Sequence record: DRR378314_434
Strand: one strand, 5' to 3'
DNA: 64,000 nucleotides
The position numbers and the translations under genes are program-made. The notes under the pieces were generated by a model. It was given only the letters and a program-made list of their open reading frames with translations, was not told the origin of the DNA and made no database searches. Shown here in pieces: positions 1 through 64,000 of the stretch (its first letter is position 1; every line of letters starts with the position of its first letter).

Positions 1-1
1 T

Positions 2-733
2 GAACAAGCTCAATCTTTATTAGAAGAGCAGTTTGCCAGCTGGCAGGCTCCGGCTTCTGATAAACCAGAAAAGACTCTTGATACTTCGATGGCATCTGAA
101 ACCAGTCGCGTATTCCTGATTGATAAACCAGGAAACCCTCAGTCAGTGATAATAGCGGGTCAGTTGGCTCCTTCTGGCCAAGTCGACAATGCTGATACTA
201 TTGACGTAATGAACACCATTCTTGGCGGCAGTTTCACCAGTCGTCTGAACATGAACTTACGTGAAGACAAAGGCTGGTCTTATGGTGCTCGCTCTATTTG
301 GTTAGATAACGAAGGCCCAGGGTTACTAATTGCACTGGCTCCGGTTCAAACCGATAAAACTAAAGAGTCGATTCAGGAAATTATGAAAGAATTTACTCAA
401 TACGAAGGTGACAAACCAGCAACCGCAGACGAGCTGGCAAAAGTAAAAGCCAACAAAACAGCTAAATTACCTGGCGCCTACGAAACCAAAGGCAGCTTGC
501 TGAACGGTTTAGTCAGCACCTTTAATAAAGGCAAAGATGTTGAGTATCTCGAGAACTATGGTCAGCGCATAAACGCCATTACGCTTAACGATATTCAGGA
601 TAATGCGGACAAGGTTCTAAAACCTGACGCTATGACCTGGGTTATCGTTGGTGACCTGGCTGAAATTGAAGAAAAAGTACGTTCACTGAATTTAGGTGAG
701 GTAACTATTCTAAAAGAAAGCGACGTGAAGTAA
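2..733 (+). CDS. M16 (insulinase/PqqL-like) zinc peptidase, C-terminal part; gene starts before the window
   Basis: Frame is open from position 2. M16 C-terminal signature ILGGSFTSRLNMNLREDKGWSYGA. Confidence 0.85.
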   Translation, partial: EQAQSLLEEQFASWQAPASDKPEKTLDTSMASETSRVFLIDKPGNPQSVIIAGQLAPSGQVDNADTIDVMNTILGGSFTSRLNMNLREDKGWSYGARSIWLDNEGPGLLIALAPVQTDKTKESIQEIMKEFTQYEGDKPATADELAKVKANKTAKLPGAYETKGSLLNGLVSTFNKGKDVEYLENYGQRINAITLNDIQDNADKVLKPDAMTWVIVGDLAEIEEKVRSLNLGEVTILKESDVK

Positions 734-740
734 CATCGTC

Positions 741-765
741 TCCCCCAGTCTTTCTGACTGGGGGA
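741..765. terminator. Intrinsic terminator hairpin between convergent genes
   Basis: TCCCCCAGTC-TTTCT-GACTGGGGGA perfect 10-bp stem, followed by a T-rich run on +. Confidence 0.75.
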
Positions 766-777
766 ATTTCTCTCTCA

Positions 778-1479
778 TTACTCACCAAATAATTGCTCTG
801 CGCGACTATGAAGAATCCAGCTGGTTAAAATATACTTATCATTTGATACAGGTATTCTGCCTCTATGCGTGTGAGTAAAGTAAGCTGGCGCTATAACCAT
901 TTGACCCGCTTGGGGTTTTAGCGACCGTTCCTGATAATAAAAGTCCGTTTCGCCACCTTCGTCTACATCGTTTAAGTAATACATAAACAACAGAGCCCGA
1001 TGCAATGGCTCCGTTGAGCCTTTCTGAGGATACGCTTCGCAGTGCCAGTAATTATAATTTCCTTCACCTTTTCGATAACGCTGCATTTGTATTGCACCAA
1101 CCCGAAACAGCTTTTGCATAATTGCCATTTCGTTGCCTTTCGCTATCTCATCAAAATTATCATGTGTTAAAGCGGCTGGCTGCTGAGTTTTAGGGTGCTG
1201 CAACGTTAGCGCGACTGGCGCTATCAAGGCAAAATGATATTTTTTAAAATACTCCAACGCATATCGGGCTGTGATTTTCTGTATTTCCAGCAGCAGCTTC
1301 TGGTACTCCGGGTGAGCGTTCAATGCTAAGTCCGTACTCGACTTTTTACTCACATCAACACCACCCCCCGTGCGCCCCTGAAAGGTATGCCGTGACTTTT
1401 CGAAAACTGTGATGAGCTGCTGGCACAATTCGGAGGATAAGGCATTATCATAGGTTTCGATAAAATCATTCATAAACAT
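778..1479 (-). CDS. 2OG-Fe(II) oxygenase (prolyl-hydroxylase-like)
   Basis: WHCE...YYLNDVDEGGETDF...THTHRG...KYILTSW motif set typical of 2OG-Fe(II) oxygenases. Confidence 0.85.
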   Translation of the reverse strand: MFMNDFIETYDNALSSELCQQLITVFEKSRHTFQGRTGGGVDVSKKSSTDLALNAHPEYQKLLLEIQKITARYALEYFKKYHFALIAPVALTLQHPKTQQPAALTHDNFDEIAKGNEMAIMQKLFRVGAIQMQRYRKGEGNYNYWHCEAYPQKGSTEPLHRALLFMYYLNDVDEGGETDFYYQERSLKPQAGQMVIAPAYFTHTHRGRIPVSNDKYILTSWILHSRAEQLFGE

Positions 1480-1527
1480 GACTCTTTCTAATTGCTATAC
1501 GTTTGGCCGAGATAACATGCTAAAAAA

Positions 1528-3144
1528 TTAATTCAATACGCGACTGACTTCCGGCGATGGCTTACCAATGTAATAGCCCTGTAAGTACTCAATTTGCTGG
1601 TCACACAAGTAGCTATTTACTTCCTTATTCTCAACAAATTCAGCCACGATAGGAATATGTAATTCCTTACAGATACTGATCAGGCCATTCAGAATACTGG
1701 CACTTGTCGGGTCATGTAATACGTTTTGAACTATGCTGCCATCAATCTTCAAATAATCCGGACGAAGACTTATCAGCCGCGAGAAGTTTGAATAACCGAC
1801 ACCAAAATCATCTATCGCAATTTGTCCACCTAAACGTCTGACATCTCTGGCAAAAGCCTGAACCTTGGTAAAATCTTCTGTGGATTCGGTTTCCGTAATT
1901 TCGAAAATAAGTTGTGCTTTCTTATGTTCTGACAGCACATAATGAATAAAACTGACCGTCTCTTCATTCAAAATATCTTCGATGGAGACATTCACGGATA
2001 TTGCGACTTGGTATTGCTCGGACGTGAGCACCGCCTGTTCAATAACAGAGCGGGTAATTTCACAATAATAACGTGTTGTTTTTGCCTCGTCTAAAAACAG
2101 CCCTGGCACTAAATCCTTATTGTTATCTCTTAACCGGACCAGCGCCTCGTAATAGCTGGGCTGATTTTTGTTCGTACTTTGAATGGGCTGGTAGTAATTG
2201 ACAAAGCGATGATCAACCAGCGCTGACTGAATTTTAGGAAGCCAGTTCACTTTATTCTCGTCAAGCAACTCACGTTCATAAACCACTTCCACCTTGTAGC
2301 CGGAGTAAATGGCTTTCGCTTTCGACAAGGCGCTTTCCGCAAGCTGTAACTGCTTTTTACGCCCAACACCCATGCCTATGGCAACATCCAGAGTGACATC
2401 ACTATTTTCTACTTTGAGTTTGTGTAACGACAACGCATTGTAAAAGCTAAGCAATTGTCTCTCGAATAAACTGGGGATCATTCTGAAATCTGGAATTAAC
2501 GCAAATTTATCACCATGCAAACGGTAAATATTGATGTGTTTAGTTCGCAAAAATGCCGAAGCCCAGTCACTAAATTCACGCAGTAACGCATCACCAAATT
2601 CTAAACCGTAGAAGTCGGCGTAACTTCGAAACTTACGAATATCCAGTACGGCAAGGCATTGAGCCCCTACCTGTTTAAGGTCGTTGAGCAAGTCTATTCG
2701 GGTAGGAAGAGCGGTAACCTGATCAAAGCGGGCTTCCTGTAGTAATTCATCCAGGTGAATCTCTCGTGAGATATCCTGAAACAACAATATTTGCTCAGCT
2801 AAAAAGCCATCAGTTTCGTATAAGGGAATTGCAATACAGCGACACCAGCGCCTGCGGTTGGTACTTGTCAGGCAAAGTCGTCCATTCCAGACTTCACCAT
2901 TAGCGGCAGCTTGATTTATCTCGCCAGTCACATCGTTGCGACTATCAATGTGGAGAAACTCAGAAAATGCGGTTGTGCGCTTTAAGTAGTGAACTCCTAA
3001 CAATTTATGCAGAGATTCACTCATCCAGCGAATATTACCGTCCGGCGACAAGCGCGCACAGATTGCAGCAGACTCTAACGTATTTATATACTGCTTTAAT
3101 AAAAATGGATTACGCATCAATGCCTGCTCAGTCAAGGTCAACAA
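1528..3144 (-). CDS. PAS + degenerate GGDEF + EAL c-di-GMP phosphodiesterase
   Basis: PAS-like N-terminus (GEVWNGRL). GGDEF site degenerate (HGDKF). EAL motifs intact: YEALVRL, EITE, IDDFGVGYS, KIDG, AEFVE, QGYY. Confidence 0.88.
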   Translation of the reverse strand: MLTLTEQALMRNPFLLKQYINTLESAAICARLSPDGNIRWMSESLHKLLGVHYLKRTTAFSEFLHIDSRNDVTGEINQAAANGEVWNGRLCLTSTNRRRWCRCIAIPLYETDGFLAEQILLFQDISREIHLDELLQEARFDQVTALPTRIDLLNDLKQVGAQCLAVLDIRKFRSYADFYGLEFGDALLREFSDWASAFLRTKHINIYRLHGDKFALIPDFRMIPSLFERQLLSFYNALSLHKLKVENSDVTLDVAIGMGVGRKKQLQLAESALSKAKAIYSGYKVEVVYERELLDENKVNWLPKIQSALVDHRFVNYYQPIQSTNKNQPSYYEALVRLRDNNKDLVPGLFLDEAKTTRYYCEITRSVIEQAVLTSEQYQVAISVNVSIEDILNEETVSFIHYVLSEHKKAQLIFEITETESTEDFTKVQAFARDVRRLGGQIAIDDFGVGYSNFSRLISLRPDYLKIDGSIVQNVLHDPTSASILNGLISICKELHIPIVAEFVENKEVNSYLCDQQIEYLQGYYIGKPSPEVSRVLN

Positions 3145-3216
3145 ATTAGATGTTACTTTTTTGTAATGTACCGAATCCGCCTCAATAATGACAGCCTGTT
3201 ACCACAGATAGTTTGA

Positions 3217-3735
3217 TCAAAATCGATAGGTTACGCCTATATTTAGCGCATCAATTGTGTATTCGTCTTTATCAATCAATTTTATCCAGTCGATAAAGTA
3301 AGTTGTTCTGGGGTTATGATCATACTGAACTCCGCCGCCGTAACTGATACTGTTAAGTGTTGTGTTTTGACCACCTACCGTAAATTTTCCGCGCGAAAAA
3401 CCACCGGTAAGATACAAAGCGACGTCGGGTGACAAATACAAACGAGGCTTAGCTAAAATGCTGGCCGTGTAATCGGTTTCAAACTTGGTGCCTTTATCAC
3501 TGCTGCTGTGTACGCCAAAACCGTAGCGTGCTTCTGCCGAAAGGCTGTTGCTGTAACGATAACCCAGCATCAGGTTCATCGTATGAGGGGTAAATGACGG
3601 GGCGCTCTCAAGCTCGGTATCAACATTCAACTGAGCTAGAGATGCTGCGCCGTAGTAACCACTGTCCTGCGCCTGGGCAAACACACTGACAAATAAAAGC
3701 GTACTACCACAGAAAACAGCTTTCAAAAACTTCAT
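3217..3735 (-). CDS. Small outer-membrane beta-barrel protein
   Basis: Signal peptide (AQA), amphipathic strands, C-terminal GVTYRF BAM signal. Confidence 0.8.
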   Translation of the reverse strand: MKFLKAVFCGSTLLFVSVFAQAQDSGYYGAASLAQLNVDTELESAPSFTPHTMNLMLGYRYSNSLSAEARYGFGVHSSSDKGTKFETDYTASILAKPRLYLSPDVALYLTGGFSRGKFTVGGQNTTLNSISYGGGVQYDHNPRTTYFIDWIKLIDKDEYTIDALNIGVTYRF

Positions 3736-3789
3736 ACGACTTCCTTATTAATCTGGTACACCTAAGTAAGAGTAGTTTACCAGACTCTG

Positions 3790-5148
3790 TTAGAGGTGAT
3801 ATACCCCTTGGTAATCAGCAACATCGACATTATAAGTGGTGTTCTGCATTAAATAGTCACGGAAAGTTTCCAATGCATCTAACTCACCATGTACCAATTG
3901 AATTGGTGTGTTTGGTTTTAAACTGGACTGCTCTAACCAATCAGCAATTTCTTGGTAGTCAGCATGCCCTGACAGCCCTTCTAAAGAACGGATTCGAGCT
4001 TTTACCGGCAACCATTGGCCATGCAGTTTTATCGACTCCACGCCCTGCAGCATTTTGGCACCACGAGTCCCCCCTGCCTGATGCCCACTGAATAAAACCG
4101 TCGCGCGATGATCACTCAACCAGCGTTTAAAGTGATGCAGAATTCGCCCGCCTGTCGCCATACCGCTGCCCGCAATAATAATATGAGGCCCCGACTGAGA
4201 CGCAATAGCTTTTGATTCATCGACAGAACGCGTGTACTCGACTCTTGCAAAGGTTCGGGAGCAGTCTGAGTCCGTCAGTTTGTGAAGGCTATGAAAGCGC
4301 TGGTAAAGCCCTGAAACGTTAATAGCCATGGGAGAATCCAAATAAATAGGTTGCTTAGGTACCCGCCCCTCATCCATCAACTTTACTAACAGATATTGCA
4401 GCAATTGTGCTCTGCCGACAGAAAAGCTCGGAATTAATAACACACCGCCGGATTGAGCCGTCTCATTAACGACTTCTGCCAACTGCTCTTCCGCATTTTC
4501 AGTTTTAGCATGAAGTCGATTGCCGTATGTTGACTCAAGCAGTAGCAAGTCCAAATCCGGTAGAGGTTCAGGTGGATACATCATAATATCCTGCGGACGC
4601 CCGATATCACCGGAAAAGCCAACACGCTTACCTTCGGCTTCAATAATCACGCTTGAAGCCCCCAAAATATGACCGGCTGGCTGCAAAGTCACTTTAATAT
4701 CGCCAATTTCAAATTGCTGATGAAACTCAACGCCCTGAAGCAGCCGTATAGCTGACTTTGCCGTTGCCTCATCATACAAAGGTTCTGGTTTTTCATGACG
4801 GCTCAACTTATGTTTACCGAGGTATTTCGCATCTTCTTCCTGAATTCTTCCGCTATCGGCCCACAGGATATCGCACAAACCAGATGTTGCATGATGCGCG
4901 AAAACAGCTCCCCGGAAACCTTCTTTATATAGCACAGGAACAAACCCCGAATGATCAAGATGAGCATGGGTTAATACGACACCGTCAACCTGATTAATCC
5001 CCATTGGCAAAGGCTGCCAATTACGTCGCCGTAACCACTTGTAGCCCTGAAAAAGGCCACAGTCTATTAGAATTCGGGTTGACTCTGTTTCAACTAAATA
5101 TTTGGAACCGGTAACCGTTTCCGCACCACCTAAAAATACGACTCTCAT
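3790..5148 (-). CDS. MBL-fold beta-CASP ribonuclease (YSH1/RNase J superfamily)
   Basis: IDCGLFQG, THAHLDHSG, AGHILG, ESTYG and SGHAD motifs. Confidence 0.9.
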   Translation of the reverse strand: MRVVFLGGAETVTGSKYLVETESTRILIDCGLFQGYKWLRRRNWQPLPMGINQVDGVVLTHAHLDHSGFVPVLYKEGFRGAVFAHHATSGLCDILWADSGRIQEEDAKYLGKHKLSRHEKPEPLYDEATAKSAIRLLQGVEFHQQFEIGDIKVTLQPAGHILGASSVIIEAEGKRVGFSGDIGRPQDIMMYPPEPLPDLDLLLLESTYGNRLHAKTENAEEQLAEVVNETAQSGGVLLIPSFSVGRAQLLQYLLVKLMDEGRVPKQPIYLDSPMAINVSGLYQRFHSLHKLTDSDCSRTFARVEYTRSVDESKAIASQSGPHIIIAGSGMATGGRILHHFKRWLSDHRATVLFSGHQAGGTRGAKMLQGVESIKLHGQWLPVKARIRSLEGLSGHADYQEIADWLEQSSLKPNTPIQLVHGELDALETFRDYLMQNTTYNVDVADYQGVYHL

Positions 5149-5229
5149 TGCGTGTCCTTATTTAAACCGACGATAAAGTATCTCACTTCACTGTCGTAGA
5201 AAAATAGACGAAAGACAACTATTCGTGCA

Positions 5230-5243
5230 TTGACGATCATTAA
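5230..5243. promoter_or_regulatory. Possible FNR/Anr-type box
   Basis: TTGAC-GATC-ATTAA versus consensus TTGAT-N4-ATCAA (2 mismatches), in the divergent intergenic region. Confidence 0.3.
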
Positions 5244-5281
5244 TAATCTTGCTTCACTCAATTAAGATAAGGAGTAAGAAC

Positions 5282-6961
5282 ATGACTCATAAATATCCCC
5301 GAGCCGATCAGTTTATGGCCAGCACTCATCAGGTTGAGAATCAGCCGACGGCGCTGGAAAACTATAATCTTTACCTGGCTGATAAAGCACTACGAAAAGC
5401 CGTTGAGCGCGAAGGTGCCAGCTGGGCTTATTCCGATCTTATCGCTTTTGGCGAACTGGCGGGTAAAGCAGACAGTATCGAACAGGGTTTTCAGGCAAAC
5501 AAATACCAGCCTGAACTGAGAACTCACGATCGCTACGGGCACCGTATCGATCTCATTGATTTTCACCCGACCTATCACCAGCTTATGTCGACAGCCATCG
5601 AGCATGGCTTACACGCGAGTCCCTGGAGCGAACCTAAATTAGGGGCTCATGTTGCACGTGCCGCTAAATATTATCTACACACTCAGGTTGAAGCCTCTCA
5701 TGGCTGCCCTATTACCATGACCTTTGCCTCTATACCCGCACTAAGACACCAACCCGATTTGTTCAAAGAGTGGGGACCAAAAATTACCGCCAGGCAATAC
5801 GACCCCAGGAATATCCCCCATACCGAAAAAAGTGCCGTGACCATTGGTATGGCGATGACCGAAAAACAAGGTGGCTCTGATGTCCGGCTGAACAGCACTC
5901 GCGCTTACCCAATAGACAAAGAAGGTTCAGGCCAGGCTTACGAACTGGTTGGTCACAAATGGTTTGTGTCAGCACCAATGTGCGATGCTTTTCTGGTGCT
6001 TGCTCAAACAGCCAGCGGGTTATCCTGTTTTCTGGTACCACGCTGGCGTCCAGACGGTTCAAAGAACCCAATTCAGATTCAACAACTAAAACAAAAAATG
6101 GGGAACGCGGCCAATGCTTCCAGTGAAACTGAGTTGCGAGGTGCACTGGGCTGGATGGTAGGTCAAGAAGGTAAAGGCGTTCGCACTATTATAGAAATGG
6201 TGGCAACTACCCGCTACGACTGCATGATTGGTTCTTCTTCCGGCATGCGGCAAGCCGTGGTTCAGGCCATTCACCACGCCAGCCACCGCGAAGCTTTTGG
6301 TGCTAAGTTAAGTGAACAACCACTAATGCAAAATTTGCTGGCGGACTTAGCCATTGAAAGCGAAGCCGCCATGACTTACATGATGCGCATAGCGCGGGCG
6401 ATGGATAACCAGGACGACGAGCATGAAAAGCTATTGTCCCGTATTGCCACACCAATAGGCAAATACTGGATTTGTAAGCGCACACCGAATCATGCTTATG
6501 AGGCTATGGAAGTGATTGGCGGTAGTGGTGTTATGGAAAACCATATTATGCCGAGACTGTTCAGAGAGTCGCCAGTAAACGCTATATGGGAAGGCAGCGG
6601 TAATATTCAATGTCTTGATGTTCTCAGAGCAATAGAAAAACAACCAGAGGTTCTCGATGTCTATTTTGCCGAACTGCAACGGGCACAAGGTGCAGATAAA
6701 CGACTCGACCAGTTTATTATGCGGTTGAAAAGTGAGTTTACTGACAGGAATATGCTTCAGTATCGTGCACGCAGTATAACGGACAACATGGCCGTTGGGT
6801 TACAAGCCGCTTTATTAGTTCAACATGCCAGCACAGACGTTGCCGATGCCTTTTGTGCCAGCCGCTTAGCAGCAAATGCCGGACTCAACTATGGCACATT
6901 ACCCACAGGGCTTAATTGTGCTGCGATTGTCGAAAGGGCCTCGCCAGCAGACGCACAATAA
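5282..6961 (+). CDS. aidB: AidB-like acyl-CoA dehydrogenase
   Basis: THQVENQP N-terminus, GCPITMT, GMAMTEKQGGSDVR, GHKWFVSAP, IWEGSGN. ATG at 5282 after a GGAG RBS. Confidence 0.85.
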   Translation: MTHKYPRADQFMASTHQVENQPTALENYNLYLADKALRKAVEREGASWAYSDLIAFGELAGKADSIEQGFQANKYQPELRTHDRYGHRIDLIDFHPTYHQLMSTAIEHGLHASPWSEPKLGAHVARAAKYYLHTQVEASHGCPITMTFASIPALRHQPDLFKEWGPKITARQYDPRNIPHTEKSAVTIGMAMTEKQGGSDVRLNSTRAYPIDKEGSGQAYELVGHKWFVSAPMCDAFLVLAQTASGLSCFLVPRWRPDGSKNPIQIQQLKQKMGNAANASSETELRGALGWMVGQEGKGVRTIIEMVATTRYDCMIGSSSGMRQAVVQAIHHASHREAFGAKLSEQPLMQNLLADLAIESEAAMTYMMRIARAMDNQDDEHEKLLSRIATPIGKYWICKRTPNHAYEAMEVIGGSGVMENHIMPRLFRESPVNAIWEGSGNIQCLDVLRAIEKQPEVLDVYFAELQRAQGADKRLDQFIMRLKSEFTDRNMLQYRARSITDNMAVGLQAALLVQHASTDVADAFCASRLAANAGLNYGTLPTGLNCAAIVERASPADAQ

Positions 6962-7418
6962 GTTCGCCAAATACAGCCAGCAACAAGCCTGAAACTAAAC
7001 CAAACAAAATAGCGCCGGGGTTGAGTTTTACAGTATAAGAAAAGCTGCTGCGAACCTCGCGCTGAATGTCCTCAACTGGGGTAAAAAATGCCTGTTGATA
7101 AGCACTCCAGGAATTTTGACTGAAGCTACGAAAGGCTTGTTCTAACAGTTGATTACGTTGGTAAATGGCACTGATGCTTTGCCCGCCTTCCTGAAACACT
7201 CTGTCGTCACTGGCCTGATAGTGAGCAATAAGTTCCTCAATACTACCGTCGAAAAATTTTTCGGCTTCATCACGAAACTCGTTCAGGCTGCGCTCTGACT
7301 CAATCATATGAGCCTGCAAACTCTTACCGTACTGATCAACAAAGCCGGGCAACTGTATTCCGGCGAGTACACCCGAGATCAGCAGAATAATTCGTAGATA
7401 GGAAGTGAAGATTGCCAT
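6912..7418 (-). CDS. DUF2937-like membrane protein
   Basis: GIQLPGFVDQY motif, N- and C-terminal TM segments. 3' end overlaps aidB by 50 bp. Confidence 0.7.
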   Translation of the reverse strand: MAIFTSYLRIILLISGVLAGIQLPGFVDQYGKSLQAHMIESERSLNEFRDEAEKFFDGSIEELIAHYQASDDRVFQEGGQSISAIYQRNQLLEQAFRSFSQNSWSAYQQAFFTPVEDIQREVRSSFSYTVKLNPGAILFGLVSGLLLAVFGELIVRLLARPFRQSQHN

Positions 7419-7495
7419 GGTCTCTCCTTAAAAGCCCTGAACCACTTTAGAGCAGACCTTAAGCGACAATCAAACTTAATTACGCTTCATTACAC

Positions 7496-8398
7496 TTAAC
7501 TTGTCAGCACAACCGCGTTTTTACCTTCACTCTTTGCCTGATACATGGCTTTGTCTGCCCGGGCCATAATGCCTTCAATGGTGTAATGCTCTGAAGGCTT
7601 ATCGCATTGACAAAGGCCGATAGACAAGGTGACAGGTAACTCGGCATGCCCTATTCCACTCACTAACTGGCAACGTAAACGGTGCATCATAAGTCTGGCG
7701 TCTTCAGCGGAAATCATAGGGTGAATGGTAGCAAACTCGTCACCTCCAATACGGGCAACATAATCGGTATGTCGACTGTGCAAACGAATTAAATCGGCTA
7801 TCTTTTGCAAAACCAGGTCGCCGAAGTGATGTCCATGTTCATCGTTTATTTCTTTAAAGTCATCCAAATCGATAAAACTCACAGCAAAGGGCGTACCATG
7901 GGTTTCCAGTTGGTTTATTTCATCTTGTAACTGTGCGGTAAAGGCACGTCGGTTCATTATTCCGGTTAAGTGGTCGGTAAGAGCCTGACGTTTCTCAAAT
8001 TCCAGTTCGAGACGAATTTTATCTTCCGATTTTTTCTGCAGAGTGTAATCCCGCACTATTGCTATGCCATACAACTGGTCTTCGATATCCAGTTGATTCA
8101 GCATAATATCGGCATAAAAAGTTGAACCATCCCGACGAATTGCGGGGAAAATCAAGCCATTCCCCATAGAGCGCCTGCCCGGGTACTTAAAAAACTTTTC
8201 TAAGTGCTGATCATGCTTTTCACGCATACCTTCAGGTAACAGTTCATTAAGATGCAGTTCAAGCATAGATGACGAGGAATAGCGAAACATTGCCGCGGCA
8301 GCCTGGTTAACACCAACAATAAGTCCCTGAGAATTAATAACTATTGCACCGTCCGGTATCACTTCAAGGAACTCAATAAAGGTTTGTTTTACTTCCAT
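7496..8398 (-). CDS. PAS-GGDEF diguanylate cyclase
   Basis: PAS domain, then DHLTGIMNRR, IDLDDFKEINDEHGH, RIGGDEF. ATG at 8398 chosen to avoid overlap with the upstream gene. Confidence 0.88.
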   Translation of the reverse strand: MEVKQTFIEFLEVIPDGAIVINSQGLIVGVNQAAAAMFRYSSSSMLELHLNELLPEGMREKHDQHLEKFFKYPGRRSMGNGLIFPAIRRDGSTFYADIMLNQLDIEDQLYGIAIVRDYTLQKKSEDKIRLELEFEKRQALTDHLTGIMNRRAFTAQLQDEINQLETHGTPFAVSFIDLDDFKEINDEHGHHFGDLVLQKIADLIRLHSRHTDYVARIGGDEFATIHPMISAEDARLMMHRLRCQLVSGIGHAELPVTLSIGLCQCDKPSEHYTIEGIMARADKAMYQAKSEGKNAVVLTS

Positions 8399-8426
8399 CG
8401 TTATGTGGCTCCACTGTTCTGCCGCA

Positions 8427-8978
8427 TTAAACTTTGCAATAACACCCTTTTGCAACGGTATTAACCCATTTAGGAGCCGCTGATTCCCCCGAAACGGAAG
8501 GTATCAGCTCTTCTACAAAGCTACTATCAGTAGTACAAAAAGCACCATCGGCATATGGGCCAATGTAAATCAGCTTTGATGATTTATTGAACATGATAAT
8601 CGCTGGAGTTGCAGGAACGAAGCGCTTTAAGGTTGGATATTGATCGATATCAACAACCCGGTTTTCTCCTTCAGATCCCGCTACCTTTCTTTTTACGCTG
8701 GCCATATGCCCGGATGAGCGCCAGTTACAAGAACAGTCCCCGGAGGTAATATGAAAAACGCTGCCAGCAACGGAATAACCAAGACGAGTGAGCTCAGCCA
8801 CTAACTGAGGTTCCAGCTTTTCGTTATTGCTGAGCTCCAGTAATTCACCTTTTTCATCAAACCAGACCAGCCGCTGTTCCAGTAAATAACTGGTACCCAG
8901 AAGCACCAGCCCAAACCAGGCCACAACGGCGATAATAAGCCAACGGGAACGAGCCTTACCTGATTTCATGAATGACAA
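8427..8978 (-). CDS. Membrane-anchored Cys-containing thioredoxin-like protein (DUF6436-like)
   Basis: N-terminal TM; CSC, VPATPA, YIGPYADGAFC and C-terminal GCYC motifs. Confidence 0.6.
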   Translation of the reverse strand: MSFMKSGKARSRWLIIAVVAWFGLVLLGTSYLLEQRLVWFDEKGELLELSNNEKLEPQLVAELTRLGYSVAGSVFHITSGDCSCNWRSSGHMASVKRKVAGSEGENRVVDIDQYPTLKRFVPATPAIIMFNKSSKLIYIGPYADGAFCTTDSSFVEELIPSVSGESAAPKWVNTVAKGCYCKV

Positions 8979-9156
8979 TGAAACGCCCTACTGCGAAATG
9001 ACATTTTGCGGAAATGATGCGCCCGCTTTTTCAGCGGATCAAGAAAAACTTCAGCTTCAGGGTACTTTTCTAAATAAAGGTTTAGTCTCGTTTGTGATAC
9101 AATGTCGAAAAGCCGCTCATTAGCGCGGTATCTACTATCATAATTCCCGGAGCTTC

Positions 9157-10407
9157 ATGTCCACAGAACAAAACCCATCCTCATTCCAGTCACTCGGATT
9201 GAGCGACGATATTTTACGAGCCGTTACTGAATGCGGTTACACCACCCCAACACCAATTCAACAGCAAGCCATTCCGACCGTTATGGCCGGCCACGACTTA
9301 TTAGCCGCCGCGCAAACGGGTACCGGTAAGACAGCTGGTTTTACGCTACCTTTGCTGCACAAATTGTCGCAGACAAAGACCGACGGAAAGCCTGTTATTA
9401 AGGCGTTAATTCTTACGCCAACCAGAGAGCTGGCAGCACAGGTTGAAGACAATTTGAATACCTATGCAAAATATACCGGTCTTAAGTCCCTGGTGATTTT
9501 TGGTGGTGTTGGTATTAACCCACAAATAAGTGCCTTGCGTCGTGGTGTTGACATTCTTGTTGCAACACCCGGTCGTTTGCTGGATCACAGTCGTCAGGGA
9601 ACCGTTGATTTAAGTAAAATTGACGTACTGATTCTGGACGAAGCTGACCGCATGCTGGATATGGGATTTATTCATGACATTAAAAAGGTCATGAAGCTCA
9701 TTCCTGAAAAACGCCAGACACTGCTGTTTTCAGCGACTTTTTCTAGTGAAATTAAGGCACTGTCTCAGCAGTTTATGCAGCAACCCAAGTTGATTGAAGT
9801 AGCACGCCAAAATGCCGCAGCCGATACCATTGAGCAACGTGTTTATCCGGTGGATAAAAAACGTAAAAGAGAGCTACTCAGTTACTTAATTGGCAGCCGT
9901 AACTGGCGACAAGTGCTGGTCTTTACGCGTACCAAGCATGGTGCTAACAGACTGGCAACACAGTTAACTGATGATGGCCTCCCCGCTATGGCAATCCACG
10001 GTAACAAAAGTCAGGGCGCAAGAACCAAGGCTTTAGCACAGTTTAAAGCCGGTAAATTACGAGTATTGGTTGCAACGGATATCGCTGCACGCGGTATTGA
10101 TATTGATGAATTGCCACACGTTATTAACTTTGAACTGCCTCAGGTCGCTGAAGACTATGTACACCGTATTGGCCGTACAGGCCGTGCAGGAAGTGAAGGT
10201 GAAGCGGCGTCTTTAGTTTGTGTTGATGAGCATAAATTGCTGCGCGATATAGAAAAGCTAACTAAAAATGAGATACCCAGGGAAGTTATTCCGGGTTTTG
10301 AACCAGACCCCAGCATAAAGCCGGAGCCGATTCAGAAGCCTCGTACGGGGCGTCCTCAAAACTCTCGTCGTGCGCCTCGCCAGAAGCGCCCGGACACACG
10401 ACGTTAA
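9157..10407 (+). CDS. rhlE: DEAD-box RNA helicase RhlE
   Basis: [31 protein letters not shown]; RhlE-type [13 protein letters not shown] tail. Confidence 0.92.
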
Positions 10408-10435
10408 TTCTACCGCAGACCTGTAGGACCGGACT

Positions 10436-11347
10436 TTACTTTAAGAAGTCCAGTCCTCCGGTTACCGCTGCAACCTGTGCTTGAATACACTGTTCAGGCG
10501 CTGCTTTCGGGCTGTCAGGATACACTTCTGTAGTCGTCGCATACTCTGCTTTGCTAAAGCTAATGCACAATCCCATTTTCGCCGTTGGCAATAAAATAAC
10601 GCCACGCTGAGCAATATCCTCGCCTATCAGTTTATTTTCGTCGTCGGCATCGGCAATATGAGTGACCTCTTCCACCGAATCTAACACCGCCTTCTGAAAC
10701 TCAGGATAAGGCTTTTCTGAATTTCCAACCAAATAGAACCCATCCGGAATATTCCAGTTCGTATTAACTTTTCCATCCATCGCCGCTTTGGCCGGACGAA
10801 ACTCGCTGTTATCGGTATCCGTTGTTTCGTGTAAATCTATGTGGGCCAGAATATCTACGCCTAAGCCTGCAATATAATTCATAATGTGCGCGCATTCCCC
10901 GGCAGGAGAATCAGCGACAAAAGAGCGATTAGGATCAATGGCCGCCGGATTCCAACGGTTGATGGTTTCATAGCCCCAGGGACTCAAACATGGCGCTACC
11001 ACCACATTGAAGTGTGGCTGGTAATCTTTCGCTTTGGTTTCAATAAAGCGCAACGCACCATGGACACCACTGGTTTCATAACCATGTACTCCGCCGGTAA
11101 TTAAAACCGTTGGCTTCGAGCCATCCCAGTTTTTTGTTCTGACCACAAATAAAGGATAAGTACCGCCGTCGTACGCAAGTTCACCGTATTGGTCTACATC
11201 GAAATCGCTTTTAAAGGTTTCAATCTTACTGACCACGTCATCGAAGTAAGAGCGCTTTTTCGTTTGCTCGGCCAGCCACTGGGCTTTTTCTGTCGCTCCC
11301 CAGGGGGTGCCCGGTGTTCCAATATGGTAAATCGTTTGTTGCGTCAT
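10436..11347 (-). CDS. M14 family metallocarboxypeptidase
   Basis: GVHGYE (HxxE), DPNRSF, DLHET, TTTEVYPDS. Confidence 0.85.
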   Translation of the reverse strand: MTQQTIYHIGTPGTPWGATEKAQWLAEQTKKRSYFDDVVSKIETFKSDFDVDQYGELAYDGGTYPLFVVRTKNWDGSKPTVLITGGVHGYETSGVHGALRFIETKAKDYQPHFNVVVAPCLSPWGYETINRWNPAAIDPNRSFVADSPAGECAHIMNYIAGLGVDILAHIDLHETTDTDNSEFRPAKAAMDGKVNTNWNIPDGFYLVGNSEKPYPEFQKAVLDSVEEVTHIADADDENKLIGEDIAQRGVILLPTAKMGLCISFSKAEYATTTEVYPDSPKAAPEQCIQAQVAAVTGGLDFLK

Positions 11348-11423
11348 ATTTTAATCCTATTCACTTAAAACAAGGCTGCTATATTAGCAAAGTCTTTGCC
11401 GGCACCAAATGAAATACCGGTAG

Positions 11424-11738
11424 CTAAGCCGCTTTGGTCGATTCTTTATCCGCAGGCTTAGACACTTCGGCTTTGTCTGTCGATGTTTTTTCGGTCTTAG
11501 GTTTCTTGGGCTTTTTAGCCCCTAATGCAATAAGTACATTTTCACGCTCTTTCGCTAAAAACAGAGCCATATCCTCAAGCTGTTGCTCATCAGTAAACAG
11601 TTCGCTACTTTTAATTAATGGGTTCAGGGCTTCTGCCATATCCAGAATTTTATCGTGCGCATCGGCTTCGGCTTTTGAAGTGAAGGTCATTTTCTCGGCT
11701 CCGTCGCGAATAACTACATATTGGGTTACTACAGCCAT
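11424..11738 (-). CDS. yebG: YebG family SOS-inducible protein
   Basis: MAVVTQYVVIRDGAEKMTFTSKAEADAHDK is YebG-type. ATG at 11738 with AAGGA RBS; LexA box upstream. Confidence 0.85.
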   Translation of the reverse strand: MAVVTQYVVIRDGAEKMTFTSKAEADAHDKILDMAEALNPLIKSSELFTDEQQLEDMALFLAKERENVLIALGAKKPKKPKTEKTSTDKAEVSKPADKESTKAA

Positions 11739-11766
11739 GGTATGGTCCTTTGCTGATGTGTAAATA

Positions 11767-11786
11767 TACTGTTTATTTGTACAGTA
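11767..11786. promoter_or_regulatory. LexA (SOS) box
   Basis: TACTG-TTTATTTGTA-CAGTA matches CTG-N10-CAG, directly upstream of yebG. Confidence 0.88.
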
Positions 11787-11873
11787 AAGTGACATAGATT
11801 GCAATAGTTGTAGCATTCGCTAAACTGCGCACTCCGAACAGGCCTTCGTTACGACAGGAAGTAAATCCGCCCT

Positions 11874-13055
11874 ATGCAGTTCTCAAAAATACAAGTTCTA
11901 CTGGCCATTTTTGCAATGGCAATTGGAAGCTTTGCCATTGGTATTGGTGAGTTTGTCATTATGGGGCTGCTGCCCGACGTCGCTGCAGACTTTAATACCG
12001 ACACCAGGGAAACAGGCCACTTAATCAGTCTTTATGCGCTTGGTGTGGTTATCGGAGCTCCGCTTATTACCATTTTATTTGCCAGGCTGCCACGCAAACC
12101 TATGTTACTTGCACTAATGCTGGCATTTTCTCTGGGCAACTTCGCCAGTGCCTCAGCAGACAATTACACATTACTTCAGGTGTTACGTTTCTTAACTGGC
12201 CTGCCTCACGGTGCTTATTTCGGGATTGCCTGTTTGGTTGCGGCCGATATGGTTCGTAAAAATCAACGTGGTATGGCAGTAACTATGGTGATGATGGGAC
12301 TCACGGTAGCTATCCTGGTCGGAAACCCTTTAGCCACCTGGTTAGGGCAGCTTATTGACTGGCGCACCGTATATCATACCGTGGGAGCTCTAGGCTTACT
12401 GGCCTTTGTCATGATTTTCATTGTGGTACCCAAACACCCGAATGAAAAGAAAACTTCTGCCCGTGGAGAGATGCAGGCATTACAAAACCCTCAAGTCTGG
12501 CTGACTTTAGCCATAGGGGCCATTGGGTTCGGCGGCATGTTTGCGGTACTGAGCTACATAGCTCCAACACTAATAAACGCCACCGGCTTGGATTCTCACT
12601 GGATACCTATTGCTTTATTTATCTACGGACTGGGATCCTTGGCGGGTAGTTTGGTCGGCGGCTGGGCTGCCGACAGAAATCTGAAATTAACCATTGGCGG
12701 TTCTCTGGTATGGTCGGCAATTGTGCTGGCAATTTTTCCCTTAACACTGCAGAGTCTCTGGACGGTGATGCCTATGGTGTTATTACTTGGTAGTTCCGCC
12801 GCGCTGGTTCCGGCTCTGCAGGTACGTTTAATGGATGTTGCCGGAGAAGCCCAGACTTTAGCAGCATCGTTAAACCACTCCGCTTTTAATGCGGCTAACG
12901 CCTTAGGTGCCTGGCTGGGTGGTCTTGCTATTATTTCTCCACTTAGTTGGCAGGGAACCGGCTGGGTTGGGTGCGCGCTTTCGCTGGCCGGTCTGCTACT
13001 CTTTTGGGTTACTAAAAAGCACAGTCGCAGAACACCCAACATAGTTAGTCTTTAG
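11874..13055 (+). CDS. MFS transporter (DHA1/AraJ-like)
   Basis: GIGEFVIMGLLPDVA, RFLTGLPHGAYFG; about 12 TM segments. Confidence 0.88.
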   Translation: MQFSKIQVLLAIFAMAIGSFAIGIGEFVIMGLLPDVAADFNTDTRETGHLISLYALGVVIGAPLITILFARLPRKPMLLALMLAFSLGNFASASADNYTLLQVLRFLTGLPHGAYFGIACLVAADMVRKNQRGMAVTMVMMGLTVAILVGNPLATWLGQLIDWRTVYHTVGALGLLAFVMIFIVVPKHPNEKKTSARGEMQALQNPQVWLTLAIGAIGFGGMFAVLSYIAPTLINATGLDSHWIPIALFIYGLGSLAGSLVGGWAADRNLKLTIGGSLVWSAIVLAIFPLTLQSLWTVMPMVLLLGSSAALVPALQVRLMDVAGEAQTLAASLNHSAFNAANALGAWLGGLAIISPLSWQGTGWVGCALSLAGLLLFWVTKKHSRRTPNIVSL

Positions 13056-13701
13056 GCTCGCCTTCTGCATCTAATTCACTAAGCTCCTCATCGGGTTTCG
13101 CATAAGACAAACGCGCAGCCCGCTGAGTGCTATGATACCCATCAAGGCCTGAAATTGTCATTGTGCCGAGCGATTCTATATCAATGAAACCATCGCTTTT
13201 CACCGCCTCTTCTTTAACTTCAACCCAACGAACTTCCCCAACAATTAATGCAGTGTCGTTATGTTGTATCGGAATAATTTCAACCTGCTGCATACCTATT
13301 CTGAGCGAACTTTCGGCCACATACGGCGCATGAAAACCGTCGACAAATTCCGGCGTCAGGCCACAAGCTTCAAACTCTGATGTTTCTCTGGGATACCGTG
13401 CTGAGGTCTGATGTGCTTGGCGAAAAAAATTTTCGTTAACTTGATTAATCGTATAAACGCCACTCTCTTCAATGTTTTCCCAGGTGTGTCGGGTTACTGA
13501 CTGAGGGCGCATAACAAACCCTAACAGAGGTGGGTTACTTCCCAGATGAACAACAGAACTTATCATGGCTAAATTATTTTGCTGATGCCGGTCTCGGGTA
13601 CCAATGACATTGGCACTTTTAAACCCGGATAAACAATTCACAAAACGTGCGCGATCGCGGTCATTCATTTTCGCTAAATCTTGCTGTTTGTAGGTTTTCA
13701 T
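13045..13701 (-). CDS. Flavin reductase-like (FMN split-barrel) protein
   Basis: NCLSGFKSAN, NLAMISSVVHLGSNPPL, HQTSARY. Confidence 0.8.
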   Translation of the reverse strand: MKTYKQQDLAKMNDRDRARFVNCLSGFKSANVIGTRDRHQQNNLAMISSVVHLGSNPPLLGFVMRPQSVTRHTWENIEESGVYTINQVNENFFRQAHQTSARYPRETSEFEACGLTPEFVDGFHAPYVAESSLRIGMQQVEIIPIQHNDTALIVGEVRWVEVKEEAVKSDGFIDIESLGTMTISGLDGYHSTQRAARLSYAKPDEELSELDAEGEPKD

Positions 13702-13773
13702 TAAAGCTCCAGTTTATTTTTGTCGGCTATCTATACGTTTTATTTTGCAATTACGATCGTTTACAAATAACTT

Positions 13774-13792
13774 ATTGCGAACTATTATCATT
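13774..13792. promoter_or_regulatory. Fur box
   Basis: ATTGCGAACTATTATCATT, 14/19 match to AATGATAATCATTATCATT. Confidence 0.65.
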
Positions 13793-13834
13793 TGCGTTAG
13801 CTTGTTTAATCAAAGCCAGAATAAAGGATGCATA

Positions 13835-14254
13835 ATGACTAACGCCTATCAAGAGTACTTTAACTCTCAGGAAAAGCTAAAAATAGCGAGCTCACTGCTC
13901 AACCAAAAAGATTATCGCGCTGCAACGACATTTCTCAGTCAGGCACGCGACTCAGCAAAACGGGCCTTCAGTGAACCTGTACTGGTGGGTAATGCCATCC
14001 AAAGCTTTACAACCTGTTCTATTTTGTTAATTGCTACCCATATTCGCTGCCAGCAAAAGCTACAGGCGTATGAGTTTCAACAAGAGAGTGTTGAGCAACT
14101 AACATCATGGCTTAATCAGGCTAAAACTCAGCCGCTAGAAGAGATATGTCGTTACTGCTATCAACTCCTAATTACCGGTTGTCAGCATTCTCGTTGCCTG
14201 GGGCACTGTATGCAACAATTAGAGGAATCCGGTTATGCGCATGAACAAACCTGA
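13835..14254 (+). CDS. Hypothetical helical protein with Cys-rich C-terminus
   Basis: ATG at 13835 after an AAGGA RBS; CRYC...C...C...C cluster near the end. Confidence 0.7.
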   Translation: MTNAYQEYFNSQEKLKIASSLLNQKDYRAATTFLSQARDSAKRAFSEPVLVGNAIQSFTTCSILLIATHIRCQQKLQAYEFQQESVEQLTSWLNQAKTQPLEEICRYCYQLLITGCQHSRCLGHCMQQLEESGYAHEQT

Positions 14255-14429
14255 ACGCTTACAACTTTCAATGAGTAAAGAGCAACTTAAAAAACTGCTG
14301 CTTGAGCAAAAGTTAGTGGCCAGTGATATTCGTTGCAGTGATTACTGCAGTCAGTGCGAGCTTAAACAGCTGATACTTGAGTGCGCCAGAATAAACTGCT
14401 CCGGCTCTTTGCAGAACTTCGACGGTTAG
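14235..14429 (+). CDS. Small Cys-rich hypothetical protein
   Basis: GAGG RBS; overlaps the upstream gene; five Cys in 64 aa. Confidence 0.6.
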   Translation: MRMNKPERLQLSMSKEQLKKLLLEQKLVASDIRCSDYCSQCELKQLILECARINCSGSLQNFDG

Positions 14430-14836
14430 AAGTCTTTTTTTCGAAGTGCTTTTTTCTGTCCCTGCTGCTTTTTAGTGGTTAGTCGTCTTTCTTTAGCCGA
14501 GCGGCTGGGTTTCGTCGGAATGCGTTTTTTCTGAATCTGAGATGCGCTGCGAATTAAATCAATTAGTTGTTCCAGTGCCAGCTCTCTATTACGTGCCTGA
14601 CTGCGAGTTTCCTGAGACTTAATAATCACCTTTCCGCTTTGAGTAATGCGGTGATCAGATTTTTTCAATAATCGGCTTTTATAAAAGTCGGGAAGTGAAG
14701 AGGCCTGAATATCAAAAATGAGTTGAGCCGCAGTTGCTACTTTATTCACGTTTTGCCCACCCGCTCCACTGGAACGGATAAACTGCCATTCAATTTCGCT
14801 ATCTGCTAACTCAACTCGTTGTGATATCTGAATCAT
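14426..14836 (-). CDS. arfB: Alternative ribosome rescue peptidyl-tRNA hydrolase ArfB (YaeJ)
   Basis: RSSGAGGQNVNKV (GGQ), RSQARNRE, basic C-terminal tail with RIPTKPS. Confidence 0.93.
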   Translation of the reverse strand: MIQISQRVELADSEIEWQFIRSSGAGGQNVNKVATAAQLIFDIQASSLPDFYKSRLLKKSDHRITQSGKVIIKSQETRSQARNRELALEQLIDLIRSASQIQKKRIPTKPSRSAKERRLTTKKQQGQKKALRKKDF

Positions 14837-14878
14837 TTTTCTCTTTATTACCAAAAAAATTAAACGATTTTACCCACA

Positions 14879-15121
14879 TCACTCAGCAGGCTGAATAAAA
14901 TTATCTATACCTTCTTCTTTCAAAGCATCGAGGGCTTCAGCAAGCGCATCATCTTCGTTCTCAAACGCATCTTCCCAAAGCGTTGAATTATTATTCTCAT
15001 CAACAATTTCCAGAATCCAGCCGCTGTCCTCGGTACGGTAAATATCTATCTCTACATTTTTACCGTCAGCACTGTATTGTTGGGTATGTTTGCTTTGAGT
15101 TACTTGCTGTTCTTCGTTCAT
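14879..15121 (-). CDS. Small acidic hypothetical protein
   Basis: ATG at 15121. VEIDIYR...WILEIVDENNNSTLWEDAF looks like a conserved small protein. Confidence 0.65.
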   Translation of the reverse strand: MNEEQQVTQSKHTQQYSADGKNVEIDIYRTEDSGWILEIVDENNNSTLWEDAFENEDDALAEALDALKEEGIDNFIQPAE

Positions 15122-15191
15122 AATAAGGTCTCGGTATACGTCCGTATGGTGGCAACAGTCTATCACTGTTCGGCATACTCTGAGGGGATTT

Positions 15192-16574
15192 TTATAGAGC
15201 TTTTAGTACATCCCGCACAAAGTCATGCTCGTTAAATCCTTGTTCACCAGCAATGTCATAACCACGACGAACCACCACTAAATTCTTTGAAGGAATAACG
15301 ACCAAGAATTGTCCCCGGTTTCCACGGGCAGCAATAGTATCGTCAGGTAGTTCTGGAAAGCGCTCGTTATAAAGCCACCACTGCGCACCGTAGCCCGGAG
15401 CATCTTCCGGTGGCTGAGCCGGTGCTGGCATACTAATATAATCCAACCAGCCTTCCGGTAAAATTTGTTCTCCCTGCCATTGTCCTTCCTGTAAGTGCAA
15501 AACACCCAAACGAGCTAAGTCACGAGACGTCGTCCACACCTGAGAGGATAAAATAAAGTCTCCGCGCCAATCGGTTTCGACAAAAGTATGCTGCATTCCT
15601 ATCTTTTCCAGCAAAGCTTTATACGGAAATTTTAAATACTCTTCAGTTGTATCAAAACGCTCATGCAGCGCCCTTAACGCCAGCATAGTGTCGTTATTTG
15701 CGTACTTCCAACGACTGCCGGGAGCCACTTCAAGTGCCGTTTCTGTTGCCGTGTCGCTTACAAGTCCCCCACCCATATAAACCCGGTCTGTGCGATTTCC
15801 CGCTTTATTACTGTCTAAACCAGACGCCATATGCAATAGGTTTTCTAAGGTAATGTGTCCTCGCGGGTCAAGCGGATGTGACCAGTTAGAAATACCGGCA
15901 GGAGCATCCAGCTCTATTTTATTTTGCTGAATAGCCGCACCAATAACGCTGGCACCTATGCTTTTTGCAACGGACCAGGTACGCTGTGCCGTCTCAGGGC
16001 TAAAGCCTTCAAGATAACGCTCAGCAATAATTTCATCCGACGTCACAATTAATACTGCCGAGGTACGCGATCCAGAGCCATACTTCTTGGTAAAGGCCTG
16101 TTTTAGTACGGATTCTAACTGAGCATTATCACTTGTTGCATTAACCTCTGCGCGTTTCTCCCAGGGAGCTCCACTGTCCTTATTCGCTGCTTTATCCCCG
16201 CGAAAAGGATCAGCAAGAAATTTAGCATCATCAACGGTAGCTCCTACCGGTAAATCGACGCAGCCAAGTTTTGATCGCCAAACTGAAATTCGCTCCCTAC
16301 GCCCTTCATCGTAAGACACCCTGACCCAGTTATTTTCTTTATCAACTTCGGGGGTCATACCCTTTACGCGTTCAGCAATTAAAGAATAAATTCCACTAAG
16401 TTCATGCTCCCGAACTTGCTCCATAGACTTGTTAGCGTTAAATACGGCACTACAGGTAAAACCCGCAGTATAACCAGCGGCGTAAGCATTTAAGGTTGTT
16501 TCAGTTTCTTCCGCCTGAGCGTACCCAGTTGCCAGCAACATGCTGGCCAGAGTTATTTTTAATGTCTTATTCAT
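15192..16574 (-). CDS. Exported serine hydrolase (beta-lactamase/AmpC-like family)
   Basis: Signal peptide; WSVAKS (SxxK), LLHMASGL, YAN (YxN). Confidence 0.85.
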   Translation of the reverse strand: MNKTLKITLASMLLATGYAQAEETETTLNAYAAGYTAGFTCSAVFNANKSMEQVREHELSGIYSLIAERVKGMTPEVDKENNWVRVSYDEGRRERISVWRSKLGCVDLPVGATVDDAKFLADPFRGDKAANKDSGAPWEKRAEVNATSDNAQLESVLKQAFTKKYGSGSRTSAVLIVTSDEIIAERYLEGFSPETAQRTWSVAKSIGASVIGAAIQQNKIELDAPAGISNWSHPLDPRGHITLENLLHMASGLDSNKAGNRTDRVYMGGGLVSDTATETALEVAPGSRWKYANNDTMLALRALHERFDTTEEYLKFPYKALLEKIGMQHTFVETDWRGDFILSSQVWTTSRDLARLGVLHLQEGQWQGEQILPEGWLDYISMPAPAQPPEDAPGYGAQWWLYNERFPELPDDTIAARGNRGQFLVVIPSKNLVVVRRGYDIAGEQGFNEHDFVRDVLKAL

Positions 16575-16713
16575 TTATCACATACCTGTTGGCTCTTTAT
16601 CACAGTTCCTCAATGTAAGAGCATGATGCGAAAGAAGCAAACCGCCAGAGTCATCCGAATGTTAAAAATTATGGTATATTACTGCGCATTATTTTCTAGA
16701 TCAGGACAACCCT

Positions 16714-17709
16714 ATGGCAGCCTTTGGCACCGTATTTATGCCACAAATGACGATGGCAACTTTCGAGAATTCAGACTGGAATAAACCTGAATTAGTCTCT
16801 TCTGACGCAATACAGTTACACCCCGGAGCTCATGTTCTGCATTACGCCAGCACTTGCTTTGAAGGATTAAAGGCGTTTCGCCATGAAGATGGCTCTATCA
16901 ATCTATTTCGTATGAACCGCAACATTGAGCGCATGCAGCAAAGCAGCCGTTTGCTTTCCTTACCGGCATTTGATGCTGGCTTGCTGCAAAAAATGATTAC
17001 AGATGTAGTGAAACACTTCAGCGACGAAGTTCCAAAACCACCGGGATCAATGTATATACGCCCTACTCACATTGGTACCGAAGCGGCTATCGGCAAGGCC
17101 GCCTCGCCAACCAGTTCATCAATGCTCTATGTATTGCTATCGCCTGTTGGTGATTATTTTTCCGGCGGCGATAAAACCTTACGCTTATTGCTCGAGGAAG
17201 ACGGTTCACGTTGCGCGGCTCATATGGGTATGGTTAAAAGCGGCGGCAACTACGCCAGTGCGTTACAACCCATTCTTCAGGCACGGGAATCCGTGAATGC
17301 AGATCAAGTTCTGTTCTGCCCTAATGGCGACGTACAGGAAACTGGAGCCGCCAACTTTTTGCTTATTGACGGCAACGAAATTATCACCAAAGCACTGGAC
17401 AGTAGCTTTCTGCATGGCGTAACCCGAGACTCTATTCTCACCATTGCGCGTGATATGGGAATGACTGTATCTGAACGAGAGCTTAGCGTAGATGAACTAC
17501 TGGAGCGTGCTTCAAAACCTGATTGCGAAGCCGCTTTGTCTGGCACGGCAGCGGTACTTGCGCCAGTTGGTACTTTGATTCATAACGGAAAAGAATTTTC
17601 TGTCGGTAGTGGGAAATCAGGCGCTACCACACTGAAATTACGCAAAGCGCTGAACGATATTCAGTGGGGTAAGGCGGAAGATAAACACAGTTGGCTAACT
17701 AAAATCTAA
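16714..17709 (+). CDS. ilvE: Branched-chain amino acid aminotransferase
   Basis: LHYASTCFEGLKA, YIRP, KSGGNY, ETGAANF, LHGVTRDS. Confidence 0.9.
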   Translation: MAAFGTVFMPQMTMATFENSDWNKPELVSSDAIQLHPGAHVLHYASTCFEGLKAFRHEDGSINLFRMNRNIERMQQSSRLLSLPAFDAGLLQKMITDVVKHFSDEVPKPPGSMYIRPTHIGTEAAIGKAASPTSSSMLYVLLSPVGDYFSGGDKTLRLLLEEDGSRCAAHMGMVKSGGNYASALQPILQARESVNADQVLFCPNGDVQETGAANFLLIDGNEIITKALDSSFLHGVTRDSILTIARDMGMTVSERELSVDELLERASKPDCEAALSGTAAVLAPVGTLIHNGKEFSVGSGKSGATTLKLRKALNDIQWGKAEDKHSWLTKI

Positions 17710-18020
17710 CCTTCCGACGGCAACACCACCCATTCAGGATCTCTGAATTCACCTAAAGGTGTTATTTCACAAAATGGGGCAGCACTGCGAATAATCTTAG
17801 CCACTTCGGAGTTATACTGCCCTTCCATAGCGTCGCGTTTTTCCTTGCTGTCCCACGACGCTATGGCTATTAACGTTTTGTCATCACCGATTTTGCGGTG
17901 TAACTCCGTACCCCGGGCTCCTGGTGCTTGCTGGATTATTTCACTGGCTTTTACCCAAGCCTCTGCATACTCCTCTGCCGTATGACCTTCTTTGATACGA
18001 ACCTGAAAAATATACTTCAT
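17706..18020 (-). CDS. ABM-like (antibiotic biosynthesis monooxygenase) domain protein
   Basis: APGARGTELHR...AIASWDS pattern; RBS present. Confidence 0.7.
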   Translation of the reverse strand: MKYIFQVRIKEGHTAEEYAEAWVKASEIIQQAPGARGTELHRKIGDDKTLIAIASWDSKEKRDAMEGQYNSEVAKIIRSAAPFCEITPLGEFRDPEWVVLPSEG

Positions 18021-18330
18021 AGTTCCTCTTTTAGCGCTACTTACGTTTATTCTCTGATTTAACCATTTTTAAGTAAAAGAAAATAGCGTAAAAAACACAC
18101 ATTCCAATAACAATCGCTAAGCCTGTAAAAGAAAAAAAGATGACCGGATCTTTAAAAAACTCTTGCCATAAACTCATGGTTATTCCCCTGTTTGAATTCT
18201 TGATTTCAGTTTATTCAAACTTGACAATGACGATATTGATCCCAATCAATAACAAGAATAACACTGATTTTTTTAGGGGCTTTTTAGTTTATTCCCATCG
18301 AATACCGAAAAGTATTCATCTTTACAGTTT

Positions 18331-18345
18331 GTAAAGCAGTGTAAA
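18331..18345 (+). promoter_or_regulatory. CpxR/OmpR-family-like direct repeat
   Basis: GTAAA-GCAGT-GTAAA (GTAAA-N5-GTAAA) upstream of the DUF883 operon. Confidence 0.35.
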
Positions 18346-18411
18346 AAATTTGCGTATATCCGAATTTGCGTCTTTCCTTAATAGGTACATTCAATAAAAA
18401 CCGAGGGTATT

Positions 18412-18669
18412 ATGAGTAACAATCAAGCAAAAGCAGAAGACGCGGTAAACAAGTCAGCAAATAAAGCTCACGACACCATCGATAAAGTGGCAGACGCAGC
18501 GAAACATGCATCTGACAACCTGGGTGAAAAAGGACATAATCTTAAAGAAACTCAGGAAAAATGGCTTTCGACTGCAACTGATTACGTTAAAGATAACCCG
18601 ATTAAATCTTTAGGTATTGCGGCTGCAAGTGGTTATTTACTGAGTAGGTTGTTCAGTGACCGCTCATAA
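18412..18669 (+). CDS. DUF883 (ElaB/YqjD-like) tail-anchored protein
   Basis: YVKDNPIKSLGIAAASGYLLSRL C-terminal anchor. Confidence 0.85.
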   Translation: MSNNQAKAEDAVNKSANKAHDTIDKVADAAKHASDNLGEKGHNLKETQEKWLSTATDYVKDNPIKSLGIAAASGYLLSRLFSDRS

Positions 18670-19027
18670 GCAACCTGAAGCGAACGAAACAGAAAGTTTG
18701 CTTGAGCAAGTTCAAGCACTGGAGAGTGAAGTTCGCGGCGTTGTAAAAACACAACTCCAGCTCGCGGGTATGGAAACCCGCAGAGCTGGGGAGAGTTTTG
18801 TGCGTATGGTCGCCTTCGCTGTGCTGGCCGCTTGCTTAGCTTTTACGGCGTGGGCTGTTTTAGTTACAGCTGCTGTAATAGCGATTGTAAATAGTAGTGT
18901 AATGTCTTTAACAACAGCATTAGTCATTGTTGCCGTCGCTCATTTGGCAGCGGCTTTTTATATTGTCAGATATATAAAACGAAGAAGTCGCGACCTACTG
19001 TTTGCAGAAACCAGTAGCAGTCTCTAA
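18656..19027 (+). CDS. YqjE-like (holin-X family) membrane protein
   Basis: TQLQLAGME motif followed by two TMs; follows the DUF883 gene. Confidence 0.7.
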   Translation: MTAHKQPEANETESLLEQVQALESEVRGVVKTQLQLAGMETRRAGESFVRMVAFAVLAACLAFTAWAVLVTAAVIAIVNSSVMSLTTALVIVAVAHLAAAFYIVRYIKRRSRDLLFAETSSSL

Positions 19028-19038
19028 GTGGAGGGCTT

Positions 19039-19335
19039 ATGGCATCAGACCTTGATTATCAAATAGCGCAAACGCAAAAAGACCTTCAGCTTCGCAAATT
19101 AGCTGTTAAGGTTCGTTCACAAAGCGTTATTTCGACAACTCATGACAAACTAGCCTCTCCCACGGCTCTTTGCGTTGCCGCAGGTGCAGGTTTCTTTATC
19201 GGAGAAATGACAAATCGGCCGAAAAAGCAGACAAAGTCTTCCGGTGGGAAAAAATCTGCCACAGATAGAGTTATTAAAGTATTAAGACTTATTGCTGGCG
19301 TACAAAGTGCCAGCACTTTTGCAAAACATCTGTAA
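19039..19335 (+). CDS. YqjK-like hypothetical protein
   Basis: Third gene of a yqjDEK-type cluster; GGAG RBS; central hydrophobic segment. Confidence 0.6.
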   Translation: MASDLDYQIAQTQKDLQLRKLAVKVRSQSVISTTHDKLASPTALCVAAGAGFFIGEMTNRPKKQTKSSGGKKSATDRVIKVLRLIAGVQSASTFAKHL

Positions 19336-19407
19336 AGATAACCGTAAACTCACGCAGTTCCAGTTATAGTGAGCGTGGTAATAATTTTTAATAACAGGAG
19401 GTTACCC

Positions 19408-19848
19408 ATGAAGAACTTTAAAATGGCACTACCAGCAAGTTTAATCGCAATTTCAATGCTGACACTTTCGGGTTGCAGTGATGCTGAAACAGAAAAAGCA
19501 GAGTCGAAAGCTGAAAGCGCTATGCAGGAAGCTGAAGATAAAACTGAAAACGCGATGCAAGAAACTAAAGAAAAAGCTCAGGAAGCAAAAAGCTACACTG
19601 AGCAAAAGGCTGAAGACGCGGGTGAATATGTTGATGATGCTGTCATCACCACTAAAGTCAAAGCAGTTATATTCGAAGACGACAATCTGAGCAGCATGGA
19701 TATCAATGTAGAAACGAACAACGGAATTGTTCAGTTGTCAGGTTTCGTTGAAAGCGATGCCGATATCGACACAGCAGAGAATCTAGCGGCTACCGTAAAA
19801 GGTGTTAAAGACATCGAAAACGATATTCAGGTTCGCGAAGAAAATTAA
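19408..19848 (+). CDS. BON-domain (OsmY-like) lipoprotein
   Basis: AGGAGG RBS, lipobox LSGC, BON motif DDAVITTKVKA...INVETNNGIVQLSGFV. Confidence 0.88.
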   Translation: MKNFKMALPASLIAISMLTLSGCSDAETEKAESKAESAMQEAEDKTENAMQETKEKAQEAKSYTEQKAEDAGEYVDDAVITTKVKAVIFEDDNLSSMDINVETNNGIVQLSGFVESDADIDTAENLAATVKGVKDIENDIQVREEN

Positions 19849-19872
19849 TCATATTTTTTAATACTCCCTGAT

Positions 19873-19900
19873 AAAAAGCGGCTTCTTAGCCGCTTTTTTT
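19873..19900 (+). terminator. Intrinsic terminator
   Basis: AAAAAGCGGCT-TCTT-AGCCGCTTTTTTT. Confidence 0.9.
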
Positions 19901-19972
19901 ATATCCTCAGAACTAGAACATCAAGTAAATTACTGATAACTTTACGACATAACAAAAATAAGAATCTAAACT

Positions 19973-20515
19973 ATGTCAAAAGATGAATTTAGCAATCACC
20001 CCATAACACCTGAAGAACTTCCTCAGATAAACTCTCAGTCCTTTACACCATTAAGTAATACCTATATTAAGGTCAACCTAATGTGTCGCTTAATTTTTTG
20101 GTTGATGGTGGTGAGCGCCTTATTAATTCTTTATTGGCAGCCCTGGGTTGCTCTTCCCAGGCTGCTAGAAGTTTATCTGCCCCAGATACAATTAACCGCA
20201 GGAGTTTTTGGCTTATTAAGTTCGGTTTATGGCATTTTAGCTGACAAAAACAAAGGGTACGCCATAAGGGAGCACGATTTTAGCTATCGTAGTGGTGTCA
20301 TATTCCAGTCAGTAGTCAGCCAGCCTATTTTACGTATTCAGCATGTTGAATTAAAGCATGGCCCCATTGACCGCCACTTTGGACTGGCCAGTCTGGAGAT
20401 TTTTAGCGCTGGCGGTGCCATGCACACTTTCGCAATACCGGGTTTACCAGAAAAGAAAGCTCGCGAAATCCGTTCCTACGTACTAACCCATAGCGATATT
20501 GCAGCAAATGACTAG
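19973..20515 (+). CDS. Bacterial PH-domain membrane protein (YdbS-like)
   Basis: Two TMs plus RIQHVELKHGPIDRHFGLA...IPGL. Confidence 0.85.
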   Translation: MSKDEFSNHPITPEELPQINSQSFTPLSNTYIKVNLMCRLIFWLMVVSALLILYWQPWVALPRLLEVYLPQIQLTAGVFGLLSSVYGILADKNKGYAIREHDFSYRSGVIFQSVVSQPILRIQHVELKHGPIDRHFGLASLEIFSAGGAMHTFAIPGLPEKKAREIRSYVLTHSDIAAND

Positions 20516-22016
20516 TTACCAGAATCAATGGCTAAAGCTCTCACCTGTAGCGATTGTTTATTTCGCTGTTCAGTTCATCAAAACCATTGGTAACAACTTA
20601 TTTTATTTACTGCCGGCTATTTTTGTTGGCTACAATCAGTTTTCAGAAAATGCCTTGATAATACTGTCAGGGCTTGGTGCTCTTTTAGTCTTTGTTGCCA
20701 TCTCGGCTCTGCTCAAGTTTTATTTCTATCAATACCGGTTGAGCGAAGGTCGAGTTCAGATTCATTCTGGAGTATTCCAGAAAACGCATATCGACCTCCC
20801 CTTCGAGCGCATACAGAATGTCCGTTTTGAACAACCCATTTTTTACCGCCCGACGAATCATGTCTGCATGCTTCTGGACACGGCCGGTTCCAATAAACTC
20901 GAAGCAAAAATTATTGCTTTACCCAAAAACGTAGCCGAGTCTCTAAAACAAGAAATACTCGCTTATAAAACCGAAGATACTCATGAAACAACAGACCACC
21001 AACCTCAATCTAATGAGGAACGCCTGCTAAATTCCCGCTCCATGCGAGACTTAGTTATTCATGGCCTGGCCAGTAATCGTATCTGGATTGTACTGGGTGC
21101 GTTAGCCCCTTTCTTTAATTCTCTTTCAGACAGGGTTGTTGAAGGTATAGAAAGCTTCGGAGTGGATGTTGATGCGCTCATGGCCTCTTCACAATACGCA
21201 TTCTGGCAGTACATATTATTTTTCTTTTCTATCGCCTTTGTTGTTATTGCCCTAATGGCATTAATTTCCGTCTTAGGCTCTGTAATCACCTTCTACGACT
21301 TTAAGTTAACCCGCAGCGACGATCGTTATATTCGTCGCAATGGACTTTTTACCCGTCACGAAGTTGTTATGAAACTGTCGCGGCTACAAATGATTGCTTT
21401 ACAGCAAAACTGGCTTGATCGCGTACTGCAAAGAGTTAACTTGAAATTCGAGCAACTCAATGCCAACTTTGAGCGCCAATCCGCAGGAACTTCGGGCGGG
21501 AAAATTATTGTTCCATCAGTCACTCTCGAACAAGCACATAGCTTAGCAACGGAAACCTGGCCTAATAATCAATTAAGCAGCATAAGCTATAACCCGGTCA
21601 GCAAGCGACTCGCTATTAGAAACACGCTCATCGCCTTTTGGCTGTTTGTTCCTCTTGCCGCCGTGCTTACTTATTTTGCAAAAACGGAGCTGGCAACAGC
21701 TTCAATTGCTGCTTTTGTTCTGTCTACCGCCTTTATCGTTCTAAGCTGGAAACGCCGCGGCTATGCAATTGACAGTAACTTCATTTATCTCAGAAAAGGC
21801 CTTATTGGAGTGAATTACCGCTGCTTCCCTATTCATAAAGTTCAACAGACAACGTTCTCGCAAAGCTGGTTTATGCGCCGCTTTCAGTTATGCTCAGTAA
21901 AGTTTGTCCTGGCTTCTGGTGGTCAGACTCTGCCTTTTATTAATGCTAGAATCGGTGAAGAACTCATAGACTCCTGCCTTTATCAGGTGGAAGCATTAAA
22001 AAAGTCCTGGATGTAA
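20508..22016 (+). CDS. Bacterial PH-domain membrane protein (YdbT-like)
   Basis: Three bPH_2-type repeats (PFERIQNV, LSRLQMI, PIHKVQQ); coupled to the YdbS-like gene. Confidence 0.85.
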   Translation: MTSYQNQWLKLSPVAIVYFAVQFIKTIGNNLFYLLPAIFVGYNQFSENALIILSGLGALLVFVAISALLKFYFYQYRLSEGRVQIHSGVFQKTHIDLPFERIQNVRFEQPIFYRPTNHVCMLLDTAGSNKLEAKIIALPKNVAESLKQEILAYKTEDTHETTDHQPQSNEERLLNSRSMRDLVIHGLASNRIWIVLGALAPFFNSLSDRVVEGIESFGVDVDALMASSQYAFWQYILFFFSIAFVVIALMALISVLGSVITFYDFKLTRSDDRYIRRNGLFTRHEVVMKLSRLQMIALQQNWLDRVLQRVNLKFEQLNANFERQSAGTSGGKIIVPSVTLEQAHSLATETWPNNQLSSISYNPVSKRLAIRNTLIAFWLFVPLAAVLTYFAKTELATASIAAFVLSTAFIVLSWKRRGYAIDSNFIYLRKGLIGVNYRCFPIHKVQQTTFSQSWFMRRFQLCSVKFVLASGGQTLPFINARIGEELIDSCLYQVEALKKSWM

Positions 22017-22017
22017 T

Positions 22018-22605
22018 ATGGAATTACCTTTCTCGCAAGCCTGTGAAAACAACAAAGACCCAATACTCGAGGTTCTTAAAACGGCGTTTTCAGACTGCAC
22101 TCGTGTTTTAGAAGTAGGCAGTGGTACAGGCCAACATGCCGTGTACTTTGCCAGCCAACTGCCTAATATTCATTGGCAAGCCAGTGATCAAAAAGAGTAT
22201 CTACCGGGAGTAACGGCTCGGATAGAACAGGAAGGTGTAACCAACCAGCCATTACCGGTCGAATTTAATGTATTTAAAGGCGCTCCGGAGGGGGAATTCA
22301 ATGCTCTTTTCACCGCAAATACCTGCCATATTATGCCCAAAGAAGGAGTCGAAAGGCTCTTCGCGCATTTGGGAAACAAACTTAGCAGTGTAGAGCGTTT
22401 ATGTATTTACGGACCCTTTAACGACAACGGTCATTTTACCAGCGACAGTAATCGTGGCTTTCACCAGTCGCTGCAGTCGCGTAACAGCGACATGGGAATA
22501 CGCGATTGGCAATGGATTGCAGAGCTGGCCAATCAGCAAGGCTTTGAGCTGAAAAAGATTCACCCTTTGCCGGCCAATAACCAGCTGCTGGAATTTCAAC
22601 GTTAG
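22018..22605 (+). CDS. DUF938 family SAM methyltransferase
   Basis: ACENNKDPIL, LEVGSGTGQH, YGPF, PANN. Confidence 0.88.
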   Translation: MELPFSQACENNKDPILEVLKTAFSDCTRVLEVGSGTGQHAVYFASQLPNIHWQASDQKEYLPGVTARIEQEGVTNQPLPVEFNVFKGAPEGEFNALFTANTCHIMPKEGVERLFAHLGNKLSSVERLCIYGPFNDNGHFTSDSNRGFHQSLQSRNSDMGIRDWQWIAELANQQGFELKKIHPLPANNQLLEFQR

Positions 22606-22628
22606 CCCTTTATCAATCAAGGGCTAAC
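22601..22628. terminator. Hairpin between convergent genes
   Basis: GTTAGCCCTT-N8-AAGGGCTAAC 10-bp stem. Confidence 0.55.
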
Positions 22629-22643
22629 GAAGACGAAAAACCG

Positions 22644-23270
22644 TTATTGAGTATTAGGAACAATACGTAACTCTACCCGACGGTTTAACTGACGTCCGCT
22701 TTCGGTATCGTTATCTGCAACAGGCATACTTTCTCCATAGCCTTCGGTTGTGACCCTGCGTGAGTCCACGCCGTTACCCACTAAATTATTGCGTACGGCA
22801 TTAGCTCGGTTTAACGACAGTTGCTGGTTGTATTCCGCAGAGCCGGTGCTATCGGTGTGCCCTTCTATCAGCATGGTAGTTTTTTCATACTTTTTCAGCA
22901 CACGCGCAACATCATCTAATACTGGGTTGAAGCTTTGAGAAATATTCGCACTCCCGGTGGCAAACGTGATGTTACTGGGCAATTGTAAACGCAGGTTATC
23001 GCCGTCGCGTATCACTTTAACACCACTGTCAGCCAGTTCTTCCCTGAACTCTTCTTCCTGCTTATCCATATAAGAACCTATAGCACCTCCTGCTAAGGCA
23101 CCAACCGCAGCGCCCCAAACATATCGGCTTTTATCATGATCGCCAGTGCCTTTACCAAGCAATGCCCCCGTCACAGCACCTATCGACGCCCCTTTTTGGG
23201 TATTGCTCATATTTTCACAACCAACAAGTGCTAACGAAGAAAACATCATAGTCAAAACTAACTTTTTCAT
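22644..23270 (-). CDS. OmpA-family lipoprotein with glycine zipper (YiaD-like)
   Basis: Lipobox LVGC, glycine zipper, EGHTDSTG, NRRVE. Confidence 0.9.
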   Translation of the reverse strand: MKKLVLTMMFSSLALVGCENMSNTQKGASIGAVTGALLGKGTGDHDKSRYVWGAAVGALAGGAIGSYMDKQEEEFREELADSGVKVIRDGDNLRLQLPSNITFATGSANISQSFNPVLDDVARVLKKYEKTTMLIEGHTDSTGSAEYNQQLSLNRANAVRNNLVGNGVDSRRVTTEGYGESMPVADNDTESGRQLNRRVELRIVPNTQ

Positions 23271-23428
23271 ACTCTAACTCCATCAAAACAATGAATGCCC
23301 TGAAAACTAGCACGCTTTAGTATAGTCACTGATGAGATTTTCGGATTTTTTACGTGACTTATTTTCTCTTAATGCCCAGCAGTGATACCTTATAAAAAGT
23401 AGTAGCTGACATACGCGTTTCCATCAAT

Positions 23429-24244
23429 ATGACAATAACTGACCCTACCGAGGCTCGTAAGGCTCTAATGACGTTCTTGCGGGACAATGCCCCCGTAACA
23501 GTCATTACCGGCGCGGGCATAAGTACAGACTCCGGAATCCCCGACTATCGTGATAATAAAGGCGAATGGAAGCGCACGCCTCCGGTTCAGCATCAGGATT
23601 ACATGCGCAGCGAGGCGGTACGAAAAAGATACTGGGCCCGAAGCTTATTTGGCTGGCCAGTGCTTTATCACGCCAGGCCTAACTCAGCGCATTACGCGAT
23701 AGCGGAATTCCAGCAGCAAGGGCTTATTGGCTGTGTTATCACGCAGAATGTGGACGGCCTGCACCAAAAAGCCGGAGCCACTCGTGTCATTAATTTGCAC
23801 GGATACGCCAACGACATGGTCTGCATGAGCTGTAGGGAAATTACCCCGCGGCTGGATATGCATGAGCGCAGTCTGAAATTGAACCCGGACTTTGCTGCTT
23901 TAGAGGCAACCGCCGCGCCGGACGGTGATGCAGACCTTGAAACCGACTTTGAACAATTCAAAGTCACCGACTGCCGAAGCTGCGGTGGTATTCTAAAACC
24001 CGATGTCGTGTACTTTGGCGACAATGTGCCACGCCCCCGGGTCGAAGAAGCTCAAAAGTCGCTAGAGAACAGTAACGCCCTACTCGCTATTGGCACCTCG
24101 CTTATGGTCTTTTCGGGTTATCGATTTGCCCGTCAGGCTCACCAAAGCAATCAACCTGTTGCCCTGTTAACTCTGGGAAAAACACGAGCCGATGAGCTCG
24201 CAACGTTAAAACTGAACTGCTCTATAAAGGACGTACTGGCATGA
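23429..24244 (+). CDS. NAD-dependent deacylase, sirtuin class II (SIRT4-like)
   Basis: GAGISTDSGIPDYR, RYWARS, TQNVDGLH, CxxC/CxxC zinc site, KPDVVYFG. Confidence 0.92.
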   Translation: MTITDPTEARKALMTFLRDNAPVTVITGAGISTDSGIPDYRDNKGEWKRTPPVQHQDYMRSEAVRKRYWARSLFGWPVLYHARPNSAHYAIAEFQQQGLIGCVITQNVDGLHQKAGATRVINLHGYANDMVCMSCREITPRLDMHERSLKLNPDFAALEATAAPDGDADLETDFEQFKVTDCRSCGGILKPDVVYFGDNVPRPRVEEAQKSLENSNALLAIGTSLMVFSGYRFARQAHQSNQPVALLTLGKTRADELATLKLNCSIKDVLA

Positions 24245-24274
24245 ACCAGAAGCAGTTATTCTTTCGAGTTAAGT

Positions 24275-24296
24275 GCCCGTTATGAACTTAACGGGC
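24275..24296. terminator. Terminator-like hairpin
   Basis: GCCCGTTA-TGAACT-TAACGGGC between convergent genes. Confidence 0.6.
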
Positions 24297-24314
24297 TTTG
24301 GGGAAGCAAGAGTA

Positions 24315-24884
24315 TTAAATATTCGGCTTATACTCAAAACCTTCTTCAGCCTGAGAGTCGGAGAAGGTTTTTATTTTCTCTTTATGGTTCAGCATAGAGT
24401 TAACCAATGAATTTGGGAACACTTCAATACCGTTGTTAAAGTCTTCTACGTTCTGGTTAAAGATACGAATTGCCGCACCAATGTTTTCTTGCTGGTCGGT
24501 AATTTCTCTCATCAATTTCTGATAAGTTTCTGAGGCCTTCAGTTCCGGGTAGTTCTCGACAGTAACGTTAAGGCTTTTAAGCAGTTCGCCAGTTCTGGCT
24601 TCCGCCAGCTCAAGCTTAGCCGTATCGACTTTACCACTATCCAGACCCTGCAGAGCACTACGCAGTTCGGTCACTTTGGTCAAAGTGCCCTGTTCGAACT
24701 CTTTATAATCTTTCACGACATCTTCTAAATGCGGAATAATTTTATTTTTTTGACGCTCTTGTGTAATAACGTTAGCCCATGCTCTCTCGACAGCATTTGC
24801 GCGGCTAATAATGGCGTTATATATAGCAATAACGGCTATTACTAAAACAAGGGCTATGCCAATGGCTATCCATGTTCCTGTCAT
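24315..24884 (-). CDS. lemA: LemA family protein
   Basis: N-terminal TM, VENYPELKAS, FNNGIEVFP. Confidence 0.9.
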   Translation of the reverse strand: MTGTWIAIGIALVLVIAVIAIYNAIISRANAVERAWANVITQERQKNKIIPHLEDVVKDYKEFEQGTLTKVTELRSALQGLDSGKVDTAKLELAEARTGELLKSLNVTVENYPELKASETYQKLMREITDQQENIGAAIRIFNQNVEDFNNGIEVFPNSLVNSMLNHKEKIKTFSDSQAEEGFEYKPNI

Positions 24885-24894
24885 TGTTTTGCTC

Positions 24895-25938
24895 CTAAAA
24901 GTTACTGTCCAGTTTGGTCATTACATAGTGGATAAAATCAAGCGATGTCTTTAATTTTGCAAACTCCTGCTCGCCATCCAAGGCTTCAATAAATGCCTCA
25001 TAGTCGCATATCTTAGCCTCTTTCGTTGTAGCAATAAGGTCTTTATCCGCAAACGAAAGACACAAGTCACCGGCGTCATTCACCTCGAAATTCACTTGCG
25101 ATAATACCTCAGAGAACTCTTCAAAAGCGATAACTACGGTCGGTTTCATCGCTTTTGCAGCTTCTAATTCACTGGCAGCGACCACTTTAAATTCTTTATT
25201 AAAACGGTTGGATGCTGGCTTATAAGTGGCTCTTCCTGCCCCCGGAAGGCCAAAACCTACAACAGCAACATTGCGTAACAAGCCGAAAGGCAAAATAAGC
25301 CCGTAGCGATCATAATGATCGTACACTTTCTTTCTGCGTGTTCTTACCTCACCTTTGCTGTCCGTATAGGTTTCAGTGACAATGCGCTCATCAACATAGT
25401 GAAAGTGATAATACTGATACTGAAACGAATATTCGCTGCCACTGTAGCTTCCATCATAAAGCGCACGAATTTCACGTTTGTAATTCCCCCGATTAAAATC
25501 ACTGAAGCGCTGCTGGAACTCATTTGATGCGGCTCTGCTTTCAAATACAGCGGGCGACAAGTCGTTGTCCAGTAAACCATCGCGTTGCAGTAAAGCATGC
25601 GACGCCTTTGTCATCAGCCGGCCCGGGTAAAAAGCGGTTATTCCGGCAACCAAAGTTAAAACACTACCTACGGCCAGAATAATCCAGGTACTTTGCTGAA
25701 AGTGTTGCCACTGAGACCAGTCCCAGTAAGTTAATGCGGCAGTTGCTAACAAAAACACGGCAAAAGCTATCCAGTAAGCTTTCATATTAAACTGGTAGCT
25801 TCCGGAAAAGGCTTTCAGATCATCAATAACCACGTCGAGATTCTCTCGGGTACGGCTATTATGCGCCTGAGTTTCTGTGCGCTTTAGTAATTCAATAAGG
25901 GCTTTGTTGTTTTTCTGATAGAGCACGGCAATCAACAT
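24895..25938 (-). CDS. Membrane protein co-transcribed with lemA (DUF3137-like position and topology)
   Basis: Two TMs then a soluble domain; lies 10 bp upstream of lemA on the same strand. Confidence 0.65.
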   Translation of the reverse strand: MLIAVLYQKNNKALIELLKRTETQAHNSRTRENLDVVIDDLKAFSGSYQFNMKAYWIAFAVFLLATAALTYWDWSQWQHFQQSTWIILAVGSVLTLVAGITAFYPGRLMTKASHALLQRDGLLDNDLSPAVFESRAASNEFQQRFSDFNRGNYKREIRALYDGSYSGSEYSFQYQYYHFHYVDERIVTETYTDSKGEVRTRRKKVYDHYDRYGLILPFGLLRNVAVVGFGLPGAGRATYKPASNRFNKEFKVVAASELEAAKAMKPTVVIAFEEFSEVLSQVNFEVNDAGDLCLSFADKDLIATTKEAKICDYEAFIEALDGEQEFAKLKTSLDFIHYVMTKLDSNF

Positions 25939-26140
25939 AGAAATTAGTTAAAAATAGGTATTCAGTTTAATGCTTAGGTCTTTTCGATACCAGTTAATAT
26001 TTGTAAAACTCAGCCCCAAACAAACTCATTTTATGAGTGTAAATGGCGCTAAAAAATTAAGCTTAACTAAATGCGTTTTTATAATTTCTGCTAAGATGCT
26101 TAGCTCCTATGCAAATAAAGACGCCATTAAGAGGTAATTA

Positions 26141-27076
26141 ATGAAAGCTGTCATACTCGATGCAGAAACCCTGGGCAAGGGTATTGATCTCTCCGCCATT
26201 GAAGAATCCGTCGATGAGCTGGTTTTATATGATTCAACAACACCCGAACAGGTTAATGAGCGAATTAACGATGCTGAAATTGTGATAACAAATAAGGTCG
26301 TCATTAATGAACAGGCAATTGAGTCAGCGGAACAGCTAAAGCTAATTTGCGTGTTAGCCACAGGAATGAACAATATTGACTTAGCTGCTGCCAAAAAACG
26401 GAGTATTCCGGTTAAAAATGTTGAAGCTTACGGTACACAAAGCGTGGTTCAACATACGTTGATGATGATGCTTTCGCTGGCGACTAAGCAACCCGTTATG
26501 CAAAAACGCGTGGCTGCCGGTAACTGGCAAAGTTCGTCCATGTTCTGTCTGTTAGACCCATCCATTATTCAACTGGCCGGCAAGAAGTTAGTTATTGTCG
26601 GTTCTGGCGAGCTCGGCCACGAAGTGAAAACTCAGGCGGAAGCTTTGGGTATGAAGGTTGAGTTCTCAGCACGCCCCGGAAAGAAAGATGACCCGCGTCC
26701 AACGCTAAATGAGCTACTACCTTCGGCTGACGTTATCTCTTTTCATTGTCCGTTAACGGATGACACCAGAAACTTGCTTAACGCAGATAATCTCAAACTT
26801 TGTAAAAAAGACGCTCTAATTATTAATAATGCCCGAGGTGGTGTTATCAATGAACAGGATGTTACCGAGGCGCTAAGAGCGGGAGAAATAGGTGGTGTTG
26901 CCGCTGATGTCCTGCCTCAGGAACCACCTAAAGATGGCAACCCACTCCTGGATGCCATGAACGAGGGATTAAACCTGATTGTCACACCTCACAACGCCTG
27001 GACATCACCTGAAGCGCGGCAGCGCATTGTGGAGCTTACTGCCAGAAATATTCGGAGTATTAAAGCGAAAAGTTAA
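26141..27076 (+). CDS. D-2-hydroxyacid dehydrogenase (glycerate dehydrogenase/HprA-like)
   Basis: GSGELG Rossmann motif, HCPLT, NNARGG, DVLPQEPP, TPHNAW. Confidence 0.9.
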   Translation: MKAVILDAETLGKGIDLSAIEESVDELVLYDSTTPEQVNERINDAEIVITNKVVINEQAIESAEQLKLICVLATGMNNIDLAAAKKRSIPVKNVEAYGTQSVVQHTLMMMLSLATKQPVMQKRVAAGNWQSSSMFCLLDPSIIQLAGKKLVIVGSGELGHEVKTQAEALGMKVEFSARPGKKDDPRPTLNELLPSADVISFHCPLTDDTRNLLNADNLKLCKKDALIINNARGGVINEQDVTEALRAGEIGGVAADVLPQEPPKDGNPLLDAMNEGLNLIVTPHNAWTSPEARQRIVELTARNIRSIKAKS

Positions 27077-27111
27077 AAGTCGTGCTGTGGTGTTGGCTGT
27101 AGAAGCTGCAG

Positions 27112-30100
27112 CTAGCGCCGTTGCATCTGACCATACTTAGAAATCAACAAAGGTTGCTGTTTAATTTGCTGCACGATGTTGTCATCAAGGTCTGCCGAAA
27201 TAGCTGTAAATCCCATCCAGGTATCTCTCTGGTTATTCTTGGCACCATATAGGGCGGCATCTGCAATCGCTACGGTTGTCTGCCATTCAAACATCGTGGG
27301 ATGTTGTTTGGCTATCGGATAAGCGGAAAAGCCAACAGAACAGGTTATCTGCTGCTGTAGTGCATCGACTAAATCAAATGGTTCATTACCAATTGTTTGC
27401 AAAATACGCTCTGCTATATAATTAGCGTCTTCTCGCGGCGTATTATGAACCACAACCAAAAATTCCTCACCGCCCCAACGAATCAGATAGTCTATTTCGC
27501 GGAACATGCTTTTCAGGCGACGCTGTGTTTCAACTAATACTGTATCGCCGACATGATGACCAAAGGTGTCGTTAATGCGTTTAAAATGGTCAAGGTCGAT
27601 GAGAAAGAACAATAAGTCTGACTCGTTCGTGGGAGCTATGTTATTTTGTTTACAATCGGTGTAATAGCGTTGTACAACCGTAATATCACGATGAATATTT
27701 TGCATTAGGAAACGACGGTTTTTCAAACCTGTTAGTGCGTCGGTGAGGCTAGCCTCTTCCAGAGCTTTTGCTTGTTCAGCAAGTTTTTCATTGGCCTTCA
27801 CCAGTTCCGCCGTGCGATCCTGCACGCGTTGTTCCAACATGGCCTGTCGACGCCTAGAGTGACGTACACCAAGTCTGTGGGTGAAATATATAATCATGCA
27901 CAGGACTAGTAACCCGACTATTTTGGCATAGACAGTCTGGTACCATGCAGGCAACACGGTAAATTGTCGTGACAAGGCGTTGCTTTGCCAGTTTTTACCG
28001 TCGTGGGAATATTCGAGCTGCAGAGTGTATTTGCCGGGTGGAGGGCGGGTGACGGTCACAATACGGTGATCCACATCCAGTAATGTCCAGTTATCGTCCA
28101 GTCCCTGTAATCGATAGCGATAGCTCAGATGGTCGGGATCAACGTAGTCTAGGGCGGCAAATTCGAAGGAGACGCGTTTAGACAGAGCTGGAATTACAAG
28201 TTGGCGTTGCTTTAAAGGCGGTGATGTCACCTCATTGCTGGCCGAAACTATACGGGTGTTGGTCAGCACAAATGGCAACGTTTTGGGACTAAAACTAACC
28301 GCTTTGGTGTCAACCATTGTCAGGCCGTTAATGCCTCCAAAAGCCATTTCCGCTGTAGTCGTTTGGGTTGCTGCACCGCGGGAATAAGGACTGTTTATTG
28401 AGGCATGCCCTACAATTATCGGCGTGACCTCCCGCGTAGTAATATTCACAGCTGCAATGCCGCGTGACGTGCTCAGCCAAATATGCTCGAGGCTCTCGCC
28501 AGCAATTGCGGCGACAGCCTTGCCTGGTAAACCATTGGTGTCGAGTATTTGCTGCCAGTTAGAATCATTTGTGCGGACGAACAGTCCTTCGCCACTCGTA
28601 CCTACCCAAAGCTGATTTTTACTATCGATGAATAGAGCAGAAATAAACTGTTGGCTTAGTACTGGGTGGTCAATATTAGCTAGTGTCGCTGCAAAGGATG
28701 GGGTTAATTGTACTGACCCCTTTATCAAACCTTGCCAGGTACCAATCCAGAGTGTCGTTTTGTCAGCTAACAGTGAGGCAACTCGCCGCTCTTTGGTATT
28801 GGCATTAAATACTTCAATGACTGTGCGTTCTTCTGATAAAGGTTGCATCCACAGGCCATCGGTGCCACCAAGCCATAACGCATCGCTTGTCTGCGCAAAC
28901 GCACTGGTATATATATCCGATGTTCTGCGTTTAGTTGAAAGGGGCGTAACCTCGCCGGTAGAAGAGTCAATACTGACAGATAAGAAGTTGCTTGAGGCAT
29001 ATACTTCGCCGCTAGGCGATGCATAGAGTGTTTCCACCGGGTCCTTAGAATCTGGCCATAACATCTGTGTATGCCCGACAAAAGGCTTTAGTACTTCAAT
29101 ACCTTGTTGGCCCGAGCCAACCCATAACGACTCTTCCACGTTTTGGACCGAAAATACTTTACGTTGCTGTAAACCACGCGCCGAGCTTACTTGCCCTAAG
29201 ATATTTTTTACTGCGGTGTTGCCGGCATCGTAAATGTTAAGGCTATCACCCGCGCCTATCCATACCAGACCGCGATAGTCTTTAAACACCGTCCAGATGT
29301 TGTTGTCACTAAGGGTTGCCTCCTGGCTGCGGTCATGAAGGTACTGACGTTCAGTCCCGGTGGTCAGGTCTACTTCAATTAGCCCATCGCCAAAAGTGCC
29401 CAGCAATAAAACATTGGGACGAATCTCGGTTATTGCGTAAAGCCAGGGAGAAGGCGTTTTAGTTAAGGGGAGATGTTGAAAATCGCCCGCTCCGCTGCTG
29501 ATAAATAATCCATCGGCGGCAGAGCCTATAACTACCTCACCGCTTTGGGTACTGGTAATGCTACTGACGCGTACTGTATTGAGGAACCCGCTTTCCGGCG
29601 CCAGGTCAGCAAAGTGATGTGTACCCATTGGTGACCTAAAAAGCCCGGTTTCAGTCCCCACCCATAGTTGGCTTTGCTGATCAATGTGTAGCGCATGAAT
29701 TCGGGTATCGGAGGGTATTTCAATTGGTAAAAGTCGTTGGGCTGCAACGTCGAACTGGTAAACATCGCGGTCAGTTCCCAGAACAATAATTTGTTCATTT
29801 TGAAGGTTGGCGGCAATCGCGATGGTTTGCACTGAGATATTGGTTAATAAGCCAGAGGCTACAGGTTCCAACACATTAGTGCCCGGGAGAAGTTTGTATA
29901 ACCCGCGATTAGTGCCGACCCAGAGTTGCCCTGATTTATCAGTTATGCTGCTTTGAATTGTGGGTTGGGGGGCGCTTTGTTCGGGAGTTTGAAAAGTGGC
30001 CTGTGTTAAGACATGCGAATCCCAACGCCAAAGACCATTGGATGCAACGAGCCAAATAAACCCACTGCTATCTTCAGTAACGCTGGTCACTGGCCCTTCA

Positions 30101-30297
30101 ATTAAAGCTGAGTCTTTCAGTGGCGACATAAACGCCGGTCGATCAAGCCCGGCCCAACGGCTTCCTTGTGCCGCGACTGAAGCGCAGCAGGCAACAAAAA
30201 GCAGTAAAGCAAGGAACAGGTGTGAGCCAGAAGGAGGATTAGATAACAAGTTAACACCACAATAATTGTTATTGGTTATTGTACATACCGACGTCAC
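27112..30297 (-). CDS. Periplasmic beta-propeller/Y_Y_Y sensor diguanylate cyclase
   Basis: Repeated LWVGT propeller blades, YRYRLQGLD (Y_Y_Y), TM, coiled coil, RWGGEEF. Exact start uncertain. Confidence 0.88.
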   Translation of the reverse strand: MTSVCTITNNNYCGVNLLSNPPSGSHLFLALLLFVACCASVAAQGSRWAGLDRPAFMSPLKDSALIEGPVTSVTEDSSGFIWLVASNGLWRWDSHVLTQATFQTPEQSAPQPTIQSSITDKSGQLWVGTNRGLYKLLPGTNVLEPVASGLLTNISVQTIAIAANLQNEQIIVLGTDRDVYQFDVAAQRLLPIEIPSDTRIHALHIDQQSQLWVGTETGLFRSPMGTHHFADLAPESGFLNTVRVSSITSTQSGEVVIGSAADGLFISSGAGDFQHLPLTKTPSPWLYAITEIRPNVLLLGTFGDGLIEVDLTTGTERQYLHDRSQEATLSDNNIWTVFKDYRGLVWIGAGDSLNIYDAGNTAVKNILGQVSSARGLQQRKVFSVQNVEESLWVGSGQQGIEVLKPFVGHTQMLWPDSKDPVETLYASPSGEVYASSNFLSVSIDSSTGEVTPLSTKRRTSDIYTSAFAQTSDALWLGGTDGLWMQPLSEERTVIEVFNANTKERRVASLLADKTTLWIGTWQGLIKGSVQLTPSFAATLANIDHPVLSQQFISALFIDSKNQLWVGTSGEGLFVRTNDSNWQQILDTNGLPGKAVAAIAGESLEHIWLSTSRGIAAVNITTREVTPIIVGHASINSPYSRGAATQTTTAEMAFGGINGLTMVDTKAVSFSPKTLPFVLTNTRIVSASNEVTSPPLKQRQLVIPALSKRVSFEFAALDYVDPDHLSYRYRLQGLDDNWTLLDVDHRIVTVTRPPPGKYTLQLEYSHDGKNWQSNALSRQFTVLPAWYQTVYAKIVGLLVLCMIIYFTHRLGVRHSRRRQAMLEQRVQDRTAELVKANEKLAEQAKALEEASLTDALTGLKNRRFLMQNIHRDITVVQRYYTDCKQNNIAPTNESDLLFFLIDLDHFKRINDTFGHHVGDTVLVETQRRLKSMFREIDYLIRWGGEEFLVVVHNTPREDANYIAERILQTIGNEPFDLVDALQQQITCSVGFSAYPIAKQHPTMFEWQTTVAIADAALYGAKNNQRDTWMGFTAISADLDDNIVQQIKQQPLLISKYGQMQRR

Positions 30298-30727
30298 CCG
30301 AATGCGCTCGCCTTTAAGCTGCAGAGAAAACGGGGCATCTCGCTGATTGTTAACACTGACTCTTACGTAAAGACTAACCCCACAAGTTTACGATAGGGGA
30401 TTGCCTGTCTGGTAGTCACGACAAAGCGCAATACTGGTAATAGAATACGAAAATTCATAAAAATACAGGTAAATCTCATTATCACCGTTTACGCCATTAG
30501 AAGTTACTATGACTGTTTGTAGTGGTCAATAAAAACCGGCCACCGGTTTATAGTTAATCCAGTATTAATGCGGTCTAAGCTCGCTGTAATACCCGATTAA
30601 ATACTTGAATATGTGATTCTGAGCCTGCACAAATGAACGATATACATAAGTCGGCATCCATTGGGCGTATAAATCAATCACCACAACCAGATATGCCCAA
30701 CGGCTACCGACCCAAGTTAATGGCTTT

Positions 30728-32452
30728 TTAAGGGAATTCGCTCAGTTTAAATTCATCCTCAAAGCGCTCCTCTTTCAACCGGCCATCCTCGTAAACCGAA
30801 ATTGAAAACGGTTGCCCTGATTGTGTATACGACCAGCTTTTTCCATGTCGCCGGTTTCTTTTATACTCACTGATATTGTATAAAGCTCCCTGGTCACTGA
30901 AGTTGACGACAATACCGTCCAGATAACCTTCACTGTCAAATGACTCAATGCGGCGCAGATAACCTTCTGGAGAGTAAGTTCGCCATTCCCCTACTTTGAC
31001 GCCATCATTATAGCTTCCTTTAGAGGTTTGGTAAGGCGGGTAGCCAAGAGCAACTGTCCACTCTCCCTCGCGTTTTCCCTCGACATACTCGCCTTCAACA
31101 ACGAGCTCACCGTCGGCGTACTCCTGATAACTCCCGTCTAACAAGTCATTTTCATAGTGCTCACGTAAACGCAAATTACCATTTTCACCATAAACTTCAC
31201 GAACACCATCAAGTTTGCCACTGTCGTTATAATGCTCGTTTATCGAACCATAACTGTCCTCTGAGACCCATTCACCAACTTTCTTCCCATGATCATACTC
31301 GCCAGAAGCCGTAATATTTCCGTCTTTATCGGTTACCGTGTAAGTGCCGTCTCGTTTACCTTCAACGAAATGAACTTTTTCCAGTCCATTTCCATATCTG
31401 GAAATATAAAGGCCATGCAAATCATAACCTTTAAGCTCACGGCGGTCTCGCACGTCTCCGTTTTCATCATAGCTTTCAGTTAAACGCCAACTATTATCAA
31501 CGGCCTGGCGGCTTAACCGGGTTAATTGTCCTGAGTCGTTGTACCGTTTCCGCTCATCAACCAGGCCATGTTCGGTAGTTTCAATGTGTTCCCGTGAACG
31601 GGTTAACTGACCATTTTCATCATAACTACGAGACGTCATCAGTTTTCCGTCGTCGTTACGCTCTTCATAGTGCTTTAACTCGCCACTTTTATAGTAAAGC
31701 TTCGTTTCACCTACCCGCTTACGGTTTTTATATTCCTGTGTTCGTTTAACTGAACCATCTTCATAATAGTCAGTCGATAAACCATTAAGCACGCCATCGA
31801 CATAAGACGACTTCTTGACCAGATTGCCGTCGGAATCCCAGCGCTTCCCTATTCCCTGTTGCACATCATCTTTGTATTCCGCTTCATACATGACCTGGCC
31901 ATCTTCATAATAATGACGTTTTAAACCATTACGCTCATCATCTTTCATGGTTTGTTCGGTCAACAAATAACCTGTCGATGCGTAAGTTTTATAGGGGCCA
32001 TTGAGTTCACCATCTTTATAGGTCATCTCTCGCGTTTTACTGCCATTTTTGGCATAAACAGTGGCTTTACCTTGCCGCTCACCGCTAGTATCCCGGTAAC
32101 CTTCCGAGCGTAAACCACCAGATTCAAAGTAGGTCTTATAAGCCCCAATAGCTATCGCTTTATCAAAGTCCAAAGAATCTGAGCCGGTTTCGTAATAAGG
32201 CCCACCATCAATGTAATTGATAAAAAGACGAAAACCATCGTCAGTCTTTTCTACTTTTTTTAATAGGTACTCGGCTTCACTTCTGTCATCGGTTGGCTGT
32301 AGTTCATCATCCAGCCATTTTATTGACTTTTCGGCTTCAGCCACAGTTTTTGGCACGTCGTTATCCTGGCCACTTTGCTCGGCAGAAAAAGCAAAGACAT
32401 TAGACACTATTAAACTAGAAGCGATGGCAAAAAATATCTTACTGAAACTCAT
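30728..32452 (-). CDS. Exported MORN-variant repeat protein (YwqK-like)
   Basis: Signal peptide; many YxxGxxxG..YYxxG repeats along almost the whole protein. Confidence 0.8.
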   Translation of the reverse strand: MSFSKIFFAIASSLIVSNVFAFSAEQSGQDNDVPKTVAEAEKSIKWLDDELQPTDDRSEAEYLLKKVEKTDDGFRLFINYIDGGPYYETGSDSLDFDKAIAIGAYKTYFESGGLRSEGYRDTSGERQGKATVYAKNGSKTREMTYKDGELNGPYKTYASTGYLLTEQTMKDDERNGLKRHYYEDGQVMYEAEYKDDVQQGIGKRWDSDGNLVKKSSYVDGVLNGLSTDYYEDGSVKRTQEYKNRKRVGETKLYYKSGELKHYEERNDDGKLMTSRSYDENGQLTRSREHIETTEHGLVDERKRYNDSGQLTRLSRQAVDNSWRLTESYDENGDVRDRRELKGYDLHGLYISRYGNGLEKVHFVEGKRDGTYTVTDKDGNITASGEYDHGKKVGEWVSEDSYGSINEHYNDSGKLDGVREVYGENGNLRLREHYENDLLDGSYQEYADGELVVEGEYVEGKREGEWTVALGYPPYQTSKGSYNDGVKVGEWRTYSPEGYLRRIESFDSEGYLDGIVVNFSDQGALYNISEYKRNRRHGKSWSYTQSGQPFSISVYEDGRLKEERFEDEFKLSEFP

Positions 32453-34764
32453 TGGTTTGCCTCCTGCAGTGATTCAAAATCGGGCATAGGGGGCAATTGG
32501 TGAGTCCATTCTTTTCTAACCGCATCGCCTTTAGCCACGAGTTGCTCAACTTTGTCTACTCGCCCACCAATGCGTAAAAAACCATCGTCGGACACAAAAT
32601 CTCTAAACTTTGAATCTAAGTAGTCAACAGAATAGCGCTCTCCGTTCTGTGGCAGGACCGCTAGCGCCTCTCCTTTGGCGTTCAAAAAGCGGTACTTTCT
32701 CAAAAAGTCACTCATAGCAACTTCAGCTTGCTGCTCATCCCAGTCTTCCCCCAGCAAAGCGTCAACCGGAATCATCCAGCTGTGCTCACCTAAGCTTATA
32801 TCCACCGGTTGCCATTCTGGTTGCCCGTCGCAACTAAGCCCAACTTCAACTTCGGTATCATAGAAAAAACGCTGCACGCCATCTTCAGTCATTAGTTGGT
32901 AGACCACTTTTTTCGGCATTTTTAAATGCGACACGACATTACGTCTATTCGGGTCAGGGTTTTCTTTCATGGCCAAGTCAGTTTTATTGTCGTCACGATT
33001 AGAAGTGACACTTACCTGACAGACCGCAGATTGCTCAGGAGTTAAGGTCAGATATAACTGTGGGCGGTCAAAGCTTTCCGGTTCTACTTCTTCTAGTTCG
33101 GAAGAGCTAAACTTTAAATCCTGATCATTCACTGATACTTCTCTGGAATCAGACTTAAACAGAGGAACAGTATCAACCGGAGCTATCGTCGTATCGCTTC
33201 TGAGCGTTTCCTCATCATAAAAAGTCACCTTTTTCTCAGAAATTTTATTATCCGTAACACGGTTGAATTTAAGTTCAATCGTCTCAGGCAGTTCGTCCTC
33301 AAAAGCTATTTTTAGAGTCACGGCATAATCGCCTCTTTTTGCAATAGCCAAAGCTCTACTCTCTGCACCGGATACCCAGTCAGGTGCCGATATATCCTTG
33401 TCGTAACTTAAAACCGCGCCACTCACGCCATTAACTTGACTATCAAAGTAGGCGTCATTAGTTGCAGCTAATTTTAGTTCGAAAACTCTCTCGTCTTTGG
33501 TTGGTACCAAAGTAGCTTTGGCACCTTGCATTTCTATGCTCGAACCATCTTTCTTTATGGGAAACTCAACAATTTCGTAGCTTGTTTCATAGCGTTCCAG
33601 AGTCGCTTCTATTGCTCTCATCTGCTCGATATTATCGACGATATCGGTCCACCCTAAAGGAAGAACATTGGCTACCGTTTCCGTGTTTTCATTATTCATA
33701 TCCGTATAGGTAAAGGTTCCATTTTCATGAAGCTCAATATCCAGGGTGTTTCCCTTGCCATCTTTGGCTTTAAGGTCTTTCAATTTTATCGACATCGAGC
33801 CCATACTTTCAAAGCTCACCCCAGGATGGCTATATTTCAAAGAAATACGACCGCCGTATAAATCCATTTGCCCTGAATCATTAGCAAATATTTCGGCGTC
33901 GGTCGCTTGGTTGTTTGGGTTAAGTTCACTAAAGTCCGTATTATCAACTGTAATAGGCTCGTCATAACCTAAGTATTCAAGATCCTGACCATACAACCAT
34001 TCTTCAGGAAATATAGACGTGACCATTCGCATAGAGCCATTGGATGCAGGCACTCCTTCGGGAAGTGGCATATCCATAATCATGGTCAAGCGTTCAGTCC
34101 AGCCGGTCGCACGCTCTAAAATGACATAACCAAAAACACGTGCTTCATCATTTTCGCCAGCCGCGGATAAAGTCACCGTGCTATCGGTAAAGTCTTCAAC
34201 CGTGAAGGTTATTTTAGGTAAAGGGCTTTTTAATTCGATTACCTGTGTGGCGCCTTTCTCCACCTTTAAACCAGTTATAAAACCTGGGCGCCCGAACTCG
34301 TCGTTTAATATTTCCTGCAGAGGATCTATTCCCTGCTTACGAAAGTCTTCCGGTTCCTCGTGAATGATAAAATCCACCATTGCGCTGGTGTCTTTATCAA
34401 TATCAACAGTAAATCCGGCATCCATCATTTTCCGAATGCTATCACCGGAGCTGCCGCGCCCCTCGTCTTCAAAGCTTGTGAAATCTCCTTGCGGATACTC
34501 CATTCGCATATACTGAGGTTTCATTCTTATGCTGTAGACATCGGATTTATCGGACACTTCATAGTCCAGTAACATCATAGTTTTGAGTCTTTCTGAACGT
34601 TTACCGTAACTGCTCTCAACTTTGATGTTGGTATCTGAGTAAAGTTGGTAACGTCGCTGTTCACCGTCCTCTGGTTTAAACGATAAGGTCGTTGGAGGGC
34701 CGCTTTCAGAACAAGCTACAACAAGAAGAGCTGAAAAAGCCAAGAGTGATAGACGCCCTAACAT
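32449..34764 (-). CDS. Large hypothetical lipoprotein
   Basis: Lipobox VVAC; 771 aa, acidic; ATGA overlap with the MORN gene. Confidence 0.75.
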   Translation of the reverse strand: MLGRLSLLAFSALLVVACSESGPPTTLSFKPEDGEQRRYQLYSDTNIKVESSYGKRSERLKTMMLLDYEVSDKSDVYSIRMKPQYMRMEYPQGDFTSFEDEGRGSSGDSIRKMMDAGFTVDIDKDTSAMVDFIIHEEPEDFRKQGIDPLQEILNDEFGRPGFITGLKVEKGATQVIELKSPLPKITFTVEDFTDSTVTLSAAGENDEARVFGYVILERATGWTERLTMIMDMPLPEGVPASNGSMRMVTSIFPEEWLYGQDLEYLGYDEPITVDNTDFSELNPNNQATDAEIFANDSGQMDLYGGRISLKYSHPGVSFESMGSMSIKLKDLKAKDGKGNTLDIELHENGTFTYTDMNNENTETVANVLPLGWTDIVDNIEQMRAIEATLERYETSYEIVEFPIKKDGSSIEMQGAKATLVPTKDERVFELKLAATNDAYFDSQVNGVSGAVLSYDKDISAPDWVSGAESRALAIAKRGDYAVTLKIAFEDELPETIELKFNRVTDNKISEKKVTFYDEETLRSDTTIAPVDTVPLFKSDSREVSVNDQDLKFSSSELEEVEPESFDRPQLYLTLTPEQSAVCQVSVTSNRDDNKTDLAMKENPDPNRRNVVSHLKMPKKVVYQLMTEDGVQRFFYDTEVEVGLSCDGQPEWQPVDISLGEHSWMIPVDALLGEDWDEQQAEVAMSDFLRKYRFLNAKGEALAVLPQNGERYSVDYLDSKFRDFVSDDGFLRIGGRVDKVEQLVAKGDAVRKEWTHQLPPMPDFESLQEANQ

Positions 34765-34891
34765 AAGCTTCCTTAAAATTTATAAACGAGTATGAATAAA
34801 GTCATATGATAAGCAGTATTAAATCGTGGCTCAATACAAGCCTCCCAGTCTTAACGGATTCTTTACACTAATAAGTAAATTAACTGATTAT

Positions 34892-35242
34892 TTAGTATGA
34901 CCAGTTGCCCTGCTCTTCCACCAGAACATCTTCATTATTTTGAATAACCTGAAGCAAACCTGATTCAAAGACTTTATAAGTCATATTCCCGTTTTTAAAT
35001 TGATACCCCTGAAAGCGGCATGGTGTCACTCCGTCAGCACAAAGTGAGTGAAGAGTTTTACCTTTAAGCTCTATGCGGTTACCTGATATTTTCGAGACTC
35101 CGACATAACTCACGTTATCGCATGTGACAGAGCCTTCCTGACAGTGACGCTCAATTTCAACAATATAGTGTTCTGTTGTCAGCGTATCTCCGAATGCTGC
35201 ACCAGATAATATGAATACACTTAATAAAATAAATTTTTTCAT
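34892..35242 (-). CDS. Small exported hypothetical protein with four Cys
   Basis: Signal peptide; CQEGSVTCDNV and CADGVTPCRF. Confidence 0.7.
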   Translation of the reverse strand: MKKFILLSVFILSGAAFGDTLTTEHYIVEIERHCQEGSVTCDNVSYVGVSKISGNRIELKGKTLHSLCADGVTPCRFQGYQFKNGNMTYKVFESGLLQVIQNNEDVLVEEQGNWSY

Positions 35243-36403
35243 CTACTTTTCCCTGCTGACATTACTCAGAAAATAATACCCGACTAAACCAATTAACAAG
35301 CCCCAGAATGAGCTATTAATACCTAAGAAATTGACGCCAGATGCTGTAACAATAAAAGCCATAACCGAAGCGAGCAAAGTCTCCTCATGACTAAACGCCT
35401 GCCGAAAGTTAACCGCAAGCACCGGTAACAGAGCTAAACCAGCCAGGGCCGACGTTGCTTCGGTTGGTAAAGCCAGAAACAACCCAACAATTAATGAGCC
35501 GGCAAGCCCGGCAATGATATAAAAAACGCCTGCAGCCATAGCCGCTTTATAGCGCTGACTGCGGTCAGTGTCGGCGTCTGTGGTTTGACAGATAGCGGCG
35601 GTAATTGCGGCCAGGTTTATCGCGAAAACTCCGAGTGGAGCCATAATAACGCCGAATAACCCAGTCACCCGTAACAGCGGCGACAGGGGCACCGCATAGC
35701 CGTTAGTGCGCAACATCATAATGCCCGGGAGGTTCTGGGAAACCATAGTGACAACATACAAAGGAATGCCAACCCCAACTAGTAAAGAGAAGTTGAAATC
35801 AGGCCATACCCATACCCAATCTGGAGCGGAGACAATCAATTGGCTTGCATCAAACTGCTTCGTCAGTACCGGCAAGCCCACTGCAGCCAGCAACACCCAG
35901 AAAAAAACCAGCTTAGGTGTCAGCTTCCGCATCACAAAATAAACAATGACTAAGGTTGCGGTAATTAAAGGTTGATTATCAAAAGCCGGAACTAAAGCAA
36001 GCACAAACTTAAGTAAAATACCGGCCAATATAGCCGCCGCTATTTCGACCGGAATGTATTTTAAAAGCCGGTCAGAAATACCGCTTAAGCCGCTAAGTAA
36101 AATTAAACCCGATGAAAAAATAAAAATACCAACTGCCTCGGCGACTGAAACACCGGCAAGGGCAATAATGAGCAGAGCCACACCGGGTGTGGACCAGGCA
36201 GTCAATATCGGAGCTTTGTATCGCCACGACAAAATAATACTGCTTAGCCCCATAGCTAAACCTAAAGCCAGCAACCAGGAACTCTGCAACGCCACCGAGC
36301 CGTTAAGGCTTTTTACGGCTTCCAGAATTAAAACAACCGCACTGCTGTAACCAACAAAAACAGCTGTCGCCCCAGCCATAATATGAGAAATAGAAAACCT
36401 CAT
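35243..36403 (-). CDS. benE: BenE-family benzoate/H+ symporter
   Basis: PILTAWSTPG, VTMVSQNLPG, NLAAITAAIC. Confidence 0.85.
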   Translation of the reverse strand: MRFSISHIMAGATAVFVGYSSAVVLILEAVKSLNGSVALQSSWLLALGLAMGLSSIILSWRYKAPILTAWSTPGVALLIIALAGVSVAEAVGIFIFSSGLILLSGLSGISDRLLKYIPVEIAAAILAGILLKFVLALVPAFDNQPLITATLVIVYFVMRKLTPKLVFFWVLLAAVGLPVLTKQFDASQLIVSAPDWVWVWPDFNFSLLVGVGIPLYVVTMVSQNLPGIMMLRTNGYAVPLSPLLRVTGLFGVIMAPLGVFAINLAAITAAICQTTDADTDRSQRYKAAMAAGVFYIIAGLAGSLIVGLFLALPTEATSALAGLALLPVLAVNFRQAFSHEETLLASVMAFIVTASGVNFLGINSSFWGLLIGLVGYYFLSNVSREK

Positions 36404-36423
36404 GGCACTTCCTTGTGGTCTGT

Positions 36424-37218
36424 TTATATTGCTTCGTTTCTTCTTCGTATTTTAATTTTATTAATTGAGGCCACTAATACAAAGCTCAGTAGCATCAATA
36501 AAAACCAGGAGCTTAATTTGGCAAGCGGTACCATTTGCCACTCGCTGGCCTGGTTCGGATAAATCCAGATATTGGCATAAGTGGCAATATTTTCAGCAAA
36601 CCAGATAAATAGCGCAACCAGGAACCATCCCAGTAAAAGAGGCATACTACGATGCGTTCTATTAATTTTGTAATAAATAGCTGTCCGATAAAACAGAAAG
36701 AATGTAAAAGCCAGTAAAACCCAGCGCATATCCCAAATATAGTGGTGACTAAAAAAGTTGATATAAACCAGAGTCACCAAAACTAAGGTTAAAGCCTTGG
36801 GCGGATAATAAGAATATTCAAATTCGAAGATACGCCAGACCCGAGCAATATAGCTGCCGACGGCACTATACATAAACCCCGTAAATAACGGCACGTTGGC
36901 AATACCAAATACATAATCTTCAGGATAAACCCAGGCACCTATTGCGTCGGAGGTTTTAAACAGCTCCATAACCGTTGCTACAATATGGAAAACCAGAATG
37001 ACAACGCATTCACGCAGAGTCTCAAGCCTGAAGACTAGAAGAAGAATTTGAAAGCCGATGGCGGCCAGGAAAATGAAGTCGTAACGATGTAATGCTTCCA
37101 GCGGATACCAGAACTTGGTTATCAGCATGAGTGCCAGTAAAAAACCACCGAAAACACAGGCGTAAGCTTGTTTTACACCAAATAACCACAGTTCCTTTGC
37201 AAACGTTTTGATGTCCAT
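36424..37218 (-). CDS. DUF817 (YoaT-like) membrane protein
   Basis: [44 protein letters not shown] at 37218. Confidence 0.85.
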
Positions 37219-37242
37219 ATCTTCAATCCAGAGAATTAAGAA

Positions 37243-37275
37243 CAGGTAAGGCACTGAATAATAGTGCCTTACCTG
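37243..37275 (-). terminator. Strong hairpin, terminator of the relic gene upstream
   Basis: CAGGTAAGGCACT-N7-AGTGCCTTACCTG perfect 13-bp stem, followed by TTCTT on minus. Confidence 0.75.
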
Positions 37276-37283
37276 CTGGCAAT

Positions 37284-37361
37284 TTAGAAGCTAATGGTAA
37301 CACCAAACCAGAAGTTTCTGGCTTTATCTTTCACCTTGTGAACATCCATAAAAACAACTTC
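37284..37361 (-). pseudogene. 3' remnant of a TonB-dependent receptor gene
   Basis: Minus frame reads [25 protein letters not shown], a TBDR-like last beta-strand with terminal Phe. An in-frame stop lies 10 codons upstream of this segment. Confidence 0.6.
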
Positions 37362-37467
37362 ACTAAAGACACCTGGTCGATGACATACTCAAACAAATTA
37401 AAGCGAGCTAAATCCGTTTTTTTTTCGTAGAAGAAGAACCTGTATTTAAAGTATCTGGAGTGTAGTT

Positions 37468-38136
37468 TTGACGAATTTGGCTTTTGACGTTTATGGCACG
37501 CTTATCGACGCACAAGGTGTGGTTTCAACATTAAGTTCATACCTTGGCACAGACAAAGCAAAGAGTTTTTCCAGTCGTTGGCGTGATAAGCAATTAGAAT
37601 ATTCTTTTCGTCGCGGGCTTATGCGGCAATATCAGGACTTTGCAATTTGCACTAAGGAAGCCCTGGAGTTTACCAACATCGAATATGGTTCACCCTTAAA
37701 TGAAGAGCAAAAAGAAGACTTGCTTGATACCTATACGCGCCTGCCCGCATTTGATGATGCCAAGGCGGCGCTTAGCAAGTTGAGCTTATCGGGTATGGGC
37801 TGCTTTGCTTTTTCCAATGGCAGCCAGGAGGCCGTTTCCGGGTTACTGGAGAAAGCCGAATTAAGCAGCTATTTTAGTGAGGTTATAAGCTGCAAAGACA
37901 TTAAAAGCTTCAAGCCTGACCCCGAGGTTTATCAACATTTTCTTGATAAAACAGGAGGTCAGGCTGAGAGTACCTGGCTTATCTCCAGTAACAGTTTTGA
38001 CATTATTGGGGCTAATGCCGCTGGCTGGAAAACCGCCTGGGTAAAACGGACTAAAGAGGCTCAGTTTGACCCGTGGGGAGTTGAGCCTACCATTACCGTA
38101 GGCTCGCTTTCGCAGCTGATTGAAAATATAAAATAG
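37468..38136 (+). CDS. Haloacid dehalogenase type II (HAD)
   Basis: FDVYGTL, WRDKQLEY, FSNG, KPDPEVY, SSNSFD; TTG start after GGAG. Confidence 0.88.
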   Translation: MTNLAFDVYGTLIDAQGVVSTLSSYLGTDKAKSFSSRWRDKQLEYSFRRGLMRQYQDFAICTKEALEFTNIEYGSPLNEEQKEDLLDTYTRLPAFDDAKAALSKLSLSGMGCFAFSNGSQEAVSGLLEKAELSSYFSEVISCKDIKSFKPDPEVYQHFLDKTGGQAESTWLISSNSFDIIGANAAGWKTAWVKRTKEAQFDPWGVEPTITVGSLSQLIENIK

Positions 38137-38139
38137 GGT

Positions 38140-40191
38140 TTAAAACTCGTACGACAGTTCAAAGCGAACGGTTCTTGGCTCCATCACATGATAATGCAAG
38201 TCTTCCACACCGGTTGCCGGCTCGCCCGGCAACCGCGATGCGTAAAAGTAGTCTATGTCATGATCATTGCTGTCAAACACATTAAGAACCTGTAAGTTTA
38301 CCGCCCATGCGTTCCACTTTTTACCCAGCATAAAGTTTACAACCGTCGAGCTGTCGGAACGCTCTGAATTATCTTCAACCAACGGGCGCTCTCCTAAATA
38401 GCGTAGACGAACCGTTGAAAACCAGTTGTCATCAAAGCGTTTTGTCACGCCCAGTTGAAGAATGTCTTCCATAGCACCGGGTATTTCCGGTTCAAGTACA
38501 TTGCCGTCATCAAACTCAGCATCTGTATAAGCGTATTCAAGATCAAAGCTTAGCTGGTCGCTGTAATTGTAATAAGCAGCCAGTTCGATGCCCTGTCGTT
38601 TTGATGGACGGCTGGCTTCTGTATTACCAGCGTCTCCCACAAACAATAACTCGCTGTCCTGTTCTAATGACCACAGTGCCAGTGAACTGTTAAATTTCGC
38701 ACTAGGCCGCCAACGCACGCCAACTTCGTAACCAAAGGTTCTGACCAACGGATCAACCGAATCTACAGCGTCACCATTATTCGGATCAACACTTATCACC
38801 GTGCCTCGTGCGTCGTTGGAATGAAAACCCTGCCCGGCTGACAGATACAACTCCGCGTCGTCAGTTAATAAGTAGTTCGCACTTCCTTTAAAAGACCAGA
38901 GGTCATCCGAAGTTTGACCGTTGTTCGGAGCAAGTGCCACGTTATAGATATTGGTATCAAGTAAGGAGTTAACGTCAAAATCAAAGTAGTCATAGCGCAA
39001 TGAAAGGTTGGTTCTCAGCCTGCTGGTCCACTGATAGTCGTAACTGGCATAAACGCCGGTGCTCCATTCGTTAACCTTGTCGCTTCTTACCGTTCCAAGC
39101 CTTTCACGTTGTTGCGACTTGTGCAGGCCGACTTCGCCAATGTCGTCGTAGCGGGTCGAGAAGCCCAGAGTCAGGTTGTCATCCGGATGCCAGCTACCTG
39201 ATGCTCCGTAAATTTTTCTGTCATCAACTTGTTCAAACTGGTCGCCCAGCACAGGATCATCAAGGTAATACGTGAAGTTTGAGAATAACGACAACTCGTA
39301 GTCGATAATATAGGTAGTTAGCGCGTAATCGGCCGTTGTGTAAATGGCATTGACGCTGTATCGGTGCGTTTTTCCGCCCAGAGTGTCATCAATAGAGCCC
39401 AGCTCGTCAATAATACCCTGATTAACCGCTCGTGCAGGAATTTGGTCAGCACTGTTCCACTCGTTTTCGTAACCCATAGCTCCGAAAGTAAGAACGCCCT
39501 CAGAAGTACGGATGCTGTGACGTACTACCGCATTGATTTTATCAACGTCCTCGTCAATATCCGTCCAGGGGCCATCATAAGTCTGGTACTCAAGCCCGTA
39601 TAATGTCGTGTTAGTACTGTTCTGAGAAACGCTGTCAGCCAGCAAAACCCGCTGGTAGGCGTCTTCGCCCAGGCTCACTTTTGCAAGGCCTTTTTTCCGC
39701 TTCATCTGGGTACTAAAACCCACGCTGCCGGCACTGGAAAAGTCGCCCACGTCGCTGTGATAAGAACCTTTCTGATAGGTCACCTGTTCAATCAGCTCAG
39801 GAATCAGAAAGTTAATATCGGTATAGCCGTGACCGTGTCCATGAGTTGGCATATTAACCGGCATACCATCAACATAAGTGGCGAAATCGGTGCCGTGGTC
39901 AAGGTTGAAGCCACGTAAAAAGTACTGGTTCGCTTTGCCGCTGCCACTGTGCTGAGTTGCACTCATTCCCGGAATCAGTTCCATTAACTCGCCGGTGCGC
40001 AACATAGGTCTAATTTCTATTTCAGGTTGCCCCAGCACACCTTCAGAAGCAGACATGGCCTGCCCCAGCAAATTCGCCTGATGCCCTGAAACTAATATTC
40101 GTTCAATACCATCGTGCGCAGTTGCCTGCCCAGAGTTAAACAAAGCACCTGAAACAACCACAGAAAGAAACGCGAGCTTAAAAGTCTTCAT
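38140..40191 (-). CDS. TonB-dependent receptor with His-rich plug
   Basis: QHSGSGKANQYFLRGFNLDHGTDF, MPTHGHGHGY; C-terminal PRTVRFELSYEF. Confidence 0.9.
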   Translation of the reverse strand: MKTFKLAFLSVVVSGALFNSGQATAHDGIERILVSGHQANLLGQAMSASEGVLGQPEIEIRPMLRTGELMELIPGMSATQHSGSGKANQYFLRGFNLDHGTDFATYVDGMPVNMPTHGHGHGYTDINFLIPELIEQVTYQKGSYHSDVGDFSSAGSVGFSTQMKRKKGLAKVSLGEDAYQRVLLADSVSQNSTNTTLYGLEYQTYDGPWTDIDEDVDKINAVVRHSIRTSEGVLTFGAMGYENEWNSADQIPARAVNQGIIDELGSIDDTLGGKTHRYSVNAIYTTADYALTTYIIDYELSLFSNFTYYLDDPVLGDQFEQVDDRKIYGASGSWHPDDNLTLGFSTRYDDIGEVGLHKSQQRERLGTVRSDKVNEWSTGVYASYDYQWTSRLRTNLSLRYDYFDFDVNSLLDTNIYNVALAPNNGQTSDDLWSFKGSANYLLTDDAELYLSAGQGFHSNDARGTVISVDPNNGDAVDSVDPLVRTFGYEVGVRWRPSAKFNSSLALWSLEQDSELLFVGDAGNTEASRPSKRQGIELAAYYNYSDQLSFDLEYAYTDAEFDDGNVLEPEIPGAMEDILQLGVTKRFDDNWFSTVRLRYLGERPLVEDNSERSDSSTVVNFMLGKKWNAWAVNLQVLNVFDSNDHDIDYFYASRLPGEPATGVEDLHYHVMEPRTVRFELSYEF

Positions 40192-40289
40192 TGACGGAGT
40201 TATCCCTTCTCAAAATTTTTCGCAGTTTACCTTACTGAAAGCGCTCGCGGTGAAAATTTGAGAGCAAAAGACTGAATCTGGCGACAAAG

Positions 40290-40835
40290 TTAAAAACTGG
40301 ATCCCGGCTGCTTAAGGAAGGCTTCCTCTTCAGAGGTGGATTCACGACCTAATATGGCATTTCGGTGCGGGTAACGGCCAAAGCGATCAATAATCTCTTT
40401 ATGTCTCACTTCGAACTGATAGTTGTTTTCAAGGCCTGACTGATCGAAAAGCTCAATAGCCTGCTGGTGAATCAACTTCGACTCACTGTGCATATAGGGC
40501 ATGTATAAAAAAGACTTTTCATGGGATTCTAACGATTCGTCTGCACACTGAGCTACTGCTTCCTGCGCCAGCACCAAAGCTATAGCGTCCTGTGCAAAGG
40601 CTTTCGGCGTATCCCGATAGATATTGCGCGAAAATTGATCGAGTACAATAATCTCGGCTAAACGACCTTTTTCAGTCCCACGCCAATGCCAAAGCTCACC
40701 TTTTTCAGCAGCTTCCAAGGTGTCAGAAAACCGCTTCTTAATAGATTTATCCAGCTCGTCACTTTTGACGAACCATTGCTTTGGCGTCAGTTCATTGAAC
40801 CAGAATTCGATAACCTCGTTCGCTTTAGCAACCAT
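40290..40835 (-). CDS. DUF924 family protein
   Basis: IIVLDQFSRNIYR, YMPYMHSE, RFGRYPHRN. Confidence 0.9.
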   Translation of the reverse strand: MVAKANEVIEFWFNELTPKQWFVKSDELDKSIKKRFSDTLEAAEKGELWHWRGTEKGRLAEIIVLDQFSRNIYRDTPKAFAQDAIALVLAQEAVAQCADESLESHEKSFLYMPYMHSESKLIHQQAIELFDQSGLENNYQFEVRHKEIIDRFGRYPHRNAILGRESTSEEEAFLKQPGSSF

Positions 40836-40874
40836 ATAAAGTCTCCAAAAATTAAATTAAACACCGATAACGCA

Positions 40875-40893
40875 AATGATAATGGTTTTCATT
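40875..40893. promoter_or_regulatory. Fur box
   Basis: AATGATAATGGTTTTCATT, 16/19 match to consensus, upstream of the PepSY-TM operon. Confidence 0.85.
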
Positions 40894-40954
40894 AATATAA
40901 ATTCTGTGGTTTAATACTGCTCTGACAAAAACTAAACAAATCACTTTTACTATT

Positions 40955-42493
40955 ATGAAAGCACGATTCAGAGACAGTATGACCTGGCTCCATACGTGGG
41001 CTGGATTAGTTGTAGGCTGGATACTGTTTGCGGTTTTTTTGACCGGAACATTAGCCTATTTTCAGTTCGAGATTACACAATGGATGCTGCCCGATGTAAA
41101 GCAACACGCAACTCCCGAAAAGGCGGTTGCACAAGCACAAGACTACCTTGAAAAACAGGCCCCTGACTCACCGGGCTGGTCTATTACCTTGCCCGATGAG
41201 CGCTCTCCCATTACCACTATTTTTTGGCGTGACCCGAATGCCAGTAATGGTCGTGGTTTTGAATTCGCCGTTCTTGATGGTGATGGTAAAAGAATTGAGC
41301 AACGTGAAACCCGCGGCGGCAACTTCCTTTATCGCTTTCACTTCGACCTGCATTATATGCCGGTATTTATTGCCCGTTGGCTGGTCGGCATATGCGCCAT
41401 GCTTATGTTGATAGCCATAGTTACCGGCGTGGTCATACATAAAAAAATATTCAAAGACTTTTTCACCTTTCAGCCCGGTAAAGGGCCACGCAGCTGGCTC
41501 GACGGACATACTATTACGTCGGTATTAGCCCTACCTTTCCATTTTATGATCACCTACACCGGCTTAGTCACATTAATGCTGATGTATATGTCCTCGGCCG
41601 TGTCGTTAAGCTATGGCGACAGAGGTGAGTTTTTTAACGACCTACAGTCTCAGCCTCCTAAGCTACAGGCAAGTGGTGAAAGCGCAGATTTAGCTGACTT
41701 GCAGGAGCTTTACTTTAAAGCCCGGGAAGACATAAAAGGCAACCCCATTCGTTTAGCTCAAATTAGTCATCCCGGAGATACGAATGCCACCGCCACTTTT
41801 TACGAAGCGCCTACCCAATCGCTTATGTCAGACTATACGACGCTGACTTATTCAGCTGTTAGCGGTGAGCAGTTGCATGTCCAGCCCGTAGAAAATAGCG
41901 CAGAACTGACACGACGCACCATGATAGGGCTGCACGCCGGTCGCTTTGCCGATACTCAGCTGCGTTGGCTGTACTTCTTTTCAGGAATTCTGGGTACCTT
42001 GATGATAGCCACCGGCTTGGTTTTATGGTTTGAAAAACGCAGAAAAAAACTGCAAGCCAGTGGTAACCTTTCATTCGGTCATTACCTAGTAAGCGGGTTA
42101 AACGCAGGTTTTATTATGGGTCTTCCTCTTGCCGTTGCCACTTACTTTCTGAGTAATCGGTTACTGCCAGTAGCGGCCGATAACCGGGCAGAACTTGAAA
42201 TTGCCTGGTTCTTCTTTGGCTGGTTGTTAATGGTCTGCTATCCGCTGCTTCGCGGCGCCAAAAAAACCTGGAGAGACGGCGCACTGCTTAATGCCATTGC
42301 CTACCTGAGCTTGCCTATTGTCAGCTTTATTACTGTCGACCGCCACCTTCTGAATTATCAGTACCCGCGCGACTGGCCTTTATTTGGCATGGATATCAGC
42401 TTCATTCTAACCGCAATTACATTTCTGGGGCTTACCTGGTATCTGTTTCGCAAATGGAATTCAAAGGAGACGCAAAATGATGTTGAAAGATAA
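40955..42493 (+). CDS. PepSY-associated TM helix iron-regulated membrane protein
   Basis: WLHTWAGL, YRFHFDLH, WLDGH, GLHAGRF heme-His pattern. Confidence 0.88.
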   Translation: MKARFRDSMTWLHTWAGLVVGWILFAVFLTGTLAYFQFEITQWMLPDVKQHATPEKAVAQAQDYLEKQAPDSPGWSITLPDERSPITTIFWRDPNASNGRGFEFAVLDGDGKRIEQRETRGGNFLYRFHFDLHYMPVFIARWLVGICAMLMLIAIVTGVVIHKKIFKDFFTFQPGKGPRSWLDGHTITSVLALPFHFMITYTGLVTLMLMYMSSAVSLSYGDRGEFFNDLQSQPPKLQASGESADLADLQELYFKAREDIKGNPIRLAQISHPGDTNATATFYEAPTQSLMSDYTTLTYSAVSGEQLHVQPVENSAELTRRTMIGLHAGRFADTQLRWLYFFSGILGTLMIATGLVLWFEKRRKKLQASGNLSFGHYLVSGLNAGFIMGLPLAVATYFLSNRLLPVAADNRAELEIAWFFFGWLLMVCYPLLRGAKKTWRDGALLNAIAYLSLPIVSFITVDRHLLNYQYPRDWPLFGMDISFILTAITFLGLTWYLFRKWNSKETQNDVER

Positions 42494-42821
42494 AATAGCA
42501 AATGCGCCATCCAAACTGACTGTCAGTTATCGAATTCTGCTAGCGACAGTCGGTGGGTTCATTTTCACATTGATTGTTACAGTCTTCACGCCTGAACTGT
42601 TTTTATGGGCTTTTGGCTGGAATAAAGCCACAAGCCTAATGTGGATGATGTTACTGAGCTTTGGCGTCTACTGCGGTCTGGTTATGTGGATTATCGCCAC
42701 TCGCAAATTACTGAAAACGAGTCTCATACTGCTGTTATGCGGAGTTGCCCTGTCTTTTAGTTTTATCCAGCTGCAGTCTCATAACGCAGGTCAACCAGCG
42801 GAAACTGAGGTAACATCATGA
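42477..42821 (+). CDS. Small membrane protein (DUF3649-like)
   Basis: RILLATVGGF, three TMs, typical PepSY-TM operon partner. Confidence 0.65.
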   Translation: MMLKDKIANAPSKLTVSYRILLATVGGFIFTLIVTVFTPELFLWAFGWNKATSLMWMMLLSFGVYCGLVMWIIATRKLLKTSLILLLCGVALSFSFIQLQSHNAGQPAETEVTS

Positions 42822-43102
42822 TATCAGCGGTCATTTGGTTGCTTAGCTTAGCGGGCTTTTGGTTGTTGTGTATTGTCACAGCCCGACACCGAAAACTATT
42901 TCATTTGAAACCATTAAGCCAGCGTGCCGAGCGGATCTATAAAATTGCAGGCTTTATATTGCTCGGTATTGCTCTCGCCTGCACAAGTTTAATGCCGAAC
43001 CCTGTAGACGGAATACTGGTCTGGTTTGGCGTTCTGACTTTCGCTTCACTGCTTATTTCTGCACTAATAGCCCTGCGCCAACAGCGTAAACGCAAGGCAT
43101 AA
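42818..43102 (+). CDS. DUF3325-like membrane protein
   Basis: LAGFWLLC..RH...GILVWFGVLT pattern; ATGA overlap. Confidence 0.7.
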   Translation: MISAVIWLLSLAGFWLLCIVTARHRKLFHLKPLSQRAERIYKIAGFILLGIALACTSLMPNPVDGILVWFGVLTFASLLISALIALRQQRKRKA

Positions 43103-43132
43103 AAAAACCGGTGCTTTTGAAGGCACCGGCTT
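43101..43132 (-). terminator. Intrinsic terminator (probably bidirectional)
   Basis: A7-CCGGTGC-N8-GCACCGG; U-tract on minus. Confidence 0.85.
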
Positions 43133-43151
43133 AGTCGCTCTTTCTGATCAT

Positions 43152-45323
43152 TTAGAACTTGTAGTTAAAGCTCAAAGTGTAATCGCGTGGTGTGCCATAA
43201 CGGTAGCCATAGGCGAACCCAGCCTGACTGTAATATTTCTCATCAAATAAGTTCGCTACGTTAAGTTGTAAGGTCATGTTATCTGAGAGTTCATAACGCG
43301 CCATTAAGTTAACCAACGAGTAGCCTTTCTGGATAAATTTCTCTAATTCGCCAGTTCCAGGGTTGGTTCCCATGGAATAAACCTCGTCCCGCCAGTTTAC
43401 GCCACCACCAATAGTAAGTTCAGGCAAATGTTCAACAAACTGATAAGTAGTAAACAACTTAAACTGCTTATCAGGGGTGTCGGTATTCACCGGGTTTCCC
43501 GAAGCATCTTCAGCGTCAAATTGAGAGTACCCTAACGAGATATTCCAGCCATCAACAGGTTGCCCTACAATCTCGGCTTCAAAGCCTGTGCTTTCTGTGC
43601 CTTGTGCTGCAACATAAGCAGTTTGTAGTTCAGGCGTCGGTTCATGGTTTGGATCCAGTACTGCCAGATTATCTTGTTCTATTTTAAAAACGGCAATAGA
43701 GGTATGCAGTCGGTCATTTAAGAACGTGCTTTTAAGTCCAATTTCACTGCTTTGTCCCTCTAAAGGGTCAAGAAACGCGCCAGTAGTATCTTTTGCGTCC
43801 TGCGGCTTAAAAATCTCTGTATAACTGGCGTATATCCGATGATGATCCGTTAAGTCGTAAAGCAAACCTGCGTATGGGACGAAAACGCCTGAATCTCCAT
43901 AATCAGTTACTGTACCGTAACTGATACCAGCACGATCCCAACTGGATACCCGACCACCAACCACAAACTTCAAACTGTCACTGAGCGATAATCGAGTAGC
44001 CGCGTAGAAGCCCTTTTGATCAGTTTTCATATCTTCTCCGGGGCTTGGTTCGCTCTCCCACTCCGGCTCTTGCAAATTAGTCCATTCGTAAAAATTATCG
44101 ACGTCTACTCGATCATATCCACCACTCATATCACCGCCAATTGGCGTAAAAGTATTGGCAAAAGCTTCCTGGTCGCTGTACAAGGCACCGATAACCACAT
44201 CGTGCAGTTGACCAAAACCGGAGAACTGTCCTTTTAGCTGCATATCAAAACTACTCTGGCTGTTTTCACCATCGCTATGATAACGCTGGGCGTTTAAACC
44301 CGCTCCGGTCTCTTTATCCAACGTGCCGTAAACGTAGAGTAACTTTGAAGTTTTATCGGCATCCATACGATTGTAGTTAGCGATAAGCTCCCAGCCATTA
44401 CTAAACGCATGGTTCAGGTTAACGAAATAGTTGGTGTTCGTCGTTTCCCAGCGAGTCCAGTCTGCACCAGTCGTTTTGGAAACATCCCAATCGGTTTGAG
44501 TACCATCGGAGAAAAACGCCGGCAGTAGTCCCCAGGTAGCCCCTTTCGGGTTATTGTGCTGATAACTGCCACCAACTCGCAATAAAGTTTCAGGTGTTAA
44601 ATCAGCTTCCATCACGCCGTAGAAAATTTCCTTATTTTCTTCTAAATAATCCACGTGTGAGTCGCTGTCATGTACTTTTATCACGGCCCGGCCGCGGATG
44701 TTGCCACTGTCGGTCAGAGCACTGCCAACATCGGCTGTTACCTGCCTGCTGTTCCAACGACCCACTGATGCATTGACGTAGCCTTCAAGTTCTTTACTGT
44801 CAGCATGTTTACGAACCAAGTTAATTGAGGCTGATGGATCACCAACTCCCGTCAGAAGTCCGGTCGCGCCGCGCACAAATTCAATACGTTCGTAAATAGC
44901 GACATCGGCTACTGTTTCGCCAGCATCTCCAGCGAGACTCCATGACGTAGGAACACCATCAATTTGGTAATTATCAATCTCAAAACCACGGGCATAAAAA
45001 GTATTACGCACATTGTCCATTTCTGACGCCGAAACACCGACCGCGTTATTTACCGCTTCAAGTACCGTGTCGATATTCTGATCAAACATTCTTTCGTCGG
45101 TAAGAATACTGACCGACTGAGGCGTCTCACGCAGTGTTAAGCCGAGCCCGGTAGCGGAATCAAGAGTCTGACTGACGGTATATTTTCCCGTCACTTCTAT
45201 TCTCTCAAGCTTTTCATCATTGGTTGGCTTTTCTTTTTCCGCGCTTTGCGGTGCGGCAAATGTTGCAACTGGATTCAAGGCTATTGCGATAGCCGCTGCC
45301 AGCGGAAGGACACGCACGTTCAT
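43152..45323 (-). CDS. TonB-dependent ferric-siderophore receptor (FhuE/FptA-like)
   Basis: LRETPQSVS, RGATGLLTGVGDPSASINLVRK, NLFDEKYY, terminal F. ATG at 45323 after GGAG. Confidence 0.9.
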   Translation of the reverse strand: MNVRVLPLAAAIAIALNPVATFAAPQSAEKEKPTNDEKLERIEVTGKYTVSQTLDSATGLGLTLRETPQSVSILTDERMFDQNIDTVLEAVNNAVGVSASEMDNVRNTFYARGFEIDNYQIDGVPTSWSLAGDAGETVADVAIYERIEFVRGATGLLTGVGDPSASINLVRKHADSKELEGYVNASVGRWNSRQVTADVGSALTDSGNIRGRAVIKVHDSDSHVDYLEENKEIFYGVMEADLTPETLLRVGGSYQHNNPKGATWGLLPAFFSDGTQTDWDVSKTTGADWTRWETTNTNYFVNLNHAFSNGWELIANYNRMDADKTSKLLYVYGTLDKETGAGLNAQRYHSDGENSQSSFDMQLKGQFSGFGQLHDVVIGALYSDQEAFANTFTPIGGDMSGGYDRVDVDNFYEWTNLQEPEWESEPSPGEDMKTDQKGFYAATRLSLSDSLKFVVGGRVSSWDRAGISYGTVTDYGDSGVFVPYAGLLYDLTDHHRIYASYTEIFKPQDAKDTTGAFLDPLEGQSSEIGLKSTFLNDRLHTSIAVFKIEQDNLAVLDPNHEPTPELQTAYVAAQGTESTGFEAEIVGQPVDGWNISLGYSQFDAEDASGNPVNTDTPDKQFKLFTTYQFVEHLPELTIGGGVNWRDEVYSMGTNPGTGELEKFIQKGYSLVNLMARYELSDNMTLQLNVANLFDEKYYSQAGFAYGYRYGTPRDYTLSFNYKF

Positions 45324-45367
45324 ACCTTTTTTACTCCCTTGGTTAATATTGGAATCAAAATAACACA

Positions 45368-45386
45368 ATTACGAATCGTTATCATT
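45368..45386 (-). promoter_or_regulatory. Fur box
   Basis: Minus strand AATGATAACGATTCGTAAT, 13/19 match, overlapping a TACGAAT...ATTCGTA palindrome, upstream of the siderophore receptor. Confidence 0.65.
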
Positions 45387-45404
45387 GATATTCGTATCTA
45401 ATAA

Positions 45405-45554
45405 CCAACTACTTGCCGCAACATTGTTATTAAGGTAATGGTTGGTGGTAATGCCGAAAAGCTTGAAGAGGATGACTACGGAGATATATTTCAGGTGGTG
45501 GTAAACGATGACAGCATCGTGACAAACCGGCTTTATGTAGCGGCCGTACAATGA
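45405..45554 (+). pseudogene. Probable 3' remnant of a histidine-phosphatase (PGM-like) gene
   Basis: Plus frame MVGGNAEKLEEDDYGDIFQVVVNDDSIVTNRLYVAAVQ* resembles, from recall, the C-termini of short gammaproteobacterial histidine phosphatases. No catalytic N-terminus; in-frame stop at 45402. Confidence 0.4.
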
Positions 45555-45589
45555 AACTCGTACGACCGGTCATGCCGTTGATGAAGTGT

Positions 45590-46600
45590 TTATTCCCAGT
45601 TAGCTCTAAACCAGGACATCATTTCGCTTCTTATTTCCTTTTGTTTAGGGGAAGAGCGATGTTTTAGTCCTTCATATATTGAAAGTTTATGCGTGAAGCC
45701 TTCTTTCTCAAGCACTTTATCCAAAGCAATACTGGACTCCACTGAAACACGTTCGTCTTTGTCGCCATGTATCAACAAAATTGGAATGTCGTTATCAATT
45801 TCGTCCATCCAGAAAACAGCAGAGCGTTTTCTTAGCTCTTCATCTTTATTCTTCTCATAATTAGGAATGCGAGCTTTATACACTCGCTCCATTTCTGGGC
45901 GATGCTTCAATCCCTCGAAGAAATCATAGTCTCCGGCATAAAGAACAATAGAATCAACGTCTAAGCCCTGCTTCACGGCTAAGAGTGACTGCATGCCACC
46001 GCGACTGGCACCATATAGACCCACATTTTCGGGATTAACATTAGGAAAATGCTCAAACAACTGTGGTAAAGCAACGACGTCATTCACGTCGGCGCCGCCA
46101 AATTCATCTTTACCGGGCAGTTTGGGAAGGGATCCCCGATAACTTGAGGCCAAAATAGCCACATTATTCTCTGTCGCTAAACTAAAAAGCTGGCCGTATG
46201 CGCGGAAAAACGTCCAGGCCCCATAACTCGCATTTCCACCGCGGTTATAGATAATCACAGGGAGGTCTGATTTGCCTTTAGGAGCAACATAGTATGCGCG
46301 AACTACAGCATCGTCGACCTTATACATAACGTTTTTGCAATCTAGGCTTTGCTGATAACTTTCAAAGTCTTCTTTTTTATAAGCGCTTTTCAGCTTACCC
46401 ATAAACTTTTCAACGTTAGGGTTGCCACTATTCATGTTGGCGATCTTTTCCATCCAACTATCATAGCTGGCAAATTCTCCACTGAAGCAGTCACTTGTAC
46501 CCATTAATTTAACATTGGGTTCAGCCTTAACTGGTGCCACGGCAAAACTAACAGCGGCTAACAGACTAAAAACCAGAGACTTCTTTATTATTCCTGTCAT
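45590..46600 (-). CDS. Exported S9 (prolyl oligopeptidase-like) alpha/beta hydrolase
   Basis: Signal peptide; YNRGGN, GASRGG nucleophile elbow, HGDKDERV, His. Confidence 0.85.
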   Translation of the reverse strand: MTGIIKKSLVFSLLAAVSFAVAPVKAEPNVKLMGTSDCFSGEFASYDSWMEKIANMNSGNPNVEKFMGKLKSAYKKEDFESYQQSLDCKNVMYKVDDAVVRAYYVAPKGKSDLPVIIYNRGGNASYGAWTFFRAYGQLFSLATENNVAILASSYRGSLPKLPGKDEFGGADVNDVVALPQLFEHFPNVNPENVGLYGASRGGMQSLLAVKQGLDVDSIVLYAGDYDFFEGLKHRPEMERVYKARIPNYEKNKDEELRKRSAVFWMDEIDNDIPILLIHGDKDERVSVESSIALDKVLEKEGFTHKLSIYEGLKHRSSPKQKEIRSEMMSWFRANWE

Positions 46601-46689
46601 TTTTCTGTCCTTGAGTTTAGTGTTATTTTTAATCAAACAATTAACAACTTACTATATAAAACAAAAATAACAACTCCAGCGACAAAAAT

Positions 46690-47223
46690 TTAGGGCAGTG
46701 GTTGATACCCTTTCCAGTCCGGTACCAAAGGCTGTTGTTCACCGTCAAATTCAAGCGTCACATAGTGGTTATCCACCAAATCGACACACAAGCAGTCATC
46801 CACCGCCAGTAAGTCGTCTTTATGAATTTGCTCAGCGTCCGCTAAGCCGGCTTTGGAAACTTGTGCACGAGCCAGTTGCTTTGCGGATTGTGGCGAGTCT
46901 GCGACCACCACAGTAAAGTCATGATACTCGGCCAGCTTATTCGGAAAATAGCCACCAAAATTAACGAAGTACAAGCGTTTTTCCGCAGGTTTCTCAGGCG
47001 CTTTAGAGGAAAGCTGAATGCGGTAGCCATCCACATGGTGCAAATGGACAAAGCTGTCCAGGTGCAGTCCTTTTTGCGTGCCGAACCAGCCTTTTCGAAT
47101 AGCTGGATAAGTCTCTTCCATGCTCTGCCCTACTACAAAGCGAATGTCGTGCAACTCAATGTTGGCTACAGGCGCCGTACCGCCCACATAAACTAAAAAG
47201 AGTTTGTTATCGGTTTCGTTCAT
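46690..47223 (-). CDS. DUF1543 family protein
   Basis: NIELHDIRFVVG, GLHLDS, LYFVNFGGY, EYH, HKDD. Confidence 0.85.
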   Translation of the reverse strand: MNETDNKLFLVYVGGTAPVANIELHDIRFVVGQSMEETYPAIRKGWFGTQKGLHLDSFVHLHHVDGYRIQLSSKAPEKPAEKRLYFVNFGGYFPNKLAEYHDFTVVVADSPQSAKQLARAQVSKAGLADAEQIHKDDLLAVDDCLCVDLVDNHYVTLEFDGEQQPLVPDWKGYQPLP

Positions 47224-47232
47224 TGTCTTCCC

Positions 47233-47448
47233 TTACTCATTGCCAATAAAACAGAATCGGGGCACGTTATTGCCGTCTATGTTGACCTCTTCCACGAACA
47301 TTTCAAAGGGGCGAACCCACAGCTTTTGTTCACCGTAAAGAGGTTGATAAAGCACCATCCACTCTTCGGTTTCGCTATGGCGAGCGACATCAATAACGCG
47401 GTAACGTCCGCCTTTGTAGTGTTCGTAAATACCCGGCTTTATGGTCAT
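47233..47448 (-). CDS. DUF1653 family protein
   Basis: GIYEHYKGGRY...ARHSET...LWVRPFEMF...PRF. Confidence 0.9.
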   Translation of the reverse strand: MTIKPGIYEHYKGGRYRVIDVARHSETEEWMVLYQPLYGEQKLWVRPFEMFVEEVNIDGNNVPRFCFIGNE

Positions 47449-47561
47449 GTTGGTTTATTCCAATGCTTATGGTTACTAAAATACTTTGAAAGCATGTTAC
47501 CAAAAGTTGTCGTTTAGCGGATAATCTCCTTTGTAATGGAAAATTAACCGGTATTTAATTC

Positions 47562-48470
47562 ATGCGCAGCTTTAATCTATTTCTCGTTTTTACATTTTTG
47601 ACCAGCGGCTATTCAGTGGCTGCATCAGAATTGACGTTTGAAACACAGGCACTGCAACGTCAGTCACCAGCTGACTCTCAAATCACCTATCACCTTGGTT
47701 CAAGAGCAAAGCCAGCAAATAATCTACTGCTTATATTGCAAGGTTCTGACTGCCGGAGCGCATTAACAAACCATTCTATTAAAGAAGTTTTACCCAAAGT
47801 GCAGCCCGACGCCGATGTTCTGCTCATTGAGAAATGGGGACTGACACCAGAAACCAACGAATGCCCGCAAACCTACATCGACAAAGACTCACCATCGCAG
47901 CGAGTAAATGATGCCAGGCAGGTACTGGAACACCTTAACGAAACTAAAAGTTATCAGTCAGTTTACGTTCTAGGTGGCAGTGAAGGAGCCGTTATTGCCG
48001 TCATGCTCCGCGAAGCGTTCCCCAGCATTACCTCCACTATAGCATTTAATGGTGGCGGCAATTCGTTTCAGGACGATATTGAGCACAATATAAAAGCATC
48101 GACACCCACAGAGGTTACAGCATCGGTACTTTCCGAGTTTCGCGAGTTTGCAGAGCAAATAAAAACATCAAATGAGCCTTTTTCTGTTAACTCAAGCCAG
48201 CATGGCTACAAGTGGTGGAAGGAAATGCTTACCCTTGAGCAAACCAAAATCGTAGAACGCGGAAAAACACCTCTGCTCATTGTTCAATCGGGACAGGACG
48301 ATTCAGTAGACCCAGAGAAAACCCAGGTGATGATAGAAAATCTGAGTAACTCGGAGAATGTAAAATATCAGTACTTTGAAGAACTTGACCACGGCCTACG
48401 AAAAGAAAATGGCAACAGTATTGATGACTCCGCACTGGCTGTCATGCGAGGATGGTTTCAGAAACACTGA
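47562..48470 (+). CDS. Exported alpha/beta hydrolase
   Basis: Signal peptide; LQGSDC, GGSEG, D and DH catalytic residues. Confidence 0.8.
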   Translation: MRSFNLFLVFTFLTSGYSVAASELTFETQALQRQSPADSQITYHLGSRAKPANNLLLILQGSDCRSALTNHSIKEVLPKVQPDADVLLIEKWGLTPETNECPQTYIDKDSPSQRVNDARQVLEHLNETKSYQSVYVLGGSEGAVIAVMLREAFPSITSTIAFNGGGNSFQDDIEHNIKASTPTEVTASVLSEFREFAEQIKTSNEPFSVNSSQHGYKWWKEMLTLEQTKIVERGKTPLLIVQSGQDDSVDPEKTQVMIENLSNSENVKYQYFEELDHGLRKENGNSIDDSALAVMRGWFQKH

Positions 48471-48490
48471 GAATGCTATGAGTTGCAGAT

Positions 48491-48706
48491 ATGAAAACAG
48501 ATAATAAAATACTTTCGATCATATACTTGGCGCTGGTTTTTATTGGCGCCTATCTTGTTGGTGGTACCATCGCCAGATCGTTTAAATCGGGTGAGATTAC
48601 TCTACACAGTCTCGAGTTTAAGGATCTTATCATAGCACTCGTTTTTTCAGCGCTTTACCACTGGTGGAAAGCGCGTAAAGAGAAGGCGAAAAATGAGCAA
48701 CTTTAA
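48491..48706 (+). CDS. Small two-TM hypothetical protein
   Basis: Two hydrophobic segments; fills the gap between neighbouring genes. Confidence 0.55.
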   Translation: MKTDNKILSIIYLALVFIGAYLVGGTIARSFKSGEITLHSLEFKDLIIALVFSALYHWWKARKEKAKNEQL

Positions 48707-48712
48707 TTCTGC

Positions 48713-49561
48713 CTAACGTCGGTCAAAATAAGACTGCTCATTTAGCGTTTTATAAACACCTTCTATATTCTGCGACAGCCACTCGTTGTACATTTTTAAA
48801 TCGGAAAATTCATCAAGCTTTATGTCCTGCTGCAAGGTTTCCAAATTTTTTCCTGCCAACATACCGTCGCGAACCTCGGCATATAACGCTTCCAAATAAC
48901 TCAAATAGCGCTCGACATCTTTACGCGTTCCCATATCCGCATGAGCACCAACAAACACATCAAATGGCTTTTCCTCTAACACGGCTTTGGTCGAGCGTAT
49001 CATTCCGTGAATGTCATAGCCCGGAAGCGTTTGGTAAGGCATGCGACCCAGCACAATCCAGTCAGCCACAAACAGGACATTCTCAGGCATAAAGCGCATG
49101 CTGATAGAACCACGCCCATTGTTTGGCCCGTAATATTTCATTTGAACCGACTGTTCGCCAAGCTTAATAGTCAGCTCATCGTTAAACGTCGTTGTCGGCA
49201 GCGCAGTTGGTGTTTTAGTCCAGCGCAAATCCTCATCTGCGTATTCATGCGCAATAACCTCAACACCTTCCGAAGAAAATACCTCACCACCTAACGTATG
49301 GTCGACATGATTATGGCTATAAGCCAGGTAACGTACTGGTTGATCAAAGCGTTCTGATAACTCCTTTTTAAGGTATTGAGCCGCGTCTTTGTTAATTGGG
49401 TCAGTAACAAAAATGCCCTTCTCCGTTACCATAAACACCGAATGATAATGACCCGCCGAAAACCGGTAAACATTGCCCTTAACCTTTTCAATAGCGTAGT
49501 CAGCTGCCATTACCGTCGTGCAAGCACCGAGCCATAAAGCCAGAGTCAGAAATAATCTCAT
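48713..49561 (-). CDS. Exported MBL-fold metallo-hydrolase
   Basis: Signal peptide; YSHNHVDH motif; GAH. Confidence 0.85.
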   Translation of the reverse strand: MRLFLTLALWLGACTTVMAADYAIEKVKGNVYRFSAGHYHSVFMVTEKGIFVTDPINKDAAQYLKKELSERFDQPVRYLAYSHNHVDHTLGGEVFSSEGVEVIAHEYADEDLRWTKTPTALPTTTFNDELTIKLGEQSVQMKYYGPNNGRGSISMRFMPENVLFVADWIVLGRMPYQTLPGYDIHGMIRSTKAVLEEKPFDVFVGAHADMGTRKDVERYLSYLEALYAEVRDGMLAGKNLETLQQDIKLDEFSDLKMYNEWLSQNIEGVYKTLNEQSYFDRR

Positions 49562-49799
49562 TACTTATTGCTCCTCAAGCGAGTTGACCTTTGCAGTATA
49601 AAAACGCTTAGCAAACCTAATGAATAGGCCTTTACGTTAGCTGCTAATTCTGCATTGTTCCAGAAACAAAAATCGTATCTTTCTCAAACTAACCGAATAG
49701 TGGCCGGCAGTTTTGATGCTCACTTACCTCCGCAATATTGCTTACCTTTATTATTGTGTTGTGTATTTAACTCGTTTAAGGTCAATTACATAATAAAAA

Positions 49800-49972
49800 C
49801 GAAAAGTTAGATATTGTGCACTCGTCAGAATGGAAATCAGCATGCTCAAATTGGTTTGCCTGTTTTTGGTTGGCTTTTTGAAAAATAAATTGAGTTATTA
49901 AAGAGTTGTGAAGAAAAAAGCATGAATCTAATGAATGACAAAGTGAGCGTGCACAGTATGCAAATGTTATAC
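49800..49972 (+). mobile_element. attI-like integron recombination region ending in core site GTTATAC
   Basis: GTTATAC (49966-49972) is the exact complement of the first cassette's inverse core GTATAAC. The upstream sequence is not an attC palindrome and carries a degenerate direct repeat (49815-49837 vs 49944-49965). Confidence 0.5.
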
Positions 49973-49987
49973 GACACAGGAGGTCTA

Positions 49988-50641
49988 ATGCCAAAAGGCG
50001 ATTGGTACGATAACTTTGCCCCGCTTTACGATGCAGGAACAATCAGCGATTTCTTTTATCGCCAACCGCGCAAGACCGCCGTCGGAGAGCTTCAGCTATC
50101 GCGCTCCGATCGGGTCATGGACGTGTTTTGTGGGACTGGTGTCGACTTCAAATTGCTTCAAGAAAAAATCGGCACTGCGGGACATATAACTGCCGTCGAT
50201 GGATCAAAGGGGATGCTAAATCAGGCTACGAAGCGTAGTCGAAAAATCGGACTCGGTGAAAGCAGCATTCAATTTCTGCAAGCTGATCTTTCTTCGTCAG
50301 AGGGCATCAAGAAAATTTGTGCTTCAATAAAAAAGAATAGACCAAAATCAATTATGTTCTCTCTTGGCCTCACTTGTCTTCCCAATTGGCATGAATTTAC
50401 TTCTAGAGTGTTCGATGCAGCAGTCCCAGGAACGAGACTGGCGATTATGGATGTTTACAGTGAAAAATTATCTTTCGGTGCACGCTTCATAAACTGGATT
50501 GGCGCAGCCGACTGTCGGCGTCCGGTATGGCAAGCATTACAAGAAAAAAGTCAGTCTTTCACTTGGCAAGAATTCCGTCCATTCAAGGTCTTGGATGTTT
50601 CTGTAATAGTTGCAAGTGGCACTAAGCCCGATGTCGTATAA
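49988..50641 (+). CDS. Class I SAM-dependent methyltransferase (integron cassette 1)
   Basis: AGGAGG RBS then ATG at 49988; DVFCGTG, VDGSKGML; stop codon lies inside GTATAAC. Confidence 0.85.
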   Translation: MPKGDWYDNFAPLYDAGTISDFFYRQPRKTAVGELQLSRSDRVMDVFCGTGVDFKLLQEKIGTAGHITAVDGSKGMLNQATKRSRKIGLGESSIQFLQADLSSSEGIKKICASIKKNRPKSIMFSLGLTCLPNWHEFTSRVFDAAVPGTRLAIMDVYSEKLSFGARFINWIGAADCRRPVWQALQEKSQSFTWQEFRPFKVLDVSVIVASGTKPDVV

Positions 50642-50699
50642 CAAGTTGTTGCAGTCTGTTCCGGGCCTGACGGCCCTCCACCGGACAAAAGCGTTATAA
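50636..50699 (+). mobile_element. Truncated attC site
   Basis: GTATAAC-AAGTT-GTTGCAGT, internal TCCGG/GGGCC-TGAC-GGCCC/CCGGA hairpin, then AAAGC-GTTATAA. The right inner box (L') is missing. Confidence 0.7.
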
Positions 50700-50718
50700 A
50701 CAGCCGGAATCGTAAGCT

Positions 50719-51099
50719 ATGAATCTGAACCAGATCACCTTGCCCGTCAACAATATGGAAAAGGCTACGGAGTTCTATCGCAAGATGGGGTTTCTCCAAA
50801 TTGTAGATACTCCCCACTACGCCAGATTTGAATGCCCGGAGGGAACGTCGACGTTCTCCCTTTCATTGGATGATTATGGGGGGTCAAGTAAGAGCGTAAT
50901 TTATTTTGAACACCAAGAGCTTGACGACCTTGTTGCCAAGTTAAAGTCCAGGGGGCTTAAATTTGATCAAGAACCAACGGATATGCAGTACTTATGGCGC
51001 GAGGCAATACTCCGTGACCCCTCCGGCAACAAAATCAAACTGTACTGGGCAGGTGAGAATCGTCTAAATCCGCCGTGGCGAGTTGAGCTCGGTGCATAA
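50719..51099 (+). CDS. VOC/glyoxalase family protein (integron cassette 2)
   Basis: MNLNQITLPV...FY...WREAILRDPSGN; stop codon lies inside GCATAAC. Confidence 0.88.
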   Translation: MNLNQITLPVNNMEKATEFYRKMGFLQIVDTPHYARFECPEGTSTFSLSLDDYGGSSKSVIYFEHQELDDLVAKLKSRGLKFDQEPTDMQYLWREAILRDPSGNKIKLYWAGENRLNPPWRVELGA

Positions 51100-51133
51100 C
51101 AAACCAATGTTGGTTGCCTCGGAAGCGTTGTAC
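51094..51133 (+). mobile_element. Heavily truncated attC site
   Basis: GCATAAC-AAACC-AATGTTG...AAGC-GTTGTAC; only 40 bp, no complete stem. Confidence 0.5.
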
Positions 51134-51253
51134 GAGACAAATAATAACTCTGCCCGACGGCAGCAAAACTCTGAAGGCCCTAATTGATTGGTTTTAAGCC
51201 CTGAGTTTCAGGTTGGCGACATTCATTCAGAGGGATTTTTGGTGGAGCCCCCA

Positions 51254-54178
51254 TCAAAACTGCCCGCTCACCCCAAGCAAAAATGTCCGTCCGTTAGAAG
51301 TTGTGTTGTAAGCCCGGTCACTGGAGTCACTGTAAAGCTCTTCGCGTACATTGGTCAGGTTCAGGGCTTCAAGAGTTAACTTAAAGTTATCAGACAGTTG
51401 GTAATGAGCGGCTGCGTCAACATAAGTGGTGTCGTGGTAGCCGGATTCATCCTGGTCGGTATTCCCCGCCTGAACTGACAAAATGTAGTCACTGCGGTAG
51501 GCCGATGAAATACGAGCTGACCAATCTTCAGCTTCATAATAAAAGGTCAGGTTGTAACTTTGGTTCGACAGCCCGGCAAAGGTTTTTACCTGATTTTCCC
51601 CTGTGCCCTGTACGTCGCGGTACAGCGTATCGCCGTCTGCCCAGGTATAGTTGGCAATCATGCCGAGTCGGTTGAAGGGCTCAGGCAGAAAATCAAAATC
51701 CCGCGAGAACGCAAATTCAGCGCCCTGAATAACAGAAGAATCGGAGTTTTCCGGTGTGGTGACAATAAATAAGTCGTCTACAGACTCCCCTTCCTGCAGC
51801 AAGGCTTCGGGAAGCCCTAAACTGCCGTAACGCAACAGCTCAGTTTTTTCGACAATGAAGTTATCAATGTTTTTATGAAACAGTGCTAAAGATATAAACC
51901 CTTGCTTATTAAAATACCATTCAATAGCAGTGTCTATGTTTATCGATTCGAACGGCTGCAGAAAGGGGTTCCCTAATCCTATTGAACCAATGTCGCCGTC
52001 ATCGCGCGAGGCCTGCGATACATTCGCAGAAAAGGACAATTTATCTATAGAAGGTCGAGTAATATTTTTGCTCGCTCCAAAACGCCATAAAACATTATCG
52101 GTAATATCCAGAACCATATTCAGGCTGGGTAACCAATCGGAGTAGTCCCGCTCTATTTCCGTGTAAATACCTTTTGAAATACCAGCAGAGGACAAAGTTG
52201 TCTCGAAAAAACGCGCGCCGGTACTCAACAGCAGCGTTTTACCGAACATTTGCGTATCAAAATCGAAAAGAAAATAAGCAGCGTCCGTTTCCTCCTCCAC
52301 CGAATAATTAGACGTATCAATAATAGACCCTTCACCCAATCTATAGCCCGCTAAACCGTAATGTTGCTGAAGCTGAGCTAAGTCGCCCTGCAACCAATTG
52401 AAGTCGGGGTGTTGAGTATAAACATCCGTATACTCAGGTGGTAAAAACAAATTTCCTTCATTTTCTGGCGTCAGGCCGTTGGTCGGAAAGTCTCCCTGTA
52501 CTCGTTCATGCCCGTCATTTGACAGTTTCTTATGACTGACACCCAGTTTCAGAGCGTTTTTGGGCGTTAATCGGTAGTCGAAATCAGCTTTAAACGTGAG
52601 CATGTCCGAAGAAATCTCGTTTTCCTGAAAATAGAGGTCTTTCACTCGAAACGCTGTTGGATCAGTAGTATCAAATTCAGGTGAACGGCTAAGCCCGTAA
52701 AAACGATCTTTCCTGAAATCGGTGATAATATCCACGCCGTCCGTAATGATATTGACCTTGTTCAGCTTAGGCTGGCGGTAGTCAGACGAATTAACTCCGA
52801 GAAGAAAATTAAACGAAATATCAGGGCTTGTTTGCCAAAAAGAATTAAAGGTTATTTGTTTAAATTCCGATTCGTTATAGTCCTGCCGGGTTTCAGCTCG
52901 CCACGTCGCGTCCTTATATTCGGCATAAACTACTTCTTTTTCACTGTCATTATTTACCCATTCCAGAGCTTTCACCTGACGATTATTTTTTACCGCAATA
53001 TGGTGTTCATCTAAATCATTGGTCAGTCGGTTCAATAAAATATCGACCGTGCTGATAAAGTTTTCATTAGGCTGATACTGCAGCGATGCGGTAATTCCCA
53101 GTCGAGTCTGGTCGTTATTCCATAGCGAATAACGGTGTCCGCGGGGAAACCAGAACTCGCCGTTAGCTAATTTCTCTGACAGCGCAGGATTATCCGGCCC
53201 AACATAAGCTTTATTTTCTTTACGCCAGCGCGTGGTGTTGGTTCCATATTCAGTTGTATGCCGTTCACTGTAGGCCATTGATACCAGCGCACCAAAGCTG
53301 CCCCAGGTATTCGCTATCATTCCGGCCACACGGGGGTCGTAATGTTGGCTGTTGGAATTGTAGGCCTGTCGGTAGGAAAAAGCTGACGTAAAGTCCTTGT
53401 AGTCTTGGGGCTTTGGTGTAAATAACTCTACCGTGCCGCCAATGCCGCCCTCTTCCATACGCGCCGAGTAAGACTTTTTCACATCAATGCGATTAAACAG
53501 TTCAGAGGCAAAAATATTAAAATCGAACGCCCGGCTGCGGCTAACTGAACCGCGGGCATCCATTGGTGATGATGTTATTCCCAAGGCCTCCATGCCATTG
53601 ATATGCACACGGGTAAAGTCCGGCCCCAGCCCGCGCAGAGATATTTGACGCCCTTCACCGGCTTCCCGGGTAATGGAAATACCAGGTACGCGCTGCAGTG
53701 AGTCAGCTAAGTTCAAGTCCGGAAAATCAGCAATATCTTCGGCCAGTATCGAGTCCTGAGAAACCATTGCCAGACGCTTATATTCCCGCGCTTTAAATAA
53801 AGAATCTCTGAATCCGGTGACGGTAATTTCTTCAATAACCTGGTTAACGGGTTTGCTTTCTGCTGCAGGCTCCGGGGACTTAACCACATTGTCCTGACAG
53901 GTTTCAACCAACCAGCCGGAGGCGACATTACTCGCGCATAAGTTGCTGTCTTTCAGCAACTCGTCGAGCAATTCCTGAGCCGTAAACGAACCTTTTAGTG
54001 CCTCAGTGTGTTCATCAGAGACTAAAGCAGGGTCGAACAATATGGTCTGGTCGGTTGTGCGGGAAAACTGAGTTAATGCGTCTTTTAAAGGTTGCGCCGC
54101 AAAAGTCACATCGAACTTTGTGCCTTCTGCGGCCAGGCTTAAACTGGAAATAAGTAGTAGCCAGCTAAATCTACGCAT
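51254..54178 (-). CDS. TonB-dependent transducer with N-terminal signalling (STN-like) domain
   Basis: FAAQPLKDALTQFSRTTDQTILF N-terminal extension; TonB box EEITVTG; terminal F. Confidence 0.9.
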   Translation of the reverse strand: MRRFSWLLLISSLSLAAEGTKFDVTFAAQPLKDALTQFSRTTDQTILFDPALVSDEHTEALKGSFTAQELLDELLKDSNLCASNVASGWLVETCQDNVVKSPEPAAESKPVNQVIEEITVTGFRDSLFKAREYKRLAMVSQDSILAEDIADFPDLNLADSLQRVPGISITREAGEGRQISLRGLGPDFTRVHINGMEALGITSSPMDARGSVSRSRAFDFNIFASELFNRIDVKKSYSARMEEGGIGGTVELFTPKPQDYKDFTSAFSYRQAYNSNSQHYDPRVAGMIANTWGSFGALVSMAYSERHTTEYGTNTTRWRKENKAYVGPDNPALSEKLANGEFWFPRGHRYSLWNNDQTRLGITASLQYQPNENFISTVDILLNRLTNDLDEHHIAVKNNRQVKALEWVNNDSEKEVVYAEYKDATWRAETRQDYNESEFKQITFNSFWQTSPDISFNFLLGVNSSDYRQPKLNKVNIITDGVDIITDFRKDRFYGLSRSPEFDTTDPTAFRVKDLYFQENEISSDMLTFKADFDYRLTPKNALKLGVSHKKLSNDGHERVQGDFPTNGLTPENEGNLFLPPEYTDVYTQHPDFNWLQGDLAQLQQHYGLAGYRLGEGSIIDTSNYSVEEETDAAYFLFDFDTQMFGKTLLLSTGARFFETTLSSAGISKGIYTEIERDYSDWLPSLNMVLDITDNVLWRFGASKNITRPSIDKLSFSANVSQASRDDGDIGSIGLGNPFLQPFESINIDTAIEWYFNKQGFISLALFHKNIDNFIVEKTELLRYGSLGLPEALLQEGESVDDLFIVTTPENSDSSVIQGAEFAFSRDFDFLPEPFNRLGMIANYTWADGDTLYRDVQGTGENQVKTFAGLSNQSYNLTFYYEAEDWSARISSAYRSDYILSVQAGNTDQDESGYHDTTYVDAAAHYQLSDNFKLTLEALNLTNVREELYSDSSDRAYNTTSNGRTFLLGVSGQF

Positions 54179-54194
54179 TTTCAGATGACATAAT

Positions 54195-55154
54195 TCATGG
54201 TGTTAAACGAATCTGTTGAGGCAAATACTCAACGTTTAACGCATACATCTGACTCAACAGCTTTAAAGTTTGTTCCGTGTCATTCAGGCGAAAACGCCCT
54301 GCCACCTCCCGTGAGCCTAAGTTCGGATCAGCCAGTACAATAGGCGTTGAACTGTGGCGGTTAAGTCTCTCAATCAGATAAGTGAGATTCTCATTGCTAA
54401 TTTCTATCCAGCCCGAACGCCAATCTATCAGGTTGTTCACATCAACTTTTTGCACTACGCCAAAACGCCCACGGGACAAGCGCATCTTCTCCCCGGCTTT
54501 TAATAACACCGGGAAGCTTTCCTGCTCGGCCTGAACCTCAACAATACCTTCGTAAACGGTGACATCAATCTGATCCGTGCCGCGGTCGATATTAAATTCC
54601 GTGCCGACCGCCGTAACACTGGCATCACCAACACTAACCACAAAGGGACGTTTCTTGTCCTTAGCAACGGAAAAATACGCCTGACCTGACTCTATGTGCA
54701 GGTTTCTCTGCTGCTCGGAGTAGTTCACCATAACTTCACTTGAAAGCTGCAGTTGTAACGCACTGCCGTCGGATAACTGATGCGTATTTTCCGTCGGCGA
54801 CTGCGCAGTGAACACTGTCGGCTGCGGGGTTTCACTAAAGCGACCGGGCAACATGACGGTAATAGCAACAACCAACGCACAGGCTGTAGCTAAGCCCATT
54901 CCCCATTGAAACGCCTTTTTCACCGGACGTTTTTGTCGCTTTTTCAGTTGTTTGAAAGACTGCTCCAACGCAGGATCCTGCCAGGTAGCCAACATTGACT
55001 CAAATACCTGCTGATGTTTAACATCAGCCTCTAACCACTTAATAAAGCGTTTCCGGCAAAGAGTATTGAGTTCACCGTCAGAAAGCCGATCCATCCATTC
55101 CGCGGCTTCAGTGTAAATACTGTCTTGTGAGGTATTATTGACTGTCTCTTGCAT
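54195..55154 (-). CDS. FecR-family anti-sigma factor
   Basis: EAAEWMDRL...FIKWL...H, one TM, LSDGS, GQAYFSVAKDKKRPFVV, AVGTEFNI. Confidence 0.92.
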   Translation of the reverse strand: MQETVNNTSQDSIYTEAAEWMDRLSDGELNTLCRKRFIKWLEADVKHQQVFESMLATWQDPALEQSFKQLKKRQKRPVKKAFQWGMGLATACALVVAITVMLPGRFSETPQPTVFTAQSPTENTHQLSDGSALQLQLSSEVMVNYSEQQRNLHIESGQAYFSVAKDKKRPFVVSVGDASVTAVGTEFNIDRGTDQIDVTVYEGIVEVQAEQESFPVLLKAGEKMRLSRGRFGVVQKVDVNNLIDWRSGWIEISNENLTYLIERLNRHSSTPIVLADPNLGSREVAGRFRLNDTEQTLKLLSQMYALNVEYLPQQIRLTP

Positions 55155-55643
55155 CTATTTTGTCTTACTGTCTATGTAACGCTGAATGTCGGCCAGTGCC
55201 CGGGTTATGTGCCGGGTAACGGTTTCCATACTAATTCCCAGTTGTTCCGCAATAGCTTTGCGGCTCTCACCATGAAGCCGCCTCAGCTCAAACGCCCGCC
55301 GCCGTTGCTCAGGCATGTTTTCGAGCGCCTGAGAAATCAGCTCAATACGTTGCGCTTCTTCCAGCAAATATTCCGGGTTTGCTTTTGGTGAATCAAGGTT
55401 ATCGATATCGTCATCGCAGTCTACAGGGCGTGCTGTCAGCAGATTACGAGCCACCCGAATTGCATAGCCTAATGGATTGTTGATGGTACTTTTGCGAGAT
55501 TGCTCCAGTACCCGCGCCACAGACTCCTGATAAATGTCGGCGGCCTCTTCACTACACCGCGTCCGGCCGGAGAGGTAACGCCGCAACTGGGCGTTATTGG
55601 TTAAACAATCGTAGAGTTTACTGTTGTTTGCTTTATTGGACAT
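55155..55643 (-). CDS. ECF sigma factor (FecI-like)
   Basis: AADIYQES, ALENMPEQRRRAFELRRLHG...IAEQLGIS..TV. ATG at 55643 lies downstream of the predicted promoter. Confidence 0.9.
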   Translation of the reverse strand: MSNKANNSKLYDCLTNNAQLRRYLSGRTRCSEEAADIYQESVARVLEQSRKSTINNPLGYAIRVARNLLTARPVDCDDDIDNLDSPKANPEYLLEEAQRIELISQALENMPEQRRRAFELRRLHGESRKAIAEQLGISMETVTRHITRALADIQRYIDSKTK

Positions 55644-55684
55644 ATCAGCTGCTGGTGCACCCTGGCGTTTTGCTGAGATAGCCA

Positions 55685-55718
55685 AGGGTACACCTTCATT
55701 ATGACAGTTCTGTGGATC
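55685..55718 (-). promoter_or_regulatory. Pho box + -10 element (PhoB/sigma70 promoter)
   Basis: Minus strand GATCCAC-AGAA-CTGTCAT, exactly 10 bp, then TACCCT. Confidence 0.6.
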
Positions 55719-55741
55719 TCGTTCGCGTCGGGGCACCGAAA

Positions 55742-57199
55742 TCATTTTTGTTTGTCGATATAAACAGGGTTGCTGTAAAACCATAAGTCGGTCCACGGGT
55801 TCTCGCCTTTAACATCGGGTTGTGGCTCCAGCTCCTCTGCACGGTTGGTTCCGCGAACCCGCACATAACCCGCTGATGCTGATGCCGGTAATTCAAACGT
55901 CATCACCTGATAATTACCCTGACGACTCCGGTCACTTGGATAAAAACGCTTAATAACCTCAGTGGTCGGGTTTACATTATTACTCGTGAACCCTTTGTTG
56001 CCATGCACTTCACCATAAATGAGATCAACGCGCCCCACCGAGGGGTTATCGTCGTGATAATTTGGTGTGTCAGGGTCTAAAAAAGCAATAGTGACCGTGG
56101 CGGGTTTATCGTCGGTAACCAGAGTTTCACCAATGCTGGCGGTTTTTTCCGACTGCGACACGTAAACATAAAGCTCGGTAATAAGATCTCCCGTAGTAAC
56201 AAACACATTGCCACCGCGCAAACCGTTTAAAACACTGTCATAGTCCTGCTGAGCGTAAACATAAGTCTTAGCGTATTCTCCGGGCCAAAAGTCGGTACGG
56301 CCTTCGGTGTAATGTGCGTGGCTATCAGAAACTGCCGTAATGCTCCAGCGACGTCCTTCGCCTAAAAAGCTGTCCCATACGCCACCGACTATTGCCGTCA
56401 TCTGGTCAGTACCGCCGTGTGTCGGGTACCCATAGTATTCCGCCCGCATTCCTTCCGGATCAATTGACCCATCCGGGTTTATTGTCGCGGCCTGATGCCC
56501 GGGAATACCGGTCATCCCCGTAATGACATCCGGAGCGGTATCCTGCCACAGGCGCATTTTTTCAGGCGTCACTTTTTTAAAACGCCCCAATTTATCCGCC
56601 TGACGAGCCGGGTGATTCACCGAAAGCACCGGGCGCGGACTCATCGCCTGCATTGCATTCAGCGCTTTTAACATGAAGGCTTCAGTATCCCGCTCAAATT
56701 CATTAGGAAATGCTTCACGTCGGTTAAACTGGCTTTCTATTGTGTAGAGCTGCTGCGCTTCTTCATCGGTATGTGGAATAATTAAGGTGCTGTGGCGTGC
56801 ATTGGGGGTATCAAATTCCATTCCGTAAAACTGCAAAATACCCGGAACCGCTTTACGGGACGCAACCAGCTCAGGATAAGCCTGCTCTAAATTGACCCGA
56901 CTATGCTTCGGACCGCCATGGTCAGTTGTTACCATCCATTGCAAACCATGCTGTTTCGCCATTTGCGCATTCAGCGCGGTAAAATAATGAGCGTCACCAA
57001 ATAAAATGGGCGTGGGCGGTTGCGTACTGGTGTCCCACTTTGCACTAAATTTCCCATGAATATGGTGGTCACCCGCCAACCATTGTTTATTACCCGCAGG
57101 CTTAAAATCATAATTATCGGATGTTGAAACCGTCTTTGCACAGGCCGATAACAACGCCAGCGCGACGGCGGTACTTATAATCTTTTTTACTCGTGACAT
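55742..57199 (-). CDS. PHP-family metallo-phosphoesterase lipoprotein
   Basis: Lipobox LSAC; PHP motifs GDHHIH, TTDH, GMEF, NHP, SDSH. Confidence 0.82.
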   Translation of the reverse strand: MSRVKKIISTAVALALLSACAKTVSTSDNYDFKPAGNKQWLAGDHHIHGKFSAKWDTSTQPPTPILFGDAHYFTALNAQMAKQHGLQWMVTTDHGGPKHSRVNLEQAYPELVASRKAVPGILQFYGMEFDTPNARHSTLIIPHTDEEAQQLYTIESQFNRREAFPNEFERDTEAFMLKALNAMQAMSPRPVLSVNHPARQADKLGRFKKVTPEKMRLWQDTAPDVITGMTGIPGHQAATINPDGSIDPEGMRAEYYGYPTHGGTDQMTAIVGGVWDSFLGEGRRWSITAVSDSHAHYTEGRTDFWPGEYAKTYVYAQQDYDSVLNGLRGGNVFVTTGDLITELYVYVSQSEKTASIGETLVTDDKPATVTIAFLDPDTPNYHDDNPSVGRVDLIYGEVHGNKGFTSNNVNPTTEVIKRFYPSDRSRQGNYQVMTFELPASASAGYVRVRGTNRAEELEPQPDVKGENPWTDLWFYSNPVYIDKQK

Positions 57200-57217
57200 C
57201 TTATTTCTCTTTAAAGC

Positions 57218-57243
57218 AAAAACCGGGCTCATCTGAGCCCGGT
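57218..57243 (-). terminator. Intra-operon intrinsic terminator
   Basis: Minus strand ACCGGGCTC-AGAT-GAGCCCGGT-TTTTG. Confidence 0.8.
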
Positions 57244-57258
57244 AACATGTAAGGAAAA

Positions 57259-59940
57259 TCAGAACTGTGCAGTAATGCCCAGCATCACTGTTCTGCCACT
57301 GGTAATGGTGTTATACGCGCGGTCATGAGAGTCGCTGTAAGACTCTTCACGTACGTTCGTCAGGTTGATACCTTCCAGGCTCAACTTAACGTTGTCCGTC
57401 AGCTGATAAAACGATGAGAAGTCGACATAGGTTGTGCCGTGATACCCGCTTTCATCCTGGTCTGCACTAGACGTCGCGCCGCTGCCATAACGACTGCGAT
57501 AAGCCGCTGATACGCGGGCGCCCCAGTTTTCCACTTCGTAATACAAGGTGAAGTTGTAACTGTTTTTCGACAATCCAGAGAACGGTTTAACCTGGTCATT
57601 TCCTTCAATACCATAAATGTTCCGGTAAAGAGATTCGCCATCCGCGTAGGTGTAGTTAGCGATAACACCTAAGTTGTTAAATGGTGCAGGAAGAAAATCT
57701 AAGTCTCTTGAAAATGCCAGTTCAACACCCTTAATGGTCGAAGAATCGACATTTTCCGGACGTTCAAGATAGAAAATACTGTCCATGTTTTTATCTGCCG
57801 GCAACAGTTCTTCCGGCAGGCCCAGACTTGAATAAACCACTTCGGTGGTCGTACCGACAATAAAGTTGTCGATGTCTTTGTGGAATATGGCCGCAGACGC
57901 ATAACCAACATCTTCAAAGTACCACTCAATAGCAGTGTCTAAGTTAGTTGATTCAAACGGATCCAGATTCGGGTTGCCCATGGATACACTGGTAATCGCC
58001 TCCCCCGAGGTTTGCGAGACCGAGGCGTTATAACTCAGCGAGCCCAATGAAGGACGGGTAACATTCTTAGTAGCAGCAAAACGCCATAAAAGATCCGGAC
58101 TCAGTTCATACACCATATTCAGGGTTGGAAGAACATCGGAGTAAGTGCGGGCTGTCTCAATATCTACCCCTCCTGAGACACCAGCTGATGTAATTTCAGT
58201 TTCAAAGTAACGTAAGCCGGTACTTATGCGTAACGGACGACCGGCAACGCTGCTTTCAAAACCATATTGAGCGTAAACCGCGTTGGTCTCTTCCGTTACC
58301 GGCGACTTGTCGTTTTCTGACAAGTCAGAATCGTCCAAACGGGTTCCCTGCAGGCCATAGTAAGCCAGCAAATTACCTAAATCCGCCTGAATCCAGTTTT
58401 GGTCCAGATGCTGGTTAAATACGTTAACCAAATCATCCGTTAACGTCAGCTCGCCGGCATTTTGTGGTGCTTCGTTCTGCGCATTACTTCTGGTTAGCTG
58501 ATAAGCACTGTTCTCAAACTTCTTATAGTTAGCGCCAAAGGTTAATTCACCGGTGTCGCCAATAAAGTAGCTGAAATCAACTTTAGCGATATCAAAATCA
58601 TTCGTGATGTAGTTTTCCTGCATGTAGATGTCTTTAACTTCAAAACCTTCCATGCTGGTTACATCAAAGTTCGGCGAGGTGCTAATGCCATAAAAACGAT
58701 CGCCGCGGAAGTCAGTCATAATGTCGACTTTATTCTTCGCGTGAATATTAGATTTAAGAACCTGTGGTTGCTCAAAATCCGATGAACTGGTGCCAACCAT
58801 GGCCGACATGCTGAAGTCAGGCGTTAACGACCAGTCCATGGTTAAGGTGTACTGGTTAAACTCTGATTCGTTACGGCGACGGGTATTTTCGTTACGCCAG
58901 GTGGCATCTTCATAACTTGCGTAGAGAACTTCTTTTTGTCCGTCGTTTTCTGTCCATTCAAGCTCTTTCACAATATCGTTATCTTTAACCGCAGAATGAT
59001 GCTCGTCGTAGTCATTTTCGAGTTCAGAATGCATTAAATCAAACGAGAAGCTCAGTTCTTTGCTGGGTTTAAACTGAAGCGCTGTCGTAATGCCTAAACG
59101 TTTTTGTTGGTTATTCCACAGTGAATAACGGTGCCCACGGGGGAACCATAACTCACCTGAGTCCAACTCTGCCTGTAATTCGGTGTCGGTTGGATCAGCG
59201 GCTGTTTTTCCGCCTTCCCGGCGCCAACGTGTGGTATTAGTGCCGTACTCTGTGGTTGAACGCTCGCTGTAAGCAACTGAAGCCAGTGCACCAAAATTAC
59301 CCCAGGTATTAGAAATTAAACCGGCGAAACGTGGATCCGTTTCTTCACTGTTATCGTTGTAACCACCTTTTAACGAAATTGCACTTTTAGCACCGTCATA
59401 GTCAAAGGGCTTAGCTGTATAAAGACCAACAGTACCGCCGATACCGCCCTCTTCCTGGTCTGCCGAATAGGTTTTGTTCACATCAATGCGGTTGAACAAT
59501 TCAGAAGCAAAAACATTAAAGTCGAAACTACGCGTGCGGCTCGCTCCGCCTTTAGCATCCATCGGCGACGCTGATGTGCCCATGGCCTCCATACCATTGA
59601 CCTGAACACGGGTAAAATCAGGACCTAATCCACGCAGTGAAATTTGGCGCCCTTCTCCCCCTTCACGCGTAATGCTGACACCAGGAACGCGTTGCAACGA
59701 ATCGGCAAGGTTTAAATCAGGAAAATCGGCAATGTCTTCCGCAAGGATTGAATCACGAGAAATAATCGCTTCGCGCTTAAAGTCTTTGGCTTTAATTAAT
59801 GAGCTTCTGAACGAAGTCACTTCAATCACTTCCATGGCTTCTTCATCTACTGCCTGCTCCTGAGCTAGCACCGTATTTGAATAACCAAAAGCACTGACGA
59901 TGGCTGTCGCTAAAACTGTTTTTCTAAATGAGTGGTTCAT
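57259..59940 (-). CDS. TonB-dependent receptor without signalling domain; paralogue of 51254-54178
   Basis: Signal peptide, EVIEVT TonB box, DSILAEDIADFPDLNLADSLQRVPG, terminal F. Confidence 0.92.
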   Translation of the reverse strand: MNHSFRKTVLATAIVSAFGYSNTVLAQEQAVDEEAMEVIEVTSFRSSLIKAKDFKREAIISRDSILAEDIADFPDLNLADSLQRVPGVSITREGGEGRQISLRGLGPDFTRVQVNGMEAMGTSASPMDAKGGASRTRSFDFNVFASELFNRIDVNKTYSADQEEGGIGGTVGLYTAKPFDYDGAKSAISLKGGYNDNSEETDPRFAGLISNTWGNFGALASVAYSERSTTEYGTNTTRWRREGGKTAADPTDTELQAELDSGELWFPRGHRYSLWNNQQKRLGITTALQFKPSKELSFSFDLMHSELENDYDEHHSAVKDNDIVKELEWTENDGQKEVLYASYEDATWRNENTRRRNESEFNQYTLTMDWSLTPDFSMSAMVGTSSSDFEQPQVLKSNIHAKNKVDIMTDFRGDRFYGISTSPNFDVTSMEGFEVKDIYMQENYITNDFDIAKVDFSYFIGDTGELTFGANYKKFENSAYQLTRSNAQNEAPQNAGELTLTDDLVNVFNQHLDQNWIQADLGNLLAYYGLQGTRLDDSDLSENDKSPVTEETNAVYAQYGFESSVAGRPLRISTGLRYFETEITSAGVSGGVDIETARTYSDVLPTLNMVYELSPDLLWRFAATKNVTRPSLGSLSYNASVSQTSGEAITSVSMGNPNLDPFESTNLDTAIEWYFEDVGYASAAIFHKDIDNFIVGTTTEVVYSSLGLPEELLPADKNMDSIFYLERPENVDSSTIKGVELAFSRDLDFLPAPFNNLGVIANYTYADGESLYRNIYGIEGNDQVKPFSGLSKNSYNFTLYYEVENWGARVSAAYRSRYGSGATSSADQDESGYHGTTYVDFSSFYQLTDNVKLSLEGINLTNVREESYSDSHDRAYNTITSGRTVMLGITAQF

Positions 59941-60029
59941 GTTGGTTCCGTTATAGGTTGACTAAAAACGTTCAGTCCAAAAAACAGGGACACCTATAAA
60001 GAGCCGGGAAACCTCAAAAGCAGACAAGA

Positions 60030-60064
60030 ATTTTTGTGAAGAATCGATGAAGGATTTGTGAATA
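60030..60064 (-). promoter_or_regulatory. Three 11-bp-spaced Pho-box-like repeats
   Basis: Minus strand ATTCAC, CTTCAT, CTTCAC with cores at 60058-62, 60047-51 and 60036-40. Confidence 0.55.
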
Positions 60065-60100
60065 CAGGGAACTAACTACCTTTAACTATGCTGGCAGGAA

Positions 60101-60129
60101 TGTCGGCACCTTTCTTCTTGGTACCGACA
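60101..60129 (-). terminator. Hairpin downstream of cytochrome b561 gene
   Basis: TGTCGGCACC-N9-GGTACCGACA near-perfect stem. Confidence 0.5.
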
Positions 60130-60167
60130 ACGCTTTCGAGGGAAATTAGCAAGAGTTGAAAACGGCG

Positions 60168-60689
60168 TTACATCATCCGTTTGAGAGTTCCGTCTTTTAT
60201 AATAAACTGATGAATGAAAGCCATACCGATATGACCTGCAACTAGAAACAATAAGCCCCAGGCTATGTAAGAATGCAGATTACCAATGTTTATCAGCCAG
60301 CTAATTTCCTCACTTTTTGCAATAATTTCAAAGTTAAATGCACTCAGCCCATAACCGTTACCCACCATGTAGCAAATTCCGGTCACAGGCATCAATACCA
60401 ACGCGGCATACAACAAACCGTGGCCGATTTTTGCCAGAACGCCAATAATAGACTCATGTTCGGGCCGGTTTCCCTTTTCTTTTGCTGTCCAACCTAAGCG
60501 TAAAACAATAAGTACCAATAGAAGGGAACCAATGGATATGTGCCAGGGAACCAGCGTTTCACCCACCCAGTGTTCACCATCGTTTATACGGTCAAAGAAT
60601 TTTAGAAATTGCCAGCTAACCAGAATGGCCATCGACCAGTGGAAGAAGCGCGTTATAGAACCATAACGCGCTTTAGAGTCATTCATCAT
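60168..60689 (-). CDS. Cytochrome b561 (YceJ/CybB-like)
   Basis: RFFHW, WHISIG, GHGLLY, LH...GHIGMAFIHQF...TLKRM. Confidence 0.9.
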   Translation of the reverse strand: MMNDSKARYGSITRFFHWSMAILVSWQFLKFFDRINDGEHWVGETLVPWHISIGSLLLVLIVLRLGWTAKEKGNRPEHESIIGVLAKIGHGLLYAALVLMPVTGICYMVGNGYGLSAFNFEIIAKSEEISWLINIGNLHSYIAWGLLFLVAGHIGMAFIHQFIIKDGTLKRMM

Positions 60690-60782
60690 TTTTGAGTACC
60701 CATACTAATCAAATATCGCCTTAGGCTACCTATCTGATATTGGTATGAGAATGCACATTTTCTTAAAATATTTTTCAGAAAG

Positions 60783-61802
60783 CTAAAACTCTATGCAAAT
60801 TTTGCCGAAGTGCTTGCCAGACTCCTCGTAACGGAATGCATCCGCTAATTCATCCAGAGCAAAAATTTTATCAATTACCGGCTTCACACCATTGGCTTCC
60901 AGGGCTCGCACAAAGTCTTTCTGGTTGTCGCGACTGCCAACAATTAACCCCTGTAACTTGGCTTGCTTGGCCATTAATTTGGCGGTTGGAACTTCACCTT
61001 CACTTCCGGTTAGCACACCAATTAACGCAATGTGCCCCGCTATCGCGACCGCGTTGATAGACTGTGGCAAGGTGCCAGGGCCACCAACTTCAATCACATG
61101 GTCAACACCACGGCCATTGGTTAATTTACGAACCGTTTTGCCCCATTCAGGGTCTTCTTTGTAGTTAATCAAATGATCTGCCCCCAGCTCCTTATACTGC
61201 TGGAGTTTGTCATTAGACGAGGATGTCGCAAATACAGTCGCCCCCAGGCTTTTCGCTAATTGGCAGGCAAATACTGATACGCCACCACTGCCAAGCACCA
61301 GCACCGTATTGCCCGGCTTAATGCCACCGTCCACGACCAAACCGCGCCAGGCCGTCAACCCCGCCGTCGTCAGCGTTGCCGATTCAGCATGGCTGTAGTT
61401 TTTAGGCTGATGAGTGAAAAACTGAGTCGGGCGCACGACAACTTCTCGGGCGTAGCCATCAATGCCATCACCCGGCGTATTGCGGAAGTCGCCGACTGGC
61501 GCCGGTCCACTTTGCCAATACGGGAAAAAGGTAGAAACAACATTATCGCCTACCGCGAATTCTTCCACTCCTTCGCCAACGGCTTCAACAACGCCTGCAC
61601 CATCAGACATTGGAATGCGTCCATCTTCTGTTGGGATAAAACCGGCAGCTACGCCGTAGTCATGAAAATTAAGCGAACTTGCTTTAACTTTAACGCGAAT
61701 TTCTCCCGGCCCGGGCTGGCCAGGGTCTTCCATTTCGGTTACTTGAATATTATCCAGGCCAAACGGTTTTTTGAGCCGTAGCGCTTTAATTTTCTCAGTC
61801 AT
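60783..61802 (-). CDS. MDR-family NAD(P)-dependent oxidoreductase
   Basis: SSLNFHD, PMSDGAGVV, TAGLTAW, GSGGVS, HFGKICI. Confidence 0.9.
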   Translation of the reverse strand: MTEKIKALRLKKPFGLDNIQVTEMEDPGQPGPGEIRVKVKASSLNFHDYGVAAGFIPTEDGRIPMSDGAGVVEAVGEGVEEFAVGDNVVSTFFPYWQSGPAPVGDFRNTPGDGIDGYAREVVVRPTQFFTHQPKNYSHAESATLTTAGLTAWRGLVVDGGIKPGNTVLVLGSGGVSVFACQLAKSLGATVFATSSSNDKLQQYKELGADHLINYKEDPEWGKTVRKLTNGRGVDHVIEVGGPGTLPQSINAVAIAGHIALIGVLTGSEGEVPTAKLMAKQAKLQGLIVGSRDNQKDFVRALEANGVKPVIDKIFALDELADAFRYEESGKHFGKICIEF

Positions 61803-62031
61803 GTTGGTAGTCCTTTAACTAGAGTGTGTATTCAATTGTAGTTCTTATGAGGGGTTATTGGATCAAAGCTAAGCTGTAAAAGCTGAGAAAACTCATTAAC
61901 AGGAATTAAATTGATCTAACTACATTAGGTAACTCATGATGCCGACTATACTGAAAGTGCCGTTCGCAATACCACTAAGGGTATCAGCGAGAACAGCAAA
62001 TATTTCTATTCAGTAAGGGAAGGAATCCGTA

Positions 62032-64000
62032 ATGGCTAAAAAGACAATTGCGAAATTTGATATCTCGGCAACTGCACCAGAAGGTTTTGAGCATGAGCCT
62101 GACGCAACAGGCGGTTTTTGGTGCCATAAACCGCTTAACACTTTGCCACCGGGTGATTTTATATCGCCCTACTCGCGTCATAAAACCTTACCGACTCCGG
62201 GAGTCGAAAAGCGTAAAGCCTGGATAATTGGTGGCGGTGTCGGGGGGCTTGCTGCTGCATTTTATTTAATTCGCGATGGTCATATGCCCGCCGAAAACAT
62301 CACTATTCTAGAAGAAATGAGTGTGGAAGGCGGCTCTATGGATGGTGCGGGTAACCCTGAAGACGGTTACATTATTCGCGGTGGTCGTGAAATGAACTGG
62401 AACTACGACACACTCTGGGATCTATTCCAGGACATTCCTGCCCTTGAACTTCCTGAAGGCTACTCGGTTCTCGATGAATACCGAATGATAAATGACAACG
62501 ACCCGAATTACTCTAAGGCCCGTTTAATTAACAAGTCCGGCGAGATTCTTGACTCAGAAGACCTGGGTCTGAGTAAATCTCAGCAATGGGAACTTATTCG
62601 CTTAATGCTGAAACGGAAGGAAGAGTTAGACGACACCAGCATTGAGGAATATTTCAGTGAAGGCTTTTTACAAAGCAACTTCTGGTTCTTATTTCGCACA
62701 ATGTTTGCTTTTAAAAACTGCCACAGCCTGCTGGAAACCAAGCTCTATTTACATCGTTTTCTGGATTCAATTGACGGTTTTGCTGACATGTCTGTTCTGC
62801 TTTTCCCTAAATACAATCAGTACGACACCTTTATCAAGCCACTGACCAACTTTCTGCGTGAAAAAGGAGTGAATTTTACCTTTGAAGCCAGAGTCGATGA
62901 CCTTGATATAAGCTTTACCGGAGACAATAAGACAGTAACCGGAATTCAGGCCGTTATTAAAGGTAAAGAGCAATATATTGAAGTTGGCAAGAATGATTTA
63001 GTGTTCGCCCTCACCGGCTCAATGACTGAAAATACAGGTTATGCCGGTATGGATGATGCGCCGGAGCTTAGCTGTGAAAAGCATGACCCGGGTAGCGAAA
63101 GCGGCTGGAACTTATGGAAGAACCTCGCCAAAAAATCTCCTGTTTTTGGTAAGCCAGAAAAGTTTTATGGTGACGTAGACAAGTCTATATGGGAGTCAGC
63201 CACCCTTACCTGCAAGCCCTCGCCCCTGGTCGATAAACTGAAAACCTTATCGGTAAACGACCCATACTCAGGTCGAACCGTAACAGGCGGGATAGTGACG
63301 TTTACTGACTCAAACTGGCTGTTAAGCGTTACCTGTAATCGCCAACCCCACTTCCCCGACCAGCCAGACGATACCTTAGTGCTGTGGGTATATGGCCTGT
63401 TGATGGATAAGCAAGGGAACCGTGTAAATAAAACCATGCCGGAATGTACCGGCAAAGAGATTCTGACTGAGCTTTGCCATCACCTGGGTATTGAAGACCA
63501 GTTAGATCAGGTTATTGCTAACACCAAAATACGCATTGCGCTTATGCCTTACATTACCGCCCAGTTTATGCCCAGAGCAGCAGGCGACAGACCCAGAGTA
63601 GTGCCTGAAGGCTGCACCAACTTAGGTCTAATTGGACAGTTTGTAGAAACCCGCAACGACATTATATTCACCATGGAAGCGTCTATTCGTACCGCCCGTA
63701 TTGGCGTGTATAAGCTGCTGAATATTCCCAAGCAGGTGCCGGATATAAGCCCCACGCAATACGATATTCGCAACATCATAAAAGGTGCCAGAGCACTCAA
63801 TAGTAATAAGCCTTTTATTGGTGAGCGTATGCTGCACCGCTTACTCGACAAAACCTACTTTGCCCACATACTGCCGCCGCTGCCCGAACCGGAGGAGAAA
63901 AAGCAAACACACTTTGAAGAGGAGCTAAGAGAACTGCTTGGTAAAGGCGGTGACTTAATCAATAAATTCTCAAGCTGGGTTAACTCACTGAGGGAAAATT
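62032..64000 (+). CDS. ohyA: Oleate hydratase (MCRA family), runs off the window end
   Basis: Own translation from ATG 62032: MAKKTIAK...[22 protein letters not shown]...GGSMDG...RGGREM (FAD motif and OhyA signature); later FPKYNQY and [11 protein letters not shown]. Absent from the ORF track because no stop falls in the window. Confidence 0.92.

Follow-up and report, generated by a model that had tools for sequence, protein, structure and literature searches.

The locus described here raises the question of which compound a cell-surface signalling system of the FecIRA type may detect when its promoters point to phosphate, rather than iron, as the controlling nutrient. The 64,000-nucleotide stretch of DNA analysed (the window) carries a cassette at 51254..60064 whose five genes all lie on the minus strand. 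ORF calls confirmed the order given in the initial annotation: importer, PHP lipoprotein, ECF sigma factor, FecR and transducer.

57259..59940, minus strand: TonB-dependent importer, 893 aa, without a signalling domain (TIGR01782 family)
57222..57243, minus strand: hairpin with a 9-bp GC-rich stem and a T tail, between the importer and PHP genes (consensus match only)
55742..57199, minus strand: PHP-fold metallo-phosphoesterase with a C-terminal Ig-like domain, predicted lipoprotein, 485 aa (fold model, invariant residues, lipobox)
55155..55643, minus strand: FecI-like ECF sigma factor, 162 aa (Pfam sigma regions)
54195..55154, minus strand: FecR-like anti-sigma factor, 319 aa (Pfam FecR and DUF4880)
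51254..54178, minus strand: TonB-dependent transducer, 974 aa, with an STN domain and an importer-paralogous barrel (profile and tree comparisons)

Two start sites were corrected. The PHP gene most likely begins at ATG 57199, which carries the lipobox, because the upstream ATG falls within the hairpin, and the sigma gene most likely begins at ATG 55643. The hairpin is putatively a terminator or an mRNA-stabilising stem. The GC content of the cassette is the same as that of its flanks, and the contigs of four RNA runs from one sample (X1-X4) gave even coverage across genes, spacers and flanks, and so no reading of transcription or its level. No sugar, inositol or phospholipase gene was found within the window's cassette, nor did the ORF list and Pfam show a SusD-like gene there, so that no SusC/SusD pair is present.

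The sigma factor matched Pfam regions 2 and 4.2 above cut-off, and the anti-sigma factor passed the cut-offs for FecR and DUF4880; the FecI/FecR equivalog matches were weak, the sigma scoring under every equivalog cut-off, FecI included. By domain content, the pair is a FecI-like ECF sigma followed by a FecR anti-sigma, as in FecIRA-type systems. The transducer has a full plug and barrel (Pfam) and an STN domain at about 53846-54136. Its own STN score was 22.3 bits, under the 28.4 cut-off, while 9/10 aligned transducer N-terminal extensions matched Pfam STN at E<=0.1, and a profile of these extensions matched the signalling domains of HasR, FoxA, PupA, FpvA and FecA (E 4e-11 to 4e-6). Judged by these profiles, the extension is a signalling domain and the transducer is a TonB-dependent receptor with an N-terminal STN domain of the FecIRA type. 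The same succession, with FecR at +1 from the sigma and an STN TonB-dependent receptor at +2, is described for FecIRA/Has/Fox signalling of the ECF243 clade (PMC9249621, 10.1101/2019.12.11.873521). The cassette differs in that Pho boxes replace Fur, in its predicted non-iron ligand, and in the division of sensing and bulk import between two paralogous receptors.

Both receptors belong to TIGR01782 (650 bits for the importer, 597 bits for the transducer; cut-off 310) and share 56% identity. Orthologues of the importer are 59-99% identical to it, and in four loci (L011-L014) the same importer is accompanied by an unrelated transducer partner (25-30% identical). By these comparisons the sensor receptor is an importer paralogue, and the importer has been recruited as a sensor at least twice. 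A shared ligand for the two is probable, given that the barrel of the sensor is copied from that of the importer.

The regulatory elements upstream of the two units are the following.

60036..60064, minus strand: three Pho-box half-sites with an 11-bp period, upstream of the importer (independent Pho matrix, related loci)
59997..60026, minus strand: putative ECF promoter, TGTCTG (60026-60021), 16 nt, GCTCTTTA (60004-59997) (conserved composite pattern)
55685..55718, minus strand: putative signalling-trio promoter, Pho box (55718-55701), 10 nt, -10-like hexamer (55690-55685) (spacing in relatives)

The Pho matrix was built independently from pstS, phoB and phoX of five genomes, with training sites of 15-22 bits. 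The window's two Pho boxes scored 10.2 and 10.7 bits, ranking 12 and 7 among 127,964 positions, and the importer site was the second-best triple site in the window. Homologues of the importer site reached at least 10 bits in 11/14 related loci (median 11.4), compared with 7.7% of 612 background upstream regions. The median was 13.1 upstream of sigma (11/13 loci), 3.8 at LacI-type receptor loci (2/9) and 1.1 in the background. The Pho-box-like elements proposed earlier for both units thus look weak in the window alone and become convincing only through their conservation in relatives. The top-scoring matrix site of the window was discarded as a chance match that is not conserved, and the textbook two-half-site Pho pattern, with 61 matches against 43 expected, missed both sites.

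At the sigma gene, TAnnnT follows the Pho box at exactly 10 nt in 8/13 related loci, and A2/T6 occur at the same distance in 9/9 pstS/phoB/phoX reference promoters; in sequence, the geometry is that of a canonical PhoB-sigma70 promoter. Upstream of the importer, 9 nt separate the last Pho half-site from the ECF promoter downstream of it, a spacer kept in 19/20 instances in 14 loci, and we infer that this promoter belongs to the cassette sigma. In 18 of the 20 genomes that carry the sigma, the conserved composite element (Pho half-sites, 9 nt, TGTCY, about 18 nt, CTC) adjoins the locus at up to about 11 kb from the sigma gene; this count is partly circular, as the pattern was derived from loci overlapping the tested genomes. 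Any match was seen in 11 of the remaining 381 genomes, a frequency close to that of the reversed control (15/401). The element also precedes an EEP-jacalin phosphoesterase gene in L012-L014 and sigma in L011-L013, and was found upstream only of receptor, phosphoesterase and sigma genes. A regulon could not be delimited with a short ECF-only pattern, which matched too loosely. The circuit originally suggested, in which PhoB activates the trio and the sigma activates importer and enzyme, fits the Pho-box conservation, the PhoB-sigma70 spacing and the PhoB-plus-ECF element. Phosphate-linked signalling for organic phosphorus is accordingly rated very likely, and a PhoB-plus-ECF AND gate at the importer promoter quite likely.

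Boxes of OmpR-family regulators resemble one another, and this likeness, together with the weakness of the window's Pho sites and the carbon-type character of the sister loci described below, could mean that the 11-bp repeats bind another member of the family and that the cassette serves carbon or another need, not phosphate. We consider this highly unlikely, since the variants of the half-site agree with those that precede pstS/phoB/phoX in these genomes, the distance to the -10 element is the same as at the reference promoters, the cassette is devoid of any sugar-catabolic gene, and related sigma/anti-sigma/transducer trios adjoin PAP2 phosphatase and PhoX genes.

With regard to iron, a simple scan against a 19-position consensus bore out the earlier statement that no Fur box precedes the importer or sigma (at most 11 and 10 positions matched, respectively). 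Among three other window promoters said to carry Fur boxes, one strong match was recovered (40878, 15 of 19), and the others were not confirmed. Neither the scan of these two upstream regions nor the receptor families gave an iron signal, and the Fur/iron control and iron-carrier ligand of classical FecIRA systems are not seen in the cassette. FecI/FecR-like proteins are usually iron-linked (PMC9249621, 10.1101/2019.12.11.873521), which would favour a standard FecIRA system for an iron carrier, with the enzyme as a passenger; the missing Fur matches, the placement of the receptors in TIGR01782 and not in siderophore models, and the conserved Pho boxes make this extremely improbable.

The closest regulatory parallel in print is PUMA3 (VreA-VreI-VreR) of P. 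aeruginosa, the sole phosphate-linked signalling system found there, which is described without a known signal (PMC4971064). As proposed for the cassette, PhoB transcribes the PUMA3 signalling genes (PMC4971064, PMC7035377), and receptor, sigma and anti-sigma form one unit (PMC4971064). PUMA3 targets carry a Pho box just upstream of the ECF -35/-10, as at the importer, and need both PhoB and sigma (PMC4971064); in the cassette, the Pho boxes of the signalling operon and target ECF promoter are seen at the sequence level. VreA is without a barrel and dispensable in vitro, whereas the transducer is a full barrel, and PUMA3 targets secretion and virulence genes instead of a paralogous importer and one hydrolase (PMC4971064). 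As PhoB-plus-ECF double control has already been described for sigma-VreI targets (PMC4971064), the logic is known, though this architecture is not; the earlier impression of an uncharacterised architecture therefore holds for the gene arrangement and not for its regulation. In its consulted portion, the published Caulobacter PhoB regulon has no FecR, FecI or PHP entry.

The enzyme gave no match in the Pfam scan or in PDB sequence and profile searches, and scored 69.1 bits against NF038032 (CehA/McbA metallohydrolase domain), under the cut-off of 80. Its predicted structure (pLDDT 90) matched the PHP phosphoesterases 3E38 (top match; Z 18.9, rmsd 6.3, 250 aligned, 15% identity) and 2ANU (Z 18.5, rmsd 2.5, 201 aligned). 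H46, H48, D69, H94, E128, H136, H196, D292 and H294 were invariant in 36/36 aligned homologues; assigned by motif order to the list in PMC11656708, without superposed coordinates, they correspond to nine metal ligands. According to the model, this is a distorted (beta/alpha)7 PHP fold with the nine ligands of a trinuclear metal site. Sb-PDE, No-PDE and Elen0235 are likewise secreted PHP-fold proteins with nine matching metal-ligand positions, and 3E38 is their only solved homologue (PMC5460133, PMC11656708). The likeness lies in fold and ligand list; the natural substrates differ or are not known (PMC5460133, PMC11656708). An Atlas search returned unnamed and PHP-labelled clusters and nothing on function.

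The ligand is suggested by relatives. Twelve sister loci, with receptors 53-57% and enzymes 53-59% identical to the window's proteins, all carry a 14-bp LacI-type operator and GH92, and 11/12 carry PHP. Mannose isomerase and uronate catabolism (UxaC/UxuB/ManD) each occur in 10/12, GH89 with NagX and IolA with IolD each in 7/12, PI-PLC or EEP-jacalin in 3/12 and GH115 in 2/12; all four sugar modules and PHP occur together in 4/12. These loci would thus use mannose, GlcN(Ac), glucuronate and inositol, with phospholipase C, and their gene content covers the components of glycosyl-inositol-phosphoceramide (GIPC) head groups. The LacI-type operator is present in 1-5 copies per genome, confined to that cluster (control 0, 5 genomes). 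In the next receptor clade (42-47% identical), a Ca-dependent PI-PLC adjoins the receptor in 12/12 fetched loci, five of them controlled by the same LacI-type operator and six by a sigma. Also in favour of the head-group reading, PHP is fused to PI-PLC in L072 and to a purple acid phosphatase in L075. The ~595-aa calcineurin-like enzyme of these loci gave no informative PDB match, and no likeness to Botrytis GIPC-PLC was shown. The 24 comparison loci (8/15 and 12/17 among the matches listed, plus 4 earlier loci) are kin, and several probably duplicate earlier loci.

The window's PHP belongs to a family shared by both kinds of control. PHPs of Pho-type and LacI-type loci intermingle in the tree (p-AU 3e-34 for LacI-type as one clade, 0.046 for Pho-type), and one LacI/Pho pair (L036 and L015) is 90% identical. 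The receptor phylogeny (FastTree plus a smaller IQ-TREE run) nests the window clade with LacI-type and PI-PLC-type receptors, and loop motifs common to these three clades are missing from pectin-type relatives. The window cassette is without sugar, inositol or phospholipase genes, PF16670 is absent from G001, and EEP-jacalin had no match there in a search without a positive-control genome; the substrate is therefore transferred from relatives. On this basis, the cassette is best read as a phosphorus-scavenging signalling system whose ligands are head groups of inositol-phospho(sphingo)lipids, glycosylated and of the GIPC type most likely (probability roughly 0.6); with it, a marine bacterium short of phosphate would exploit membrane sphingolipids of the plant and algal type. 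For its parts, an inositol-lipid head group in the broad sense is a likely ligand, and the GIPC type specifically is slightly favoured. The phosphoester role given in the initial annotation is retained; the ligand class now suggested by comparative context was missing from its substrate panel.

A possible alternative is that the same circuit serves another phosphorylated glycoconjugate, such as GPI anchors, fungal mannosyl-IPC, yeast phosphomannan or phosphorylated N-glycans. GH92 and mannose isomerase are the most constant sugar genes of the sister loci, in two of which nothing but receptor, PHP, GH92 and a GH28-like gene was seen. GPI contains mannose, non-acetylated GlcN and inositol phosphate, a composition that suits NagX, GH89 and PI-PLC. 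To our knowledge, none of these candidates contains glucuronate, leaving the uronate catabolism and GH115 of the sister loci without a role, and phosphomannan would not explain the iol genes and PI-PLC. This alternative is thus considered unlikely.

A general phosphodiester scavenger, acting on nucleic-acid fragments, glycerophosphodiesters or plain phosphatidylinositol products with a PHP as broad-range as Sb-PDE, would make the sugar context of relatives non-transferable. Characterised secreted PHP diesterases are indeed broad (PMC5460133, PMC11656708), and distant PHP homologues are fused to or adjoin unrelated phosphorus-scavenging enzymes; PhoD, phytase, polyphosphate kinase or HupE-like genes lie beside such homologues, with no inositol context. 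However, near-identical PHPs are shared with the sugar-inositol loci, the receptor nesting and loop motifs set the clade apart from pectin-type relatives, and the annotated neighbours do not repeatedly include a nuclease, nucleotidase or GlpQ gene, which makes general scavenging quite unlikely.

Under the preferred GIPC-type reading, the ligand would be Man or GlcN(Ac) - glucuronate - inositol - phosphate. At low phosphate, PhoB~P and sigma70 would transcribe sigma, anti-sigma and transducer, as the promoter sequence supports. By analogy with FecIRA-type systems, ligand on the transducer barrel would make STN signal to the anti-sigma and free the sigma. The importer promoter would be fired jointly by sigma and PhoB~P, as its sequence and the VreI analogy suggest, and import would therefore require starvation plus ligand. 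The importer would take the soluble head group into the periplasm, where the membrane-anchored trinuclear PHP enzyme may cut the phosphoester (diester or monoester), yielding phosphate for Pst uptake, and the sugars would be left unused. Read in this way, the window cassette would be a GIPC-type utilisation locus that serves phosphorus acquisition alone. Whether the Alteromonadaceae hold an unrecognised family of such loci in two interchangeable forms, LacI-controlled for sugars and inositol and PhoB-plus-ECF-controlled for phosphate only, with a duplicated receptor that senses, we regard as an even chance.

The idea that a 2-O-linked glucuronate in GIPCs blocks PI-PLC, hence the need for PHP, was dropped, as a review gives alpha(1,4) (PMC8553973). 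In plants, the GIPC head group is either Man-GlcA-Ino-P or contains GlcN(Ac), and phospholipase C frees soluble glycans (PMC11496612, PMC9113257). An algal GIPC without hexuronic acid is reported (PMC8553973), and a marine ligand may therefore depart from the core found in plants. GIPCs, which carry phosphate, make up the most abundant class of sphingolipids in leaves (PMC8553973). BcGIPC-PLC1 of Botrytis and the plant enzymes NPC4 and GIPC-PLD free or recycle phosphate-bearing GIPC head groups, the plant ones during phosphate deficiency; likened by function, they are eukaryotic single enzymes without an uptake or signalling system (PMC11496612, PMC8553973). Among bacteria, the phosphate-depletion-induced PUSI of Flavobacterium johnsoniae clusters a TonB-dependent importer with a PF16670 PI-PLC and a PF00149 phosphoesterase, the enzyme pair of the cassette's PI-PLC-type relatives (PMC8115612). 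It differs in its SusCD-type transporter, and the consulted portion of the source defines no ligand, describes no ECF signalling and shows no PHP of the cassette family (PMC8115612). No bacterial system for GIPC uptake or breakdown was found in the open-access literature, and the relatives apparently point to an undescribed bacterial pathway for eating GIPC-type lipids. If true, the two-form reading would for the first time define a ligand of a phosphate-starvation cell-surface signalling system and describe a pathway by which bacteria use GIPCs, and it would assign a natural substrate to an orphan PHP family that is widespread. It would also present one receptor-enzyme module rewired between carbon and phosphorus control, with sensors rebuilt from importers more than once. 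Ligand class, promoter motif and enzyme are each directly testable.

Idiomarina, Pseudoalteromonas and Alteromonas share the five-gene order, in line with the conservation expected at the outset, and the cassette is rearranged in Rheinheimera. The sigma search at order level gave 2/401 and the PHP search at class level 2/350, so the distribution is, on these counts, patchy. In the nearest genome, PhoB, PstS and PhoX were found and IolD gave no match, which is consistent with the use of phosphorus alone. Two genomes (G774 and G775) each carry a PHP-type signalling locus plus a separate PI-PLC-type signalling locus, and the two types therefore likely differ in ligand.

The initial annotation had described five minus-strand genes, and all five were recovered in the proposed order:

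51254-59940, minus strand: importer TonB-dependent receptor (TBDR), PHP enzyme, ECF sigma factor, FecR and transducer TBDR, in that order

Of the named relatives among the best 80 of 212 PHP loci, those of Idiomarina come closest, at 94% enzyme identity, and the nearest genome, G001, shares 94% DNA identity with the window. For three of four close relatives, the shared DNA runs from the transducer stop to approximately 60075-60105, just upstream of the importer Pho boxes, so the cassette is self-contained and carries its own promoter. The sigma factor is patchily distributed (20/401 family genomes and 3/23 genus genomes).

The gene-neighbourhood search suggested earlier was carried out on the best 80 of 212 PHP loci, and the exact five-gene order was found in five of these (two Idiomarina, one Pseudoalteromonas lipolytica and two Alteromonas). 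Variants were also seen: in L011-L014, importer and PHP genes are followed by one or two additional genes and then by sigma, FecR and a transducer from another clade, while in Rheinheimera the sigma-FecR-transducer trio lies upstream of importer and PHP, complete in 7 loci and clipped by the locus edge in 11 others. Among the 20 sigma-bearing genomes, G552 and G514 (the latter with a sigma match interrupted by a stop) show PAP2 phosphatase, PhoX or EEP-jacalin genes at the locus instead of importer and PHP, and G649 has an importer without an adjoining PHP.

The two receptors are TIGR01782 members with 56% identity across 881 residues; the signalling extension expected on one of them proved to be an STN domain, present only in the downstream receptor. 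In barrel-only trees, the Idiomarina, Pseudoalteromonas and Alteromonas transducers cluster with their own importers, and those of Rheinheimera with Rheinheimera importers. A constraint uniting all seven transducers, defined by function but set after the FastTree result was known, was rejected (p-AU 7e-8). Together these results suggest that the sensor barrel was recruited from an importer at least twice, or has been kept alike by conversion.

No Pfam family matched the PHP enzyme, but a confident predicted model comprises a PHP barrel and an Ig-like domain (nearest structures 3E38 and 2ANU) which, with a lipoprotein signal, bears out its earlier designation as a PHP phosphoesterase lipoprotein. 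The signal was also recognised by eye in most Alteromonadaceae copies; with a strict pattern the score was only 32/75 copies, as common variants escaped it. Nine candidate metal-ligand residues are conserved without exception in 36/36 homologues, in the order given for the diesterase No-PDE (PMC11656708). PHP fusions occur at L072:4736-7270, L075:8732-11353, P0003, P0004 and P0008, with PI-PLC, purple acid phosphatase, membrane dipeptidase, TonB-dependent receptor or amidase as partners; those known from a single contig may be read-through artefacts. In ten Bacillota loci (L033, L042, L043, L046, L055, L059, L060, L062, L065 and L080) a HupE/UreJ-family membrane protein, possibly for metal supply, is encoded next after the PHP homologue. 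The receptor and PHP of L007, labelled Flavobacterium, group with Alteromonas proteins, which may reflect a wrong label or a transferred locus.

Promoters were scored with a Pho matrix built, independently of the cassette, from 14 sites that precede pstS, phoB and phoX in five genomes. The Pho-box-like elements reported before both units hold up across relatives, with scores of at least 10 in 11/14 importer and 11/13 sigma regions (2/9 LacI-type receptor regions; 7.7% of 612 background regions), although in the window itself both sites score low, at 10.2 and 10.7 bits, placing 12th and 7th among 127,964 positions. The highest-scoring site of the window is not conserved in relatives and is judged a chance match. 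This match (45508-45525, minus strand) falls within a short coding-like remnant (45452-45553, plus strand), and synonymous-looking changes in relatives' copies abolish it. In 8/13 loci the Pho box of the sigma gene is followed 10 nt later by a TAnnnT hexamer, the same spacing as in 9/9 reference promoters, which argues for ordinary PhoB-sigma70 control.

The importer promoter carries a composite element: Pho box, 9 nt (19/20 instances), TGTCY, 16-18 nt and a CTC-containing block. It lies beside the locus in 18/20 sigma-bearing genomes, at 1-2 copies per genome and none elsewhere; as the pattern was derived from overlapping loci, its sensitivity is partly circular, a reservation that does not touch its restriction to the locus. 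The remaining genomes gave matches in 11/381, resembling the reversed control (15/401), and additional metagenome loci showed the element at 11 Pho-type importers and at 0/10 loci with a LacI operator. According to PMC4971064, P. aeruginosa sigma-VreI targets have a Pho box followed by ECF -35/-10 elements and require both PhoB and sigma. By analogy with this equal arrangement, we infer that the importer would be under a PhoB and sigma AND gate. The cassette resembles FecIRA signalling with VreI-type PhoB logic, and belongs to neither as defined. A hairpin 3' of the importer probably leaves more importer than enzyme mRNA.

The sister receptor clade (53-57% identity) lacks the sigma trio, and its loci carry a 14-bp palindromic LacI-type operator (1-5 copies in each of the five genomes scanned, all inside a single cluster).

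Gene content of twelve LacI-type loci (number of loci)
GH92: 12
PHP: 11
Mannose isomerase: 10
Uronate catabolism: 10
GH28-like: 9
GH89 with NagX: 7
IolA and IolD: 7
PI-PLC or EEP-jacalin: 3
GH115: 2

Labels came from Pfam and NCBIfam and were transferred to other loci via BLASTP; UxaC, ManD, IolB, IolC, IolD, NagB and NagA scored above cut-off, while UxuB, KdgK, NagK, NagX, NagP and mannose isomerase stayed under it. In 4/12 loci PHP is accompanied by modules for mannose, GlcNAc, uronate and inositol. No common molecule other than glycosyl-inositol-phosphoceramides (GIPCs) is known to join inositol, glucuronate, a phospholipid bond and Man or GlcN(Ac). Plant GIPC head groups consist of these parts (PMC11496612, PMC9113257). 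PHPs from Pho-type and LacI-type loci are mixed in the tree and up to 90% identical across types, suggesting exchange of the enzyme between carbon- and phosphorus-controlled loci. The earlier interpretation, phosphate-starvation cell-surface signalling for a phosphoester, is supported and, at the level of sequence, sharpened towards one predicted ligand and a catabolic pathway that has apparently not been described before, each directly testable.

Several qualifications apply. The cassette has no sugar or lipase genes of the LacI-type set and G001 no PI-PLC, EEP-jacalin or IolD match, so that the ligand reading spans 40-45% sequence divergence; this absence would fit phosphorus-only use, and the PHP may act on the lipid, on a released diester or on a monoester. 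Because the genomes under comparison are related to one another and several loci probably repeat earlier ones, these counts do not amount to independent tests. Glucuronate may be missing from marine GIPCs (PMC8553973). Among open-access full texts, PUMA3 was the sole phosphate-linked cell-surface signalling system found, and no bacterial GIPC utilisation locus was found.

Candidate complete GIPC utilisation loci are L250-L262 (G1125, G1126, G1127, G1129), L006-L010, L032-L036, L041, L051, L069, L181-L183, L192 and L205, with LacI operator, receptor, PHP, PI-PLC or EEP-jacalin, GH92, GH89/NagX, GH115, and uronate, mannose and inositol catabolism. A Tat-type GH28-like protein (L008:13952-15625 and relatives; 9/12 LacI loci) never co-occurs with GH115 (2/12) in these twelve, though G505 has both, and it may offer another way of removing the uronic acid. 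A secreted phosphoesterase of the EEP family that bears a mannose-type jacalin domain (L013:11466-12812, L012, L014, L036, L165), behind the composite promoter in L012-L014, is a candidate inositol-phosphoceramide phospholipase C.

In the next receptor clade (42-47% identity), a Ca-dependent PI-PLC adjoins in 12/12 loci (12 of the 17 matches listed), with the LacI-type operator in 5 and sigma in 6. A Flavobacterium locus (PMC8115612) has the same pairing of PI-PLC and calcineurin-like enzyme and is induced upon phosphate depletion. Since two genomes carry PHP-type and PI-PLC-type signalling loci together, their ligands probably differ, e.g. glycosylated versus plain inositol phosphate. Arg/His/Trp-rich loop motifs are common to importer, transducer, LacI-type and PI-PLC-type receptors and absent from pectin-type relatives. 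More distant receptors (33-38%) are located in pectin loci, a setting that fits descent from uronate-oligosaccharide receptors. A second signalling family (L190-L203, L246, L247, L287, L289, L290) has a sigma-FecR-transducer set of its own alongside an importer, PI-PLC and a calcineurin-like enzyme of ~595 aa; its TGTCCC-type promoters are divergent and flank shared Pho-like half-sites.

Elsewhere in the window, the ORFs at 32449-34764 (771 aa), 24895-25938 (347 aa) and 13745-14254 (169 aa) had no Pfam match; the first adjoins a MORN-repeat gene (30728-32452). A Fur-like site (15/19, 40866-40896) precedes a PepSY-TM gene, both lying between TonB-dependent receptor genes at 38140-40191 and 43152-45368 (FhuE-like).
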